Source: an uncultured Acidobacteriota bacterium
Lineage (GTDB): Bacteria; Acidobacteriota; JAQAZP01
Length of the DNA stretch: 64,000 nt
Direction: 5' to 3'
Assembly (NCBI GenBank): GCA_963836075.1
Contig: CAWIIB010000009.1
Location: forward strand, 2,080,001-2,144,000
Numbering within the stretch: position 1 is the first letter of the stretch; the number at the start of each line of letters is the position of its first letter. Shown in pieces: positions 1-64,000 of this stretch. The notes beneath the pieces are model-generated. The model saw nothing but the letters and a program-made list of their open reading frames with translations, did no database searches and was not told the DNA's origin. A program made the position numbers and the translations under genes.

Positions 1-1344
1 GGCTCCGCTGTCATTCCCACCTCGAGCGGCACGCCCGGCGACTACTTCGTCGAATACCAGCCGCCGACCCAGTACGCGTTCGGACAGACGGTCTCGGTGT
101 CGGTGGGGGTCAATGACTTCAACCAGCCGACGCCCAACGCGCTGAGCGTTCTCTACAACTTCACCGTCACCGGGTCCGCGGACAGTGACGCCGACAACCT
201 GCCCGACGGCTGGGAAACGGCCAACAGCCTCGACCCCGGCAACCCCCTGGGGCTGGACGGCACGGCGGGCGACCCGGACCGGGACCTGCTGGGCAATCTT
301 GCCGAGTACAACGGCGGCAGCGATCCCACCTCTCCCTGGCAGGTGGTGACCGGGCCGGGGCCGGGGCCCGGCAGCCGGCCGCTGATCAGGCTCTGGGACA
401 CCAGCGGCGTGCAGCTGGGCGGCGTGGAGTGGACGCCTTACGGGGGCGGCGACTGGGGTGCCGACGTGGCCGCCGGGGACATCGACGGAGACGGACGCCA
501 CGAGGTGCTCACCGGTCCCGGCCCGGGGCCGATCTACGGGCCGCAGGTCCGCGGTTTCGAGGCCGATGGCACCCAGGTGCCGGGGGTCAACTTTTTTGCT
601 TACGGGACCAACCGCTACGGTGTGCGGGTGACGGCCGGCGACGTTGACGGCGACGGCGTCGACGAGATCGTCACCGGGGCCGGGCCGGGCGAAGTGTTCG
701 GCCCCCACGTCCGCGCCTTTGACGTTTCCGGAAGTCTGGTGCAGTCCCTGCCGGGGATCAATTTCTTCGCCTACGGCACGCTGAAATACGGGGTCAACGT
801 GGCCTGCGGCGACCTGGACGGCGACGGCGTCGACGAGATTGTCACCGGGGCGGGCCCGGGGGCGGTGTTCGGCCCCCACGTGCGCGCCTTCTCTTACAAC
901 GGAGCGGGGGTGAGTGCGGTGCCGGGGGTCAGTTACTTTGCCTACGGCACACTGAAATACGGGGTCAACGTGGCCTGCGGCGACCTGGATGGCGACGGCA
1001 TCGACGAGATCGTCACCGGGGCGGGTCCGGGGGTGGTGTTCGGGCCCCACGTGCGGGGCTGGAACGTGGACGGCCACGCCGCGGCTGCCATACCCGGGGT
1101 CAGTTTCTTTGCTTTCAGCACCGACACTTACGGAGTCAACGTGGCCTGCGGTGACGTGGACGGCGACCGCCGGGACGAGATCATCACCGGCACCGGCCCG
1201 GGCCCGACTTTTGCCGCCCAGGTGCGCGGCTGGAAACTTGACCACGGTTCGGTGCAGGAGATTCCGGGGATGAATTTCTTCGCCTACGACCCATTCGTCT
1301 ATACCTACGGGGCCCGGGTGGCCGCGGGGCATTTCTACTACTAG
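1..1344 (+). CDS. Secreted/surface protein with C-terminal FG-GAP/VCBS-like beta-propeller repeats (5' partial)
   Basis: Frame 1 is open from base 1. DSDADNLPDGWE Ca-binding-like segment, then ~57-aa repeats of FAYG..YGVNVAxGDxDGDGxDEIVTGAGPG. Confidence 0.85.
   Translation, partial: GSAVIPTSSGTPGDYFVEYQPPTQYAFGQTVSVSVGVNDFNQPTPNALSVLYNFTVTGSADSDADNLPDGWETANSLDPGNPLGLDGTAGDPDRDLLGNLAEYNGGSDPTSPWQVVTGPGPGPGSRPLIRLWDTSGVQLGGVEWTPYGGGDWGADVAAGDIDGDGRHEVLTGPGPGPIYGPQVRGFEADGTQVPGVNFFAYGTNRYGVRVTAGDVDGDGVDEIVTGAGPGEVFGPHVRAFDVSGSLVQSLPGINFFAYGTLKYGVNVACGDLDGDGVDEIVTGAGPGAVFGPHVRAFSYNGAGVSAVPGVSYFAYGTLKYGVNVACGDLDGDGIDEIVTGAGPGVVFGPHVRGWNVDGHAAAAIPGVSFFAFSTDTYGVNVACGDVDGDRRDEIITGTGPGPTFAAQVRGWKLDHGSVQEIPGMNFFAYDPFVYTYGARVAAGHFYY
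769..1055 (+). repeat. Intragenic near-identical direct repeat, 171-nt period (57-aa propeller blade)
   Basis: gcctacggcac(g/a)ctgaaatacggggtcaacgtggcctgcggcgacctgga... starts at both 769 and 940. Confidence 0.85.
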
Positions 1345-1354
1345 GAGGGCTGGG

Positions 1355-2555
1355 GTGATGGTTTGCCAGCGCTATACTCGCGGCTGCGGATTCCGCTTTT
1401 CTCCAGAGGCGGTGGTCCTGCTGCTGACTCTGGCCAGCGGTCTGTTCTTCCCCTCCCCGGCGGCCGGAGAAAACGGGGGGCGGGCACCCCTGGTGGCCAC
1501 CGGCCCGGCCCTGGCGGTCCTCGCTGGCCCGGCTGGGCGCGACCTGGACGGTCTCCCCGGAACCGACGGCCTCTTTACGGCGTTTTACACCGGGACCGGG
1601 ACGGCCGCCGTCTCCGGACGGGTGGCCTGGGTCTCGGGCATCTCCGGGACTGGCGCCGCCGGTAAAACGGCCGGGCTTCTGCCCCCGGGACGGCCGGGGG
1701 AACTCCAGGCTTACGGCCCCACGGCCCTGCTGCTGCCCGGGGATTCGCGTCCCTCCGCCGCCTGGGTGGAACGCCAGGACGGCGGCTGCCGGCTGTTTCT
1801 CTCCCGGCCCGCCGGGGCCGCAGGCGGCTGGTCCCCGCCGGAGCAGGTGATTCCCCGGCCGGTGGACCTGGTGCGCTTTCTGCAACGGTGCCGGGTCCTG
1901 GCTGGTCTGGGTCGAGTCGCGCACCTTGAACGATGACATTGTGGCCTGCCACCGCGGCCCGCAGGGCTGGGATCAGCCGGTGGCGGTGAGCCTGCGCGAC
2001 GACAGCGAGGATCTCGCCCCCCGGGTGGCCATTCACCCGTCGGGGAATCCCTGGGTCGTCTGGGCCGGAGCCCGTGACGGAGGTCGGGACGAGATCTTCC
2101 TCAGCCGGCTGAAACAGGGGCAGTGGGTCAGGGAGCAGCTGGTCAGCCAGGAGGACGACACCCCGGACGTGCTGCCCGACCTGGCCATCTCTCCCCACGG
2201 GCTGGCCTGTGCCGTCTGGCTCGGCTATGCCCGGGAGACCCGGGATTACCGGGTCACCAGCTCTTTCTCCACCGGTGGTGAAACCTGGAGCGCCGAAGTC
2301 ATCCTGGGGCAGGGATCCTTTTCCCGTCCCCCGAGGGTGGTGCTGCTGGGCGACGGCCGTTTTCTGCTGGCCTGGTGCGACGGGGCCGGGGTCCTCTGGC
2401 ATGCCGAGCAGGATGGGGAGCGCTGGTCCGCCCCGGCAAAAGTGCTCCCTTGCGGCAGTGACCCCACAGCGCTGGACGAGGCGGCGCTGCTGCTGCTCCA
2501 CCGGTCGAATCGCGGTGACGGAATCCTGGTGGCGGTTCCCCTGCGGTTGCCCTGA
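1355..2555 (+). CDS. Secreted beta-propeller-like hypothetical protein, split by an apparent frameshift near 1875
   Basis: Signal-peptide-like N-terminus in ORF 1355-1936. The frame of ORF 1926-2555 reads ...SWLVWVESRTLNDDIVA... upstream of its annotated start, matching the later repeat WVVWAGARDGGRDEIFLS. Confidence 0.6.
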
Positions 2556-2711
2556 GACCGATTGCGGATCGGCATGCGGGCGGCCTTACGAACATTTTTG
2601 GCGGTTCAGCCGTAAATCAGACGTGCAGTCAGGTCCCCGGCCAGGTTCCCCTGGTCCCGGGTGTTGTCGCGTTCAGGACGGCCAGAACACCCTAGAGGAG
2701 GTGTTTCAGAC

Positions 2712-3050
2712 ATGGAAACCATTCGGATGAAGGAGAAGATTCAGGCACTTCTGGGCTACGTGGAGTTGTGCCGCCTCGGCAAGCGCAAGGTGGTCTTCTG
2801 GTCCTACACGGTCACCGCCATTGCCGTTATCACCACCGTGGCCCTCGCCTTTTTCGGGGTGGCCATGGTGGAGGTCTTTGTCGGCACCCTGGCCGTCGCC
2901 CTGCTGGCCGGGCTGCTGGGCTACACGGTGAGCAGGGATCACCGTCGCTGGCGCTACGTCTCCGGTGAGCTGCGGGGCTGGCTGGCCGAGACGGAACGGG
3001 AGCTGCAGGAAAAACCGGCATTGCGCGATCGTTCTGGGGGAAGCATATGA
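2712..3050 (+). CDS. Small two-TM membrane protein, first gene of an operon
   Basis: GAGGAGGTG RBS before ATG 2712, two hydrophobic segments, ATGA overlap with the next gene. Confidence 0.75.
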   Translation: METIRMKEKIQALLGYVELCRLGKRKVVFWSYTVTAIAVITTVALAFFGVAMVEVFVGTLAVALLAGLLGYTVSRDHRRWRYVSGELRGWLAETERELQEKPALRDRSGGSI

Positions 3051-4157
3051 AACAGACCAGGGAAACCGCGTCCAAAGAGGCCCGGGAAATTCAGGAAAAG
3101 GGCCAGGTGGTCACCGGGATGTTCAAGGGCGACGTGGAGAAGTTCAAGGAGGAGTACAGCAAGTCGGAGCAGGAGGCCAAGGTCAAGATCAATCTCGACC
3201 ACGTGATAGCCCAGAAAACCCAGATCGGGATGGAGATCCAGGCCTCGGTGGAGAAGATCGTCCAGAACCTCGACGAGGCCACCCGCAAGATCATCGAGAT
3301 CAAGGGCCTCAGCGCCTGGGAGAAGTTCCTCTCCATCTTTGGCGGCAGCGGCAAGAACGCCGCGGTGCGCCACCACCTCCGGCGGGTCAAGTCGCAGAAC
3401 ATCTCCGAGAACATCAACACCACCATCGACTTTTCCCGCTACTATGAACAGTCTCTGGGCATGCTCATCGAGGAGGGGACCCGCGAGCTGGGGGAACTGG
3501 TGGCCCTGCGGGACCGCCTGAACCAGGACTACACCACCTCGGTGCGCGAAGCCCAGGAGCGCAAGGCCCGGCTGGACGAGCTGGACGTAAAGCTGGAGGA
3601 GAAGGAGAAGGACCGCGAGAACGCACTGGTGGAGGACCGGGGGGCCATCGAGGCCGGGATCAACCGCCTGCAGGACCAGCGGCGTGAGCTGCATGACCAG
3701 TGGCAGCAGGCTTCGATTCGCGGCCGGCTGGCCCAGGAGAACTACGAGACGGCCAAGAACTACGTGGCCGCTTTCGACACCTCGACCAAGAACCTCAAGG
3801 CGATCCAGCTCAAGCTGCAGGTACTCGCTGGACCAGACCGCCGAGATCCTGCAGAAGACCATCTCGGTGTTCAAGCGGGCCGAGACGGTCAAGGGGTCGG
3901 GGGCGATGTTCGACGCCTACCGCCAGACCCTCGACTCGCTGCACAGGATCACCGGCGACGCGGTGGAAGCGATCTCCGCGGAGACCTCGCGGATCCTCGA
4001 CCAGCCGTTGAACGATCCCGCGACCCAGGAGGCCAAGCGCAAGCAGATCGAGGAGGCCACCGAGCAGTTCCGTGAAGCGCTGATCCGGAACTACGACCGC
4101 CTGATCGAGAAGAACCGCGAGGCCGCGGCCGCGGGTGACGGGCCGGACGAGGCGTAA
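3047..4157 (+). CDS. Long coiled-coil protein, apparent extra-base frameshift at ~3821
   Basis: E/K/Q/R-rich helical sequence. Removing one G in ctgcag-g-tactcg joins ...LKLQ to YSLDQTAEILQK..., ending at 4157 just before the next gene. Confidence 0.7.
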
Positions 4158-4174
4158 CCGGCACCGGGGGAACC

Positions 4175-5182
4175 ATGGAAAACGTGCTGCCCATCGAGGG
4201 CTGCGAGATCAATCCCTACCTCGAGCAACTCTCCTCGGCCCTGCAGGCCCTGGAAAAGGGCCTGCGTGCGGCGGACGAGGAGGACGTGGCCGACTACTGC
4301 CGGCAGATTGGCGATACCCTGGTCTTCTTCCGCTTCAGCGATGAGGACCAGAAGGAGGGCATCGATTCCCGGCTGCGCATCGACCCCAGCGCGTCCGGGT
4401 TCCCCAACAGCCTCGAGTTCATCCGGCTCTTCCAGGAAAAGAGCCGGGCCGGTGAAGTGCTGGCCGAACTGCCGGCCCAGGAAGACCTGGCCTCAGCCGC
4501 GATGCAGAAAATACTCGCCGGTGAGTTCCCGCTCGGTGAACAGCAGTCCAAGGTCCGCCTCGACTACTACCGCCGCCTGCGCGACATGCCCATCGTCAGG
4601 GATTTCGAGGTGGTGCGGGTGCGCGAGAACGGGTCCGGTGACGGCTGCCGGCGCTACCACCTCCACTGGCGGGGTCTGGACCAGTCGAAGAACCTGTTCG
4701 TGGCCTACTCCCTGGAACTGGAGCAGGACAAGGATGACCAACCGCTGGGCCGCAAGCACGGCAGCTTCGAACTGTTCACCACCCTGGAGCAGAAGTTCGG
4801 TCTGGGAGCGGCGCACCTGCTGAAGAGTGTGGATGCCTTTTCCGCCATCCACCCCAAGGCGGTGAAGCGCCACGTCATCGGGCCCTTCTACTGCGACCGG
4901 ACGCACAACGCCGGACCGCTGGCGGAGGTCTTTCAGGACGCACCCCAGCCATGGCTGCTGCGCTACCGCTGCGAGTCGGTGGTCAGCGAAAAAACGCTGG
5001 AGATCAAGAAGTCGATGTTTCGCAAGCCCGACCGGATGGAGCTCTGCTCCGACGAGGCGGCGGAGAACTTTGCCTACTGCCCGAACCGCATCCGCCAGGA
5101 ACTGGGTGAGATGTTCATCAACGGCGGCGAGGAGAACTACCGGGTGGTGGGTGTGGACGAAGAAGGACAAATCATTGATTGA
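4175..5182 (+). CDS. Hypothetical protein (335 aa) in AAA ATPase/DUF6638 operon
   Basis: Coding-like composition. Tightly coupled to both neighbours. Confidence 0.75.
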   Translation: MENVLPIEGCEINPYLEQLSSALQALEKGLRAADEEDVADYCRQIGDTLVFFRFSDEDQKEGIDSRLRIDPSASGFPNSLEFIRLFQEKSRAGEVLAELPAQEDLASAAMQKILAGEFPLGEQQSKVRLDYYRRLRDMPIVRDFEVVRVRENGSGDGCRRYHLHWRGLDQSKNLFVAYSLELEQDKDDQPLGRKHGSFELFTTLEQKFGLGAAHLLKSVDAFSAIHPKAVKRHVIGPFYCDRTHNAGPLAEVFQDAPQPWLLRYRCESVVSEKTLEIKKSMFRKPDRMELCSDEAAENFAYCPNRIRQELGEMFINGGEENYRVVGVDEEGQIID

Positions 5183-6896
5183 CGCGGAAAAACTGCTTCC
5201 CGGAGATCTGGCCGAGCACCGGAAAAAGGTCAAGGAACGTTTGCGGAACTTTCGTATCGACCCGCTGACACTCGACCTCTACCGCCTGGTCCGCGAGATC
5301 GACGACCAGGACCCGGACCTGATGAGTGTGGAGGAGACCAGCACCCTGCTGGCCGTGGAGGAGGGGCTTTCAGCCTTTTACGCCCTCTTCGGGCAGTTGG
5401 AGAACCTGCTGGAGATCCCGGCGCTGCGGGCCGATGCCACGCGGGACCGCAAGCTGCTGGAGCACCGCCTGACCTTCGCCTCGCTCTATTCCCTGTTCGC
5501 CGCCTCCTCGATCATCGCCGGCCGCACCGCCACCATCCGCGAGGGGCTGCCCCGGGAGGAGGTCCGCTCCTGGCCGCTGGACCTGGAAAGCGTGGCCGTG
5601 GATGCCAACGAGATCAGAACCTTCAACAACGTGGTCTCCCGTTTCCTGGTGGACCTCTGCGAGAAGAAGCCCGACCGCTCCCGGGTGGTGACCAGCAGCG
5701 CCGACTTCGTCTGCCTGACCCACGATTTCTTCCGCCAGCTGGCCGAACGCTGCACCCGGCTGAGCCAGTCCTACCTCGAGCTGCGCCCGGCGGTGGAGAA
5801 CCGCCACTTCCTCTTTGACGGGGTGTCGGTCTCCGGGTTCACCCTGCAGATCGAGGAACCGGAGAGCGTGGCGGTTTCCGGGGAGACCTTCGACCAGATG
5901 GTGGGCAACCGCGAACTGAAGACATCGCTGCTGGGCGTGGCGGACAAGATCCTGCTCTACGACCCGCGCACCCGCCGCAACCCGGCCAAGGAACTGGGTG
6001 ATTTCGCACGCACCCTCCTGCTCTACGGCCGGCCGGGAACCGGCAAGACCATGGCCATCAGCGCCCTGATCCACCAGTTGACCGTCAGGGCCAGGGAACT
6101 GGACAAGCCGTTCCGGGCGGTGCTCATCGGCAGCGACGTCAAAGATAAATATTTCGGCGAGTCGGTGAAAAATTTGAAGCGCAAGCTGGCCGAACTGCAC
6201 CGCGGCGACCGGATCTGCCTGGTGGCCATCGAGGACATCGACCTGATGCTGGCCTCCCGTGACGACGTCAATGTCAACGCCGCGGACAAGGATCTGCTGC
6301 ACGAACTGATGAACAGCCTGGAGGGTGTGGCGTCCCGGGACCTGGGCAACGCGGTGATCGTGGCCACCACCAACGACATCAAGGGCATCGAGGGCGCCCT
6401 GGCCGAGCGGCTGCAGGAGAACCCGCTGGAGGTCAGGGGGCCGGAGACCGCCGAGGACTTCGTTGCCCTGTTTCGCATCAAGCTGCGCCGCGGCCTGCCT
6501 GAATCGGAGGGCGGGGTGGGTGGCTATGTCCAGGTGCCGGACAAGGGCAGCCGCCGCCGGCCCGGGTGGCGGGAGATCGGCCAGGCCTGCCTGGAGTTCG
6601 GCTTCACCGGCCGTCCGGTGAAGAACATCTCCAAGCGGCTGATGACCGTCGCCGGGGAGTTCCCCATGCCCGAGGATGTTTATGGCCTCGACGGGGACCA
6701 GTGTGTGGACCGTCTGCGCGGCCTCTACCGGCCCATCGATGGTGCCACGGTGATGGCCGAGGTGGAGCGCTACCGGACCCACAGCCTGGCCCACGAGGAA
6801 GCGATGCGGGAGGAGCGGGTCCGCTCGCGCAAGGAAAGCCTGATCAACGAACTCCGGGCCAGCCGTCTGGCCCAGGAAGAGCTGCGAAAGGAGTAG
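5175..6896 (+). CDS. AAA+ family ATPase
   Basis: Walker A GRPGTGKT, Walker B-like LVAIEDID, sensor ATTN, pore-loop-like KYFGES. TTG start at 5175 after GAAGGA, overlapping the upstream stop. Confidence 0.85.
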   Translation: MIDAEKLLPGDLAEHRKKVKERLRNFRIDPLTLDLYRLVREIDDQDPDLMSVEETSTLLAVEEGLSAFYALFGQLENLLEIPALRADATRDRKLLEHRLTFASLYSLFAASSIIAGRTATIREGLPREEVRSWPLDLESVAVDANEIRTFNNVVSRFLVDLCEKKPDRSRVVTSSADFVCLTHDFFRQLAERCTRLSQSYLELRPAVENRHFLFDGVSVSGFTLQIEEPESVAVSGETFDQMVGNRELKTSLLGVADKILLYDPRTRRNPAKELGDFARTLLLYGRPGTGKTMAISALIHQLTVRARELDKPFRAVLIGSDVKDKYFGESVKNLKRKLAELHRGDRICLVAIEDIDLMLASRDDVNVNAADKDLLHELMNSLEGVASRDLGNAVIVATTNDIKGIEGALAERLQENPLEVRGPETAEDFVALFRIKLRRGLPESEGGVGGYVQVPDKGSRRRPGWREIGQACLEFGFTGRPVKNISKRLMTVAGEFPMPEDVYGLDGDQCVDRLRGLYRPIDGATVMAEVERYRTHSLAHEEAMREERVRSRKESLINELRASRLAQEELRKE

Positions 6897-6900
6897 CCCC

Positions 6901-8277
6901 GTGCCGGTGACCTTCCAGCATGCGGTGGACGGGCTGAAGCGCCTCTTCGGCCGCAGCCGGGCCTTCCACCAGCTGCTGTCGGCCAGCGCCGGCCTCTTCC
7001 CGGTGGACGGCGCCCTGGCCCGGCGCTACCGCACCCTGCTGCGCGAGGTGCTGGGAATGGAGTGCGACCTCCCCTCCTTCACGGTGGACCGCGGAGGCTG
7101 GAGCCCCGAGGTGGCGCGGCAGCTGGGTCCCGACTACCTGCGCACCGGCGACACCACGCGGCTGCTGATCGTGCTCTCACCGGACCAGGCCCGGGCCGCC
7201 GTGCAGCACTGCGGCAGCTCCTACGAGCGGCTGGTCCTCCAGCGGCTCTACGAGGAGGGGCGGAAGCTCATCGGCTTCCTGACCTTCAAGCACCTGCTCT
7301 GGGGGGAGCTGGACGACCGGGCGGGCCTGATGGAGCGGCCGGACGACCTGCTGCTGGTGGAGACGGTGCAGCTCAGCCTGGACACCCAGTCGCGGGACCT
7401 GGAGAAACTGGCCCTCTTCCACCGCCAGGCCGCCGAGCTGCTCCGCGGGGACGGTCTCAACCGGGACTCCTCGATCCATGCCATGCTCCACCTGCGTGAC
7501 GAACTGGTCCAGCGGCTGGGCGACCTGCGGTCCCTGGAGTTCGACGGGCCGGTCACCCTGCGCATGGGCGTCGGTTCGTTCCACAGCGACCTCTTTGGCG
7601 GCTGCTACGTGCTGCGCGACACCGAATCGTGCCTGGTCCACGGGGACGGGGTGAAGCCCCCCGGGGAGCTGGTCTCCTCCAGCTTCCCCTGTTTCCGCTA
7701 CGATGCCCCCGAGCTGGTGGACTACCTGCAGGAGAAGGGTTTCGTCGAACTGCGCAGCGACCTGGTGGAACAGCGGATCAGGGAGATGGAAAACGAGCTT
7801 CTGCTGCAGCAGGACCTCAACCCGGCCCGGCTCCATTTTGTCCAGCGCCGCTACTACCTCAAGCAGCTGCGCAGCCTCTTTCCGGCCAGCTACTACGAAC
7901 TGCGCGACCTGCTGAAGATCCGCTCGGAACGCAAACACCGCAAGCGCATGGGCGAGCTGATGGCCCGCTGCGCGCCGGCCACCCGGCTCAAGCTGGCCGC
8001 GCCTGTTCGCCAGCCGGCCTTTGTCAGCCGGCTGCTGGCCGAGATCGACCCCACCGACTGCTACCGGCTCTACCGCTACAACACCGCGCGCTTCGAGGAC
8101 GTCTTCGGCCGGGCCTCGGAGGCGCACAAGACCTACATCTACGAATCCCTGCTCCTGGCCATCACCTCCACCGGGCAGTACAACCCGGAGGCCAACGCCT
8201 TCCTCAGCCGCTTCGTCGAACTGAATCGCCGGCTGAAGGTGCGTTTCGCCGAAGAGGATCAGGGCGCTTCCAGGTAG
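6901..8277 (+). CDS. DUF6638-like protein
   Basis: Motifs ..RY....F.VD..GWSPEVA.QLG.DYL and FGGCYVLR resemble DUF6638 as recalled. Starts 4 nt after the ATPase stop. Confidence 0.65.
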   Translation: MPVTFQHAVDGLKRLFGRSRAFHQLLSASAGLFPVDGALARRYRTLLREVLGMECDLPSFTVDRGGWSPEVARQLGPDYLRTGDTTRLLIVLSPDQARAAVQHCGSSYERLVLQRLYEEGRKLIGFLTFKHLLWGELDDRAGLMERPDDLLLVETVQLSLDTQSRDLEKLALFHRQAAELLRGDGLNRDSSIHAMLHLRDELVQRLGDLRSLEFDGPVTLRMGVGSFHSDLFGGCYVLRDTESCLVHGDGVKPPGELVSSSFPCFRYDAPELVDYLQEKGFVELRSDLVEQRIREMENELLLQQDLNPARLHFVQRRYYLKQLRSLFPASYYELRDLLKIRSERKHRKRMGELMARCAPATRLKLAAPVRQPAFVSRLLAEIDPTDCYRLYRYNTARFEDVFGRASEAHKTYIYESLLLAITSTGQYNPEANAFLSRFVELNRRLKVRFAEEDQGASR

Positions 8278-10129
8278 CCCAGCTCTTCCAGCTGTTTCCT
8301 GAGATCGTCGTCCCCGGTGGTGTGCCTGTCCCGCAGGGGCCAGCCGGTCCCGGGGAGCCCGTGGGCGTCCCGCGGTCTGTTCCAGCCGGCGGGCGAAATC
8401 GAGGAAGGGGGCGGCCAGCTCCGGGTTTTCGGCGAGGAGGTTGCTGGTCTCCTGCGGGTCGTCGTGCAGGTCGTAGAGCTCGTGCTGCCCGTCGCTGGAG
8501 TGGATGAACTTGTGCCTCCCCTGGACCAGCGAACGGCGGACCCGGTCGAACCGCTGGCCAAAGTCGGGATTCCGCTGATCGAATTTGAAGCTGTAGTAGT
8601 TCTCCGACACCGTGGGGCCGGTGCGCGGGGCCCCCAGGCTGACGCCGCTGACCGTGCCGGGAACCGGCAGGCCCAGGGCGGAGAGGACGGTGGGGAAGAC
8701 ATCCTCCAGCCCCACCGGTTCGGCAAAACGCCCCCGGGGCGACCCGCCGGGGTATTTGACCAGCAGGGGAATTTTCACCCCGCCCTCGTAGAGTTCCCGG
8801 CCGTGGAACACCAGCTGGTGTTCACCAAAGTATTCGCCGTGGTCGCTGGTGACGATGATCATGCTCGAATCGTAAAGGCCCCGGCGGCGCAGGTGGTCAA
8901 AGAGACGGCCCAGCTCACTGTCGAGGTAGCGGATCTCACCGTCATACTGGGACAGCAGGCCGGCCAGCTCCTGGTCGGTGAGGCTCCGCTTGCGGCCCAT
9001 CACGATTCTGCGCATCTGGAACTTGGAGAGGCTTGAGCCGCCCTTGCCGGGATAGACGGTGTCGTAGGGCGGCGGCGGCAGGTAGGGCCAGTGCGCGTCC
9101 ATGTAGTTGACAAAGAGAAAGAAGGGCGCCCGGGAGTGGCGGTCCAGCCAGTGGGTCACCCGGCCGTTGATCTGGCGGGCCGTGGCCGTCCCCTTGCGCA
9201 GCGTGGCCAGCCAGCCGGACCACGGGGAGGCCTGGAGAACCGGCTCGGTGAGCAGCGGGATCCGCGAGTTGCCGTTGCTCTGCCGGAGGTAGTCGTCGAA
9301 GCCCCGGTCGAGACGGAAGTGGGGATTGAGGATCGGGTTGGCGAAGATGGCGGCGGTCTGGTAGCCGGACTGCTGCAGCACCTGCGGCAGGGTGAGGATG
9401 GTGGAGGTCATGGGGTACGCCGCCAGCAGCAGCTGTCCTGTGGACCGCTCCTCCGGACGGTAGCTGTGCATGCGGTGCTGGCTGGGATAGAGCCCGGTGA
9501 ACAGCGAACCGTGGGCCGGCAGGGTCCAGGAGGCGGTGGACCGCGCCGAATCGCAGACCAGGCACTCTTCGGCAAATTCCTCCAGCACCGGCGTGGTGCG
9601 CTGCCGGTAGCCGTGAAGCGACAGGTGGTCGGCGCGCACCGTGTCCAGCAGCAGCACGATCACCGAGGCGCGTGTCGCAGCCTGTTCCCCGTTCTGCGGG
9701 AGGTCGGTGGTCTCGGTCCGCTTCCCGCAGGATTCGTCCATCCGCTGCCGCGGGAGACGCCCCTCGTAGAATCGGGGTGGCGGCCCGCAGGCCGAGGTAG
9801 ACCAGCAGCAGCAGAACGGCCAGGGCGGCAACCGTCCCGAACCCGCCCGGCGGAGCGGCCAGGGGCCGCGCCCGTCTCCGGGCCGCCAGCGCCAGGAGCA
9901 GCAGGGTGATCAGGCCGGCGGCCAGTCCGGCCAGGGCCCCGGCCGCGGTCACCGTGAGCCAGAGCCGGGTGAGCAGGGTCACTTCGATGAAGTCGCCGTT
10001 GAGCAGGATGCGCCGCCAGTCCACGGCCGCGGCCAGGGCACCGGCCACGGCGCCGCCAAGGGTGGCGGCGAGCAGGATCTGCGTGCCGCGCCGCACGGTG
10101 CCCCCCGCTTGCTCCGGGCTACTGCGCAT
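8259..10129 (-). CDS. Membrane-anchored sulfatase-like hydrolase/transferase with two apparent frameshifts (~9680-9770 and ~8310-8370)
   Basis: TM N-terminus in frame 8942-10129. Catalytic core LDTVRADH, WTLPAH, YMDAHWPY, SDHGE in frame 7177-9831. Typical C-terminus LEELGYL in frame 8259-8726. Confidence 0.8.
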
Positions 10130-11639
10130 TCGGTGACACTTCCCTCAGGCGCCCCACCAGGAAATCGGTGTCCAGGGTGGAGAGGAACCACCCGGCCCGC
10201 GGGCCCCGCTCCTTGCCCAGCAGGGAGAGATAGAGCGCGCGAAACACCGCTTTGGGCTGGGCCCCCGCCGCCTCGGCCGCGTCATAGAGCAGCTGGTGGA
10301 TCTGCTCGGCGTCGAGGCCCGGCTCCAGCTGGTCGGCCAGCCGGCCCAGGGCCGCCGCCGCTTCCGGAGGCAGGTCCGCCGCCGCTTCGGGCAGGGTGGG
10401 CTGCAGACAGAACTTCACCGCCTCCGGAGCGTGGGTCTCCAGCCAGCGGCGGGCGTAGGCCGCCCGGCCGCGGATCCCCTCCACGTTGCTCACGTCGTAG
10501 CCCCCGCGGCGCAGGATTTCGATCACCGCGTCGTCGCCGCCGTCGCCGGCGATCTGCACCACGGTGACCACGTGCTTGAACGGAACCCCCACCGGGGGCA
10601 CGCTGCCCAGGGACGAGAGCTGATATGAACGCTCGTCGGTGCCCGCCGCTTCGGTGTCGTCGAAGTCGTTGACCAGGTTGAGCAGCGGCATGCCGGGGTC
10701 GAAGGAGATGGTTTTCTTCGGCGCGCGCCGGATCACCAGGTAGCGCAGCACCTCCGGCGGGAGGATCTCCAGCATCTCGCTGATGGTCACCACGTTGCCC
10801 TTGCTCGAGGACATGTCTCCCACGCCGCCCAGCCTGATCCACTCGTAGACCAGCGGCATGGGCGCCGGCCAGCCAAAGACCTCCCTGCTGATCCGCTCCC
10901 CGCTGGCATAGGAGCCGCCGCGGGTGGCGTGATCCTTGCCAAAGGGCTCGAAGGTCACGCCCAGCACCCACCACTTGGCCGGCCAGTCCACCCGCCAAAC
11001 CAGCTTGCCCCCGCCGTTCATGCTCACCTCGCCCTCGTCGCCGCAGCGGCAGGTGTAGGCCACCGTTTCGGCCGGGCCGTCGAACCCGGTGACCCTGGTG
11101 CCGGTGAGCCGGCCGCAGCTGTTGCAGATCGCGGTGAAGGGGCTCCAGTGGTCCGGGGTTTCCCGGCCGGTCATCCCGTCGATGATCTCCGCCACCAGGT
11201 CCCGTTTCTCCAGGGCCAGCTTGATCGCCGGGGTCATGCGGCCCGACTCGTAGAGCTGGTGCAGCCGGACCACTTCGGCCTTGATGCCCAGCCGCTGGAG
11301 CGAGTCGAGGAACGGATCGAGGAAGTGGTCGGCGTAGCTGCGGCCGTCCCCTGCCGGCCCGGGGATGCGGGAGAGCGGCCGGCCCACCTGTTCCTCGTAG
11401 ACCGCGGGGTCGAGAAAGGGATAGACCTTGCGCAGGTTGTCGAAGTCGTCGGCGATGTAGTAGAAGCGCGGGTTCACCCCCTGGTCCTCGAGGGCGCGGC
11501 ACACCGCGTCGGCGGTGACCACCTCCCGCATATTGCCGATGTGTATGGGGCCGGAGGGTGAAATCCCGGTGCTGATCACCACGTCGCCCCCCCGTGCCAC
11601 CAGCCGGCTGGCTGCTTCGTCTGCCCAGTGCTCGCCCAC
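10119..11639 (-). CDS. lysS: Lysine--tRNA ligase, class I
   Basis: HWAD N-terminus, TGISPSGPIHIGN, KLVWRVDWP, EPFGKDH, MSSSKG and GPRAG motifs. GTG start with GGGAGG RBS. Confidence 0.95.
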   Translation of the reverse strand: MGEHWADEAASRLVARGGDVVISTGISPSGPIHIGNMREVVTADAVCRALEDQGVNPRFYYIADDFDNLRKVYPFLDPAVYEEQVGRPLSRIPGPAGDGRSYADHFLDPFLDSLQRLGIKAEVVRLHQLYESGRMTPAIKLALEKRDLVAEIIDGMTGRETPDHWSPFTAICNSCGRLTGTRVTGFDGPAETVAYTCRCGDEGEVSMNGGGKLVWRVDWPAKWWVLGVTFEPFGKDHATRGGSYASGERISREVFGWPAPMPLVYEWIRLGGVGDMSSSKGNVVTISEMLEILPPEVLRYLVIRRAPKKTISFDPGMPLLNLVNDFDDTEAAGTDERSYQLSSLGSVPPVGVPFKHVVTVVQIAGDGGDDAVIEILRRGGYDVSNVEGIRGRAAYARRWLETHAPEAVKFCLQPTLPEAAADLPPEAAAALGRLADQLEPGLDAEQIHQLLYDAAEAAGAQPKAVFRALYLSLLGKERGPRAGWFLSTLDTDFLVGRLREVSPNAQ

Positions 11640-11857
11640 GTATCCCTCCCCGGGGCCGTTGCCGCCCTGTTCAAGTTCCCTGTTCCCCGGCAGTACCGGG
11701 CCCATATCGAGGCGCTATTATCACACATTCTCCATGGCCTCTCCAGCGTCTCTCTTTCCTTTCCGGCACGATTGGACTATTCTTTTGCCTGCAGGGTTCA
11801 CCACGTTGACGACCGATGTTCAAGACTCCCCGGTCTTCCGGTTTCCAGTGCAGATCC

Positions 11858-12862
11858 ATGCGTTTACGAAACGTTTACAGCGCAGCAGCCGCGTCCATCC
11901 TCGCCGGCTTCATCCACTGCTCACCGTGGATTCCCCGCTCCCTGGCCCTGGCCGGCGGCGAGAAGCTGGGGGGGCTGATGTTCCGGCTGGCCTCCCGGAA
12001 GGGCAATGGCGCAGCTCCGCGGAGGGAGCGGCGCACCTTCATCGACCTGTCGCTGGAAAGGTCCCTGGACGACCTGGGACAGGCCTTCGGATCCTCGCTC
12101 ACGCCCGAGGAGATGAAGGCGGTGGCCCGGGCCTCCTACCGCACGGCCGGCCGCTCGCTCATCGAGTCGTTGCGGCTGCCCAAACTGCCCCCGGCTGAAC
12201 TGCTGTCGCTCATCGACGCCGACTCCTTCGACCCGGTGCACCGGGTGCTGGACCGCGGCAAGGGACTGATCATCCTCACCCCCCACCTGGGATCCTGGGA
12301 ACTGCTGGCCTCCTACCTGGTGCACATCCTCGACCGGCCGTTCAGCGCCATTGTGCAGCGGCAGCGCTTCGACCTCTACAACCACCTCTGCGACTCCATC
12401 CGCAACGAGGGGGCCGGCCTGCGGGTGATTTACCAGGACGCCGGTGCGCGGCCCATTCTCAGCGCCCTGCGGCAGAACCTGCCGGTGGGGATTCTGGGGG
12501 ACCTCGACCTGCCAAAGCTGAAGGGCGCATTTGTCCAGTTCTTTGGCCGGCCGGCCTACACCCCCATCGGACCGGCCGCCCTGGCCCGGTCGTCGGGGGC
12601 CGGGATCGTTCCCGTCTTCATCCGCTGGAAAACCGGCTCCGGGGACGGCGGCGCCCTGCGGCACCAGGTGCACGTCCTGCCGGAGATCGAGCTGGTGCGC
12701 AGCGGCGACAAGGATGCTGACATCCTGGAGAACACCCAGCGCTGGACCCGGGTGATCGAGGAGATCGTCAGGCAGTACCCCGAACAGTGGATCTGGTTCC
12801 ACCGGCGCTGGCGGACCCAGCCCTGTACAGCGGAAGCGCCGGGCCCGGGCCCGGCGCTTTGA
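11858..12862 (+). CDS. Lysophospholipid / lipid A late acyltransferase family protein (LpxL/HtrB-like)
   Basis: HLGSWE, FVQFFGRPA and YPEQWIWFHRRW motifs. Confidence 0.85.
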   Translation: MRLRNVYSAAAASILAGFIHCSPWIPRSLALAGGEKLGGLMFRLASRKGNGAAPRRERRTFIDLSLERSLDDLGQAFGSSLTPEEMKAVARASYRTAGRSLIESLRLPKLPPAELLSLIDADSFDPVHRVLDRGKGLIILTPHLGSWELLASYLVHILDRPFSAIVQRQRFDLYNHLCDSIRNEGAGLRVIYQDAGARPILSALRQNLPVGILGDLDLPKLKGAFVQFFGRPAYTPIGPAALARSSGAGIVPVFIRWKTGSGDGGALRHQVHVLPEIELVRSGDKDADILENTQRWTRVIEEIVRQYPEQWIWFHRRWRTQPCTAEAPGPGPAL

Positions 12863-12887
12863 ATCGTGGTGGTCTGGCGGCCGGCGA

Positions 12888-13754
12888 TCAGTCGCTGATC
12901 TTGATCACGTTTTCGTCGTAGATCCAGCCCAGGGTGCCGTCGGCGGTCTTCACCAGGTAGAAGTCGTCTTCCTTGTCGTAGGCGGTCAGTTCGGCGCCGC
13001 CGGTGACAGTGGCCTTGACCATGCCGTAGATGGTGGGGTCGGTCTTGATCTCGGCCTGGGGCACGTCGACGAACAGCATGTCCGGGGCGTCGTCGGTCAC
13101 CGCGTCCTCGTGGATGAAACCGGTGCGGCCGTCGGCCAGCTTCACCTGGTAGAAGTCATCGAACTTCATCAGCTTTTTCAGTTCGTCGCCGGCGGCCACC
13201 GTGCCGAGGCTCTCGCTCACCGGGGAGCAGGAGGCGTGGACCGAGGCGTTCATCACGTTGACGAAGAGGATTCCCGGGGGATCGTCGTCCACCAGGTCTT
13301 CGTGGATGAAGCCGATGGTGCCTTCGGCCAGCTGGACCTTGTACCAGTCGTCCTTCTTGCCCAGCGACTTCAGTTCCGTGCCGCCCGGCACCGTGGTCAG
13401 CACCGGGGAGTAGATGTTGTTCAGCTCCCGGACATTGGCCATCCCCACTTCAACGTAGAGCTTTTCCGGGTGGTCGTCGGTGACCAGCTCGTCGTAGATG
13501 AAGCCGGTCTTCCCGTCTTCCAGTTTCACCTGGTACCAGTCGCCCACGTGGTCCATGCCGTAAAGGCGGTCGCCAAAGACGGCGGTGGCCATGATCTCGC
13601 CCTGGATCGAGGGGAAGGTGCGGATATTGGCTTCATTGGACTTGACGTAGAGGAACTTCGCTCCGGCGGCGGCGCTGCCGGCCATGGCGAAGATCATCAC
13701 TCCGGCGATCAGCGCCGCGATCATCAGGGTTCCCTTGGTGTTCTTGCTGGTCAT
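12888..13754 (-). CDS. Secreted acidic protein with four tandem bacterial SH3 domains
   Basis: Signal peptide, then four ~63-aa repeats (ANIR...WYQVKLEDGKTGFI). GGAGG RBS before ATG 13754; an alternative start exists at 13799. Confidence 0.85.
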   Translation of the reverse strand: MTSKNTKGTLMIAALIAGVMIFAMAGSAAAGAKFLYVKSNEANIRTFPSIQGEIMATAVFGDRLYGMDHVGDWYQVKLEDGKTGFIYDELVTDDHPEKLYVEVGMANVRELNNIYSPVLTTVPGGTELKSLGKKDDWYKVQLAEGTIGFIHEDLVDDDPPGILFVNVMNASVHASCSPVSESLGTVAAGDELKKLMKFDDFYQVKLADGRTGFIHEDAVTDDAPDMLFVDVPQAEIKTDPTIYGMVKATVTGGAELTAYDKEDDFYLVKTADGTLGWIYDENVIKISD

Positions 13755-13834
13755 CTTCCTGCCCTCCGTTGATTCCTGTTGTTTTCTGTCCTTGTTCATT
13801 CAGTTGTCTGTTTCATCGTTCGCCGTAATACAGG

Positions 13835-13851
13835 AGCAAGGGCCGTGCCAG
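13835..13851 (-). promoter_or_regulatory. Sigma-54 (-24/-12) promoter for the SH3 gene
   Basis: Minus strand reads CTGGCACGGCCCTTGCT, a full match to TGGCACG-N4-TTGCW. Confidence 0.8.
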
Positions 13852-13984
13852 CTATTGTGATTGCGACCAAATGTTGAAATACAACAACTTGCTCCTGAGG
13901 ATGACCGGCGGCCCCGGTCCGGAACACCGGCGGAGTGTAAAAAAACCTGCGGGTGGCCCCAAGTTTCTTTCCGCCGGCGGCCTC

Positions 13985-15481
13985 TCAGAGACGGGAGAGG
14001 GACCGGCGGTCCGGCTTGCCGTTGCCGGTGCGGGGCAGCTCGTCGAGAAACTCGAATATCCGCGGCACCTTGTACGATGCCAGGTGTTGGCGGCAGAACT
14101 GCTTCAGCTCGGTCACCGAGGTCCTGGAGGAGACCACCACGTGGGCCATGGGGATCACCCCCCGGGCCCGGCTGCGGGCCGCCGCCACCACCACGTCCAC
14201 CACCCGGGGGTGCTGCCGCAGCACCTGTTCGATCTCCGCCGGGTAGACCTTGAGCCCGGCCACCTTCATCATCTCGTCCCGCCGGGCGGCAAAGTGGATG
14301 CCCCCCAGGGAATCCCGGCGCACCATGTCCCGGGTCAGATACTCGCCGTCCCGCAGCACGGCCGCAGTCTCGGCCTCGTTGTTGAGATAGGAGCGAAAGA
14401 CGGAACTACTGCGGATCGCCATCTCTCCCACCTCGCCGTCGGGCACCTCACCGCCCGACCCGTCCACCACCCGCACCTCCACCCCCTGGCAGGGCAGCCC
14501 CATCCCCTCCTCCCGGCGTTCCAGCGCCTGGAGGTTGCAGATGCAGACCCCGGCGGTTTCGGTGCTGCCCCAGACCGGCACGATCCGTTTCCCGGCCTGG
14601 CGCTTCCAGCGCTCGATCAGGTCCCAGGGGGTGACCATGCCGCCCGATTCCAGCAGCCGCAGGCTGGCGATATCGAAGCGGCTGGAGCGCAGGGTGGTCA
14701 GCAGCACTTCGTAGATCGGCGGCAGCCCCATGATGCAGCTGACCCGCCATTTCTCCACCGCCGAGGCGATGGCCTTGGGGTTGATCGAGTCGAGCAGCAC
14801 CGCGGTCCCTCCCAGGGTCACCGAGCGGGCGAAAATCTCGTGCGGGTGGGAGGAGATGGCGAACAGCGGCAGGTGGACGTCGTCGGGGCCGATGCCGAGG
14901 CTGTCCACCACCGACTCGGTGTTGGCGGTGATGGCCCGGTGGGTGGTGAGCGCCCCCTTGGGCCTCCCGGTGCTGCCCGAGGTGAAATCGATATAGGCCG
15001 TGTCCTCGGGCGCGGGTCCGGTGAACGAGCCGCCGCCGGCGGGGGAGGTGAGCAGCGCCTCCAGCGACCCGAAACCGGCGGCCGCCCCCGTCCCGCCGCT
15101 GACCAGACTCCTCTCCGCCGGGGGCAGGTGCTGCCGCAGCCGCTGCAGCTGGGGGATGCACTCCTCGTGGGCCAGCAGCAGTTGCAGGTCCAGCCGGTCG
15201 AGGATCGCCACCTGCCGGCTGTCCTCCAGCCGGACGTTCAGCGGCACCGCCACGGCCCCGGCACGCATGATGCCGAAAAAGGCCACCATGGTCTCGGGCC
15301 GCTTGCGCAGCATCAGGCCCACCTGCTGGCCCGGCTTCACGCCGGCGTTGCGCAGACCGTGGGCCGTGCGTTCGGCCAGCTCGTTCAGTTCGTGAAAGGT
15401 CAGGTTACCGCTGTCGGCAAGAAAGGCGTTGCGGTCCGCCCGTTCACGGGCGTGCCGCCTGAGGTGCTGGTCCAGGCTCAT
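13985..15481 (-). CDS. AMP-dependent acyl-CoA synthetase/ligase
   Basis: FTSGSTGRPKG, WGSTET and YKVPR...LPRTGNGK motifs. ATGA-coupled to the upstream acyltransferase. Confidence 0.9.
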   Translation of the reverse strand: MSLDQHLRRHARERADRNAFLADSGNLTFHELNELAERTAHGLRNAGVKPGQQVGLMLRKRPETMVAFFGIMRAGAVAVPLNVRLEDSRQVAILDRLDLQLLLAHEECIPQLQRLRQHLPPAERSLVSGGTGAAAGFGSLEALLTSPAGGGSFTGPAPEDTAYIDFTSGSTGRPKGALTTHRAITANTESVVDSLGIGPDDVHLPLFAISSHPHEIFARSVTLGGTAVLLDSINPKAIASAVEKWRVSCIMGLPPIYEVLLTTLRSSRFDIASLRLLESGGMVTPWDLIERWKRQAGKRIVPVWGSTETAGVCICNLQALERREEGMGLPCQGVEVRVVDGSGGEVPDGEVGEMAIRSSSVFRSYLNNEAETAAVLRDGEYLTRDMVRRDSLGGIHFAARRDEMMKVAGLKVYPAEIEQVLRQHPRVVDVVVAAARSRARGVIPMAHVVVSSRTSVTELKQFCRQHLASYKVPRIFEFLDELPRTGNGKPDRRSLSRL

Positions 15482-16419
15482 GTCCGATCCTTGTGGATTC
15501 CGCCAATCTGGGGGTCGGTTTCGAGATGCCTGATTATATACCACATCCAGTTGAACTGCCCGGGATCGGTCTGGATCAGCGGCCGGAACCGGGCCACCAG
15601 GTCGCTGGTCACCCGGTGGATGGCCAGATCGCCCGAGTCCCCGGCATCCACGGCAAGCGGCGGATCGACCCGGACCATGCAACTGCCGTCCGGACGCCGC
15701 AGGCAGACGGTGGTGAGCAGCGGGGCACCGGTGCGCAGGGCCAACCGGGCCGGCGCCGAGGAGAAGAGGACCTCGCGCCCCAGCAGGTCGACCCAGGCGC
15801 CCCGCGGGCCGCCGAAACCGCTGAGGGCCATGAACACCGCCTCACCGGCATCCAGGCTGCGGAACATCCAGCGGTGCGAGTTGCCGGTCTCCAGCGGGTG
15901 GAAGGCGCCGGCCGCCTTGAGCCGCGCCCGGCGGGCCGCCCAGCCGTAGTCGGCAAAGTCGGCGGAGAGGGCCCGGATGGGGAACCCCTTGAGGGCCAGG
16001 AGGATGTGCAACAGCCGCTCGTCGCCCATGTGCATGGTGGCCAGCAGGGCACCCCGTCCGCCTTCCAGCGCCGCTTCCAGGTGTTCCAGCCCCTGGAACT
16101 CCACCCAGCCTTCCAGGGCCTCGGGGGTCAGGTCGGGGGAGAGAAACAGCTCGAGGAAGGAGGCCTGGTGGTTGACCCAGAAGTCGAGGAGGATCTTTTC
16201 CCGTTCCCCAGGGGGGAGGCCGGGCAGGGCCCGGTCGATGGTCTCGAGATACAGGGCGCGGTTCCGCCCCCGGCCCACATAGCCCACCCGGCTGCGCAGG
16301 GCGCCGAGAACCCGGGCCAGGCCCATCACCCGCCGGCGGTCCGACCCGGTCAGCCGCAGCAGCCCGCTCACCAGCAGGTAGAGACTGTTCCTCGCCGTCC
16401 TGAAGACCAGGGATTTCAT
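15478..16419 (-). CDS. Lysophospholipid acyltransferase family protein (divergent LpxL-like)
   Basis: GLEHLEAALEGGRGALLATMHMG, PARLALRTGAP and PGQFNW motifs. Confidence 0.8.
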   Translation of the reverse strand: MKSLVFRTARNSLYLLVSGLLRLTGSDRRRVMGLARVLGALRSRVGYVGRGRNRALYLETIDRALPGLPPGEREKILLDFWVNHQASFLELFLSPDLTPEALEGWVEFQGLEHLEAALEGGRGALLATMHMGDERLLHILLALKGFPIRALSADFADYGWAARRARLKAAGAFHPLETGNSHRWMFRSLDAGEAVFMALSGFGGPRGAWVDLLGREVLFSSAPARLALRTGAPLLTTVCLRRPDGSCMVRVDPPLAVDAGDSGDLAIHRVTSDLVARFRPLIQTDPGQFNWMWYIIRHLETDPQIGGIHKDRT

Positions 16420-16587
16420 GGTTCACCACCAGCAAAATCAAGGCTGATCAATGATGCAAAACCTGATGAATCATATAGATATCAGGAAAGAGGAATCCTG
16501 CCACAGGGACCTGGGCAAGTCAAGGCAGGTCATCGGCCGGTTCGTGCAGTATCAGGCGATGAAGAGGATGACGTTTACAGATTATAG

Positions 16588-19186
16588 TTACGGTAAAAAT
16601 GGTGGAGCCTGATAGAAGTTACCAATAGCCAGCCGCGCCCCTGCCACATACTCCTCTTCTTCGAAGAGCATGAAGCTCATTCGGTCGATCTGAGTCAATA
16701 CTTCGCCATCGTAATTCCATGATTTCAACTGAGCTGGATTTTCTGGATGCGGTCCAGGTGCGGTAAGGATTTCATCGATGTGATCGTTGTCCAGATCACC
16801 ACAAGCCACCACACAACCCATTGAATTGGTCAGGTCGGAGTGAGAGAAGAAGTTCACTCCGGAGATCGAGGTAATGACTTCACCGTCATAGTTCCATCCC
16901 CGTACATGTGAACCGAATATCTCGCTTGGCCCGGGGCCTGTGACGATCTCATCGATTCCATCCCCGTCAATATCGCCACTAGCTACATTAACCCCCCAGC
17001 GAAGAGTGCCATAGGCGAAATAGCTCACAGCAGAAATAGGCCCCGCAGCCCCAGCCTCTACATCCCAACCTCGCACATGGGGACCGAACACGGCTCCGGG
17101 GCCGGCTCCGGTGATGATTTCCTCTTTTCCGTCTCCGTCGATATCACCACAGGCCACATTCACTCCCCAGCGATTTGTCCCGTAGGCCAGGAAGCTTACA
17201 TTCCCCAATGGCAGGATCTGGCCACCGCTCAGGTCCCAGCCCCTTACATGAGGGCCGTATACAGCGCCAGGCCCCGCTCCGGTGATAACTTCGTCATCAC
17301 CGTCACCATCCAGATCGCCGGCCGTGACAGTAACTCCATAGCGAGGTGTTCCATACGCTTGAATGGACCACAGTGACCCTCCCACGGTATCAAGTGCCAA
17401 CACGGTTGGAGGATGATGGGGGCCTGGTCCCGGACCTACGAGGATCTCGTCATAACCATCACCGTTCAGGTCACCGGCAGCCGGGTTGAGGCCGTAGCCC
17501 TGGACAAGGTAGGGGTAAAAGAGATCAGAAACACCGTTGGCATTGTAGAACGGATCCCAGAGGCGCATCTCGGAGGGGTTGGATACGTGGGGTCCAGGGC
17601 CGGCCATAACACGAGGCGGCCGATCGACGGGCAGGCCGTCGGAATAGAAGATGTAGATTGCGCCGCAATCATCGACTTCGGGACGATCGACCCCTGAATG
17701 ACCGATGAGAATGTCATTGTGACCGTCATTATTGATATCAGCAATCGTACCTGAAAGTATTGGTCGCATCCAGGTAGTTTTCACCGAGGATTCTCAAGGT
17801 GGGATAGGTCTCGGAAAGTTCCACCGAATGAAACGGCGGGTAATTACTAGCCCCGAGGAAGATATGATGCCCTCCAGACGCTGCCTCATCATTTTCCGTT
17901 GATTTCCATGAAGACAAGCACAACTCGTCCTTGCCATCACCGTTCAAATCACCTGCCGACAAAGACCTGCCCAGAGCAAACTGGTGAAGACCATCCCCGT
18001 AGAAACTGACATCGGCAGGTTCCGATCTCAGGTCAATGAGTGTTTGAGGCGTAAACCCCTCACGACCCCACACCAGGTATGCGGCCCCGATAGAAACAAC
18101 AGCTGTATTGTAAGAGTATTGACCCCCGCACAGGTCGCTCACACCATCGCCATTGAAATCACCGCAGACCACTTCGTCCCCGAAAGCTGAATGGTGCTGA
18201 TTGCCCAGCACGGTCACATCGGCCTCGCTCTCACTGAGATCGATATGGTGCTGGGGAGGAAAGCTATCAGACCCGAAAAAAGCATACATCGCCCCCAATC
18301 TCAGCCATTCCGACTCCCAATACCAGGCCCCCCAGGCCCCAACAACCAGGTCATCAATCTGATCCCCGTTCACATCGCCAACGGCCAGCGACTCACCGAA
18401 CCTGTCCCCGCCATACCTTCCATGAAGGGTTAAATCTGCCCCATCCAGAGCAAGATCAATCTCCATGGGCGTGGTGAAATCCTCAGACCCATAGAGCACA
18501 TAGACGGCGCCGGTCCCGCTCCCGGTTTGATTCGGACCATACTTCTCGCCGATGACCAGGTCGTCGATGCCGTCATTGTTGAGGTCAGCGCTGGCCAGAC
18601 TCGTTCCCAGCCAATCATCCTCTGATGACATATTACTGCTGTAGATGAAGATGTCGGACGATTCCTGGGACAGGTCGATGATCATTCCCGCTTGCCACCG
18701 TGAGCCACCCCAGAAAACGTCGACAGTGCCGCCCGCAATATGTAGGAATTGATCGGCTGTGGGATCCCCCACGGCCAGATCATCCACGCCATCATGATTC
18801 CAGTCACCCGTGGCAAGTGAAAATCCAAGCCATTTATTCACAGAAGGGTTACTGACTATGACGATATCGTGTTTTTCGATCGCATCCACAACTGGCACCC
18901 CGTGCCGGGATGAAAAATCTAAATACCCAAAAACGCACTCATCACCATAGGTTTCCTGAAAGGCCGCATCGCGAAGAAACAGGTCCACGGTTCCGGAATT
19001 ATCAATATCCAGAATAACCGCATTTTTAAGCGAACTGCGGTAGCTGGAACCGATAATTGTCGTATCCGCTTCAATGGAGTCAAGATCAATAACCGTCTGC
19101 CCGGTTACGGGGATGCTGACACAAAACCAATAAACCGCCAGAATTAAGATCAACGGCAGCCGAGATGAATGAAACAGACAATTCAT
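16588..19186 (-). CDS. Secreted FG-GAP (integrin alpha-like) repeat protein with apparent frameshift at ~17755
   Basis: Signal peptide and FG-GAP repeats (FGESLAVGDVNGDQIDDLVVGA) in ORF 17738-19186 continue as GTIADINNDG... in ORF 16588-17784. The C-terminal domain is homologous to that of gene 1-1344. Confidence 0.8.
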
Positions 19187-19351
19187 CGATATTCTCCCAG
19201 GGAGGCGGCCGGGATGTGCCGCATTGCCGAACCCGACCGCCCCGCTGAATCAGTTGCGCTAGAATTTAGGTTCAAGGGCGGGAAGTGTCAATGGAAATAT
19301 GTCAGAAACAGTTAAAGGGGGGGCTGTGAGGCGTCCACGGGCGACCGGCAG

Positions 19352-21970
19352 CTACTCCACCATGGACGTGGTGAAGTAGTCGATGGCCACGGTGCGAGTG
19401 TCCTGCATGGTCTGGTAGTGCGACGGGAAGAGAATTTCCAGCTGGTGTTCCCCGGCGGGGATGCGGAAGGGGAAGGCCACGGTATACAGTTTCCACTCTT
19501 CGGAGTCGAAGCGGATCCGCTCCTGCTGTTTGCCGTTGAGTGAGAGCAGGACCGTGGGAAAGCCGCTCTGGTCCTTGTCGGCCCGGGCCATGATCTCGAA
19601 CTGGTAGAAGCCGGTGACCCTGAAGGAAACCATGGTCTGCACCCCGGAGCGGTCATCGCCGAGGATGGTGATCTTGTCTTCGGCGCCCCACTTCGTCTTC
19701 CCGGTGGTCACTCCGTTCAACAGCTCCATGGATTCGGCTTCCACACGCTTGCCGGTGATATGGTCCGATTCGATGACCTCGAACTCGCTCTTGTTGAATC
19801 TCATTTTCAGACGGTTGGGCAGCTCTATCTTCAGTTCGCGGTCGTTCTCGGCCACCACTTTCCCCGTGAACTCCCGGCCGTCGTCCATCCGCAGGGAGGC
19901 CCAGTAGGGGAACCTGGGGGCAGTGCTTTGCTGGCGCATCGATTCCCAGAACTCGATTCGTTCCTCGGCGCGGTCACGGATGAACGGGGTGTTGCCATGG
20001 GTGGCGAGGCAGCTCTTCCAGTCGCGGATCCGGGCCTCCGGGTCGTTGTTTCCCAGGCGGTCCCGGGCGATGAACTTGTCCAGGGCGTCCTGCTTGCTCA
20101 CCACTGCCTTCCAGTGGCTGATCCGGCCTTTCGCTTCCTCGGCGCTGCTCCCGGCGGGGAATCCTTCCAGGTAGGCCCGCCAGTTTTCCAGCGCCGCCCT
20201 GGGATTTTCCCCGCCCGTGCCTTCGGCGGTGATCGCCCGGTCGAGCATCTCCTCTTCCATGATGATCTTCCCGCCGGACCCTGCGGTCTCCGTGCCGGCC
20301 GTACTATCGCCACCATCGCTGGTTATGCTGCCCGCCTCGTTGGCCAGCCGGGCAGCTTCGGCCTGGAATTCCTCGCCGGCTTTATCCAGCAGGAACAGGG
20401 CCGACTGTTTGAGGGTGTAGCCGGCGATGATTCCACTGCCGGCAAAGAAGAGGAAAAGGATAAAGACGAAGATCACCGGTTTGGGCAGATTCGGAAAGCT
20501 GTCCACGGTCTGCTGCAGGTGTTTTATCGTGCCCACCACGGCCACCAGCCCGGCTATCAGGGCCAGGAAGTAGACGCCCGTGGCGAGGATGAACTTGTCG
20601 CTCAGGGCCAGCGCGACGCCGCCGCTGAACAACAGCAGCGTGGCCAGCAGCGGAACGGACAGCCCCCGGGGCAGGCTGGAGAGATCGAAACCGCGGCCCT
20701 TCTTTTTCCGTGTCGCCGCTGTTTTCCCGGGGCTCTGCGCCACGGCCTGGTCCGGAGCTGTCGCGACCTCCGGCAGGATGGCCGGTGCCGCCTCAGCGGG
20801 TGCCGGTGTGTCGTCCAGGTCCGGGAGCAGCGGTTCGGCCGGCGGCGGCTCGTTGCCCATTATGGTCATCTCGTCGGCGGCTGGGCTGGCCAAGGTGGCG
20901 GGAATCTCTCCACAGATCAGGCAGATGCCGTCGGTCCCCTTCGGTCCTCCGCAGCCGCTGCAGACATCCACCCTCTCTCTTTCCGGTTCCGCACTAAGCG
21001 GGGCCAGCGGTTCGAAGGGGGAAGCTTCCGTTTCCCGCGCCGGCCCTGCCGCTTCGGGTGCGGCCGGTTCGGTTTCCACGGCCGGCCCCGGATCCTCGAC
21101 GTCCAGCAGAGCATCCAGCGAAATCCCGGCCTGCGTATCGGGCTGAGTCTCACCGGGTTGGGCCGGCTGGTCGGTCGGCATCATATCCTGCGGTATCTCC
21201 GCCACCACCGGTTCAGGCTGGACCGGCGGTTGCAGGGCCGGCTCGGGCGGGGGACAGATCAGGCAGGTACCGTCATGTTCCATGGGCCCGGCACAGGCGG
21301 GACAGACTCCCAGATTTTCAGGGGAGAGGAGGGCCGAGAGATCGTTCTCGATGGATATGGAATCGTCCGGCGCCGGCGCGGGCGAGTTGTCCGAGGCCCC
21401 CACTTCGATGTCTTCGCCGCCCGAATCCGCCTGAGCCATCTCGGGCTGGAGCGGATTCTGCTGCAATAGATCGGGGTCGAGCAACGAATCCACCGCTGGC
21501 AGTTCGATCTCCACGGCTCCCATGTCATCGGCGGCGGGCGTTTCCAGTTCCCGCGGCTTGCAGATCACACAGACCCCGCCTTCCTGCAGCTCTCGCCCGC
21601 AGAAAGGGCAATTCTGGTCGACGATTTCCGGCGGGGGTGGTGTGACCGCTGGTTCCGCGGCAATCTCCGGCGGCGGAGGTGGCGGTGGTGGTTCGAGCAC
21701 CGGTTCCGCTGCGAGCTCCGGCGCGGGAGGCTGAACTTCGGCCACGGCTCCCAGGTTGCGCAGCATGGCGGCACAGGATTCGGCCTGCTGGAGGCTCATG
21801 TTGCGTTTGAACACCCGGGGCGTCTGGCGGACGCTGGCCACCATCCGCTCGTATGGCTTGCTGAATTTTTCTGACAGCCGCCGTGCCACGGCATCGATGG
21901 CCTCCTCGCTGCCGTCACCGGCCGCCACGAAGAGAACCAGGTGTTGTCCAACTTCCTGTGTGCTGCCCAT
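19352..21970 (-). CDS. Large membrane protein: L7/L12-CTD-like N-domain, three Cys4 zinc-ribbon modules in acidic Pro-rich linkers, three TM helices, extracytoplasmic C-domain
   Basis: CPFC..CVIC, CPAC..CLIC and CSGC..CLIC motifs. Hydrophobic segments in the middle of the protein. Confidence 0.75.
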   Translation of the reverse strand: MGSTQEVGQHLVLFVAAGDGSEEAIDAVARRLSEKFSKPYERMVASVRQTPRVFKRNMSLQQAESCAAMLRNLGAVAEVQPPAPELAAEPVLEPPPPPPPPEIAAEPAVTPPPPEIVDQNCPFCGRELQEGGVCVICKPRELETPAADDMGAVEIELPAVDSLLDPDLLQQNPLQPEMAQADSGGEDIEVGASDNSPAPAPDDSISIENDLSALLSPENLGVCPACAGPMEHDGTCLICPPPEPALQPPVQPEPVVAEIPQDMMPTDQPAQPGETQPDTQAGISLDALLDVEDPGPAVETEPAAPEAAGPARETEASPFEPLAPLSAEPERERVDVCSGCGGPKGTDGICLICGEIPATLASPAADEMTIMGNEPPPAEPLLPDLDDTPAPAEAAPAILPEVATAPDQAVAQSPGKTAATRKKKGRGFDLSSLPRGLSVPLLATLLLFSGGVALALSDKFILATGVYFLALIAGLVAVVGTIKHLQQTVDSFPNLPKPVIFVFILFLFFAGSGIIAGYTLKQSALFLLDKAGEEFQAEAARLANEAGSITSDGGDSTAGTETAGSGGKIIMEEEMLDRAITAEGTGGENPRAALENWRAYLEGFPAGSSAEEAKGRISHWKAVVSKQDALDKFIARDRLGNNDPEARIRDWKSCLATHGNTPFIRDRAEERIEFWESMRQQSTAPRFPYWASLRMDDGREFTGKVVAENDRELKIELPNRLKMRFNKSEFEVIESDHITGKRVEAESMELLNGVTTGKTKWGAEDKITILGDDRSGVQTMVSFRVTGFYQFEIMARADKDQSGFPTVLLSLNGKQQERIRFDSEEWKLYTVAFPFRIPAGEHQLEILFPSHYQTMQDTRTVAIDYFTTSMVE

Positions 21971-22099
21971 CGCTTCCCTGTACCTGGCCGAACAGAGGCT
22001 GTCCGGCGCGGTCCTCGGGGACCTGTTATTGAAACGTCTCTTAGTGAATCGCGCGATCGGGCGTCGGGCTTGAGGGAAATATTTACTCTGGGTGGGTGA

Positions 22100-24127
22100 T
22101 CAGCGGCCTGACGTCCCCGGGGTGTCCGGGTCAGCGGTGGAAAAATCCTGGAGGGCGGATTCCAGATCGGCCCCGGCCTGCTCCCAGCGATGGTAGAGTT
22201 GGGCCAGTTCCTCGCTGATCCGGTTGAGCCGGCCGGTGAGCTCCTTCATCCGGATGCCGTCGGCAAAGACGGACGGATCGGCCATCCGGGACTCGATATC
22301 GCTCCGCTCCTCCTCGAGGGTCTCGATCTCCGTCTCGCAGGTCTGCAGCAACTGACGTTGTGCGGCGGTGGCCCGGTATTGCCGGTTCCGCAGCTGGGCT
22401 TCCGAACGGCGCTGGGCCTTGCGCTGAATCTCGCCCCCGCTGTTCCGGGGGGCCTCCGGCTGCTGCCGCTTCTCCGCGGAGGGGGCGGCGGGTCCGGCCG
22501 TCCCGCGGTCATCGCCGCGGCCGCTCTTTTCCAGGAAGTAGTCGTAGTTTCCAGGGTAGTGGGTCAGCCGGCCGTTTTCCACATGGATCACCCTGGTGGC
22601 CACGCTGTTGATGAACCAGCGGTCGTGGGAGATGAAGCAGAGGGTCCCCCGGTGGTCCCGCAGGGCGTGCTCCAGGACATCCCTGGAGGCCATGTCCAGG
22701 TGGTTGGTGGGCTCGTCCATCAGAATCAGGCTGGCCGGCTTAAGCAGCATGCGGGACAGGGCCAGCCGGCTTTTCTCCCCACCGCTGAGCACGGCCACTT
22801 TCACGTCCACGTCATTGCCGCTGAAGCGGAAGGCGCCGAGGATGTCGCGGACCATGGGGGCGGTGGTGATGTCGGCGCTGCTCAGCAGCTCCTCGAGGAC
22901 GGTGCGCTTGGGGTCCAGCGCTTCCAGCTGGTGCTGGGCGTAGTAGTAGATGTCCACATTGTGTCCCGGCTCGCGGAATCCCGCCTCGAAGGGCAGCACT
23001 CCGGCCAGAATCTTGAGCAGCGTTGATTTCCCCGCTCCGTTGTCCCCCACCAGGGCGATCTTTTCGCCCCGGCGGATCAGCAGGTCGAGGTCGCTGTAGA
23101 TGGTCTTTGACCCGTATCGTTTTGCCACCCCGTCCAGGCGCATGACATCCTGGCCGCTCCGCCCGGGCTGCGGAAAGGTGAAGCGGACTTTTTTCTCCTC
23201 CCCCTCCACCTCGATCCGCTCGATTTTGTCCAGCATCTTCATCCGGCTCTGGGCCTGGCGCGCCCGGTCCTTGCGCACCCGGTTGCGGGCGACAAAGTCC
23301 TCGATCTGCTTGATCCGCTGGTCCTGCCGTTTCTTCGAGGCCAGCAGGATCTCGCGGCGCTGGGCCCGCTCCTCGAGGTAGAAGTCGTAGTTGCCGGCAT
23401 AGACCGCCAGCTTGCTCCGGGCCAGTTCCACGGTCCGCGTGGTCAGCCGGTTGAGCAGCCAGCGGTCGTGGGAGATCAGGATGTAGGTCCCCGGGTAGTC
23501 CAGCAGGTGCTCTTCGAGCCAGATGGTGGAGGAGAGGTCGAGGTGGTTGGTGGGCTCGTCCAGCAGCAGCAGGTCGGGCCGCTCGAAGAGGATTCGGGCC
23601 AGGGCCAGCCGCATCCGCCAGCCGCCGCTCAGGGTGTTCAGGGGGCGCTGGTGGTCCGCGTCGGTGAAGCCAAGGCCGGAGAGGATCGACTTGGCTTCCG
23701 CTTCGTAGCTGAACCCGCCCTCGCTTTCAAAGCGCTCCTGGAGTTCCCCGTAGCGCTGCTGCCACCGTCGATGCTGCTCCGGGTCGTCTCCCGCGCCGTC
23801 CCCGGCCATCTGCTCTTCCAGCCGGCGCATTTCGGCTTCCATGGCCGGCAGGCCGGCCCGGACCTCGAGGATGTTCTGCAGGACCGTTCCGCCCTCCAGC
23901 GGCTCGATTTCCTGGGGCAGCAGGCCCACACGGACCGCGCGCCCCTCCCGGGCCAGTTCGCCGCTGTCCGGCGATTCCTGGCCGGCCAGCAGGCGGAAGA
24001 GGGTGGTCTTGCCCACACCGTTGGCGCCCACCAGGCCGATCCGCTCCCCGTGGCCCACAAAGAGGCTCACGTCGTTGAGGACGATGTTTTCGCCGTAATT
24101 CTTACTCAGCCCGCTGGCTCGAAGCAT
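22100..24127 (-). CDS. ABC-F family ATP-binding protein (YheS/Uup-like)
   Basis: Two ABC cassettes (GANGVGKT/LSGGW/LLDEPTNHLD and GDNGAGKS/LSGGE), no TM segments, C-terminal coiled coil. Confidence 0.93.
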   Translation of the reverse strand: MLRASGLSKNYGENIVLNDVSLFVGHGERIGLVGANGVGKTTLFRLLAGQESPDSGELAREGRAVRVGLLPQEIEPLEGGTVLQNILEVRAGLPAMEAEMRRLEEQMAGDGAGDDPEQHRRWQQRYGELQERFESEGGFSYEAEAKSILSGLGFTDADHQRPLNTLSGGWRMRLALARILFERPDLLLLDEPTNHLDLSSTIWLEEHLLDYPGTYILISHDRWLLNRLTTRTVELARSKLAVYAGNYDFYLEERAQRREILLASKKRQDQRIKQIEDFVARNRVRKDRARQAQSRMKMLDKIERIEVEGEEKKVRFTFPQPGRSGQDVMRLDGVAKRYGSKTIYSDLDLLIRRGEKIALVGDNGAGKSTLLKILAGVLPFEAGFREPGHNVDIYYYAQHQLEALDPKRTVLEELLSSADITTAPMVRDILGAFRFSGNDVDVKVAVLSGGEKSRLALSRMLLKPASLILMDEPTNHLDMASRDVLEHALRDHRGTLCFISHDRWFINSVATRVIHVENGRLTHYPGNYDYFLEKSGRGDDRGTAGPAAPSAEKRQQPEAPRNSGGEIQRKAQRRSEAQLRNRQYRATAAQRQLLQTCETEIETLEEERSDIESRMADPSVFADGIRMKELTGRLNRISEELAQLYHRWEQAGADLESALQDFSTADPDTPGTSGR

Positions 24128-24216
24128 GGGCGGTCCTCATCGGACGGGTATGGTTTCCCGGCCGCGGCCGCAGCCAGGAACGAGGGAGACGGGCGGTATT
24201 GAGCGGCCGGGACGGG

Positions 24217-24561
24217 TCAGACCTTCAGCTCGTAGAGAAAGCGCTTGCAGTTCTCGCAGTTGCGAAGGCTCTCGTGATCGGTGGAACCGCTGGTGGGCTG
24301 GCGAATGAAGCAGCCCAGACAGATGTTGTCCGTGATCGGTACCACGGGTCGTTGATACTTTTTTCTCAGCTTGTCGTAGAGCGCGAGAGTCTCGGGTTCG
24401 ATTTCCTGCGCCACCTGCTCCCGTTTTTCCTTGAGCTTGTCCAGGCCGTCCATCAGGAAGCCGAGCTTCTTTTCGAATTCGGCCGCACGCTGGTTTTCCG
24501 TGTCCTGAATCAGCTGGTCAAGGTTGTGGAGGTTCATCAACCTCTGCACTTCTTCCCTCAT
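24217..24561 (-). CDS. C4-type zinc ribbon domain protein (DUF164-like)
   Basis: Short coiled coil plus CLGC...CENCKRFLY. Confidence 0.75.
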   Translation of the reverse strand: MREEVQRLMNLHNLDQLIQDTENQRAAEFEKKLGFLMDGLDKLKEKREQVAQEIEPETLALYDKLRKKYQRPVVPITDNICLGCFIRQPTSGSTDHESLRNCENCKRFLYELKV

Positions 24562-24562
24562 C

Positions 24563-25021
24563 TCACCCCTCCAGAATCTTGAGAAAGTCTTCGAAGGAAT
24601 CGGTATCGATCAGTTTCTTGCGCCGCTTGTCGTCTTTGACCATCTCGACGATCTTTCCCAGCAGGGGCAGGTAGCGGTTTCCCTTGTCCTGGTAGGGGGC
24701 GAGGATCATGAAGACCAGATGCACCGGCTTTTTGTCCACCGCGCCGAATTTGATGCCCTTGGGTATCCTGGCGAAGATCACCGTCAGGTCGTTGCAGCCG
24801 AGCGAGCGGCTGTGTGGAATGGCCACCTGCTTGCCGATACCGGTGCTGCCCAGCTTCTCACGCTCCAGCAGGGTATTGAGGATCACGTTGCCGTAATCGA
24901 GGCCCCGAGCTTTCACCAGGTGATCCACCATCTGGCTCAGGGTGTCTTCCTTGTCCTTGGGGGCGAGGTCGGGTATGTAAAGATCGTGGTGGAAGAAAGA
25001 GGCCAGGTCCGGGTTGTCCAT
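24563..25021 (-). CDS. PTS IIA component, PtsN/fructose-mannitol IIA family
   Basis: EREKLGSTGIGKQVAIPH phospho-His motif. Confidence 0.88.
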   Translation of the reverse strand: MDNPDLASFFHHDLYIPDLAPKDKEDTLSQMVDHLVKARGLDYGNVILNTLLEREKLGSTGIGKQVAIPHSRSLGCNDLTVIFARIPKGIKFGAVDKKPVHLVFMILAPYQDKGNRYLPLLGKIVEMVKDDKRRKKLIDTDSFEDFLKILEG

Positions 25022-25150
25022 TTCACCGAGGCTCCTATTCTGTGAACGTCCGGCCCATGGACTACCATGGGAACCGATCCGTCCATTGCCCGTCTAAATC
25101 TATTATAGAAGCGGGGCGGGGTCAATCATGAACATAACCCGGTATCCCGG

Positions 25151-25852
25151 TCAGCGGTCCCAGCGGCCCTCCAGGTCCCGCCGTTTTCGCACCAGATATA
25201 CCAGATTTCCCAGGCCGTCGCGCCAGGGCCGGAGTTTGCTCGGTCCCACACGTGCCTTGTGGGTGTAAGGTACCGGGAACTCCCCGGCCCTGAATCCCCT
25301 GCGGCAGAACGTCTCGATCTTGATCTCTTCGGAGAGCGCCATCCCGTCGCTTTTCAGCTGGATCTCCTCCAGCAGCCGGCGGCGAAAAATCCACATCCCC
25401 GACTGTGAGTCCCGCAGGCCGATGCCGTAGATCAGCCGGAAGGAGAGGGTCAGGGCCATGTTGCCCAGGAACCGTTTCAAGGTGCTCAGGCTCAGTTCAC
25501 GGTTTTCCAGGTAGCGCCGGCAGGAGATGAAGTCCAGGGATTCGTCGAAAAAGTGGTCCAGGGCCGGCTGGATCATCCGGCAGGGGTAGGTTCCGTCGCC
25601 GTCCAGGGTGACGATGATGCCGTCGGTCACATGTTCAAAACCGGTCTTCAACGCCCGGCCGTACCCCCGTCGCGGTTCGGAAACCACCGTGGCCCCCAGC
25701 CCGGAGGCCACTTCGGCCGTCCGGTCGGTGGAACCGTTGTCCACCACCACCACCTCGTCAACAAAGGGCGGCACGATCTCGATCACCGCGCCGATTCCCC
25801 TCTCCTCATCGAGACAGGGGATGACTAGAGAGATTCTTTCGTTTCGGAACAT
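25151..25852 (-). CDS. GT2 glycosyltransferase (DPM1-like, polyprenol-phosphate type)
   Basis: VIPCLDEE, VDNGSTD, GYGRAL, DGDG and DSQSGM motifs. Confidence 0.88.
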   Translation of the reverse strand: MFRNERISLVIPCLDEERGIGAVIEIVPPFVDEVVVVDNGSTDRTAEVASGLGATVVSEPRRGYGRALKTGFEHVTDGIIVTLDGDGTYPCRMIQPALDHFFDESLDFISCRRYLENRELSLSTLKRFLGNMALTLSFRLIYGIGLRDSQSGMWIFRRRLLEEIQLKSDGMALSEEIKIETFCRRGFRAGEFPVPYTHKARVGPSKLRPWRDGLGNLVYLVRKRRDLEGRWDR

Positions 25853-26976
25853 GACGTTGCCGCCGCTCCCTTTCCCGGCTCGGAGCCGGGCCCGCCGACC
25901 CTGATCCACTCCCGCAGCAGGCGGGGGAGCATCCGGGGATTGAAGATGATGCTGTTGGTCAGAAAACACTCGTAGGTGCAGAAACAGCCGCTATCGTGAA
26001 TGTGGCGCCGCACCGCCTCGGCCTGGCCGCCGCGCCAGATCCGCTGGAAATCGAGACCCTCCTCGCGCAGGCTGCCCAGCTTGCGGTCCAGCAGCTCGCA
26101 GGGGTAGACCTCGCCGCGGCTGGTGATCACACAGCTCAGACTGGCCGCGTAGCAGGGAACCTGCTGCTGGTTTTCCCTGATGATCTTCCCGATCACCTGC
26201 TGGCGGACGTTCTTCATCGCGTTGATCAGCCCGGCAAAGCCGAAGCGGCTGTACCCCTCGAGACGACCCAGCCGGACCTCTTCGCCGAGGAGCCTGACAA
26301 AGGCCTCGTACCGCTCGGGGTCCACTCCCGCCGCCGCAGGGTCGCGGGGCGTCCCGCGGACCAGCAGCGGGTTGATGCAGCGCACGCGGAGCTCCTCGCT
26401 GAGGAAACGGTAGAGCTCTTCCAGGCGGTGCTGGTTCAGAGCCGAGACGGTCACCGCCACGTTGAGGTTGAAGCCCGGCCGGCGGTCCCGCAGCTGCTCC
26501 AGGCCCCGGTAGGTCTCCACCGCTTTCCGGAACAGCCCCGGGGTGCCCCGCAGACGGTCGTGTTCGGCCCCCACGCCGTCGAAGGAGACGTCGATGCCCA
26601 GGTCCATCTCCGGGCAGAGGTCGAGAATTTGCTCCACCCCGTTCACCACCCGTTCGGGCATTGACCCGTTGGTGGGTATTCCGGTGTTTCGCACATGGTT
26701 GTTGCGGTGGAATATCTCTACGATTCGGGGCAGGTCCTGGCGCAGGAACGGTTCGCCGCCGGTGGGGAGGAGGAAGAGGATCTCACCCATTCCCCGGCTG
26801 ATCGCTTCGTACTCCTCCAGCGTCAGTTCGCCCTCCCGGCCCGGACGGTCCTCGGGGCCCAGCAGGCAGTGCAGGCAGTTGGCCGTGCAGCGCTCGGTGA
26901 TGAAGAGGACCACGTAGAGCGGATCCTTGCCCCGCTTGCCCAGCAGCCGGTCGGCAAAGTGGAGGTATCCCTTCAT
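25825..26976 (-). CDS. Radical SAM protein with SPASM/twitch-type domain
   Basis: CTANCLHC, TGGEPF, C-terminal CYAA...GEVYPCE...CFCTYEC. Confidence 0.88.
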   Translation of the reverse strand: MKGYLHFADRLLGKRGKDPLYVVLFITERCTANCLHCLLGPEDRPGREGELTLEEYEAISRGMGEILFLLPTGGEPFLRQDLPRIVEIFHRNNHVRNTGIPTNGSMPERVVNGVEQILDLCPEMDLGIDVSFDGVGAEHDRLRGTPGLFRKAVETYRGLEQLRDRRPGFNLNVAVTVSALNQHRLEELYRFLSEELRVRCINPLLVRGTPRDPAAAGVDPERYEAFVRLLGEEVRLGRLEGYSRFGFAGLINAMKNVRQQVIGKIIRENQQQVPCYAASLSCVITSRGEVYPCELLDRKLGSLREEGLDFQRIWRGGQAEAVRRHIHDSGCFCTYECFLTNSIIFNPRMLPRLLREWIRVGGPGSEPGKGAAATSCSETKESL

Positions 26977-26996
26977 CGGTCTCCCGTCCGCTTCGG

Positions 26997-28022
26997 TCAG
27001 TAGCGCTTTCCGGCCAGACCGAAGGAGAGGCCCCCCCAGCAGAGCCCGGCGCTAATCCAGAACAGGTCGAGAAGGATCAGCGGGATCCCGCGCAGGGCGA
27101 AAAGCAGGCCGCCGCGCTGCACCATGAACCCGATAAATCCCCCGTGAAGCAGCAGACTGAGCAGCAGGCCGGCGGCGCCGCCGGCGGCAACCGGCCAACT
27201 GCCGATCACCGCGGCCAGGGCCAGCAGTACCAGCGAGGCCGATCCCAGCGCCACGCCGGCGATCACCGCGGTGGGCACCGAAGTCCTGTTCAGCTTCCTT
27301 CGCTTGCCCCGGGCGGCACCCGCACGGCGGCGCCGCAGCAGCAGCCGGGCCAGCTCGGCCGACCGCCGGAAGTCGGTGGTCAGCAGGGAGGGCAGCGAGT
27401 ATTCCTTACGGTGGTCCACCAGGAACCCCCGCCGAATCTCGATCTTTGCCTCCGCGTCACCCAGCCGCTGCCCGAACTCGGTGTCCTCCACCGCCGGTGT
27501 CCGGTATTCCTCGTCAAAACCGTTCAGGTCGAGAAAGAACTGCCGCCGGATCGCCGCCGCGGTGGTGTAGAACAGGGTCAGCGGGCCGCGCAGCCGGCGG
27601 TAACTGTACGACATCCACAGGTTCTTGAATCGCGAACAGTAGCGCTCGTAGGTCGCATCCGGATCCTGGATGCCCACCACTCCCAGCAACTGCGGGTCGG
27701 ACAGGGCCAGTTGCAGGGAGATGAACGCCCCCTTGCCGAAGACCACATCCGAGTCGGTGAAGACCAGCACTTCACCCCGGCTGGCCCGGGCGCCGGCGTT
27801 GCGCGAGGCGGATACGCCCTCGGCGGCCGGCACGTAGATCACTCGGCAGCCCCGGTCCTCGGCGATCTCGGCCGAGCGGTCGGCCGAGCCATTGTCCACC
27901 ACCACGATATCCATCCGGCCATCATCGAGGCCGGCTTCTTTTGCGCTCTCCCGGATCGAGGTGAGACAGCGGTCCAGCGTGGCGGCCCCGTTCTTGACCG
28001 GGATTACCACTGTGAAGGTCAT
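26997..28022 (-). CDS. GT2 glycosyltransferase with C-terminal TM helices
   Basis: VVIPVKN, VDNGS, RNAGA, TDSD and ED motifs. Confidence 0.85.
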   Translation of the reverse strand: MTFTVVIPVKNGAATLDRCLTSIRESAKEAGLDDGRMDIVVVDNGSADRSAEIAEDRGCRVIYVPAAEGVSASRNAGARASRGEVLVFTDSDVVFGKGAFISLQLALSDPQLLGVVGIQDPDATYERYCSRFKNLWMSYSYRRLRGPLTLFYTTAAAIRRQFFLDLNGFDEEYRTPAVEDTEFGQRLGDAEAKIEIRRGFLVDHRKEYSLPSLLTTDFRRSAELARLLLRRRRAGAARGKRRKLNRTSVPTAVIAGVALGSASLVLLALAAVIGSWPVAAGGAAGLLLSLLLHGGFIGFMVQRGGLLFALRGIPLILLDLFWISAGLCWGGLSFGLAGKRY

Positions 28023-28249
28023 TCGCGGCAGTTCCCCGGTTCTCCACGGCATTGGTCGTCGCCGCCCTTCCGCCCTGGCTCGCAAGCCTTTTTATATCAT
28101 TGAGATGCCAAGATCGCACCGCAGCCTTTTCCCTGTGTGGACTATAGCCCGTAACAGTGGGCCAGTCAAACCGCCCTGGCCGGTACAGGCGGAGCGAAGG
28201 TGGACTGTCCTCTCCTTCTGCTACAATTGCGCAAGCAGTGGAGGAGTTG

Positions 28250-29413
28250 ATGAACGATCCGAACCACAATGTGCTGCAGGACGAACTGCTGGAGCTGATC
28301 CGCACCGAGGGGCCGATCAGCTTTGCCCGGTTCATGGAACTGGCGCTCTACCACCCCCGTCACGGTTTCTACACCAGGGGCGGTGGACCGTGGGGCGCCC
28401 GCCGGGACTATGTGACCAGTGTTGACGCCGGCCCGGTATTCGCCTCCCTAATGCTGCAGCTGTTCCGGGCGTTCTGGCAGGCCCTGGGAGAACCGGGGGA
28501 GTACCTGCTGGTGGATGCCGGGGGTGGGGACGGGAGGTTTGCCTCATCGGTGGAGGAGGAGGCCCGAAACGATCCCGATTCCTTTTCCTCTGCGCTGCGC
28601 CCGGTCCTGGCCGACCGTTGTGCCGCCGGTGCGGAGTCTGTTCTCCCGCAAATCACCTTCCCGCCGGCCGCGGGTCACCCCCCCCTGGGGCCCTGCTGTG
28701 TCTTTGCCAACGAGCTGCTGGATGCCCTGCCGGTCCACCTGGTGCGCATGGCCGGGGGCCGGCTGGAGGAGGCGCTGGTGACCGGGCGAGCGGGGAGCCT
28801 GGCCTTCGACTGGTCCGAACCCGGCGGCCCGGAGCTGGCTTCATACTTCGAAAGCCTGGGCATTACCCTGGCGGAGGGCCGGCAGGCGGCGGTGAACCTG
28901 GAGGCGGAGAGATGGATTCGGGAGGCGGCCCGGGGCATCGAAACAGGGCACCTGGTGATCGTCGATTACGGGTATCCTGCCCCCGTTCTCTTCTCTCCCG
29001 AAACGGCCGCCGACCCGGTGCGCACCTATCGCGGCGGGCGGGAGGGCGGCGGTCTGCTGGAGGGCCCGGGCCGGCAGGACATCACGGCCATGGTCGATTT
29101 CAGTTCGCTGACCCGCTGGGCCGTGGAGGCCGGGTTCACCCTGCACTGCCTGACCGACCAGTATCGCCTGCTGCAGCGCCTGGCGGAGCAACTGTCCGGC
29201 GACCCGGCGGCCTGGGAACGGCTGGCCGGCAGCGGTGCCGCTGTCCCGGCCACGGAGCGGTTGAGGCGGGGGATGGGGCTGCGGGCCCTTCTCTCACCCG
29301 AGGGGATCGGCGGGAGCTTCCGTGTGCTGGTGCTCTCCCGCGGGGCCGTTCAGGCCCTGCCTCTGCTCCGCGGGCTCAAGGTCCCGCCGGGGATCGGCAT
29401 CAGGATTGAATGA
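28250..29413 (+). CDS. SAM-dependent methyltransferase, MidA/NDUFAF7 family
   Basis: GPISFARFMELALYHP, DYVTS, ANELLDALP, VDYG and QDITAMVDF motifs. Confidence 0.88.
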   Translation: MNDPNHNVLQDELLELIRTEGPISFARFMELALYHPRHGFYTRGGGPWGARRDYVTSVDAGPVFASLMLQLFRAFWQALGEPGEYLLVDAGGGDGRFASSVEEEARNDPDSFSSALRPVLADRCAAGAESVLPQITFPPAAGHPPLGPCCVFANELLDALPVHLVRMAGGRLEEALVTGRAGSLAFDWSEPGGPELASYFESLGITLAEGRQAAVNLEAERWIREAARGIETGHLVIVDYGYPAPVLFSPETAADPVRTYRGGREGGGLLEGPGRQDITAMVDFSSLTRWAVEAGFTLHCLTDQYRLLQRLAEQLSGDPAAWERLAGSGAAVPATERLRRGMGLRALLSPEGIGGSFRVLVLSRGAVQALPLLRGLKVPPGIGIRIE

Positions 29414-30253
29414 GGCGTCCTTCAGCGTGATCAGCACCAGTTCCGGGGGACAGCGAAGTCGAGCCGGGATGATCGATGTCCCCACCCCCCGGGAGACGAA
29501 GAGCCAGGTCCCGTCGAGGTAGAAACGGCCGGCCACTGTCTGCCGGCTCCCCGGGGGAAGCCAGAGCGGGCCGATCAGCGGGAAGTTCATCTGACCGCCG
29601 TGGGTGTGTCCGGAGAGCACCAGGTCTACCCCCCAGCGCTGGGCCTTGCGGAAGATTTCCGGCGAGTGGGCGAGGAGCAGTTGGGGCAGGTTCCCGGGGA
29701 GTTCGAGAAAGGTGCTGTAGAAATCGGAGTGGCCGGTGTAGGGGTCGTCCAGGCCGAGGAGGACAAAAGCCGCCCCGCGGATCCTGATGGTCAGGTGCTC
29801 ATTGATCAGCAGCCGGATGCCCTCTTCCGCCAGCAGGCCGGCCAGGCGGCCGTGGGTCATTCGCACCTTGTATTCCCAGTTGCCCTGGATGGCGTACACG
29901 CCACCCGGTGCCTCGAAGCTTCCGAGGTATCCGGCCAGCGTGTCGGTACGGGTGAGCCAGGTGAAGTAGTCTCCGCCCAGCAGGATCAGGTCGGGACCGA
30001 AGGCCGCGATCTCCTCGGCCATCCGGCGGTGCAGGCGGCCCGGCCGGCGCACGTGGAGGTCGGAGACAAATACCAGGCTGACCCCCTCCGGCCCGCCGCC
30101 GAGACCAGGCAGGTAAAAGGTCTCCCGGGTCACCTGCAGCCGGTTCGGCTCCAGCAGCACCAGTTCGGCGCAGAACCAGATGAACAATACCAGGAACAGG
30201 CCCTGCGCGGCTCGCCTGGCCCAGGTCGTGTGTTGCTTGCGGTCCGGCTTCAT
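29294..30253 (-). CDS. Membrane-anchored metallophosphoesterase (YkuE/YaeI-like)
   Basis: SDLH, GGD, GNWE, LLAHSP, GHTHGGQ and SRGVG motifs. Confidence 0.88.
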   Translation of the reverse strand: MKPDRKQHTTWARRAAQGLFLVLFIWFCAELVLLEPNRLQVTRETFYLPGLGGGPEGVSLVFVSDLHVRRPGRLHRRMAEEIAAFGPDLILLGGDYFTWLTRTDTLAGYLGSFEAPGGVYAIQGNWEYKVRMTHGRLAGLLAEEGIRLLINEHLTIRIRGAAFVLLGLDDPYTGHSDFYSTFLELPGNLPQLLLAHSPEIFRKAQRWGVDLVLSGHTHGGQMNFPLIGPLWLPPGSRQTVAGRFYLDGTWLFVSRGVGTSIIPARLRCPPELVLITLKDASFNPDADPRRDLEPAEQRQGLNGPAGEHQHTEAPADPLG

Positions 30254-31572
30254 TGCACCGCCTGGCCCATTCCCTGCAGGTGCTGGCGGGCCAGCTTTCC
30301 GTAGTTGCTCTCCGGGTCGATATTGAGCACCTGGCGGTAGTAGGCCACGGCCTTGTCACGCTGTCCCTGGTTCTCGTAGCAGAGCCCCTGGTAGTAGCGA
30401 ACGCCCGTCTGTTCGGGGATCAGTTTGTCGCACTTGTCGAACTCGCCCAGGGCCAGGTCCCAGCGCTGGATGTTGACGAAGTGGAAGCCGCTGTAGAACC
30501 GGCTCTGGAACAGTTCGGGATAGAGCTGCAGGGCCTTGTTCAGATTGCGTCTGGCGTTGCGGTATTCCTTGGCCTGGACATAGGCCACACCCAGGTCGGC
30601 GTAAAAGACGGCCTGTCCCGGGGCCATGTTGATGGCCTTCTCAAAAGTGTTGATCGACTCCCGCACCTTGCCCTCGGCCAGCAGCGCCTCACCCCGCTCG
30701 TACTCCTTGTACGCCGGGGCCATCTGCCGCAGCCTCATTGTGTTCTGGCGGAAGGTTTCCACGCCCATGGTGGCGCCCGGCGGCACCTCCAGGGTGGTGA
30801 TCCGCTGCCGGGAGGTTTCGATGCGTTCCGAGGAAAGCGGGTGGGTCAACAGCAGCGCTTCGAGGCGTGACGGTTCACGCTCGTGGGCGGCCAGCAGGAT
30901 TTCCTGCAGTTCCACCATGCCCTGGGGGTTGTACCCGGCCTTGATCACGTAGTCCATGCCCAGCTCGTCAGACTGCCGTTCGTTGTCCCGGGAGAAGCGG
31001 AGCATCATCAGCTGGGCAGCCATCAATCCGGCCGCGGAATAGTACTCGCCGTTTTTCATCTCCTGCTGCTGGAGGTAGATGCTCAGGCCCACCGCCGCGG
31101 TCTGGGTCAGGATCTGGCGGGTGATCATCTCGTTGACGTGCCGGGCCGTCACGTGCCCCACCTCGTGTCCCAGCACCGCGGCCAGCTGGGCCTCGTTGGT
31201 CATCTGCGAAAGCAGGCCGCGGGTGATGCTGATCTTGCCCCCGGGGAGGGCGTAGGCGTTCACCTCTCCGCTGTTGACCACGTTGAACTGGAACGGCAGG
31301 TCGGGGCGGTGGGAGACCGCCACCAGACTCTGCCCCACCCGTGAGACGTAGTCCTGCAGTCCCTTGTCCTGGTACAGGCCGCCGCTGATCTGGGTCATCA
31401 CCGGGTAGTTCTGCACGCCCATGGCCACTTCCTGCTCTTCCGAGATCAGGGAGAGTTCTTTTTTTCCGGTGACCGGGTTGACCATGCAGGCTGCCAGGCC
31501 AAGGCAGGCCAGAACCGTCATGGCACCGATCACCAGTGACGGCCGGAGCTCGCGAGTTGTATACCATTTCAT
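30250..31572 (-). CDS. M48 family metalloprotease lipoprotein with TPR repeats
   Basis: Lipobox LAAC, NAYALPGG, HEVGH, THP, C-terminal TPRs. Confidence 0.9.
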   Translation of the reverse strand: MKWYTTRELRPSLVIGAMTVLACLGLAACMVNPVTGKKELSLISEEQEVAMGVQNYPVMTQISGGLYQDKGLQDYVSRVGQSLVAVSHRPDLPFQFNVVNSGEVNAYALPGGKISITRGLLSQMTNEAQLAAVLGHEVGHVTARHVNEMITRQILTQTAAVGLSIYLQQQEMKNGEYYSAAGLMAAQLMMLRFSRDNERQSDELGMDYVIKAGYNPQGMVELQEILLAAHEREPSRLEALLLTHPLSSERIETSRQRITTLEVPPGATMGVETFRQNTMRLRQMAPAYKEYERGEALLAEGKVRESINTFEKAINMAPGQAVFYADLGVAYVQAKEYRNARRNLNKALQLYPELFQSRFYSGFHFVNIQRWDLALGEFDKCDKLIPEQTGVRYYQGLCYENQGQRDKAVAYYRQVLNIDPESNYGKLARQHLQGMGQAVQ

Positions 31573-31641
31573 CGGTGGCCCTCCTGTTGAAGCCGGGTGG
31601 GTGTTCGGTGTTCCTCTGTTGGATGAGACCGGTGCACCGCA

Positions 31642-33381
31642 CTAGAAGTCACAGGGGAAACTGTCCGCTTTGAAGACCGCTTTCCCGTCCACCAGGGTGG
31701 CCAGGACTTCAATCTCCGGTATCTCCTCCGCTGCACAGAGCAGCGGGTTCAGTGCCAGCACGGTGAGGTCCGCCCGTTTCCCCGGCTCGATGGTCCCGGT
31801 CAGTTCCTCGCTGAACGAAGCGAAACTGGCATCGCGGGTGAACATGGCCAGGGCCTCGCCGGGGGACAGGCGCTCCTCCGGGCGCCACCCCCCCTCGGGG
31901 GTGCCGTCGAGGGCCTGGCGGCTGACCGCGGCATAGATACCCGTGAGCGGCGCCGGGGATTCCACCGGTGCATCCGAGCCGCCGGGTATCCGGCAGCCGG
32001 TCTCCAGAAGCGAGCGCCAGGTGTATGCGCCGGTCAGTCGTTGCTGTCCCAGACGAGTGCCGGCCCAGGGCATGTCCGACGTGCAGTGCGTGGGCTGCAT
32101 CGACGGGATCACCTGAAGGGCGGCGAACCTGGGCAGGTCTTGGGGGTGCAGGATCTGGGCATGCTCGATGCGTGGACGCAGCCGTTCCCTCTCTCCGGGG
32201 CTGAGGACCTGCTCCACGGTGTCCAGAACGATCCGGTTCGCCCGGTCCCCGATGGCGTGGGTCGCCACCTGGAATCCGTGCCGCGTCGCTGCCCCGTAGA
32301 GCCGCTGCAGCTCCTCCGGGGGCGTGAGCAGCAGGCCCCGGTTGTCTCCGTCGTCGCTGTATGGATCCAGCAGCGCCGCCCCCCGCGAACCGAGAGCGCC
32401 GTCAGCGTATAGTTTGACACAGCGGACCACCAGGTGGTCGGCCATCTCCGTGTCCGGACCCCGTTCGAACCAGTGTTCCAGCAGGTCGGGCTCCGCGCCC
32501 TCCAGCATGGCGTAGACCCGGATCGGCAGGGCCCCCTGCCCGGCGAGCCGCTGGTAGACCTCCAGTTGATCGGAGGTGACGCCGGCGTCGTGGACCGCGG
32601 TCAGCCCCAGCCCGGCAAGATGCGCCGAGGCGGTGAGGATATGGCGTTCGATGGACTGGGGGGTCGACGCGGGGATCGCCTCGTTCACCAGGTCAATGGC
32701 CCGGTCCAGCAGCAGTCCGGTGGGAACTCCGGTGTCGGGGTTGCGGAAGATTCTCCCTCCCTCCGGATCGGGCGTCTCCGGCCCGATGCCTGCGGCGGCC
32801 AGGGCGGCGTCATTGACCAGGGCCGCATGGCCGTCGATGCGTCTGAGGCAGACCGGGGTCTCCGGCGCCAGGCGGTTCAGCGCGCGGTTGTCGGGAAACC
32901 GTTTCTCCTGCCAGTCGTTCTGGTCCCATCCCCGCCCGAGGACCCAGCCGTTGGCGGAGCGGTCTTCCAGCCAGTGGGCGGTTTTCTCCACGACCTCTTC
33001 GAAACTGGTGGTCCCGGTGAGATCGAGGCTGGAGAGATTCGCGCCAACGGAAACCAGGTGCAGGTGGGCGTCGGTCAGCCCCGGGGTAACCGTGGCCCCC
33101 TGCAGATCTTCCACCCGGGTCTGCGGTCCCGCGAGGGGCATGACGTCCTGGCCGCGGCCAACGGCAATGATTCCGCCGTCACGTATGGCCAGGGCCTCGG
33201 CCACCGGCCGCCCTTCGGACATGGTCAGAATCTGTCCGTTGGTCAGGATCAGGTCGGCGTAGGCCATCTCCGGTTTTTTAGCGCAATGGCACAGGGTGAA
33301 GAGGCCGGTCAGCAGGCAGGCCAGGAGCAGCGCCGGGGTTGTGAATCTGACAACATTCCTGAGAAAACCGATGAGGTTCAT
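31642..33381 (-). CDS. Amidohydrolase 3 family protein (YtcJ-like)
   Basis: PGLTDAHLH, KLYADGALGSRGA, HAIGD, RIEHAQ and GSDAP motifs. Confidence 0.9.
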   Translation of the reverse strand: MNLIGFLRNVVRFTTPALLLACLLTGLFTLCHCAKKPEMAYADLILTNGQILTMSEGRPVAEALAIRDGGIIAVGRGQDVMPLAGPQTRVEDLQGATVTPGLTDAHLHLVSVGANLSSLDLTGTTSFEEVVEKTAHWLEDRSANGWVLGRGWDQNDWQEKRFPDNRALNRLAPETPVCLRRIDGHAALVNDAALAAAGIGPETPDPEGGRIFRNPDTGVPTGLLLDRAIDLVNEAIPASTPQSIERHILTASAHLAGLGLTAVHDAGVTSDQLEVYQRLAGQGALPIRVYAMLEGAEPDLLEHWFERGPDTEMADHLVVRCVKLYADGALGSRGAALLDPYSDDGDNRGLLLTPPEELQRLYGAATRHGFQVATHAIGDRANRIVLDTVEQVLSPGERERLRPRIEHAQILHPQDLPRFAALQVIPSMQPTHCTSDMPWAGTRLGQQRLTGAYTWRSLLETGCRIPGGSDAPVESPAPLTGIYAAVSRQALDGTPEGGWRPEERLSPGEALAMFTRDASFASFSEELTGTIEPGKRADLTVLALNPLLCAAEEIPEIEVLATLVDGKAVFKADSFPCDF

Positions 33382-33580
33382 GGTCGTGGCACCGTTGGGT
33401 ATCTGTAGTGACCGGTTGTTCGAAAAACGAGAGTACTATCCAATTTTACTCCGAAGCGCCTCTGCCGGGCAACGACGGCGCCGGGGCTCCGGCTCGATGC
33501 GGTCTTGAACCGGCGCGTCCAAACACGATATGGTGACCGGTGACCGGCGGTCATCCGCCACACCCGATACGGTACACCCC

Positions 33581-35233
33581 ATGCATTCCGCTTCGACCGA
33601 TGCGAACAGTAGATCCCGCGGCGCGCTGCTGCCGGTCTCCAGCCTCGCCCTGCTGGTGGCGGCGGTCTATCTGGCCTTTCCGGCCCGGCTCTATTTTGGT
33701 GAGGGGTTCAAGTGGGCCCTCAGCGAGCCGTCCTGCACCGGGGGACTGTTCCGCTTCTTCCACCCGCACCACCTGCTTTACAACCCCCTGGGCTATCTGG
33801 TGCACCAGGTGCTGGTCCTGGTGCGTCCCGGGTTGTCGCCGATGATCTCCTTCCGTCTGCTGGATACCGTCGCCGGCCTCGGCGGCGTGGTTGTTTTTCA
33901 CTGCCTGGTCCGCCGTCTCTGGCGGCGTGAGTGGCTGGCCGGCTTCACTGCTGCCGGGTTCGCCTTCTCCTGGGGCTACTGGTCGCACTGCGTCAATGTG
34001 GAAGTCTATCCGGTGAGCGTCTTGTTCCTCGTCCTCGGATTTTCCCTGGCGGCGCGAGCGGTGCGGGAACCCGCAGCCGGGTCCCGGGTGTGGGCCCTGC
34101 TGGGGCTTGTGGCCGGTGGGGCTGTGCTGTTCCACCAGAGCAATGTGCTCTTCCTCGCCGTTCCCCTGGCCGCGGTGTTCTGGTACCCGGCGGGTCGGCG
34201 GGCCGGGTTCCGGCTCTTCTGGCGGTTCTTCCTCCCGGCCTATGCGGCGGTAACCATCCTGCCCTACCTGGCGGTGATGCTGCACCTCGGGTTTCGGGCG
34301 CCGGGTGAAGCCCTGACCTGGCTTTTTCTTTACGGGCACCAGGCGGACACCTATCTGGGCACCGATGCGTCGGTGGTGGTTCACGCGCTGGTTTCCTTCG
34401 GCCGGATGCTCCTGCTCCCCTCCTCCTACACCGCGGCATCCGCCGACCCGCTGGTGCCGCCGCCGCTTCTCCTGACGCTCAAGTGGTGCGCGGCCCTGTT
34501 GCTCGGTCTCCTGATGCTGGCTGCCGCACTGCGCCCGCGGCAGCTCTTCCGCAGCTGCGGCCCCAGTCTGGTGCTGGCCGCGGCGCTTGCTGTTCCCTAC
34601 GCACTCTTTTTTACCTTCTGGGATCCCGGCGGCTATTTCTTCTGGCTTCCCCTTGGTATTCCGTTCTGGCTGGTGGCCGGAGGCGCCGCGGCCTCGCTGT
34701 CCCCGGGAACGCCGGCTCGTGCCGCTGTTCCGGTTCTGGGTCTGGCCGTGCTGGCCCTGTTCACCCTCAACCTGGCCGGCGGCGTGCTGCCGCAGAGCCG
34801 GCTCTCCCGGGTGGCCGACCACCGGCTGATGCAGCTGGTCACCCGGCACCTGGGCCAAGGGGACCTGCTGCTGCTCAACACGCCGCGGATGGATGTGATA
34901 TCAAACTTCGGCGGGCCGATGTTTTACGGGTACGCCCGTGCCTTTTCCCGGTTCCAGGTGCAGTGCCTCCTTCCCGGTCTGGACGCCCCGGGGCCGGAAG
35001 CGGCGCTGCGGGAGATGGTGGCCGCCGGCAGCCAAACCAGCACGGGCCTCTGGTATCTTGACGAGGTCCTTAAAGGACAGAGCACTCATGGCGGCCGGGG
35101 AGGAAGGATCCGGGAAGCATTTCGGCGCTGGGGCGTGCGGGCCGTGCTGGCCGAAGCTCATGGCGCGGGAGACGCCTACAACGGTTCCCTCCTCTATCGC
35201 CTGGTCCCTGACCCGCCGGCCGAGTCCCCCTGA
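33581..35233 (+). CDS. Polytopic membrane protein, GT-C/DUF2723-like
   Basis: Many TM segments. HPHHLLY, VEVY and LFHQ motifs. Confidence 0.65.
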   Translation: MHSASTDANSRSRGALLPVSSLALLVAAVYLAFPARLYFGEGFKWALSEPSCTGGLFRFFHPHHLLYNPLGYLVHQVLVLVRPGLSPMISFRLLDTVAGLGGVVVFHCLVRRLWRREWLAGFTAAGFAFSWGYWSHCVNVEVYPVSVLFLVLGFSLAARAVREPAAGSRVWALLGLVAGGAVLFHQSNVLFLAVPLAAVFWYPAGRRAGFRLFWRFFLPAYAAVTILPYLAVMLHLGFRAPGEALTWLFLYGHQADTYLGTDASVVVHALVSFGRMLLLPSSYTAASADPLVPPPLLLTLKWCAALLLGLLMLAAALRPRQLFRSCGPSLVLAAALAVPYALFFTFWDPGGYFFWLPLGIPFWLVAGGAAASLSPGTPARAAVPVLGLAVLALFTLNLAGGVLPQSRLSRVADHRLMQLVTRHLGQGDLLLLNTPRMDVISNFGGPMFYGYARAFSRFQVQCLLPGLDAPGPEAALREMVAAGSQTSTGLWYLDEVLKGQSTHGGRGGRIREAFRRWGVRAVLAEAHGAGDAYNGSLLYRLVPDPPAESP

Positions 35234-35258
35234 CCGTCCTGCCCTCCCTGTTGCGTAC

Positions 35259-35267
35259 TGCTATAAT
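35259..35267 (+). promoter_or_regulatory. Extended -10 sigma-70 promoter element for the TlpA gene
   Basis: TGCTATAAT about 80 nt upstream of ATG 35345. Confidence 0.55.
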
Positions 35268-35344
35268 AGGAGTTCAGTGTAGTTGACCGGGGCCGCGGCC
35301 GGCCCGGTGGGACAATTGGTATTCACGGGAAAAAAGGAAGATTC

Positions 35345-35941
35345 ATGCGATTCATCAGCAAGAACACGATGTCCCCGGCACCTTTCCGGATACTTCTGAT
35401 CGCGCTCCTCGGGGCGATGGTGCTCGCCTGTGGCGCGACCCCTTCCGGCGCCGACGACGCGGCCCTGAAGGCCGAGACTCCCGCGGTGGGGACGGCCGTG
35501 GGCAACCTGGCTCCCGATTTCACGGCCAGCAATTTCCATGGCGGTACGGTCAACCTTGCCGACTACCGGGGCAAGGTCGTGCTGCTCGATTTCTGGGCCT
35601 CGTGGTGCGGACCCTGCATGCGGGAGATGCCGACCCTCGTCGAGATCAAGAACCGCTACCCCGCGGACAAGTTCGTGATCATTGGGGTGAGCCTCGACAT
35701 GGACAAATCCAAGGCTCGGATGAAGCAGGTGATCGCCGACAACAAACTCGATTACCCGATTCCTTACGACGGCAAGGGCTGGCGCAATGCGGTCTCGTCG
35801 CTCTACGGCGTGAGATCGATCCCGGCCACCTTCATCCTCGACGCGGACGGGGTCATCGTGGACCGCAACAAGCGGGGCCGGGAACTGATCCAGCTGCTGG
35901 ACAAACTGGTGCCCGTAAAAAAGGTGCCCGCAAAACAATAA
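35345..35941 (+). CDS. TlpA-family thiol-disulfide oxidoreductase lipoprotein
   Basis: Lipobox VLAC, GKVVLLDFWASWCGPC, IPATF. Confidence 0.9.
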   Translation: MRFISKNTMSPAPFRILLIALLGAMVLACGATPSGADDAALKAETPAVGTAVGNLAPDFTASNFHGGTVNLADYRGKVVLLDFWASWCGPCMREMPTLVEIKNRYPADKFVIIGVSLDMDKSKARMKQVIADNKLDYPIPYDGKGWRNAVSSLYGVRSIPATFILDADGVIVDRNKRGRELIQLLDKLVPVKKVPAKQ

Positions 35942-36085
35942 CGGCCCACGGGTCGGCCCCCGGGCATACCAGGGGGCCGTACACAACTCCGGGGACTGTG
36001 CTTGCGGGTTTGTTGCGCAGGCCGTGGAGGGCTGGTCTATTTCGCGGTCGCAATCGGCCCCCGCTGAGGGGGCCTGGGGGCGGGG

Positions 36086-36352
36086 CTAGAGGTTCTTGAT
36101 CTCCTTGCCCGGTTTGAAGCGGACCTTTTTTCCGGGAGCGATGGGGACGATCTCGCCGGTGCGGGGATTTCTGCCGATCCCTGTTTTCCTCGACTTGACT
36201 TCGAACACACCAAAGCCGCGCAGTTCGATCCTTTCACCGTCTTTCAACGCGTTTTTCATCGTGCTGAAAATTGTCTCCACGGCGATTTCCGCCCGGCCCT
36301 TGGAAATGTCGGCGACCTTGGCTACTTCATTGATGATATCGATTTTGATCAT
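36086..36352 (-). CDS. HU/IHF family DNA-binding protein
   Basis: IELRGFGVF, GRNPRTGE and VRFKPGK motifs. Confidence 0.93.
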   Translation of the reverse strand: MIKIDIINEVAKVADISKGRAEIAVETIFSTMKNALKDGERIELRGFGVFEVKSRKTGIGRNPRTGEIVPIAPGKKVRFKPGKEIKNL

Positions 36353-36713
36353 TCGGCCTTTCTCCTTTTTCTCCTCCACCGTACCGAAGCGTGCCCGAAC
36401 CGCCCGTTCCTTGTCGTGGGGTTGTGGGTAGCGGGTCAACTTTTGCCCGGGATCGTTCTGGTCCGATTAACCTGCATTATATCTATCTGTTAGTTGGAAG
36501 GCAAGGCGGGAAGAAAAAAGTTTGTGCCGCTTCGCGGGCGCCATTCCCCGAGTTCCCCGGGCTGTGATATCATTGTCCCCCCTACCCGGGCGTCCCGCGG
36601 GCGGTTCCGGGTGATTGTAAACACACAGCCCCCGGGGCCCGGATCGCCGGTCCGCCCATTGGTCGCGGCCGTTCCCGCCGAGTTCCAGGCAAACCATAGA
36701 AGAGCATCAGCGC

Positions 36714-38234
36714 GTGATTAACAAGAACGTCGATTTCATTTACCTCCACCCCTACCATGGCGACAACATCGAGGCCCACAAGATGTATTCCCTGATCCCG
36801 GTGGGTGCGGTGGCCATTGTCAACCACCTGCTGGACAGCGGATTGACCGGCCGGGGGCTCAACGTGCCCCTGGAGCTGCGCAAGGACGACGAGTTCGATC
36901 CCCGGCCCTGGATCGAGGCGCACCAGTTCTCAATCGCGCTGATCGACATCAACTGGTATCTGCACCTGGCCGGCGGCCTGGACCTTGCCGCCCTGGTCAA
37001 GGAGGTCCGGCCCGGGGCCACCGTACTGGTGGGCGGGCTCACCGCCACCCGGTTTGCCGATGAGATCCTCACCCGTTTCCCGGCGGTGGATGCCGTCTGC
37101 CGCGGGGACGGGGAAGTGCCGGCGCAGATGCTGGCCGAGAAATGTGCCGGCCGGGCGGAGCATCCCATGGAGGAGATCCCCAACATCGTCTGGCGCGGCG
37201 AGGATGGGATCCGGCACAATCCGCAGTCCTATGTGGACCGGGAGATGGATCGCTGGAATTACCGTGACCTGGGGTTCCTGGAGAGCGAAAAGGACTATTA
37301 CTACAACTCGATTCTCAAGTGGGCCGACCTGGCCACCCACTGGCTGGCCCTGGGCCGGGGGTGTCGCTTTGCCTGCTACCACTGCGACGGATCGAGCCAG
37401 GCCCAGAAAAAACTGTTCGGCCGGGCCGGGCTGATGGTCCGCGACCCGGAACTGGTGGCCCGGGACATCGAGATTCTGGCCGGGCGGGGCATCGAGAACG
37501 TCAGCTTCACCCACGACCTGGTGCACATCGGGGAGGACTACTGGCGCGCCCTCTTTGCCGCTGTGCGGTCCTCCGGCGTGCGGATCGGCGCCATGCAGCC
37601 GTTCTGGCAATCCCTGCCCAGCGAGGATTTTGCCCGGGAGTTTTCCGAGACCTTCGTGATGAAGAACTCCTATGTCAACGTCTCCATCGAGACCGCGGTG
37701 GAGGAGATGCGCCGGCACATCCACAACTGCACCTTTTACAGCAACGAGGAATTTTTCGAGGGGCTGCGGTTGCTCAAGCAGCACGGTGTTCCGATCATGG
37801 TCTACTTCCGGCTCAACGCGCCGTGGGAGTCGGCTCGCACCATGGAGGTGAATATCAAGTGTGCGGCGGAGGTCTTCCGCCTGTTCCCCGAAGACGTGCC
37901 GCCGATCTTTGTCAGCGACGTGCCGCTGGACCCCAGTTCGCCATACTCCCACGCCGCGGAGACTGCGGAGTCGCGTTTTTCCTTCAGTTTCCCCAAGCTG
38001 GGCTTCGATGACTACTACCAGTTCTCCCGGGGAATGATCCCGGCGGAGAAGGTGTTCGCCAGCCCCGGCGGGCCGGGAATCGAGATGAGGGACTACCACG
38101 AGTTCGATCACCTGGGCAAGCTCGACGTGCTCTTCGTCAAGAAGCTGGTCCCACGGATGTGGGGGCGCTGGGAAGAATTGATGCTCAGTGACGGCAAGAG
38201 CTGGGACGCCATCCGCAGCGGGGTGGTGGTATGA
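36714..38234 (+). CDS. Cobalamin-dependent radical SAM protein
   Basis: B12-binding-like region (LVGGLTAT, DAVCRGDGE) and GRGCRFACYHC. Confidence 0.88.
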   Translation: MINKNVDFIYLHPYHGDNIEAHKMYSLIPVGAVAIVNHLLDSGLTGRGLNVPLELRKDDEFDPRPWIEAHQFSIALIDINWYLHLAGGLDLAALVKEVRPGATVLVGGLTATRFADEILTRFPAVDAVCRGDGEVPAQMLAEKCAGRAEHPMEEIPNIVWRGEDGIRHNPQSYVDREMDRWNYRDLGFLESEKDYYYNSILKWADLATHWLALGRGCRFACYHCDGSSQAQKKLFGRAGLMVRDPELVARDIEILAGRGIENVSFTHDLVHIGEDYWRALFAAVRSSGVRIGAMQPFWQSLPSEDFAREFSETFVMKNSYVNVSIETAVEEMRRHIHNCTFYSNEEFFEGLRLLKQHGVPIMVYFRLNAPWESARTMEVNIKCAAEVFRLFPEDVPPIFVSDVPLDPSSPYSHAAETAESRFSFSFPKLGFDDYYQFSRGMIPAEKVFASPGGPGIEMRDYHEFDHLGKLDVLFVKKLVPRMWGRWEELMLSDGKSWDAIRSGVVV

Positions 38235-40390
38235 AAACCTATCTCGTGTTTCCGCCCCACTGGACGGCCACCGAACCGTACCTCAGCTGCCCCGCCCTCA
38301 CCGCGTTCCTGCGGGCGCACGGCCAGGAGGTCCGCCAGCAGGACGCCAACGTGGAGTTCTTCCGCTATCTGCTCTCCGAACCCTATCTGCGCCGGGCTCG
38401 CGACGAAGTGCAACATCGGTTCAGGCTTCTGGAGGCCAGGGACGAGCTGACTATCGAAGAGCAGGACCGCTACCAGGTCTACACCCAGGCGCTCCTCCCG
38501 GCGGACACCGCAGTGGAGAACATCGAGGGGAGTCTGGAGGACTATCGTGACCCGGAGAAATTTTTCAACCTCAACGATTACTACCGCGCAGGGCGGATCC
38601 ATTTCGCCGCTCTGAAGCTGGCTTCCGCGCTGTACCATCCCAGTTCGGTCACCTTCTCCGAATACAACAGCCGCTACCGCTACGCCAGCACCCGCGAGAT
38701 CCTCCAGGCGGTGGAGGACCGCGGAGAGAACATGTTCATCGAGTTCTTCGAGGAGCAGGTGGTGCCGAAGATCGAGGCCTACGGCCCGGGAATTCTCGGT
38801 CTGTCCATCAGTTCCCCGCACCAGATCATTCCGGCATTCACCCTGGCCTCCCTGGCCCGCAAGCGCATGCCTGGCCTGCACATCGTGGTGGGGGGCGGCT
38901 ACTACACCAGGATGCTCATCGATCCCCAGCGAATGGCGCCGTTGTTCGACCTGCTGGACAGCGTCGTGGTCTACGAGGGTGAAACCGCGTTGCTCCGACT
39001 GGCCGAGGAACTGGACGGCGGGGGCCGGCTGGACAGGGTGCCCAACCTGGTCTGGCGCGATGGTGGAGACGTGCGGGTCAACCAGCCGTTCCATCACGAA
39101 CGGGTCGACGAGCTGCCCACCCCCACCTTCGACGGGTTTCCGCTGGAGAAGTATCTGAACCACCAGGTGGTCATCCCCTATCTCACCTCCCGGGGCTGTT
39201 ACTGGGGCAAGTGCGCGTTCTGCACCAGCTTCGAGACATATAAGGGCGGTTACCGCCAGCGAAACATCGACCTGGTGCTGGAGGACCTGAAGACGCTCTC
39301 CACGGAGTGCGGATCGAACAGCTTTTTCTTTGTGGACCAGGCCACCTCCCCCGCATCCCTCCGGCGAATCTCCCAGGGGCTGATCGATTCCGGCGCCGAG
39401 TACCACTGGCAGACCGAGGCCCGCTTCGAACGCAAACTGGACCTTCCGCTACTCCGGCTGATGCACCGCTCCGGCTGCCGCAAGCTGCTCTTCGGCCTCG
39501 AGTCGGGGCACCAGCGGGTGCTTGACCTGATGGAGAAGGGGACCCGTCTGGAGGACACACGGCGTATTCTCGAGGACTGCCAGAAAGCCCATATCGGTAT
39601 CCACGTCTTTCTCATCTGCGGTTTCCCCACCGAGACCGTGGAGGAGGCGGACGCCAGCGTCGAGTTCATCCTCGGGGTGGAGGGTCTGACCTCATCTCCC
39701 GGTTTCACCTACCACGTGCACAACTTCGGTCTGGAGACCGATTCAAAGGTGGGAATGAACCCGGAGCGCTACGGGGTGACGCTGCAGCCGATGGAGGAGG
39801 ACCTGGACCAGTTCCTGCACTACATCGGCTACCAGGTGGAGCAAGGCATGCCCCCGGAAGCCCTGGAACACAAGGTGGCCGAGATGCGCGGCAGGATTCT
39901 CCAACGGGTGGCCTTCAAGGACTATCCGGTCCACGGGCCGCACAACCTGCTCTACCTGGCGCATTACGGGTGGGCGTTCCCCGAGCCATTGGAGAACGTG
40001 GCCCAGTTCAAGGACCTCCCGTTCCAGAAGCTCCTCGGTTTTGTTCCGGTGCTGGCCGACGAGGTGACGGTGAAGGAGTTCAAGTTCTACGTGCCCGAAG
40101 AGGAGGGGGTGCCGTCACCCCTCCCCGGCGGTGGTGAGGGGAGTGCCCCGGCGGAGCGGAAGCTGATCCATGTGGGCGGCCACTTCTACTGCTATATCGG
40201 CCGCACCGAGCGGAGCTGGCTGATCAGCCCCCGGGGCAAGACCCTTCTCGACCTCACCGACGGCACACGGACGGTGGAGCAGGTCTGTACCCTGTTCGAG
40301 CAGCAGCAGCCGTCCAAAACCGCATTCATCCAGGCCGCCGGGGACATGCGTGTCTTCTTCCAGCGCGGCGCCCTGACCGTCGCCGGTTAA
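38231..40390 (+). CDS. Cobalamin-dependent radical SAM protein with C-terminal RRE/PqqD-like domain
   Basis: HIVVGG, YEGE, SRGCYWGKCAFC, GLESG, GFPTET. C-terminal LLDLTDGTRTVEQV. ATGA-coupled to the previous gene. Confidence 0.88.
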   Translation: MKTYLVFPPHWTATEPYLSCPALTAFLRAHGQEVRQQDANVEFFRYLLSEPYLRRARDEVQHRFRLLEARDELTIEEQDRYQVYTQALLPADTAVENIEGSLEDYRDPEKFFNLNDYYRAGRIHFAALKLASALYHPSSVTFSEYNSRYRYASTREILQAVEDRGENMFIEFFEEQVVPKIEAYGPGILGLSISSPHQIIPAFTLASLARKRMPGLHIVVGGGYYTRMLIDPQRMAPLFDLLDSVVVYEGETALLRLAEELDGGGRLDRVPNLVWRDGGDVRVNQPFHHERVDELPTPTFDGFPLEKYLNHQVVIPYLTSRGCYWGKCAFCTSFETYKGGYRQRNIDLVLEDLKTLSTECGSNSFFFVDQATSPASLRRISQGLIDSGAEYHWQTEARFERKLDLPLLRLMHRSGCRKLLFGLESGHQRVLDLMEKGTRLEDTRRILEDCQKAHIGIHVFLICGFPTETVEEADASVEFILGVEGLTSSPGFTYHVHNFGLETDSKVGMNPERYGVTLQPMEEDLDQFLHYIGYQVEQGMPPEALEHKVAEMRGRILQRVAFKDYPVHGPHNLLYLAHYGWAFPEPLENVAQFKDLPFQKLLGFVPVLADEVTVKEFKFYVPEEEGVPSPLPGGGEGSAPAERKLIHVGGHFYCYIGRTERSWLISPRGKTLLDLTDGTRTVEQVCTLFEQQQPSKTAFIQAAGDMRVFFQRGALTVAG

Positions 40391-40437
40391 ACCAGAAGAG
40401 GACCCTCCTCTGCTCCAGTCCCGCCCGTGTGTATGTA

Positions 40438-40473
40438 CAAAAAAAGACCTCTTCACTGGGGGAGGAAGAGGTC
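40438..40473 (-). terminator. Intrinsic terminator downstream of the precursor genes, between convergent units
   Basis: GACCTCTTC/GAAGAGGTC perfect 9-bp stem, with an A-run on + (U-tract on -). Confidence 0.7.
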
Positions 40474-40665
40474 ATCTCTTAGCTAGCCAGATTTTTTAGC
40501 GATTGAAAAGAGGCGTTATCGTTTTAACGTGAATTTGAACAGCTTTCAACAGGAACAGGAACTCGCAGCTTTTCGCCTCTTGAGGGTATGGAAATTCAAA
40601 CCGCTCTTCGGGGATTGCGAAGTCTTGGCGAAATTTCAAATACCCGAATTTTACTCAAGCCATCC

Positions 40666-40932
40666 TTAGGAGGCGAGAGTTACCCAGTTGCCGCACAGGC
40701 CGGCGTACCAGTAAGACTGGGACGTTCCGCCAGGGCCGAAGCCGACGCCAGCCTGACCGGGGCTCACACTGGAGCTGGCACCAAAACCAGCACCAAGGTG
40801 ACCGGTGAAGGTGTCATAGGCGCTCGCCATGTGGTGAGAGCCAGCCGGAGGACTGGCAGTCTTACCACATGCCAGGGCCGAAGTCTCAAAGCTCTTCTCA
40901 GTGAAAATAGTGGGCTTGGAATACTTCTTCAA
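40666..40932 (-). CDS. Putative RiPP precursor peptide A3 (88 aa)
   Basis: TTG start with GGAGGAGGTG RBS. MKKYSKPTIFTEKSFETSALACGKT...YDTFTGH...GFGPGGTS...CGNWVTLAS. Paralog of the two upstream peptides. Confidence 0.88.
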   Translation of the reverse strand: MKKYSKPTIFTEKSFETSALACGKTASPPAGSHHMASAYDTFTGHLGAGFGASSSVSPGQAGVGFGPGGTSQSYWYAGLCGNWVTLAS

Positions 40933-41132
40933 TCTGTTTCACCTCCTCCCGTTTTGGAATCTCCCTCTCGGGTTAAACCCAAGGGTCTTTAATGCCGAAA
41001 CGAACAAAACCCCGCAGTGATCGATTCATGTGTCTATCAGTTAACCACTGCGTTCCGGCAAACTTTAAACTGCGTTACTTCCCTTGTTCGCCGTGGGGCC
41101 GGCCGCAACCGGATCACCGCACTGGCTGACCG

Positions 41133-41169
41133 AAAAACAACCCGAACATCGTCACATGCGGGGCTGCCC
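41133..41169 (-). terminator. Probable intrinsic terminator after precursor A2
   Basis: Minus strand GGGCAGCCCCGCAT-GTGACG-ATGTTCGGGTTGTTTTT: G-U-containing stem plus U-tract, just after the stop. Confidence 0.5.
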
Positions 41170-41182
41170 GATCATCGGTTGA

Positions 41183-41443
41183 TCAGGACGACATCTGAAC
41201 CCAGTTGCTGCACAGCCCGGCATAGTTGTAACTGCCGCTGGTGCCGCCGGGGCCGAAGCCCACGCCCGCGGAACCGCTGGCTGACTCTGTCCGGCCTGGT
41301 CCGAAGTGACCGGTAAAGGTGTCATACGCACTTGCGAAATGGCGCGAACCTGGATCGGCGGCGCTGGTCTTGCCGCAGGCCAGCGCTGATGTCTCAAAGG
41401 TCTGTTCCGTCTGGATAACCGGCTTGCCGTAAGGAAGTCTCAT
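41183..41443 (-). CDS. Putative RiPP precursor peptide A2 (86 aa)
   Basis: GGAGGTAATT-ATG. MRLPYGKPVIQTEQTFETSALACGKT...CSNWVQMSS. The supplied ORF 41183-41713 is over-extended. Confidence 0.88.
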   Translation of the reverse strand: MRLPYGKPVIQTEQTFETSALACGKTSAADPGSRHFASAYDTFTGHFGPGRTESASGSAGVGFGPGGTSGSYNYAGLCSNWVQMSS

Positions 41444-41513
41444 AATTACCTCCAGAGAACCGACCAGCCGGTTCAGGGTGTGCCCCCGATGTGGCCGGTT
41501 CACTTCGGAACAA

Positions 41514-41780
41514 TCAGGAACTGTAGGTGATCCAGTTGCCGCACATACCGCTGTAAACGTAACTGCCGCTGGTGCCGCCGGGGCCAAAGCCGATGCCGGC
41601 GCTGCCGCTGGCCGACTCGCTACCGCCGAAACCACCACCGAGGTGACCGGTGAAGGTGTCATAGGGAGCACCCATGTGCCAGGATCCCGGAGGGGGATCA
41701 GTGGTCTTGCCACAGGCCAGTGCGGAAGTTTCGAAACTCTTCTCGGTCGCGATCCTCGGCTTCTTGTAATCTCTCTTCAT
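41514..41780 (-). CDS. Putative RiPP precursor peptide A1 (88 aa)
   Basis: AAGGAGGTTGTGTA-ATG. MKRDYKKPRIATEKSFETSALACGKT...CGNWITYSS. Confidence 0.88.
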   Translation of the reverse strand: MKRDYKKPRIATEKSFETSALACGKTTDPPPGSWHMGAPYDTFTGHLGGGFGGSESASGSAGIGFGPGGTSGSYVYSGMCGNWITYSS

Positions 41781-42029
41781 TACACAACCTCCTTTGATAT
41801 AAAGAGTTTTGGTATTGTTTGCCATTACACCTGGAAGGCAATTGGCGCTCTTTATATCATAGGGTCCCTGATGTGTCAAGTTCCTTCGCAGGACTTAGAT
41901 ACGGCTAACCAGCTTGCTCTCGGCGGCCTGAAAATCGGTGGACCGCCGGGATGGTCCGCGTCAATACTGGGAACCTGATTTCAACCCGTTGAGAAACCCC
42001 TGTTGCCGCAGCAACAACGTCAGTTAATC

Positions 42030-42046
42030 TGCACGATTTGTGCCAA
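42030..42046 (-). promoter_or_regulatory. Sigma-54-type promoter upstream of the precursor array
   Basis: Minus strand TTGGCACAAATCGTGCA with exact GG-N10-GC spacing, 250 nt upstream of A1. Confidence 0.6.
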
Positions 42047-42346
42047 TTGCCGGGGTATTGTCCGGTGTCTTATCGTCGTGCTCGTAATTCATTATGGTGG
42101 AAGGAAATAGTTCCCTGATCCAGGGCTGGTGGGCCGCCGGCATTGTGTCGGATCGCCCGTACGCTGCTCTGATCAAGGAATCGAATTGCCTACAGTCGGA
42201 AAACTATTACTCTTGGCAATCCCTTGCCTTTTTGGTTGGTTTGTTTATTTTTTGGCCGTCTATCAGCGATGCCGCGCCGGCTCCGGTGCGGTGAGGGGGA
42301 CTGAAGTCAAAAATGCGTGCCTCGAAGAAAGGTGCGGGGTGGCGAT

Positions 42347-42895
42347 TCAGTTCCGGAGCAGCGCGCCGAGAACGTAGACCGGACCGCAGAACAGGTAACG
42401 GATCACCGGCCGGGCCATGCGGTTCGGTCCCGCGGGGAGGCGGGCCGCCAGAGCCAGCAGGGGGCAGGCCAGGCGGCAGCTGAGGGCGGAGGCGCTGGCC
42501 ATGATCCGGCTGCGGACGCCGCGTCCGAGGGCTACGTCCCGCCCCTGGCGGCTGGTGGAGGCGACTCTGCCGAGAAGCGTATCCGCAGAGTGTGGCGGGT
42601 CGTAGTGGGGCAGGGTATCGCCGCTGGTCAGCATCAGCCGTTGGCCGTCCGCTGCGTTCTGCCAGCCGAGAAACCGGTGGCCGATGAAGCGACCGTCCCG
42701 GGTGGCGAAGAAGAGGATGTCTCCCGCCCGGGCCTGTTCTGCCTCCAGCGGTTCGATCCGGATCATCTCCCCGTGGCGCACAACCGGCATCATGCTTCCG
42801 CCAAAGGCGCGGAAGGTGAACGATCCATGACCGTCCAGCGTCTCCCGGATCATTCCGGCAGTGACGGTCCTGTGCTGCGGGCCGGGTCTGCTCAT
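42347..42895 (-). CDS. S24/S26 family (signal peptidase-like) peptidase
   Basis: GGSMMP catalytic Ser motif, GDILFF, HR (Ser-His type), SGD. Confidence 0.8.
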   Translation of the reverse strand: MSRPGPQHRTVTAGMIRETLDGHGSFTFRAFGGSMMPVVRHGEMIRIEPLEAEQARAGDILFFATRDGRFIGHRFLGWQNAADGQRLMLTSGDTLPHYDPPHSADTLLGRVASTSRQGRDVALGRGVRSRIMASASALSCRLACPLLALAARLPAGPNRMARPVIRYLFCGPVYVLGALLRN

Positions 42896-42911
42896 TGGGG
42901 GCCGCCGGCGT

Positions 42912-44027
42912 TCAGGTTTCGATGTCGTCGATATCAGAGGCCGGACGCTTCTCCTGGACCAACCGGCGCATCTTGGAGGTCCGGCAGGCGAAGGAGGACG
43001 GCCCGAAAGCGTCGCCGTCTTCCAGCAGGGCCACTCCCGGGCAACGGAAGCAGATCGGCAGCAGGGAACACTCGCTGCACTTCTCCACGTCGGCCATGGT
43101 GGTCTGCCGTATTTTTTTCAGCACCGGCGAGTTCTCCCAGATCTCACTGAACGGAGTTTCACGCAGGTTTCCGGCGCTCATCTGAAACTGGATGCAGGGG
43201 AACACGTTTCCGTAGGGGTCGATGCTCAGGAAGTTGGTGCCCGCCTTGCACATGTAGGTCTCCCTGGTCATCTGGGCGCCTTCGCTGTATTCCCGGGTCC
43301 CGAAGGTGAGCAGTCCCTGGTTGAACTTCTCGTCGCTGAGGATGCGGTGCAGGTCCTCGTCGCTGATCCGGTTGCCGCAGGGGCGTGATGAGCCGTCGAT
43401 TCCCGGGGCGATCAAGGGATCGATGGTGTATTTCACGTCCAGGCGGTCTCCGAGGGTCTTGATCAGGTCGAACTCCCCCACGTTGTCTTTCATCAGCGTG
43501 CACTTGAGGTTGACCTTCAGCCCCCGCGCCTTGAGCATCATGATCGCGGCGATGGTCTTCTTGAACGACCCGGGGAGCTGGGTGATCCGGTCATGGGTTT
43601 CCGCCGTGGCGCCATAGACCGAAATACCCATCTCCCACGGGGCCACCGACTTGATCCGGTCGGCCAGTTGCTCGTCGATCATCGTGGCGTTGGTCAGCAG
43701 GTTGATGGCGAAATGCAGGCTCCTGGCATGCTCGAGGATCTCCCAGATATCGCGGCGGAGAAAGATCTCACCGCCGGTGATCGAGAGGTGCAGCGTGCCC
43801 GCCTGGGCCAGCTGGTCGAGAATGGTGCGGATTTCGTCGGTGGTCAGTTCCTGCTTCACCTTCTCCTTCGAGGGGTGGTCGAGGTAGCAGTGCAGGCACT
43901 TTTCGTTACAGCGGTGGGTCAACTCCAGGATGACGCTGTACGGGATCAGCTTCTGGTGTGAGACGCTGCTGATCTTGCTCAGCACCGAGGGCTGGAACAG
44001 CTGCTCGGGGGGCGTGTTGTCGGACAT
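42912..44027 (-). CDS. Radical SAM/SPASM domain peptide maturase
   Basis: ELTHRCNEKCLHCY, TGGE. SPASM CKAG...YGNVFPC...GNL...CSECSLLPICFRCPG...C. GGAGG RBS. Confidence 0.92.
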   Translation of the reverse strand: MSDNTPPEQLFQPSVLSKISSVSHQKLIPYSVILELTHRCNEKCLHCYLDHPSKEKVKQELTTDEIRTILDQLAQAGTLHLSITGGEIFLRRDIWEILEHARSLHFAINLLTNATMIDEQLADRIKSVAPWEMGISVYGATAETHDRITQLPGSFKKTIAAIMMLKARGLKVNLKCTLMKDNVGEFDLIKTLGDRLDVKYTIDPLIAPGIDGSSRPCGNRISDEDLHRILSDEKFNQGLLTFGTREYSEGAQMTRETYMCKAGTNFLSIDPYGNVFPCIQFQMSAGNLRETPFSEIWENSPVLKKIRQTTMADVEKCSECSLLPICFRCPGVALLEDGDAFGPSSFACRTSKMRRLVQEKRPASDIDDIET

Positions 44028-44177
44028 CTGGCGGGCCTCCCTGGGGATACGTGCGGCACGCGGATGCGTGCGGAAGGCCCTGCCGGCATCACGGCCGTAG
44101 ACGCCGCCACGGCCGGATTCTTGCCGGCCCGGGCGGGGCCTGTCCACGATTCCGGCGGGGCGTTCCGGCTCGGGGGA

Positions 44178-44453
44178 TCAGGAAAGGGTGACCAGGCTCT
44201 TTTCCTTCTGCATCAGTTCTTCGATGAATTCCACCACGTCTTTTTCCGCGGTTTCCCGGTCCACTTCGAACTCCGAGACCACCTGGTCGACAATCTCGCT
44301 CACTGTCTTCTCGCCGTCGCACAGCTCCCAGATCCTGGTGCCCACCGCGTCCAGCGAATGGACCGAACTGTCTTCAGCGGAGAGGAGGACCGCCTCGTCT
44401 CCAATAATACGCCAGGCGACGTTTTCGTCTCGGGTCACTTTCTTATCCAGCAT
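44178..44453 (-). CDS. PqqD family RiPP recognition element (RRE)
   Basis: SLDAVGTRIWELCDGEKTVSEIV...FEVDRETAEKDVVEFIEEL. Confidence 0.92.
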   Translation of the reverse strand: MLDKKVTRDENVAWRIIGDEAVLLSAEDSSVHSLDAVGTRIWELCDGEKTVSEIVDQVVSEFEVDRETAEKDVVEFIEELMQKEKSLVTLS

Positions 44454-45255
44454 TTTCGATGCACCTCCATACAGACTCGTCGGGCTTGAAATGCAATTCC
44501 GCCGACGGGATCTGCGTCATGAAATCGGTGAAAACGGAAAGGAGTTCGTTGGTCAACTCGAGACCGCGGCCGAAAAACAGCACGTTTTGCAGAATCTGCG
44601 TCATTTTAACGCCCATGGGGATCTGGTCGATCCGGTTTTCCCTCGCCTTGCGCAGGAAGAAGAGGTGAGAAACCGGTGCCGATTCCCGGGCCGTCCCTTT
44701 CTGGAAGTCGCCCCAGAACGGGTTGCCGTGGACGACATATTCTCCGTTTTCCTTGAGCACGGCGGTCAGTTCGTCGCTCAGCAGTCTGTTTTCGGGCGAC
44801 AGGCCGCTGATCGTGCTTTTCCCCGACCCCGAGGAGCCGGTGAAGATGTAGCCCCTCCCCTTGTGAACAACCGAACTGGCGTGGAGCATGAATCCGCCCC
44901 GCTTGAGCATCAGCCAGGTGTAGAAAACCCGATAGAACGCGTCAAAGGAATAGATCGACTCGTGCACCTCCAGGGCCCCCTGGTTTCCGGCAATGCTGAA
45001 CACTCCCGTGAAATCGCTCCGGTTCATGTTCAGCCGCTCGTCCTCCAGGGTGAGAACGGGCTGCTCGCCGAGGCGGCTCTCCCTCGCCGACTCACCCGTC
45101 TCGGCGTCGAACGTGGTGACCCGGTAGGTGTACAGCGGCTGGTCGTCGGTGATGAAACTCTCGTAGCGGTCCCGCAACACCTCGGACAGCGTTGGGGAAT
45201 CCACCTCGAACCGGGTGGCGATGTCGGCGATGGTGATGGTGATCGACGTGTCCAT
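44443..45255 (-). CDS. HprK-related P-loop kinase (ScmC-like, RiPP-cluster associated)
   Basis: LHASSV, GSSGSGKST, LLSDE and PFWG motifs. Real start is ATG 45255 inside the over-extended ORF. Stop overlaps the PqqD start. Confidence 0.82.
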   Translation of the reverse strand: MDTSITITIADIATRFEVDSPTLSEVLRDRYESFITDDQPLYTYRVTTFDAETGESARESRLGEQPVLTLEDERLNMNRSDFTGVFSIAGNQGALEVHESIYSFDAFYRVFYTWLMLKRGGFMLHASSVVHKGRGYIFTGSSGSGKSTISGLSPENRLLSDELTAVLKENGEYVVHGNPFWGDFQKGTARESAPVSHLFFLRKARENRIDQIPMGVKMTQILQNVLFFGRGLELTNELLSVFTDFMTQIPSAELHFKPDESVWRCIENAG

Positions 45256-45357
45256 GATCTGGTTCCTGCACCCGGGAAATACGGCCCGCGGCGCCGCTGT
45301 GCGGGTCGGGCCGCCGCCTTTTCCGATTGTGTCGCCAACCCCTGCGAAAGGGCAATA

Positions 45358-45386
45358 GATATAGCAAAGGGCCCTTGTCTTGTCAA
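45358..45386 (-). promoter_or_regulatory. Sigma-70 promoter for the kinase-PqqD-rSAM-peptidase operon
   Basis: Minus strand TTGACA-N17-TATATC with TG extension. Confidence 0.6.
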
Positions 45387-45419
45387 TAAAGCGATGACAG
45401 TTCCACCGGAGCCGGCCCG

Positions 45420-45449
45420 TTGACCCCTGGCGGCAAAAGTTGCTACCAT
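45420..45449 (+). promoter_or_regulatory. Divergent sigma-70 promoter for the methyltransferase
   Basis: TTGACC-N18-TACCAT with TG extension. Confidence 0.4.
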
Positions 45450-45528
45450 GCTCCGCTTTCCGGCGCGAAGCCCTCCCCGGTGGACGTTGGGCGCCGGTCG
45501 GCTGAACCTGATCGCTCTGGTGTTCACA

Positions 45529-46659
45529 GTGGACCTGTCTCTCCTCAAACTGATTCGTTGTCCGGCGGACACCGGCGGCCGTGCCTGCCATTCCCCGCTG
45601 GGCATCGACCGTCCGGCCGCCGAACCGGTCTTCTTCCCCGGAGGGGATCAGGACCTGGCGCAAGGGGTGTTGCGCTGCGACGGCTGCGGTGCCCGCTACC
45701 CGGTGATCTGCGGGGTGCCGGTGCTGCTGCGGGGTGTGGAGGCCTGGATCAGCGGGAACTACTGGTTCCTCCTCGGTTTTGCCGGGGAGATGGGCGCTCC
45801 GGTGACAAGCACCGCGGACTTTCTCCGGGAGACAGCTTCCCGGGACGGCGGGATGCCGCCCCGCCAGCTCTATGACCGTCGATGGTCCACCCGGGTGGCC
45901 AAGTTCGTCAGTAGCTACCTGATCAGCCACCACCTGGGTCTGGAGCGTCTGGAGTTGCTGGGACCGGCCCAGCGCCGGCTGGCCATGGAGATGGCCGTTG
46001 AGGGTGGTCCCCACGAGGTGCTCCAGGGCATGCTGGACGACCTGGAGACGCCCGGCGACACCACCGGGCCGGCCCTGGATGTGGGGTGCAGCGTGGGCGG
46101 CATGACGGCCCGATTGGCCGTTGGGGACCGGCTGGCGGTGGGGGCCGATATCAGTTTCGAGAGCCTGGTCTGGGCCCGGGCGCTGCTCAGGGGGCGGCCC
46201 GGCCCGCGTAACCTGGCGCCGGTGTTCACCGAGGGGGACAACCGGGTGGAGGTGCCGCTGGCTCCCCCGCAAGACAGCCGCTGCGAGTTCGTGCTGGCCG
46301 GCGGCGAGGCGCTCCCCTTCACCGACGGCTCTTTCGGGGTGGTCGCCAGCTGCAACCTGGTCGATGTGATCGACAAGCCGTCGGAACTGCTGGACGAGAA
46401 GAGCCGGTTGCTGGGGCCCGGCGGCGTGCTGCTCGTCTCCTCGCCCTTCCTGCATACCGCTGCGGGAGTTGGCCGCTGTCTCGCCCCCGAGGGCCGGCAG
46501 CCGACGGCTGTGTTGCGGACCATGCTCGAGGAACGGGGTTTCGAAGTGGCGGCCGAGCAGGAGGATGTGCCGTGGGTGCTCTATCACTACCGCCGCCGGC
46601 TCGATTTCTATCAGACGTTTTGTCTGGCCGCCCGCCGATGCGCGGCGGCTGAAGAGTGA
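45529..46659 (+). CDS. Class I SAM-dependent methyltransferase with N-terminal Trm112-like Zn-knuckle
   Basis: MDLSLLKLIRCP...LRCDGCGARYPVICGVPVLL, ALDVGCSVGG, ALPFTDGSF. Confidence 0.8.
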   Translation: MDLSLLKLIRCPADTGGRACHSPLGIDRPAAEPVFFPGGDQDLAQGVLRCDGCGARYPVICGVPVLLRGVEAWISGNYWFLLGFAGEMGAPVTSTADFLRETASRDGGMPPRQLYDRRWSTRVAKFVSSYLISHHLGLERLELLGPAQRRLAMEMAVEGGPHEVLQGMLDDLETPGDTTGPALDVGCSVGGMTARLAVGDRLAVGADISFESLVWARALLRGRPGPRNLAPVFTEGDNRVEVPLAPPQDSRCEFVLAGGEALPFTDGSFGVVASCNLVDVIDKPSELLDEKSRLLGPGGVLLVSSPFLHTAAGVGRCLAPEGRQPTAVLRTMLEERGFEVAAEQEDVPWVLYHYRRRLDFYQTFCLAARRCAAAEE

Positions 46660-46668
46660 GGCAGGTCT

Positions 46669-47808
46669 ATGGTCCATGTCTATCGGGCGGCAGTCTACCT
46701 GGTCATGATCGTCGCGGCGCTGCTGTTCTATCTGCTGCTGCGCCGGCTGTTCGGCAAGCGCACCCGGGTCTTCCCGCTGGTGGCGGCGCTGCTGGCGGTC
46801 ACAGGTTTGCTCTGGTGTACGCACTTTGCGCTCTCCAAACCGGCGTTGCTGCAGAAATACGCGCCGGTCCTGAAAATCAGGAAGCAGGGGGCGAAGATGA
46901 ACATGGTCTATATGGAGTCGGAGGTCCGGATCTGCAACCCCGACGGATCGGGGGACATCCTGTTCCTGCCCCAGGATTTCATCACCACCCGGGACATCAC
47001 CTGGTCGCCCGACGGCACCAGGATCATCTGCAGCCGTGTGGGGGACAGCCACGAGGGGATGAACCTCTGGCTCTACGATGCCAATGGTGAAAACCCGGTC
47101 CCGCTCACCTCGGGTCCGGGGATTGCCCGCCGGCCCAGCTGGTCGCCCGACAGCACCAGGATCGTCTTCGACTTCCGCCCCGGCTTGCGCCAGCTGGCCA
47201 CCGATATCTGCGTGATCAATGCCGACGGCAGCGGCCGGCAACTGCTGCTGGCCGGCAGCCGGACCCACGCCTATCATCCGGTCTGGTCACCGGACGGCAC
47301 GTCCATCTACTGCTGTGTGAAGGACGGGCGCCGCGATGACATCTGGGTCATGGATGCCGACGGCGGAAACCTGCGCCAGCTCACCTTCACCGCCGACCAG
47401 TCGGAGACCGAACTGGCGGTATCCCCCGACGGCAGCACCATCGTGTTTTCATTAAACCGCCGGGAGATGTACCTGATGGACGCCGACGGAAGCCATGTCC
47501 GCCCCTTGACCGCCGGGGACGGCAAGACCTGCCGGGGCCGGGACCCCAGCTGGAGCCCGGACGGCCAGCGGATCCTCTACGCCGGATTCGGGGCCAAGAA
47601 TTCCAGACGGTTCATCAAGGAGATCGGCAGGGACGGCAGCGGGCTGCGGCAGATCCCGGTGCAGGACGGCAAACTGCTCACCCCGGTGATGACGCCTGAC
47701 GGGTCGCGCCTGACCTACCTGCGGTTCGTCAAGACGGTGGTGCGCAAGGTCACACCCAGAAGGAACCCGGTGGCCGGGCCGGGGCTGCCGGCGGGAGAAG
47801 GGCGCTGA
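46669..47808 (+). CDS. Membrane-anchored TolB-like PD40 beta-propeller protein
   Basis: Two N-terminal TM segments and repeated (P)xWSPDG motifs. Confidence 0.85.
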   Translation: MVHVYRAAVYLVMIVAALLFYLLLRRLFGKRTRVFPLVAALLAVTGLLWCTHFALSKPALLQKYAPVLKIRKQGAKMNMVYMESEVRICNPDGSGDILFLPQDFITTRDITWSPDGTRIICSRVGDSHEGMNLWLYDANGENPVPLTSGPGIARRPSWSPDSTRIVFDFRPGLRQLATDICVINADGSGRQLLLAGSRTHAYHPVWSPDGTSIYCCVKDGRRDDIWVMDADGGNLRQLTFTADQSETELAVSPDGSTIVFSLNRREMYLMDADGSHVRPLTAGDGKTCRGRDPSWSPDGQRILYAGFGAKNSRRFIKEIGRDGSGLRQIPVQDGKLLTPVMTPDGSRLTYLRFVKTVVRKVTPRRNPVAGPGLPAGEGR

Positions 47809-47814
47809 CCGGGG

Positions 47815-49203
47815 TCAGGACGACCTGGCCTTGAGCTTGAGACGCTTGATCATTTCGCTGAGGGTGGTGGGTTTGACCTGCAGCAGCTGGGCCGCCGACT
47901 TCTGCACACCGTTGGACAGGGAGAGGGCGCGGAGGATCAGAGCCTTCTCGAATTCCTCCACGGTCTTCTTCAGCGAGAGCCCGCCGTCGGGGATGATAAT
48001 CTCCTCCGCCGAGGGAATGGCCGGATTGCGGATGTGACCGGGGATCAGGTCGAGGTCGATTTCATCCGTCTTGCACAGAACCACTGCCCGCTCCACCGTG
48101 TTCTCCAGCTCGCGCACGTTTCCCGGCCAGTGGTAGCCTTCCAGCACACCCAGCGCCTCCCGGGTGAAGCCGGCCACACTCTTGCTGTTCTCCTCATTGT
48201 AAGTGCGGAGAAAGTGCATTGCCAGCAGCGGGATGTCCGAGGCGCGCTGGCGCAGCGGGGGCAGGGAAATGGTGATCACGTTGAGCCGGTAGTAAAGGTC
48301 TTCGCGGAATTCCTTTTTCTGCACCGCCTCTTCGAGATTGGAGTTGGTGGCGGCGATGATCCTGGTGTCGACGCGGATCGAGTCCACTCCGCCCAGGGCC
48401 ATGAACTCCCGTTCCTGGATCACCCGCAGGATCTTGGCCTGGGTTTCCGAACTCAGGTTTCCCACCTCGTCGAAGAAGATGGTCCCACGGTCCGCCAGCT
48501 CGAAGAGGCCCTTTTTGGTGTTGATCGCGCCGGTGAACGCCCCCTTCACGTGTCCGAAGAGATTGCTCTCCAGCAGGTCCGCCGGCATGCTGCCGCTGTT
48601 CACCACGATGAACGGCTGTCCGGAGCGGGGGCTGTTCATATGGATCGCCTTGGCGATCAACTCCTTGCCCGTTCCGCTCTCCCCCTGGATCAGCATCGTC
48701 GAGCGGCTCGGTGCCGCCTGGGAGATCAGGTCGAAGATCTCCTTCATCTCCGTGCTCTGGCCGATGATGTTGGAAAAACCGTATCTGTCGGAGAGGGCCC
48801 GCTTGAGGTTGCGGTTCTCCTGGGTCAGCCGCCGGTGCTCCACCCCCTTGCCGATGGTCAGCAGCACCTCCTCGTTCTTGAACGGTTTGGCGATGTAATC
48901 GAAGGCACCGTTTTTCATTGCTTCGATGGCGCTCTCCACCGAGGCGTAGGCGGTGATCATGATCACCACCTGGTGCGGGTCGTCCTGTCTGATGGACTGC
49001 AGCGCTTCCAGCCCGCTCATCCCAGGGAGCATGATGTCGCAGAGGATGACGTCGAAGTCGGTTTCGCCCAGCTGGCGCAGCCCGTCTTCAGCCGTGCCGG
49101 CGCATTCCACCTCGTAGCCGCGGCGCCGGAGCAGGCGGACCAGCACATCCTGCATCACCTCTTCGTCGTCGATGACGAGGACCCTGGCCCGCTCCTTATC
49201 CAT
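47815..49203 (-). CDS. Sigma-54-dependent NtrC-family response regulator
   Basis: Receiver domain (DDE, CDIMLPG), GESGTGKE, GAFTGA, FREDLYYRLNV, WPGNVRELEN, Fis-type HTH. Confidence 0.95.
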   Translation of the reverse strand: MDKERARVLVIDDEEVMQDVLVRLLRRRGYEVECAGTAEDGLRQLGETDFDVILCDIMLPGMSGLEALQSIRQDDPHQVVIMITAYASVESAIEAMKNGAFDYIAKPFKNEEVLLTIGKGVEHRRLTQENRNLKRALSDRYGFSNIIGQSTEMKEIFDLISQAAPSRSTMLIQGESGTGKELIAKAIHMNSPRSGQPFIVVNSGSMPADLLESNLFGHVKGAFTGAINTKKGLFELADRGTIFFDEVGNLSSETQAKILRVIQEREFMALGGVDSIRVDTRIIAATNSNLEEAVQKKEFREDLYYRLNVITISLPPLRQRASDIPLLAMHFLRTYNEENSKSVAGFTREALGVLEGYHWPGNVRELENTVERAVVLCKTDEIDLDLIPGHIRNPAIPSAEEIIIPDGGLSLKKTVEEFEKALILRALSLSNGVQKSAAQLLQVKPTTLSEMIKRLKLKARSS

Positions 49204-49251
49204 CCTGTCGCTCTCGATTGTGGCGCCGGAGCCTCAGGAGCCGGTGCCGTT

Positions 49252-51675
49252 TTACGTTGGTGGTGAAGAGCTGCCGCTCCCTCGGGGCAGGGTCACGGTG
49301 AACACCGTTCCGGCGCCAGGCCGACTGTCGACGGAAATGTCACCCTGATGCTCACGAATTATACCATAGCAGATCGAGAGCCCCAGGCCGGTGCCGGCCC
49401 CGGGGGGCCTGGTGGTGAAGAAGGGTTCGAAGATGCGCCGGCGGACATCCTCGGGGATTCCATGGCCGCTGTCCGAAACCGTCACGCAGGCTTTTGACCC
49501 GGCGGTCCGGGTGGCAACGCTCAGCAGCCCGCCCTCCGGCATGGCCTCCAGAGCGTTGCTCATCAGGTTGATCAGCACCTGCTGCAGTTGTCCGGCGTCG
49601 CCGGTCACCTCCAGCGGCTCGGCTGAAAGTTCCAGACGGAAATCGACGGTGGTCCCTTTCAGCAGGTGCTCGAAGAGGGACACCGCCTGACTGGTCACCT
49701 GGTTCAGGTCGGCGGCTACCATGGTGCCGCCCTGCTTGCGCGCGAACTGCAGCAGGGAGGAGACAATATTTTCCGCCCGTTCCGCCTGCAGGCCGATTTT
49801 TTTCAGCATCTCCACCTGCTCCGTTTCGCTGGCATCGGCGGCCACGTTTTCCAGCAGCATTTCGGTGTAACTGGAGATGCCGGTGAGCGGCGTATTGATC
49901 TCGTGCGCCACTCCGGCAGCCAGCTGACCGATGGAGGCCAGCCGCTGCTGCTCCATCAGCCGGTTGGTCAGGGTGCTGTTCTCCAGGGCCATGGCCAGCA
50001 GTTCGGCGGCGGGCCGCAGCGCCTCCAGGTCCTCGCTGGAGAGCAGGGCCCCGCCCCTGCGCGGCCCCATACCGATTGCGCCCAGGCATTGGCCGCCGCC
50101 GGCCCCGGTCATGATCAGCAGCTGGTAACAGCCTTTCCAGGGGGAGGACAGTTGCACCACGCGGCAGCGCCCGTTTCCTGCCCCCTTGCCGATCCCGGTC
50201 TGTTGCCGGGGATCGGGCTGCCGCGCCTGGTCGGGGATTTCGGCGGCGGGGACGAAACGCATGGAGTCAATCTCCATGGCCCGGGCGACGTCGTCCATGA
50301 ACATCTCCACCAGTCGCTCCGGCGGGAGGGCGGGGTCGAGGCGGAAGGGATCGAAATCAGCCAGTCGTTCCCGGTGGTCCATGCGGTCCCCGAAGTGCAG
50401 ACGGTCCGCTGACCGGGCCAGCGAGTCCCTGATTCGAGGGAAGAAGATGGCGGAGATGGTCACCGCGGTCACCGCCCAGAAAATCATGCCGACCGGCCGG
50501 CGGGGATCGGAGAGGGCGGGCACCCAGCGGGAGGCGGCGGACAGGGCCAGAATCACGGTGAAAAGGGTTGCCGCCGAGGAGAGCGAGTAGACCATCGACT
50601 TTTTGAAAACCAGCGGGGCGTCGGCCAGCCGGTAGCGCATCACTGCGACGCTGAAGGCGGCGGGGATCAGTACCAGGGTGAGCAGTGACATGGCCTGCCA
50701 GTCCGCGGGGTAGGAGCCGGCCAGGTAGGGCAGGAAAAAGAGGACCAGCGGCGGCGTTCCTCCCAGCACGGTGCCCAGAGAAATCCAGAGCAGTTGCTGC
50801 CGCTGCACGGGATTGCGGGCCCGGGTGGTGCGCACAGCGGCCACCAGGCCGCCCAGCAGCAGGGCGGCGCCCAGCCAGCCAAGGCTCAGCCTGCGCAGCA
50901 CGGCATACATGGTGGTGGTGGTGTAGGGGTTGCCGGGGCGGGCCAGCAGCCCGAGGTTCCAGGCGACGTAGAGCAGGGCCAGACCGCAGGAAACGGCGAT
51001 GCCCGCGGTGATCACCAGGCGCCGGTGCCACGCTCCCGGGGCGGGAAACCAGATGCAGAACCCCAGAAAGAGCGCCGGTAGGAGCAGGGTGCCGGCATCG
51101 TCGAGGGCGTTGACCAGCAGATCGAAGTTGTCCCAGATGCCGATGGGGGAGAGGAGGGTCAACCCGGCGAAAGAGAAGCAGATGCCGGCCAACAGGAGGC
51201 TCTCCCGGGGCCGGCGGCCGAAGATCCCCACCATGGCGCCGAGGAACAGCGCCGCTGTCCCGGCCAGGACGAGGACAGCGTACAGAAACGTGCCGTCCGG
51301 CTGGCGCACCACCCGCACCACGCGGTTGATCTGACGGCCTTGCCGCAGCATCGTGTAGATGCTCTCCGCGGCCGGCCCTGATGATGCCAGCGCCTGGCCG
51401 TATTCCACCGTCGTACCCACCGGGAGTCCGTTGATTGCGGTGACGATGTCGCCGGTCCTGATGCCGGCCTGCTGTGCCGGGCTGGAGGTGCGAATGCCGA
51501 TGACCTGCAGACCGGCAACAGTGTCGCGGACGGCCAGGCCATCCTGGGGGACATCAACCGCCCACTTGCGCCAGACATTGAATCCGCCGAGGACCAGCAG
51601 TACCAGGAGCAGTAACAGGGTCCAGGTGATCCCGGTCTGCCGGTTCCGCTCTTTCCTGGTTCCACTGCCGATCAC
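49252..51675 (-). CDS. Sensor histidine kinase with extracytoplasmic PDZ domain and multi-TM region
   Basis: [19 protein letters not shown] (PDZ), [12 protein letters not shown]-box, [28 protein letters not shown]. Confidence 0.92.
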
Positions 51676-51750
51676 GGTATTCCCCCTGCCTTCAAAATAT
51701 TGGCGGCACCCTCACTCCGTTAAAAAAACAGTCCACCGCTGGATTATCTG

Positions 51751-51766
51751 TGCAATTCTCGTACCA
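51751..51766 (-). promoter_or_regulatory. Sigma-54-type promoter for the kinase/response regulator operon
   Basis: Minus strand TGGTACGAGAATTGCA (TGGYACG-N4-TTGCA), about 75 nt upstream of the kinase start. Confidence 0.7.
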
Positions 51767-51998
51767 TCGGAAAATTCGGGTTCGTCGTTTTAAGTTTATT
51801 GTTTACAGTGTAATACGAGATCATTTTTTTCAACCTGCGCCGTGCGATCCATTTCTTTGGATGCCTTCCCGGTAAATACAAATATTTGAATTAGATGTGC
51901 CCCACCCCCCGACACTCTGCGACCGGCTGCCCCCTCTTCATTTTGCGGTTCCCGGCCGATACAATGGTCATACCGGCAATGGGGAGGCACACGAGGGG

Positions 51999-54170
51999 AT
52001 GGTGAAAAGACTGGCCAGCCTGTCAGGGACGGGAATGATGGTCGGGCTCGTGTGTGGCATTCCCTCGGCGATGGAAACCACCCTGACGCTGGCCCGCCAG
52101 GAGGAACCGGTGAGGTGGGTCACCCTCCCCTGGGGCCTGCCGTCCTCGTCGCTGGTGGCGGTGGCGGTTCACGCCGCCGCCCCGCTGGCCGCTGGTATTG
52201 CCCTGGGGCTGCTGGCCGGTGCGGCCGCCGCCCTGGTGGGCCTGGTGCTGGTGCGCGACCCGCAGCACCACCGGCTCCACCGGTCTTACTGGGACGCGGC
52301 GCTCCTCGTCTTTTTCCTCTGTTCCGCTCCACTCTGGCCCCGGCTCCGGGACGCGGTGCACTGGCTTGCCGGTGGGGCCGCCGGCTCACCCATCGCCGTT
52401 CATGGCTCTTGGTGGCCCCGTACGCTGCCGCTTGCCGCGGCTGCGGGCCTGGCGCTTGTGACAACGCTGATCCACTTCATCTCCCGGCGCCGGGATACGG
52501 ACGACCATCCGTCGAGGGAAGGGCAATGGGCTGTGGGTGTCCTGCTCCTGGCGACGGCGCTTCTGTTGGCCGGTCCGATTCGCGGCATCCTGGCCCGCGC
52601 CGGGTTGTCGCTGCTCCCGCTGCTGACCAGCCTCGGCCTGCTGCTGGCGGTACCGCTGCTCCTGATCTTCCTGCTCACCGTCTATCGACCCGGGACCACC
52701 GGCCGCCACTTTGCCGCCGTGGGCGCCCGGGTGCACCGGGCCCGGCTTCCCGGTCGGTTCCAGTATGCCGGCCTGCAGATGCTCTGGGCTGCGCCGGCGG
52801 CACTGCTGCTCTTCACGGCCGCGGCGGCCTTTGCCGGATCACCCCCGGAGGGGGCGATCCTCCGGGCGGGGGAGGCTTCCGGCCGGCGGCCCAACCTGGT
52901 GTTGATTTACATCGACACGCTGCGGCGCGACCACCTTTCCTGCTATGGCCGCAAGCGGTTCACCACGCCCTCCATCGACCGTCTGGCCGCCGGGGCGGTT
53001 CAGTTCCGCAGCGCCACCTCGCCGGCCAGCCACACCGTGCCGGCGGTCTCCAGTGTGATGACCTGCCGCTACCCGCACAACAAGGGCCTGTCCCGGGGCG
53101 AGCCGTTCCAGCTTCCCCGGGACAGCCTGACCCTGGCCGGTCTGCTCCGCGGGGCTGGATATCGCACGGCCGCCTTCATCGGCAACTATGTCCTGGGCCG
53201 CGACTACGACACCCGGATCTGGCAGGGCTTCGAGGTGTTCGACGACCGGTTCCCCCAGCGGGAAGCGGAGCGCCGGGTGCCGGAGCGTGAAGCCGGAGCC
53301 CTGGGGCGGGCCGCGGTGAGCTGGATGCGGGCCCACCAGGAGCAGCGGTTCTTTCTCTGGCTCCACTTCCAGGACCCTCACGGCCCGTACACCCCGCCCG
53401 GCGGTCCGGCGGACAGGGCCACGCTGGCCGAGTATGGCCCGCCGCGGGTCGCTCCGCTGGCACGGGACAATTTCAGCCCCGGCGGTATTCCGGTCTACCA
53501 GCGCCTGGGCGGCGCAAACGATCCCCGTCTCTACCTGGCCGGCTACGACGGGGAGATCGCCCATACCGACCGTCATGTGGGCCTGGTGCTGGCCTGGCTC
53601 CGGCGTCTCGGCCTGGACGAGGAGACCGTGGTGGTGCTGCTCTCCGATCACGGTGAGGCCATGGAGGACGACCACGGGTACTACTTCTGCCACGGCCACG
53701 ACCTCACCGAGGACCAGGTTCGCGTGCCCCTGCTGCTCCGTCTGCCCGGGGGGGGCGGGGGCCGGGTGGTCAACCGGGAGGTCTCCACCCTCGACCTCTT
53801 TCCCACCCTGCTGGGCCTGGCCGGTGTGGACGTTCCGCAGGGACTGCCCGGCCGGGACCTGCTGCGGGCGGCGGAGGAACCCGGCACGGAGCAGGTGGTG
53901 CTGACCTTCACCGGCGGCGGAGTCCTTGCCGTCCGGTCGGGCCCCTGGAAGCTGATCCGGCGCGGCGAAAAGACGTTTCTCTACAACACGGATCTGGACC
54001 CGGATGAAACCGTCGATCTGAGCGGGGTCGAGAGGGAGCGCGCCCTCCTGCTGTCCAGGGAGATGAAGGATGCCCTGGCGGCTGCCGGAAGGCCCGGGGC
54101 CGGCGGTTCCGCTGTCGGGTGGAGTGAGGACGTTCGCCGGCGGCTCCGCGTGCTGGGCTATCTCGACTGA
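51999..54170 (+). CDS. Membrane-anchored sulfatase-like hydrolase/transferase
   Basis: TM N-terminal half. PNLVLIYIDTLRRDH, DPHGPY, SDHGE and terminal LRVLGYL. Confidence 0.85.
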   Translation: MVKRLASLSGTGMMVGLVCGIPSAMETTLTLARQEEPVRWVTLPWGLPSSSLVAVAVHAAAPLAAGIALGLLAGAAAALVGLVLVRDPQHHRLHRSYWDAALLVFFLCSAPLWPRLRDAVHWLAGGAAGSPIAVHGSWWPRTLPLAAAAGLALVTTLIHFISRRRDTDDHPSREGQWAVGVLLLATALLLAGPIRGILARAGLSLLPLLTSLGLLLAVPLLLIFLLTVYRPGTTGRHFAAVGARVHRARLPGRFQYAGLQMLWAAPAALLLFTAAAAFAGSPPEGAILRAGEASGRRPNLVLIYIDTLRRDHLSCYGRKRFTTPSIDRLAAGAVQFRSATSPASHTVPAVSSVMTCRYPHNKGLSRGEPFQLPRDSLTLAGLLRGAGYRTAAFIGNYVLGRDYDTRIWQGFEVFDDRFPQREAERRVPEREAGALGRAAVSWMRAHQEQRFFLWLHFQDPHGPYTPPGGPADRATLAEYGPPRVAPLARDNFSPGGIPVYQRLGGANDPRLYLAGYDGEIAHTDRHVGLVLAWLRRLGLDEETVVVLLSDHGEAMEDDHGYYFCHGHDLTEDQVRVPLLLRLPGGGGGRVVNREVSTLDLFPTLLGLAGVDVPQGLPGRDLLRAAEEPGTEQVVLTFTGGGVLAVRSGPWKLIRRGEKTFLYNTDLDPDETVDLSGVERERALLLSREMKDALAAAGRPGAGGSAVGWSEDVRRRLRVLGYLD

Positions 54171-55609
54171 GACGCGGCATCACCGGACAGCCGCAACAGA
54201 TCGGCCACCCGCCGTTCCATGGAAAAATTCAATACCCGCTGGCGGCACGCCTCCCCCATCCGCCGGCGGACGTCGGGGTGCTCCAGCAGGTAGATCAGCT
54301 TTTCAGCCAGCATGTCGGGATCGTCGTGACGGACCACGAAGCCGGTGACACCGTCCTCGATGCCGGGGAAGTTGGCCTGGATCTCCGGCGAGACGATAAC
54401 CGGCAGCCGGCAGGCCATGGCTTCGGCCAGGCTGTAGGGCAGGGTATCCTCCTCGGCCACCCTGACGTAGCAGAGCGACTGGTGGTAGAGCCTGATCACC
54501 TCCTCCTTGTCGATCCCCTGCCGGAATTCGATACGCGGATCGGGTTCGAGGAAATGTTCCCGGAGGTCGACCCGGCTGACCAGCACCAGCCGGACGTCTT
54601 CGGGCAGCCGGGGGATGACCTGGCACAGCGGCACCAGCCCCTTGCGGTGGAAATTCGGCATGGTGGAAACGAAGAGCACCTGGCGCCGCCGTTCCCCGCC
54701 GCCCGCCCGGTCGAGACGGTCCAGGTCCACCGATGGCCCGGCAAAGCGGATGGTGGAAAGCCCGCTGGCCTGCTCCAGCTGTTCCACCTCGGTGGCCGAC
54801 CAGCACCAGTTCTCCCGGGCGCCGCACATGGCCAGCCAGTCGGCCTGCAGCCGGTTCAGGTCGTTGGCCGGCGTGCTGCCCTGGAACTGCAGGTGAATGT
54901 TGAAATAGAGGTGCTCCAGCAGCCGTGTGGTTTGAGCGTCGTCGGGCCTGGTCTTCCCGAACAGATGCCGGGCCAGGGTGAACTTCTGTTCATGGTAAAA
55001 GTCGGAGTAGATCACCGCCGGCCGCCGGCCGATGATGTCGAAGAAAAAGGTGGCCTCCCGGCGGAAGGTGAACAGCAGCAGACCGGCCCGGATACGCGAG
55101 AGCACCGTGCGCAGAAAGTGGTAGTAGCCGAGGTGGGACCGGGGCAGGCCCCGCCCGGTCAGATCTTCGAGGGTCAGCAGCCGCTGCCGCAGGTCCGGGG
55201 CGTCCCGCAGCGTTGCGTCGGGAAAGGGGGGCGGCTGGAGGCTGATCAGCAGGGCCCGGCACCGCTTGTTAAGGTTCCTCCAGAGTTCCAGAGTCTGGAC
55301 AAAGACGCCGGTGGCGCCCTGGTCCACGATCACCAGGTCCCACTCCTGGTCCAGCTCGGGAAAGGGGACAAAGGCCACCGTCCCGGTAAATTCCAGGGCT
55401 GAGCGCAGCGATCCGGGCTCTGTCCCGGCCGACCGGGCGAGGTCACCCAGCGTGGTCCCGCCGGCAAAGAGTGCGGGGTAGACCGGTTCGAGGTTTGCCG
55501 GGAGGTGTGCCACCCCGCCCGACGCCTTGTAGAGGCTCCGGCCGCGGTGAAATACGGCACCGTTGAGGACGGGAATCAGGGGTGCTTCGGTTCGTGATTC
55601 AGGGGACAA
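54158..55609 (-). CDS. GT4 glycosyltransferase with N-terminal extension
   Basis: RKG, DTLPYSLAEAMACRLPVI and DGVTGF motifs. Confidence 0.8.
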   Translation of the reverse strand: MSPESRTEAPLIPVLNGAVFHRGRSLYKASGGVAHLPANLEPVYPALFAGGTTLGDLARSAGTEPGSLRSALEFTGTVAFVPFPELDQEWDLVIVDQGATGVFVQTLELWRNLNKRCRALLISLQPPPFPDATLRDAPDLRQRLLTLEDLTGRGLPRSHLGYYHFLRTVLSRIRAGLLLFTFRREATFFFDIIGRRPAVIYSDFYHEQKFTLARHLFGKTRPDDAQTTRLLEHLYFNIHLQFQGSTPANDLNRLQADWLAMCGARENWCWSATEVEQLEQASGLSTIRFAGPSVDLDRLDRAGGGERRRQVLFVSTMPNFHRKGLVPLCQVIPRLPEDVRLVLVSRVDLREHFLEPDPRIEFRQGIDKEEVIRLYHQSLCYVRVAEEDTLPYSLAEAMACRLPVIVSPEIQANFPGIEDGVTGFVVRHDDPDMLAEKLIYLLEHPDVRRRMGEACRQRVLNFSMERRVADLLRLSGDAASQSR

Positions 55610-57740
55610 TTAGAAGTGCACCCTCAGGCCCCCGACGATTCGCCGGTATGGAGAATCCTCGCCGATCAGGGAGTCGACAAGGCCGTGGAAGGACGTCTCA
55701 TCGAGAGCCATGCCGCTGATCGCCATCAGCAGTTGCAGGTCGAGGCCCGCGGTATGCAGGAGCCGCTGGCGCAGACCCACGTCCAGGCCGCTGATCGCCC
55801 CGGCGGGTGAGCGGTGGTGGTCCAGCAGTCGGGTCTCGAGGTTGGTCAGATGATGGTAGGTGACCAGGATGCCGGTGCCCGCTATGGGCAGGAACGTGTC
55901 GAAGTGCCCGGAGACCCCGCGCACACGGCCATTCCCGCCGGGCGCCTCGGTCCACTGGTTGCCGGTGCCCGGTACGGCGGGGAGGGCCAGGATGTCCCCC
56001 TCGCCGTCGAGGATCGAGGTGCCCAGGGTGCCGGAGAGCAACTGTCCGAACTGTTTGGAGAGCGAGAGCCTCATCTCCCGCTTGCGGGCGGCACCGCCGT
56101 CGGAGAGGTAGATCATCCCCCCCCCTGTCGGGCCAAAGGGCGCTGACGGGTCGAAGTCGGTGACCGAAGCGGGCTGAACGTCTTCGACGCTGAGGTCCAG
56201 TGCGAGGTTGTAGCCCCGGCCGAAACCCTGCTCGAGGAGCAGTCCATATTCCAGCCCGCTGTGCAGTTGGCGGGTAGGGTCGTCGTCGCCGGTTTTCAGG
56301 CCCGGCTCGCCATCACTGTCCGATTCGCCCGGCATGGTTGAGCGCAGGGCCAGCCCCACGTTGCTGGTGACGCTCATTCTTTCGAACGGCGCGTAGACCA
56401 GCCCCATGGAAGGCCGGGCCAGCTGGGTGGTGGCCTCACCGCCGGCGATGCGGTATTCCATGTTGCACAGCAGGTGCAGCGGATCGAGGGCTTGCCAGCG
56501 GTCACCCCCGTTGATCACCGTCTCCCACCCTTCGTTGAGCGGGGTGATAAAACCGCCCGGAGCAGCCGCAAGGCCGCCGGTGGAGGTGAAGGGCAGGCCG
56601 CTGGGGTCACCGCTCAGCGAGCCGTGGCGCCAGTGGAAGAACAGTTCGTGGGACGAGGCCCACGTACCCGCGGACCCGGCCCCCCAGCAACAGCAGGGCC
56701 GCCTGGTCTCCGGTGCCGCTCCGCAACCCCGGCTGTGCGATTGTCATGTCGCTGCCGGAGTTGGCCCCCGCGGCATAGAACAGGTCCAGCCCCAGTTCGC
56801 GGCCACTGGTCCCGGTCCGGTTCCAGTGCGCGGCCATCGATCGGACCCCCGGCCCGGTCCCCCGGTCTCCGGTGGTGAACCGCTCCGCCAGCTCCAGCCT
56901 GAAGGTCTGCTCGGGCATTCGGGTGCCGTTGTCGCTGACCGGCATGGAGGAGAGCTCGAATGCCGCCGATTCGGTTCTCACCACCCGCCAGAGCAGCGGC
57001 CCGCCCAGACCGGAACTGAACAGTGACGGGCTGTTTTCTCGGGACAGCTCCACCGCCCAGCGGGTGGGGCCCAGCGCCCGGCCGGCAAGACTGGCCATCA
57101 GGATCGATTGGTCGCCGCCCGCTTCGGTTCCGGCGGAGGCGATCAGCAGATCGCCGGCGATGCCGCCCGTGCCCGCCGGTGCGTGTTCGGCGGGGGGCAG
57201 GCCGTCGGGACGGTCGAGGGCCTTCAGCGCATCGCGGTTGGTGCCGGCCAGGGTTTCGGCCAGGGTGCCCGTTGGTTCAGGGGAGGTCCCGGGCGCCGGT
57301 TGCCGGGCCGGTTGAAGCGCCGGCCGCTGTGCGGCAGCGCCCGATGCCGGAACCACGGTGGCGCCTCCGGTTGGGGCGTCTGGCGGTTCCGGCCCCTCCC
57401 GCAGCACGAACGGAGCCGTGGCCATCTTGCCCGACTCGGCGGCCAACGGCCCCAGTTGAGCCGGCTGGTATCCCGATCGTTCCGCTCGGAGCAGGTAGCT
57501 CCCGGGGAAGAGGCCGATGAACATGAAGCGGCCGTCACTGTCGGTGCGGGTGGATTCGAGGAGGGTGGTGCCCGATTCGTCCATCAGGAAGATGTTGGCC
57601 CGGATCAACCCGTGGCCCGGTTCGTCCACCACGATGCCGCAGATGGTGCCGGTCCGTTCCTTGGCGGCCAGCGATGCCGCGGGAAGGAGCAGCAGCAGGA
57701 CCATCAGCCAGATGCCGGTGCGCTGGAGGGGTTGCCGCAC
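55610..57740 (-). CDS. Outer-membrane beta-barrel-like protein with N-terminal carboxypeptidase-regulatory-like domain, apparent frameshift at ~56665
   Basis: Signal peptide, GTICGIVVD...TDSDGRF..LFPGSY, amphipathic strands and C-terminal GGLRVHF. The second frame is open from ~56665 to 55610. Confidence 0.65.
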
Positions 57741-57889
57741 GGTATCCTCTCCTGGTGACGGGCCGAGGGGCGGGCACAAAACAGCAGCCTGCCGGCACAT
57801 CGGGGCCCGTGTAAAATCGTCCTCCCTATTAATATACCAGTTTACTGTCAACAAATCATCCCGAAAAGACAGCTTCGGAACGATTCCGG

Positions 57890-59512
<1,623 letters not shown>

Positions 59513-59546
59513 ATCCTGGTGCTCCTCCTCAGGTTTCCTGGTCAAC

Positions 59547-60305
59547 TCAATGTGTCCCGTCGGGTTTGCCGGCCCGCTGGCCTCCGGCCTCTTCCCAGAT
59601 CCACTGCCAGAGCGCTGACACCCTGCAGGTCGCCCTGGAGACGGAGACCGATGAGATGGCGAACGGGGTGGACCTGGCGTCGAAGGCGGCCCACGGCCCG
59701 GTTTCCCGGGTCCCGGCAGGCACGTGCGTGTGGAGATCCTTCCGGTAGCCGGCCGACAGTTTCAGACCCTGCCGGAGGTAGTCGGCCGGGTCGATCCGTC
59801 CCTCCAGCAGGTCACGCCGGGCCGGGCCGTCACGGCCGTCGATCACAAAGGGGATCAGGTGCAGCATCCGTTCGGTAAACAGCTGGAATCCCCGGTGGGA
59901 TGGTGCCGGCTTCCCGCCGCCGGCGAGAAACGGGTCTGCGGTTGCGGCGGCCAGCACGCCCACCCGGCCCAGCTGGCGGGCGGTCAGGGCGAAGGGCTGC
60001 TGTTCACGAATCATCCGCACCGCGGCCTCGCATTCGGCGACGATCAGTTCGGGCCTCAACGGTGGCCTTGAGGAGGGCAGGGTCGCCGTCGGCTGGTACA
60101 ACTCATCACGGTGGCCGGTGAGCACGATACGCAGCGACCGGGGCATGGTCCCCAGGGCCCGGGCCAGGATGGCCCGCTCGGTGGTGCCGGTCCAGGCGCC
60201 CGCCGGCGCCGCGGCGAAGGCAAGGAGCACCGGAACAAGCAGTGCCAGGAACCATGCCCGCACCGCGCGGTGCTTCAGATCAACTCTTTTCAGCGGCAGC
60301 ATCAT
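59547..60305 (-). CDS. Exported helical hypothetical protein
   Basis: Signal peptide ending AGA-W. Co-oriented with and adjacent to purH. Confidence 0.6.
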   Translation of the reverse strand: MMLPLKRVDLKHRAVRAWFLALLVPVLLAFAAAPAGAWTGTTERAILARALGTMPRSLRIVLTGHRDELYQPTATLPSSRPPLRPELIVAECEAAVRMIREQQPFALTARQLGRVGVLAAATADPFLAGGGKPAPSHRGFQLFTERMLHLIPFVIDGRDGPARRDLLEGRIDPADYLRQGLKLSAGYRKDLHTHVPAGTRETGPWAAFDARSTPFAISSVSVSRATCRVSALWQWIWEEAGGQRAGKPDGTH

Positions 60306-60498
60306 CAGTAATACCCGGTGGGAATTAGTGAAGTATGGAAGATATTGCATCACCCTGGGGATGTCAATGGACTGTCAGCCGAGCCATGAATCTGGCTAAA
60401 ACTGTCATACTCCACAGAATTTGTGGGAAGAGTGTGTTTTTTTCGTTCTTTTACCCGTGTACATCCGCAAAAGCTCTGAAATTAGGCAATTGATCAGG

Positions 60499-60528
60499 TT
60501 GACATACGCTCTTTTCATATGATATAGA
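60499..60528 (+). promoter_or_regulatory. Candidate sigma-70 promoter upstream of the cold-shock gene
   Basis: TTGACA-N18-TATAGA in an AT-rich intergenic region. Confidence 0.4.
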
Positions 60529-60829
60529 GATAACAATTCTGAAACTGGAATCCAAAAACACGGATGATAAAGGCGGATGTTTTAGAGTTCAGGCCGAAGT
60601 CATGACACCGCTTTTACAATTTGATCAGTTTTTGGTTCCATGGTAGTAGCAGTCTCGTGTACCCCCACGAGGAAATAAACAATAACAATAATTACTGTTT
60701 ATTCGAAGGGATTGTGCTGCCCCGGGATTGGCCGAGGAGTTCTGAAACGTCGGAAGCCCCGAATGCTGGCTCAGGATGCGGTATTCTACCTGTGGTCGGG
60801 GCTCCGAATACGGAGGCAGGGTTTTAGCC

Positions 60830-61039
60830 ATGAGAATGGTCGGCAAGGTGAAGTGGTTCAACAACAGCAAGGGGTGGGGGTTCATCGAGCGCAGCGGGGA
60901 AACCGATGTTTTCGTCCACTACTCCTCCATTGAGGAGGAAGGGTTCCGAACCCTCAAGGAGGGGGAGGACGTGGAGTTCGAGATCATCGATGGCCCGAAA
61001 GGCCCTCAGGCGGAAAGCGTACGCAAGCTCATGGATTGA
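60830..61039 (+). CDS. Cold-shock protein (CspA family)
   Basis: [22 protein letters not shown] and GPKGPQA motifs. Confidence 0.95.
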
Positions 61040-61074
61040 ACCAGTTTGACGGAATAGCCTGATCGATTAGAATG

Positions 61075-61123
61075 ATCCCTGGCCTTGAGACCTCCATTGG
61101 TCTGGCCGGGGATTTTTCGTTTT
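61075..61123 (+). terminator. Intrinsic terminator after the cold-shock gene
   Basis: ATCCCTGGCC..AGACC/GGTCT.GGCCGGGGAT stem followed by TTTTCGTTTT. Confidence 0.6.
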
Positions 61124-61156
61124 GGAGGGCACGTTGTTTTTTGAAGGCAGGCGCCC

Positions 61157-62593
61157 ATGTCTGCCGGAAAGGATCGGCCACCGGTGGGGGGAAGCGAACT
61201 TCAACAGGTGCTCAAGGGCATACCGGCCGTGGACGTACTGCTGGGCCGGGAGGAGATCGGTCTGCTGGAGGTCGAATACGGCCGTCAACTGCTGCTGGAG
61301 GAACTGCGCGGATTTCTGTCCCGGCTGCGGGCTGAGGCCTCGGCCGGCAGCCTTGACGCCGCGGAGATCCACCGCCTGGTGGCCGGGACCGCCGTGGAGC
61401 TGCGCGGGCGCCTGGAGCGGCGGATGGCGTACTCCCTGCGGCGGGTGATCAACGCCACGGGGGTGATCGTCCACACCAACCTGGGGCGGGCCCCGCTCTC
61501 CCCGGCCACTGCCGCGCGGGTGGCCGAACTGGCCTCGGCGTACAACACCCTGGAATATGATCTGGCAAAAGGGAGCCGCGGAAGCCGCAACGACCACTTC
61601 TGCCGGATGCTGGCCGAGCTCACCGGGGCCGAGGCCGGAACCGTGGTCAACAACAACGCCGCTGCCGTCCTGCTGGCCCTGAACAGCCTGTCCGAGGGGC
61701 GGGAAACAGTGGTGTCGCGGGGCGAGTTGGTGGAGATCGGCGGCTCCTTCCGCATCCCTGATGTGTGCAGCAAGAGCGGGGCCGTGCTCCGCGAAGTCGG
61801 CACCACCAACCGGACTCACCTCCATGACTACCAGCGGGCCATCGGTCCCGACACCGGGCTGCTGCTCAAGGTCCACGGCAGCAACTACCGCATCGTCGGT
61901 TTCACCCGCGAGGTGCCGCTCGGCGAGCTGGTCCAGCTGGGCCGGGACCAGGGGCTGCCGGTGATGTACGACCTGGGCAGCGGTTCGCTGCTCGACCTGG
62001 CGGCCTGCGGAATTCCGGATGAGCCCACGGTGGCCTCAGCGCTGGCAGCCGGTGTTGACGTGGTGACTTTCAGCGGGGACAAACTGCTGGGCGGTCCCCA
62101 GGCCGGGCTCATCGTGGGGAAGAGGGAAGCCATCGAACAGCTGGATGCCAATCCCCTCAAGCGCGCCCTGCGGGTGGACAAGATGACCATCGCCGCCCTC
62201 GAGGTGACCTTCCACGACTATCTCACCGGCCGGGCGGAAGAGGCGGTGCCGGCGGTGCGGATGATCCGTATGGAGCCCGGCGCGATACGCCGCCGGGCCC
62301 GGCTGTTTGTCCGCCGGCTGCGGTCGGCGCCGGGTGATCCGGCGGCCGAGCTGGATGTGGTCCAGGGGTCGTCCCGCGTGGGGGGCGGCGCGGCACCGGA
62401 GAAGGACATCCCCACCTGGCTGGCTTCGGTCCGGCCGGTTTCCCAGTCCGCCGCAGCCCTGGAGCGCCGGCTGCGCCGGCAGAATCCACCGGTGGTGGCC
62501 CGGGTGCACGAGGACCGACTGTTCTTCGATTTCCGGACGGTTCTCCCCGGAGAAGACAAATTGCTGGCCACCATCGTGGCCGGGTTGATATAA
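61157..62593 (+). CDS. selA: L-seryl-tRNA(Sec) selenium transferase
   Basis: VINATGVIVHTNLGRA, VNNNAAAV, EIGGSFRIPD, EVGTTNRT and FSGDKLLGGPQAG motifs. Confidence 0.97.
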   Translation: MSAGKDRPPVGGSELQQVLKGIPAVDVLLGREEIGLLEVEYGRQLLLEELRGFLSRLRAEASAGSLDAAEIHRLVAGTAVELRGRLERRMAYSLRRVINATGVIVHTNLGRAPLSPATAARVAELASAYNTLEYDLAKGSRGSRNDHFCRMLAELTGAEAGTVVNNNAAAVLLALNSLSEGRETVVSRGELVEIGGSFRIPDVCSKSGAVLREVGTTNRTHLHDYQRAIGPDTGLLLKVHGSNYRIVGFTREVPLGELVQLGRDQGLPVMYDLGSGSLLDLAACGIPDEPTVASALAAGVDVVTFSGDKLLGGPQAGLIVGKREAIEQLDANPLKRALRVDKMTIAALEVTFHDYLTGRAEEAVPAVRMIRMEPGAIRRRARLFVRRLRSAPGDPAAELDVVQGSSRVGGGAAPEKDIPTWLASVRPVSQSAAALERRLRRQNPPVVARVHEDRLFFDFRTVLPGEDKLLATIVAGLI

Positions 62594-62603
62594 ACTGTGC
62601 CCC

Positions 62604-64000
62604 ATGGAAACGGTCCTCACACTGCTGAGCATACCGCTGCTCCTTTTCCTTCCCGGCTGGGCTCTGCTGCCCGGCAGGGCTGTGCCCGCGCTTCGCGCCA
62701 CGCTGGCCGAAACCGTGCTGTTCAGGGTGCTGGCCAGCTTTCTGGCGACCTCGTTCTGCGGGGTGTTGCTGGCCCAGCTCGGCTTCTTCTCCCTGCTCGA
62801 CCTGTCTCTCGCCGTGTCCCTCTGCACTCTGGTGATCCACTTTTTCGTTCGCCGTCCACCGCGGAGCGCTGCGCCGGAAGAGGCCGGCGCGGAGGATGGA
62901 GGCCGCGGTCCCGCGCGGCGGTTCCGTCCGTCCGACCTCTGGCTGCTGGTGCTGCTGGGGGTCTGTCTCTTTGCCTCATCCCGGTCCTTCGAACTGATTA
63001 CCGGCGGCGGGGACGCCGGCGTCTACGTCAACAGCGGCGTGCTGCTCGCCGACACCGGGGGCTTTGAACTGGCCGACGAGCTTTTCGACGGTCTGGGTGA
63101 TGTGGATCGCGGCCTGTTCACCCTGGTCTTCGAGGGCCGCCGTCAGCCGCTCCGGGGGCTGCAGGGGACGGAGCGCCGGCTGCTCAGCCTGATATACCGG
63201 GACCGTGCCGAGCGTTTCCGCGGCATGTTCCTCGAGCAGGGGGCCGAAGGCGGGGCCAGCCGGCCCCAGTTCCTGCCGCTGCTTCCGGTCTGGATGGCTG
63301 TTCTCCACTGCTGGGGCGGTCTTCGGGGGCTATTGCTGGTCAACGTCTTCTTCGGGCTGCTCTCCCTCTGCTCGATCCATTACTTCGGTGCCCGGATCTT
63401 TGGCGGCCGGCCCGCTGCGGGGATGGCGCTCTCCGGCCTGCTGGCCGTGAACGTGGTCCAGTTCTGGTTCATGCGCTACCCCTCCGCCGAAGTCCTGGTG
63501 CAGATGCTCTTCTTCTGCGGAGCCCACCTGGTTCTGGCCGGCGGGTCGGGATCCCGTCCGCTCCGCCGCCTCGTGCTGTGCGGGGGCGTGATGCTCGGGG
63601 CGGCCACCATGGCCAAGTTCTTCGGCATCTTCCTCCTGCTGCCCCTCGGCCTGGCCTGGTTCTTTTCCAGGGTGCGCGGAGGGTCCGGGGAGCGGCGGCG
63701 CTGGAACCTGATTCTGGCCGGCCTGGTTCCCGCCGCATTGTACGGTCTGGCCAGCGCGGCGCTCTTTTCCGCCGCCTACCTGCGAATCCACCTCTTCAAC
63801 CAGCAGTACTTCAAGTTCTACCTGCCGGCGGCGGGCCTGGTGGTTCTGGCCCTGCTGGCCCGCAAGCGGATCGGGGCGGGAATCGCCGCGCTCGATGCCG
63901 GCTCACGCGGGCGGCTGATCCGGCTTGCCGTTGTGGCCCTGCTGTTCGCCGCGGCGCTGTATGCCTATTTCATCCGGCCGCGGACCATCGAGGTCGCCGG
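62604..64000 (+). CDS. Polytopic membrane protein, probable GT-C glycosyltransferase (3' partial)
   Basis: Frame from ATG 62604 (METVLTLLSIPLLLFLPG...GGGDAGVY...) appears to run to the window end, which explains its absence from the ORF track. Confidence 0.7.
   Translation, partial: METVLTLLSIPLLLFLPGWALLPGRAVPALRATLAETVLFRVLASFLATSFCGVLLAQLGFFSLLDLSLAVSLCTLVIHFFVRRPPRSAAPEEAGAEDGGRGPARRFRPSDLWLLVLLGVCLFASSRSFELITGGGDAGVYVNSGVLLADTGGFELADELFDGLGDVDRGLFTLVFEGRRQPLRGLQGTERRLLSLIYRDRAERFRGMFLEQGAEGGASRPQFLPLLPVWMAVLHCWGGLRGLLLVNVFFGLLSLCSIHYFGARIFGGRPAAGMALSGLLAVNVVQFWFMRYPSAEVLVQMLFFCGAHLVLAGGSGSRPLRRLVLCGGVMLGAATMAKFFGIFLLLPLGLAWFFSRVRGGSGERRRWNLILAGLVPAALYGLASAALFSAAYLRIHLFNQQYFKFYLPAAGLVVLALLARKRIGAGIAALDAGSRGRLIRLAVVALLFAAALYAYFIRPRTIEVA

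Follow-up and report, generated by a model that had tools for sequence, protein, structure and literature searches.

A candidate RiPP system with a four-gene maturation cassette in an uncultured Acidobacteriota bacterium

The analysis of a 64,000-nt stretch of DNA (the window) from an uncultured Acidobacteriota bacterium suggested that the genes at positions 36714-46659 quite probably form the maturation centre of an uncharacterised RiPP family, working through the steps proposed below. This system represents a single branch of a class that spans the phylum and whose usual precursor is much shorter. The class signature combines a leader of the lasso-like YxKPxI type, two Cys, the first of which has a Lys at +2, and Ser as the C-terminal residue; together with a four-gene cassette (HprK-like protein, PqqD protein, radical SAM/SPASM enzyme, and S26 peptidase), this signature defines a large and unannotated RiPP class in concrete, testable terms. 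Soils and sediments harbour abundant Acidobacteriota, whose peptide natural products are almost unexplored. A search of the literature found no published description of such a cluster, and this large cluster family of the Acidobacteriota seems to have been neither named nor studied before.

Organization of the locus

The initial annotation had described a minus-strand gene order kinase-PqqD-radical SAM/SPASM-peptidase, followed by three paralogous peptides of 86-88 aa, with two coupled B12-binding radical SAM (B12-rSAM) genes convergent with the peptides and a methyltransferase gene divergent from the kinase operon. ORF and domain analysis recovered all of these genes with the same order, strands, and domains, including Pfam support for the B12-rSAM pair and the methyltransferase (Table 1). 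The two B12-rSAM genes overlap by 4 nt, and the PqqD and kinase genes by 11 nt. The longest ORF of the SPASM gene extends to 44147, and the start at 44027, which matches the homologues, is the most likely one. The kinase start was placed by homologue alignment at the ATG at 45252, giving 269 aa; the longest ORF, of 944 aa, owes its length to the high G+C content and is artefactual.

Table 1. Features of the locus, with positions counted from the first nucleotide of the window
Feature	Position	Strand	Evidence
B12-binding radical SAM enzyme 1 (B12-rSAM 1), 506 aa, canonical CxxxCxxC	36714-38234	+	Pfam Radical_SAM 8e-11, B12-binding 5e-5
B12-binding radical SAM enzyme 2 (B12-rSAM 2), 719 aa	38231-40390	+	Radical_SAM 1e-12; TIGR03975 7e-37, under cutoff
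Intrinsic-terminator hairpin and U-run, 3' of the last peptide gene	40439-40473	-	Sequence reading and fold
Precursor peptide A, 88 aa, TTG start after GGAGGAGG	40666-40932	-	ORF, homologues, RNA-library contigs
Precursor peptide B, 86 aa	41183-41443	-	ORF, paralogy, RNA-library contigs
Precursor peptide C, 88 aa	41514-41780	-	ORF, paralogy, RNA-library contigs
Promoter-like TTGACA-17 nt-TATAAA, 5' of precursor C (putative)	41851-41879	-	Sequence reading only
S26B (Sec11/SipW)-type serine peptidase, no N-terminal membrane anchor, putative leader peptidase	42347-42895	-	TIGR02228, Peptidase_S24 1e-3
Radical SAM/SPASM putative peptide maturase, 371 aa from the likely start	42912-44027	-	Radical_SAM 6e-22, SPASM 4e-12
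Stand-alone PqqD-family RRE, 91 aa	44178-44453	-	Pfam PqqD 1e-21
HprK/PEPCK-like P-loop protein, 269 aa, putative peptide kinase	44443-45252	-	Weak HprK-type matches, conserved P-loop
Class I SAM methyltransferase, N-terminal Trm112-type zinc ribbon	45448-46659	+	Methyltransf_11 3e-12, Trm112p 2e-4

A GGAGG-type ribosome-binding site, read from the sequence, precedes each of the three peptide genes. The promoter-like element upstream of precursor C does not appear in the list of the promoter scan, because the scan rule demands a T at the end of the second hexamer. Similarly, the terminator hairpin (-17.9 kcal/mol; z -5.3; none of 200 shuffles folding as well) is missing from the automatic terminator scan because its loop is longer than 8 nt. 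Among the ORFs scanned at 25.8-58.4 kb of the window, we found no lasso cyclase, YcaO, or Lan enzyme, as had been noted previously, and no exporter or immunity gene.

Precursor peptides

Peptides B and C are 68-71% identical to the first peptide. The initial annotation had proposed an uncharacterised RiPP system with three precursors; the RiPP reading is supported by the leader shared with peptides beside homologous cassettes, but the number of precursors proved too low. The genome contains 16 matches to the peptide, of which 10 are intact with a full leader, the others including partial copies, and at least seven further intact copies lie outside the locus, scattered over the genome. At another locus, L066, precursor copies form tandem arrays of up to six.

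The median dN/dS among the 10 paralogues of this genome was 0.19 (25 of the 45 pairs having unsaturated dS). RNA-library contigs from four metatranscriptome runs of three studies tile 40494-41820, that is, all three peptide genes, with 0-2 mismatches (0-1 for peptide A), which is evidence of transcription of the precursor genes in nature. A search of public data at E<=0.01 retrieved 315 related proteins (clusters at 90% identity), hereafter the long family, none of which carries a name or a Pfam domain. The relatives, the dN/dS value, and the RNA-library coverage thus demonstrate that the peptide genes are not chance ORFs.

In the best 120 of the 315 long-family members, a set whose counts are biased towards the profile that retrieved it, Y4, P7, C22, and C80 are invariant and conservation extends over the whole length. 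In the same biased set, 116 of 120 have I, V, or L two places after the invariant P, the sequences end with Ser (106), Thr (10), or Cys (4), and between C22 and G31 a single column bears Asp, in 46% of the members. The two Cys are separated by an insert of about 55-57 conserved, Gly-rich residues, a feature specific to this genus. Reading of the three peptide sequences revealed no signal peptide or hydrophobic segment. The precursors, whether long or short, matched no NCBIfam model, and the window peptides matched no Pfam domain either, which agrees with the previously noted lack of an NHLP/Nif11 leader.

The core is strongly conserved, as is the leader, and a hypervariable core is absent. Such conservation of a whole core is unusual for antibiotic RiPPs.

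Shared leader and short precursors

In the three peptides and the further intact copies of this genome, the conserved N-terminal leader has a Y-x-K-P-x-I motif followed by two Glu and then by an invariant Ala, which lies at -3 of an invariant Cys-x-Lys. The initial annotation had recommended a homologue search with the precursors, and that search also showed that their first ~25 residues match a family of peptides of ~38-60 aa, which includes at least 4012 clusters at 90% identity, none of them named. In the best 120 of the 4012 short clusters, again biased towards the retrieving profile, all 120 have a terminal Ser, exactly two Cys, Ala at -3, and Lys at +2 of the first Cys; a Ser also ends 23 of the 25 short peptides read from genomes. 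In the same best 120 the position preceding the first Cys holds Ala, Ser, or Thr in 101 peptides and Arg, Gln, Lys, Val, Asn, or Leu in 19; therefore, the exact cleavage site is uncertain, and cleavage after A19, L20, or A21 is possible. In one short subfamily, neither Asp nor Glu follows the first Cys.

Short peptides sharing the leader were found beside homologous cassettes at loci L084-L089, and the same pairing of leader and cassette was observed at 10 of 20 further loci (E<=1e-6). One leader and one cassette that handle cores of 16 and of ~65 residues would provide a natural case for the study of how RiPP enzymes deal with substrates of protein size.

Distribution of the cassette

Co-occurrence was assessed in 401 genomes of Acidobacteriota, including one unpublished genome (G151), without which each count containing it drops by one. 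A precursor match was present in 83 genomes and an HprK-like match in 134; 82 genomes had both, one had the precursor alone, and 266 had neither. The best precursor match lay within 4 kb of a listed HprK match in 40 of the 83 genomes, and within 20 kb in 60. HprK, PqqD, and SPASM genes occurred together in 27 of the 29 best non-self HprK loci, in 13 of which an S26 gene was also present within 3.8 kb. The cassette is spread over many families of the phylum. In the genome studied here it is single-copy: the PqqD gene had no second tblastn match at E<=1e-5, and the SPASM, S26, and HprK genes have only distant paralogues of at most 39% identity.

Enzymes of the four-gene cassette

The only curated family cutoff exceeded in the cluster was that of the generic PqqD model TIGR03859, by a narrow margin (48.1 bits vs 46), which is evidence of a PqqD domain only; this result bears out the earlier view that the cluster fits no recognised class. 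The best NCBIfam match of the PqqD protein was the lasso PqqD chaperone (57.6 bits vs a cutoff of 80), and the protein is 96-99% identical in the related loci L082 and L056.

The HprK-like protein is a putative kinase, an assignment resting on weak similarity. Comparison with PDB sequences matched the P-loop region of PEPCK alone (7.8e-5). The P-loop G-x-S-x-x-GK-x-T, a His, and an LxDE motif are conserved in its homologues. In seven cassette homologues the G, S, G, K, and T of the P-loop, a His, and D190 are invariant, in agreement with the Walker A G-x-S-G-x-GK-[ST] and the downstream acidic motif of the HprK/PEPCK-like P-loop kinase superfamily.

The SPASM enzyme carries CxxxCxxC and seven C-terminal Cys, as read from its sequence. 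Its nearest solved structures are PqqE (3.5e-15) and then SkfB (6e-13), and the nearest solved SPASM relatives as a whole, the PqqE, SkfB, SuiB, YydG, and CteB entries, are peptide modifiers.

The peptidase scored 37.2 bits with TIGR02228 (cutoff 51.85) and 21.7 bits with SipW (cutoff 190). The catalytic features of the S26B type, SMxP, HR (His replacing Lys), GD, and D, show no variation across 10 cassette homologues, and the stretch of 33 residues in front of the catalytic Ser lacks the hydrophobic character of a membrane anchor. To our knowledge, a cytoplasmic relative of signal peptidases does not act as the leader peptidase of any characterised RiPP. We also know of no characterised system that combines an RRE-guided SPASM enzyme, an HprK-like kinase, and a leader protease of the signal-peptidase type; the combination of enzyme types is unfamiliar and therefore offers a route to new peptide chemistry.

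B12-radical SAM enzymes and methyltransferase

The best NCBIfam match of B12-rSAM 1 was TIGR04190 (182 bits vs a cutoff of 500), while B12-rSAM 2 matched TIGR03975, "RiPP maturation rSAM C-methyltransferase," with 127.1 bits (cutoff 281.85). The C-terminal ~60 residues of B12-rSAM 2 aligned with the PqqD family by hhalign over 32 columns, a weak match (probability 45%, E 2e-4), which gives only a hint that an RRE-like domain may be present there.

In all of the long-family main loci recovered (L043, L056, L057, and L073), the B12-rSAM pair remains a neighbour of the peptide genes, with B12-rSAM 1 adjoining the peptides at 85-92% identity. The position of the methyltransferase gene is kept in L056, L082, and L019 (67-79% identity). 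This synteny is weak evidence, because all these loci are from close relatives (77-92% identity). The genome encodes dozens of B12-rSAM paralogues, and a third B12-rSAM of 759 aa is located directly downstream of two orphan precursor copies. In the short-family cassettes examined, neither a B12-rSAM nor the methyltransferase had a match at E<=1e-2. The pair and the methyltransferase are additions specific to this branch, and their membership of the system is therefore less certain than that of the four-gene cassette.

Comparison with known systems

Phosphorylated lasso peptides (paeninodin, Bsf type) are similar in their YxxPx(L/I) leader, in the stand-alone PqqD RRE adjoining an HprK-like P-loop kinase, and in the Ser at the end of the precursor. 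The leader described here contains the YxxPxL motif, with Y and P invariant, and its recognition by the PqqD protein is putative. In contrast to lasso systems, a SPASM radical SAM enzyme and an S26 peptidase take the place of the B2 protease and the cyclase, and the core is defined by two invariant Cys and a Lys, whereas lasso rings are of the Gly1/Asp8 type. An acidic residue at core position 7-9, which a macrolactam would require, is not conserved, given the 46% Asp in the long-family column and the short subfamily without Asp or Glu described above.

The SynChlorMet (Scm) and HprK-related kinase A/B cassettes likewise unite HprK-like, PqqD-like, and radical SAM/SPASM proteins; both are bioinformatic families, and we know of no characterised product of either. 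The scores, all far under the cutoffs, place the cluster outside both: ScmC 46.3 bits vs 125, ScmD 42.7 vs 100, ScmE 115.5 vs 400, ScmF 86.7 vs 400, and, for HprK-related kinases A and B (TIGR04352 and TIGR04355, or HprK_rel_B), 25.9 and 34.9 vs 200. The kinase matched ScmC best among the named models, and so did a distant cassette kinase (43.7 bits vs 125). Furthermore, a single SPASM enzyme is present, whereas Scm has two, and the S26 peptidase is an addition.

With sactipeptides and ranthipeptides (SkfB, AlbA, PapB, StsB) the system shares an RRE-guided SPASM enzyme with the full seven-Cys C-terminal domain and a Cys-containing core. However, the maturase models remained under their cutoffs (StsB 132 bits vs 625, AlbA 88 vs 850, PapB 66 vs 340), the RRE is encoded as a stand-alone protein, the cassette also includes a kinase and an S26 peptidase, and a thioether is putative. 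Proteusins have long cores that are heavily C-methylated by B12-radical SAM enzymes, and the core of ~65 residues beside two B12-rSAM enzymes and a SAM methyltransferase resembles the polytheonamide type. The differences are the lasso-like leader, the lack of an NHLP/Nif11 leader and of a PoyD-type epimerase, and the absence of matches to a precursor model, with TIGR03975 well under its cutoff. In the PQQ and mycofactocin systems (PqqD/MftB with PqqE/MftC), a PqqD-family chaperone and a SPASM enzyme also act on a small peptide, but the system described here has 10 intact, diverged precursor copies with another signature and an added kinase and peptidase, and scored 109.8 bits with PqqE (cutoff 381.35) and 133.3 with MftC (cutoff 265).

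Proposed maturation pathway

According to the proposed scheme, the PqqD protein would bind the leader in the manner of lasso-peptide B1 proteins with YxxPxL and would hand the peptide to the SPASM enzyme, which would install a core crosslink, most likely a thioether built on one of the two invariant Cys or on both. It would also hand the peptide to the HprK-like kinase, which may phosphorylate the conserved Ser (or Thr) at the C terminus on its hydroxyl group, a step modelled on the HPr-kinase homologues of paeninodin-type lasso clusters. The anchorless Sec11/SipW-type peptidase would then remove the leader at a small-x-small site just before the first Cys. In this genus, the gained B12-rSAM enzymes and the methyltransferase would probably methylate the Gly-rich insert. 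We infer every chemical step, namely the crosslink, the Ser phosphorylation, and the methylation, by analogy.

Passages of published work describe the phosphorylation of the C-terminal Ser of lasso precursors by HPr-kinase homologues (PMC8498205), and the acceleration of such a kinase by the lasso B1/RRE of the Bsf system as well as the location of YxxPxL at -17 to -12 of the lasso leader (PMC10368454). The same passages report that one characterised lasso kinase targets Ser3 and not the C-terminus (PMC10368454); therefore, the target residue is not fixed by homology.

A bolder reading can be put forward only tentatively, and we consider it rather doubtful in its full extent: the cassette would define a new phylum-wide RiPP class, transcribed in the environment, in which every member carries a crosslink on the two Cys and the Lys, a phosphorylated C-terminal Ser, and a leader cut by a cytoplasmic signal-peptidase relative, and the 88-aa version would be a multi-copy, crosslinked, B12-dependently methylated mini-protein, whose conservation over its full length would point to a conserved non-antibiotic role in sediment Acidobacteriota.

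Alternative explanations

The cassette and the peptides could constitute the system on their own, with the B12-rSAM pair and the methyltransferase being mere neighbours that act on something else. The separate transcription units (one convergent, one divergent), the lack of matches in the short-family cassettes, the dozens of B12-rSAM paralogues, and the weakness of the RRE-like match in B12-rSAM 2 are consistent with this view; however, both conserved positions in close relatives, the third B12-rSAM directly after two orphan precursors, and the RiPP C-methyltransferase model as the best family match of B12-rSAM 2 argue for involvement, and we consider mere proximity unlikely. Less probable still, although it leaves the maturation mechanism unchanged, is a product that serves as a conserved functional molecule (a redox cofactor, metal binder, or signal) and is not of the antibiotic type. 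PQQ and mycofactocin are made by a PqqD protein plus a SPASM enzyme, the closest solved relative of the SPASM enzyme at this locus is PqqE, and MftC ranks among its better family model matches; in addition, core and leader are strongly conserved in both families, the cassette occurs in many families of the phylum, and a metal could be coordinated by the two invariant Cys, which frequently flank acidic residues. A cofactor, however, poorly fits at least 10 diverged copies in this genome and up to six in tandem elsewhere, the PqqE and MftC scores are far under their cutoffs, and the flanking ORFs scanned at 25.8-58.4 kb included no partner oxidoreductase.

Two further explanations question the preferred reading of the locus as a RiPP maturation centre of its own kind. 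The peptides could be ordinary unmodified small proteins, secreted or structural, lying beside unrelated enzymes by chance, as their full-length conservation without a hypervariable core, their many dispersed copies, and the length of 88 aa, which is long for a RiPP precursor, would allow; we regard this as very improbable, since the operon includes a dedicated peptide-binding PqqD domain, the leader is shared with short peptides that, in 60 of 83 genomes, lie no more than 20 kb from the cassette kinase, and the peptides of the locus have no signal peptide, hydrophobic segment, or Pfam domain match. A variant lasso system with a kinase and a B1-type RRE, whose protease and cyclase are encoded elsewhere, seems even harder to credit and has almost no probability in our estimation. 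The resemblance of YxKPxI to the lasso YxxPxL, the lasso chaperone as the best match of the PqqD protein, and, according to the passages cited above, the HPr-kinase homologues and C-terminal Ser of phosphorylated lasso peptides point towards it. Nevertheless, neither the ORFs scanned at 25.8-58.4 kb nor those cassette ORFs of other loci that were matched to window proteins included a transglutaminase-type B2 protease or an Asn-synthetase-type cyclase, the cutoff of the lasso PqqD model was missed, and the short subfamily without an acidic residue after the first Cys lacks one for a lactam ring. Instead, the regular companion of the kinase and the RRE is the SPASM enzyme, joined in 13 of the 27 loci by a nearby S26 peptidase.

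Organization of the gene cluster

The ORF listing and family scans bore out the gene map of the initial annotation. Both genes for B12-binding radical-SAM enzymes were convergent toward the three peptide genes, and a GGAGG-type ribosome-binding site, read from the sequence, separately preceded each of peptide genes A, B, and C. Comparison of peptides A, B, and C with the Pfam and NCBIfam models gave zero matches. The genome was 6.2 Mb in size and 95% complete, and the window (G+C 57-71%) was located inside a 3.5-Mb contig. The flanking genes encoded a TlpA-like thioredoxin, an HU/IHF protein, a PD40 beta-propeller protein, and an NtrC-type regulator adjoining a kinase. A second radical-SAM/SPASM gene was found about 10 kb upstream of the cluster, and its product showed 28% identity to the cluster SPASM enzyme.

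Features of the cluster and its surroundings (window positions)
Feature	Position	Strand	Remarks
Second radical-SAM/SPASM gene (383 aa)	25825-28085	-	adjoins a family-2 glycosyltransferase
B12-binding radical-SAM enzyme 1	36714-38234	+	ORF listing, family scans
B12-binding radical-SAM enzyme 2	38231-40390	+	4-nt overlap with enzyme 1
Hairpin plus U-run	40439-40473		-17.9 kcal/mol, z -5.3 (fold)
Peptide A, 88 aa	40666-40932	-
Peptide B, 86 aa	41183-41443	-
Peptide C, 88 aa	41514-41780	-
Candidate promoter element	41879-41851		TTGACA-17-TATAAA
S24/S26-type peptidase	42347-42895	-
Radical-SAM/SPASM enzyme	42912-44027	-
PqqD protein	44178-44453	-
HprK-like P-loop protein	44443-45252	-	11-nt overlap with PqqD
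Methyltransferase with Trm112-type zinc ribbon	45448-46659	+	divergent
Membrane-anchored PD40 beta-propeller protein, sigma-54-type (NtrC) response regulator, large sensor kinase	46669-51675		just past the methyltransferase

The long peptide family

A profile built from peptides A-C matched 315 proteins, all of them unnamed, in a collection of 5.8 billion proteins. Among the best 120 of the 315, the family was conserved end to end with invariant Y4, P7, C22, and C80; the last residue was Ser in 106, Thr in 10, and Cys in 4, and eight residues followed the last Cys in 108/120. A search of the ESM Atlas with the peptide returned its own unnamed cluster, the taxa of which were Acidobacteriota, and two leads below 0.9, and nothing else. 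A contig scan with an exact pattern recovered the long family in three records, exact matching being restrictive.

The own genome contained 16 matches to the peptide profile, ten of which had a complete leader, and most copies were distant from any maturase. The cassette itself was single-copy: tblastn at E<=1e-5 gave no second match for PqqD, and all paralogues of the SPASM, S26, and HprK genes were distant (<=39% identity). The median dN/dS between the precursor paralogues was 0.19 (25 of 45 pairs, those with unsaturated dS), and the paralogues are old and under purifying selection. The whole arrangement was kept within the genus and on metagenome contigs (loci L009/L044, L019/L082, L047, and L056/L057), where the precursors were 62-95% and the cassette proteins 69-99% identical.

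On a metagenome contig, six long-family precursor genes were located in tandem (L066:9995-11750), and the cluster enzymes had no tblastn match within 10 kb of the array. A precursor with 88% identity to peptide A was present on a 2907-bp contig (L010) from a MAG that bears the title "PVC group bacterium", which may reflect a binning error or transfer. At G000:C8:136077-137317 (locus L094:7078-8318), a further HprK-like gene of diverged sequence (286 aa, without a Pfam match) was oriented divergently beside a variant long precursor; the tail of this precursor lacked the usual terminal Ser and ended in Gly-Gly-Gly-Thr. The same pairing was observed at loci L075, L016, L078, and L079, and one metagenome contig was alike.

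A shared leader in short peptides

When the long-peptide profile was run over the 401 phylum genomes, full-length matches were confined to the genus, and weak matches to residues 1-30 were obtained in ten further genomes. These sites encoded peptides of about 38-40 aa, some with an extended N-terminus, all of which had the head Y-x-K-P-x-(I/F) ... E..E.xA..C-x-K, a second Cys 6-9 residues after the first, and a C-terminal Ser. They adjoined homologues of the S26 peptidase, HprK-like, PqqD, and SPASM proteins with 27-41% identity. As the main result, the leader is common to a much larger family of short peptides beside homologous cassettes.

The short family was very large, with 4012 clusters at E<=0.01, all of them lacking a name and a Pfam domain. 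Among the best 120 short peptides, exactly two Cys 6-9 residues apart after the Y..P motif were present in 120/120, Ala at -3 and Lys at +2 of the first Cys in 120/120, and seven residues past the second Cys in 119/120, although these 120 are the top matches to a profile that itself encodes most of the signature features. Ser was the last residue in 120/120, and the end of the protein at this Ser is a feature that the profile did not impose. Of the short peptides read straight from genomes, 23/25 were Ser-terminated, and both exceptions came from one 78%-complete genome. Compared by this signature, the long peptides resemble short peptides into which a conserved, Gly-rich stretch of about 55-57 residues has been inserted between the Cys pair.

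In one subfamily, a protein of about 1500 aa with gingipain-type Peptidase_C25 and fn3 domains was encoded adjoining the short precursor genes (L084:4740-9245, L089:7066-11565), and a 1438-aa ORF occupied the matching position at L088:5577-9893. In two cassettes of the subfamily with a "FETMAL" leader, a protein of about 610-630 aa without a Pfam match was encoded after the SPASM gene (L085:13030-14859, L086:5170-7065). An all-against-all comparison of small ORFs from nine loci, aimed at other precursor types, was swamped by G+C-rich low-complexity matches.

Conservation of the cassette and co-occurrence with precursors

The search started from the enzyme side led to the same answer as that from the precursor side. 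The HprK-like profile had matches in 134/401 phylum genomes. Among the 29 best non-self HprK loci, HprK, PqqD, and SPASM genes were side by side in 27, and an S26 gene was also present within the 3.8 kb examined in 13. When 20 HprK loci were widened by 4 kb, the leader HMM detected precursors at E<=1e-6 in 10/20; in most of the others, a precursor was located 11-17 kb away on the same contig. A distance of 10-17 kb between the precursor and the HprK-PqqD-SPASM triad was observed in a subfamily without an S26 gene adjoining the kinase gene (genomes G321, G223, G347, G038, G104, G213, G395, G339, G001, G283, G263, G355, and G162), and suggests that the clusters are much larger there.

Precursor and HprK-like matches occurred together in 82 of the 401 genomes and were both absent from 266; a precursor without an HprK-like match was found in one genome, and the reverse in 52. 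Since related genomes are non-independent, these figures, which take in the unpublished genome G151, are raw counts without a significance test. The best precursor match was <=4 kb from a listed HprK match in 40/83 precursor-positive genomes and <=20 kb in 60/83.

The evidence from the leader, the cassette, and their co-occurrence supported and widened the initial reading of an uncharacterized RiPP system, and supports the view that the locus is an elaborated branch of a large, unnamed Acidobacteriota RiPP class. The reading of the peptides as plain unmodified small proteins was rejected. A variant lasso system would account for a lasso-like leader and for the PqqD protein, a stand-alone RRE whose best named match, below the cutoff, was a lasso-peptide chaperone. 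This alternative was also rejected: as initially annotated, no lasso cyclase, YcaO, or Lan enzyme was present among the ORFs scanned around the cluster with Pfam and NCBIfam models, nor was a transporter. Only the generic PqqD model TIGR03859 passed the curated NCBIfam cutoffs, and marginally (48.1 bits vs. 46), when all the proteins were compared. No description of the class was found in the searchable full-text literature, subscription journals and supplementary files being outside the search, and a term search of two RRE papers (PMC7470986, PMC12710340) gave no mention of kinases or of signal peptidase.

Cassette enzymes and proposed maturation

The SPASM enzyme has a CxxxCxxC motif and seven C-terminal Cys, read from the sequence, and its nearest solved relatives are peptide modifiers (PqqE, SkfB, SuiB, YydG, and CteB entries). 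In the HprK-like protein, an intact P-loop, a His, and an LxDE-type motif were kept across an alignment of seven cassette homologues; its kinship with HPr kinase was indicated only by sub-threshold family matches and a PDB match to the PEPCK P-loop. In the S26 peptidase, SMxP, HR, GD, and a further Asp were invariant among ten homologues, a pattern that corresponds to the Ser/His arrangement known from signal peptidases of the Sec11/SipW type. Because it lacks a hydrophobic N-terminal anchor, the peptidase probably acts in the cytoplasm.

We infer a pathway of leader binding, crosslinking, Ser phosphorylation, leader removal, and methylation. The S26 enzyme would remove the leader. Signal peptidases follow a small-x-small rule, with which the positions before the first Cys agree, -3 being an invariant Ala and -1 mostly a small residue; a cut after A19 (T/A-x-A), or after L20 by lasso spacing, would be just as consistent.

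For the kinase, a precedent exists in lasso clusters. According to a review, the HPr-kinase homologues of these clusters take the linear precursor as substrate and place a phosphate on the side-chain hydroxyl of its C-terminal Ser, the remainder of the peptide mattering little (PMC8498205). Another source places the lasso leader motif YxxPxL at -17 to -12 and reports that the B1 RRE speeds the lasso kinase and that one such kinase acts on Ser3 instead (PMC10368454). The present system has a lasso-like leader, a C-terminal Ser, and a PqqD gene overlapping the kinase gene. Given this leader, the gene overlap, and the near-universal C-terminal Ser, phosphorylation of that Ser by the HprK-like kinase would be the most economical reading.

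B12-dependent enzymes and methyltransferase

In each of the long-family main loci that were recovered, the B12-rSAM and methyltransferase genes kept their synteny; these loci are all close relatives (77-92% identity). The short-family cassettes examined lacked these genes. Elsewhere in the genome, two orphan precursor copies are directly followed by a gene for a third B12-rSAM (759 aa). The best match of B12-rSAM 2 was a RiPP C-methyltransferase model, and its C-terminus had a weak hhalign match to PqqD (45% probability). It is probable that the B12 enzymes and the methyltransferase belong to the system. The sequence of B12-rSAM 1 has the canonical radical-SAM Cys spacing, whereas B12-rSAM 2 has Cys-x4-Cys-x2-Cys at about residue 325 instead of the canonical Cys-x3-Cys-x2-Cys.

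Transcription and signals

An index search of RNA libraries revealed libraries with parts of 40400-44200, and four metatranscriptome runs from three studies (X11 and X16 from sediment, X19 from salt marsh, and X17) were compared with 36500-46800. Contigs with 0-2 mismatches from these runs tiled 40494-41820, a span that takes in peptide genes A-C and extends at the 3' end toward the strong hairpin and U-run; such contigs record presence in the libraries, transcript levels, ends, and gene ranking being beyond their reach. In the same runs, almost no contigs covered the enzyme genes on either side (36500-40283 and 42004-46800), which is uninformative on their expression but makes it less likely that the peptide-gene contigs stem from DNA carry-over. 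The hairpin was read from the sequence, since the loop rule of the terminator scan excluded it from the sites listed. The promoter scan of the region listed zero sites, and the candidate promoter element was likewise read from the sequence.
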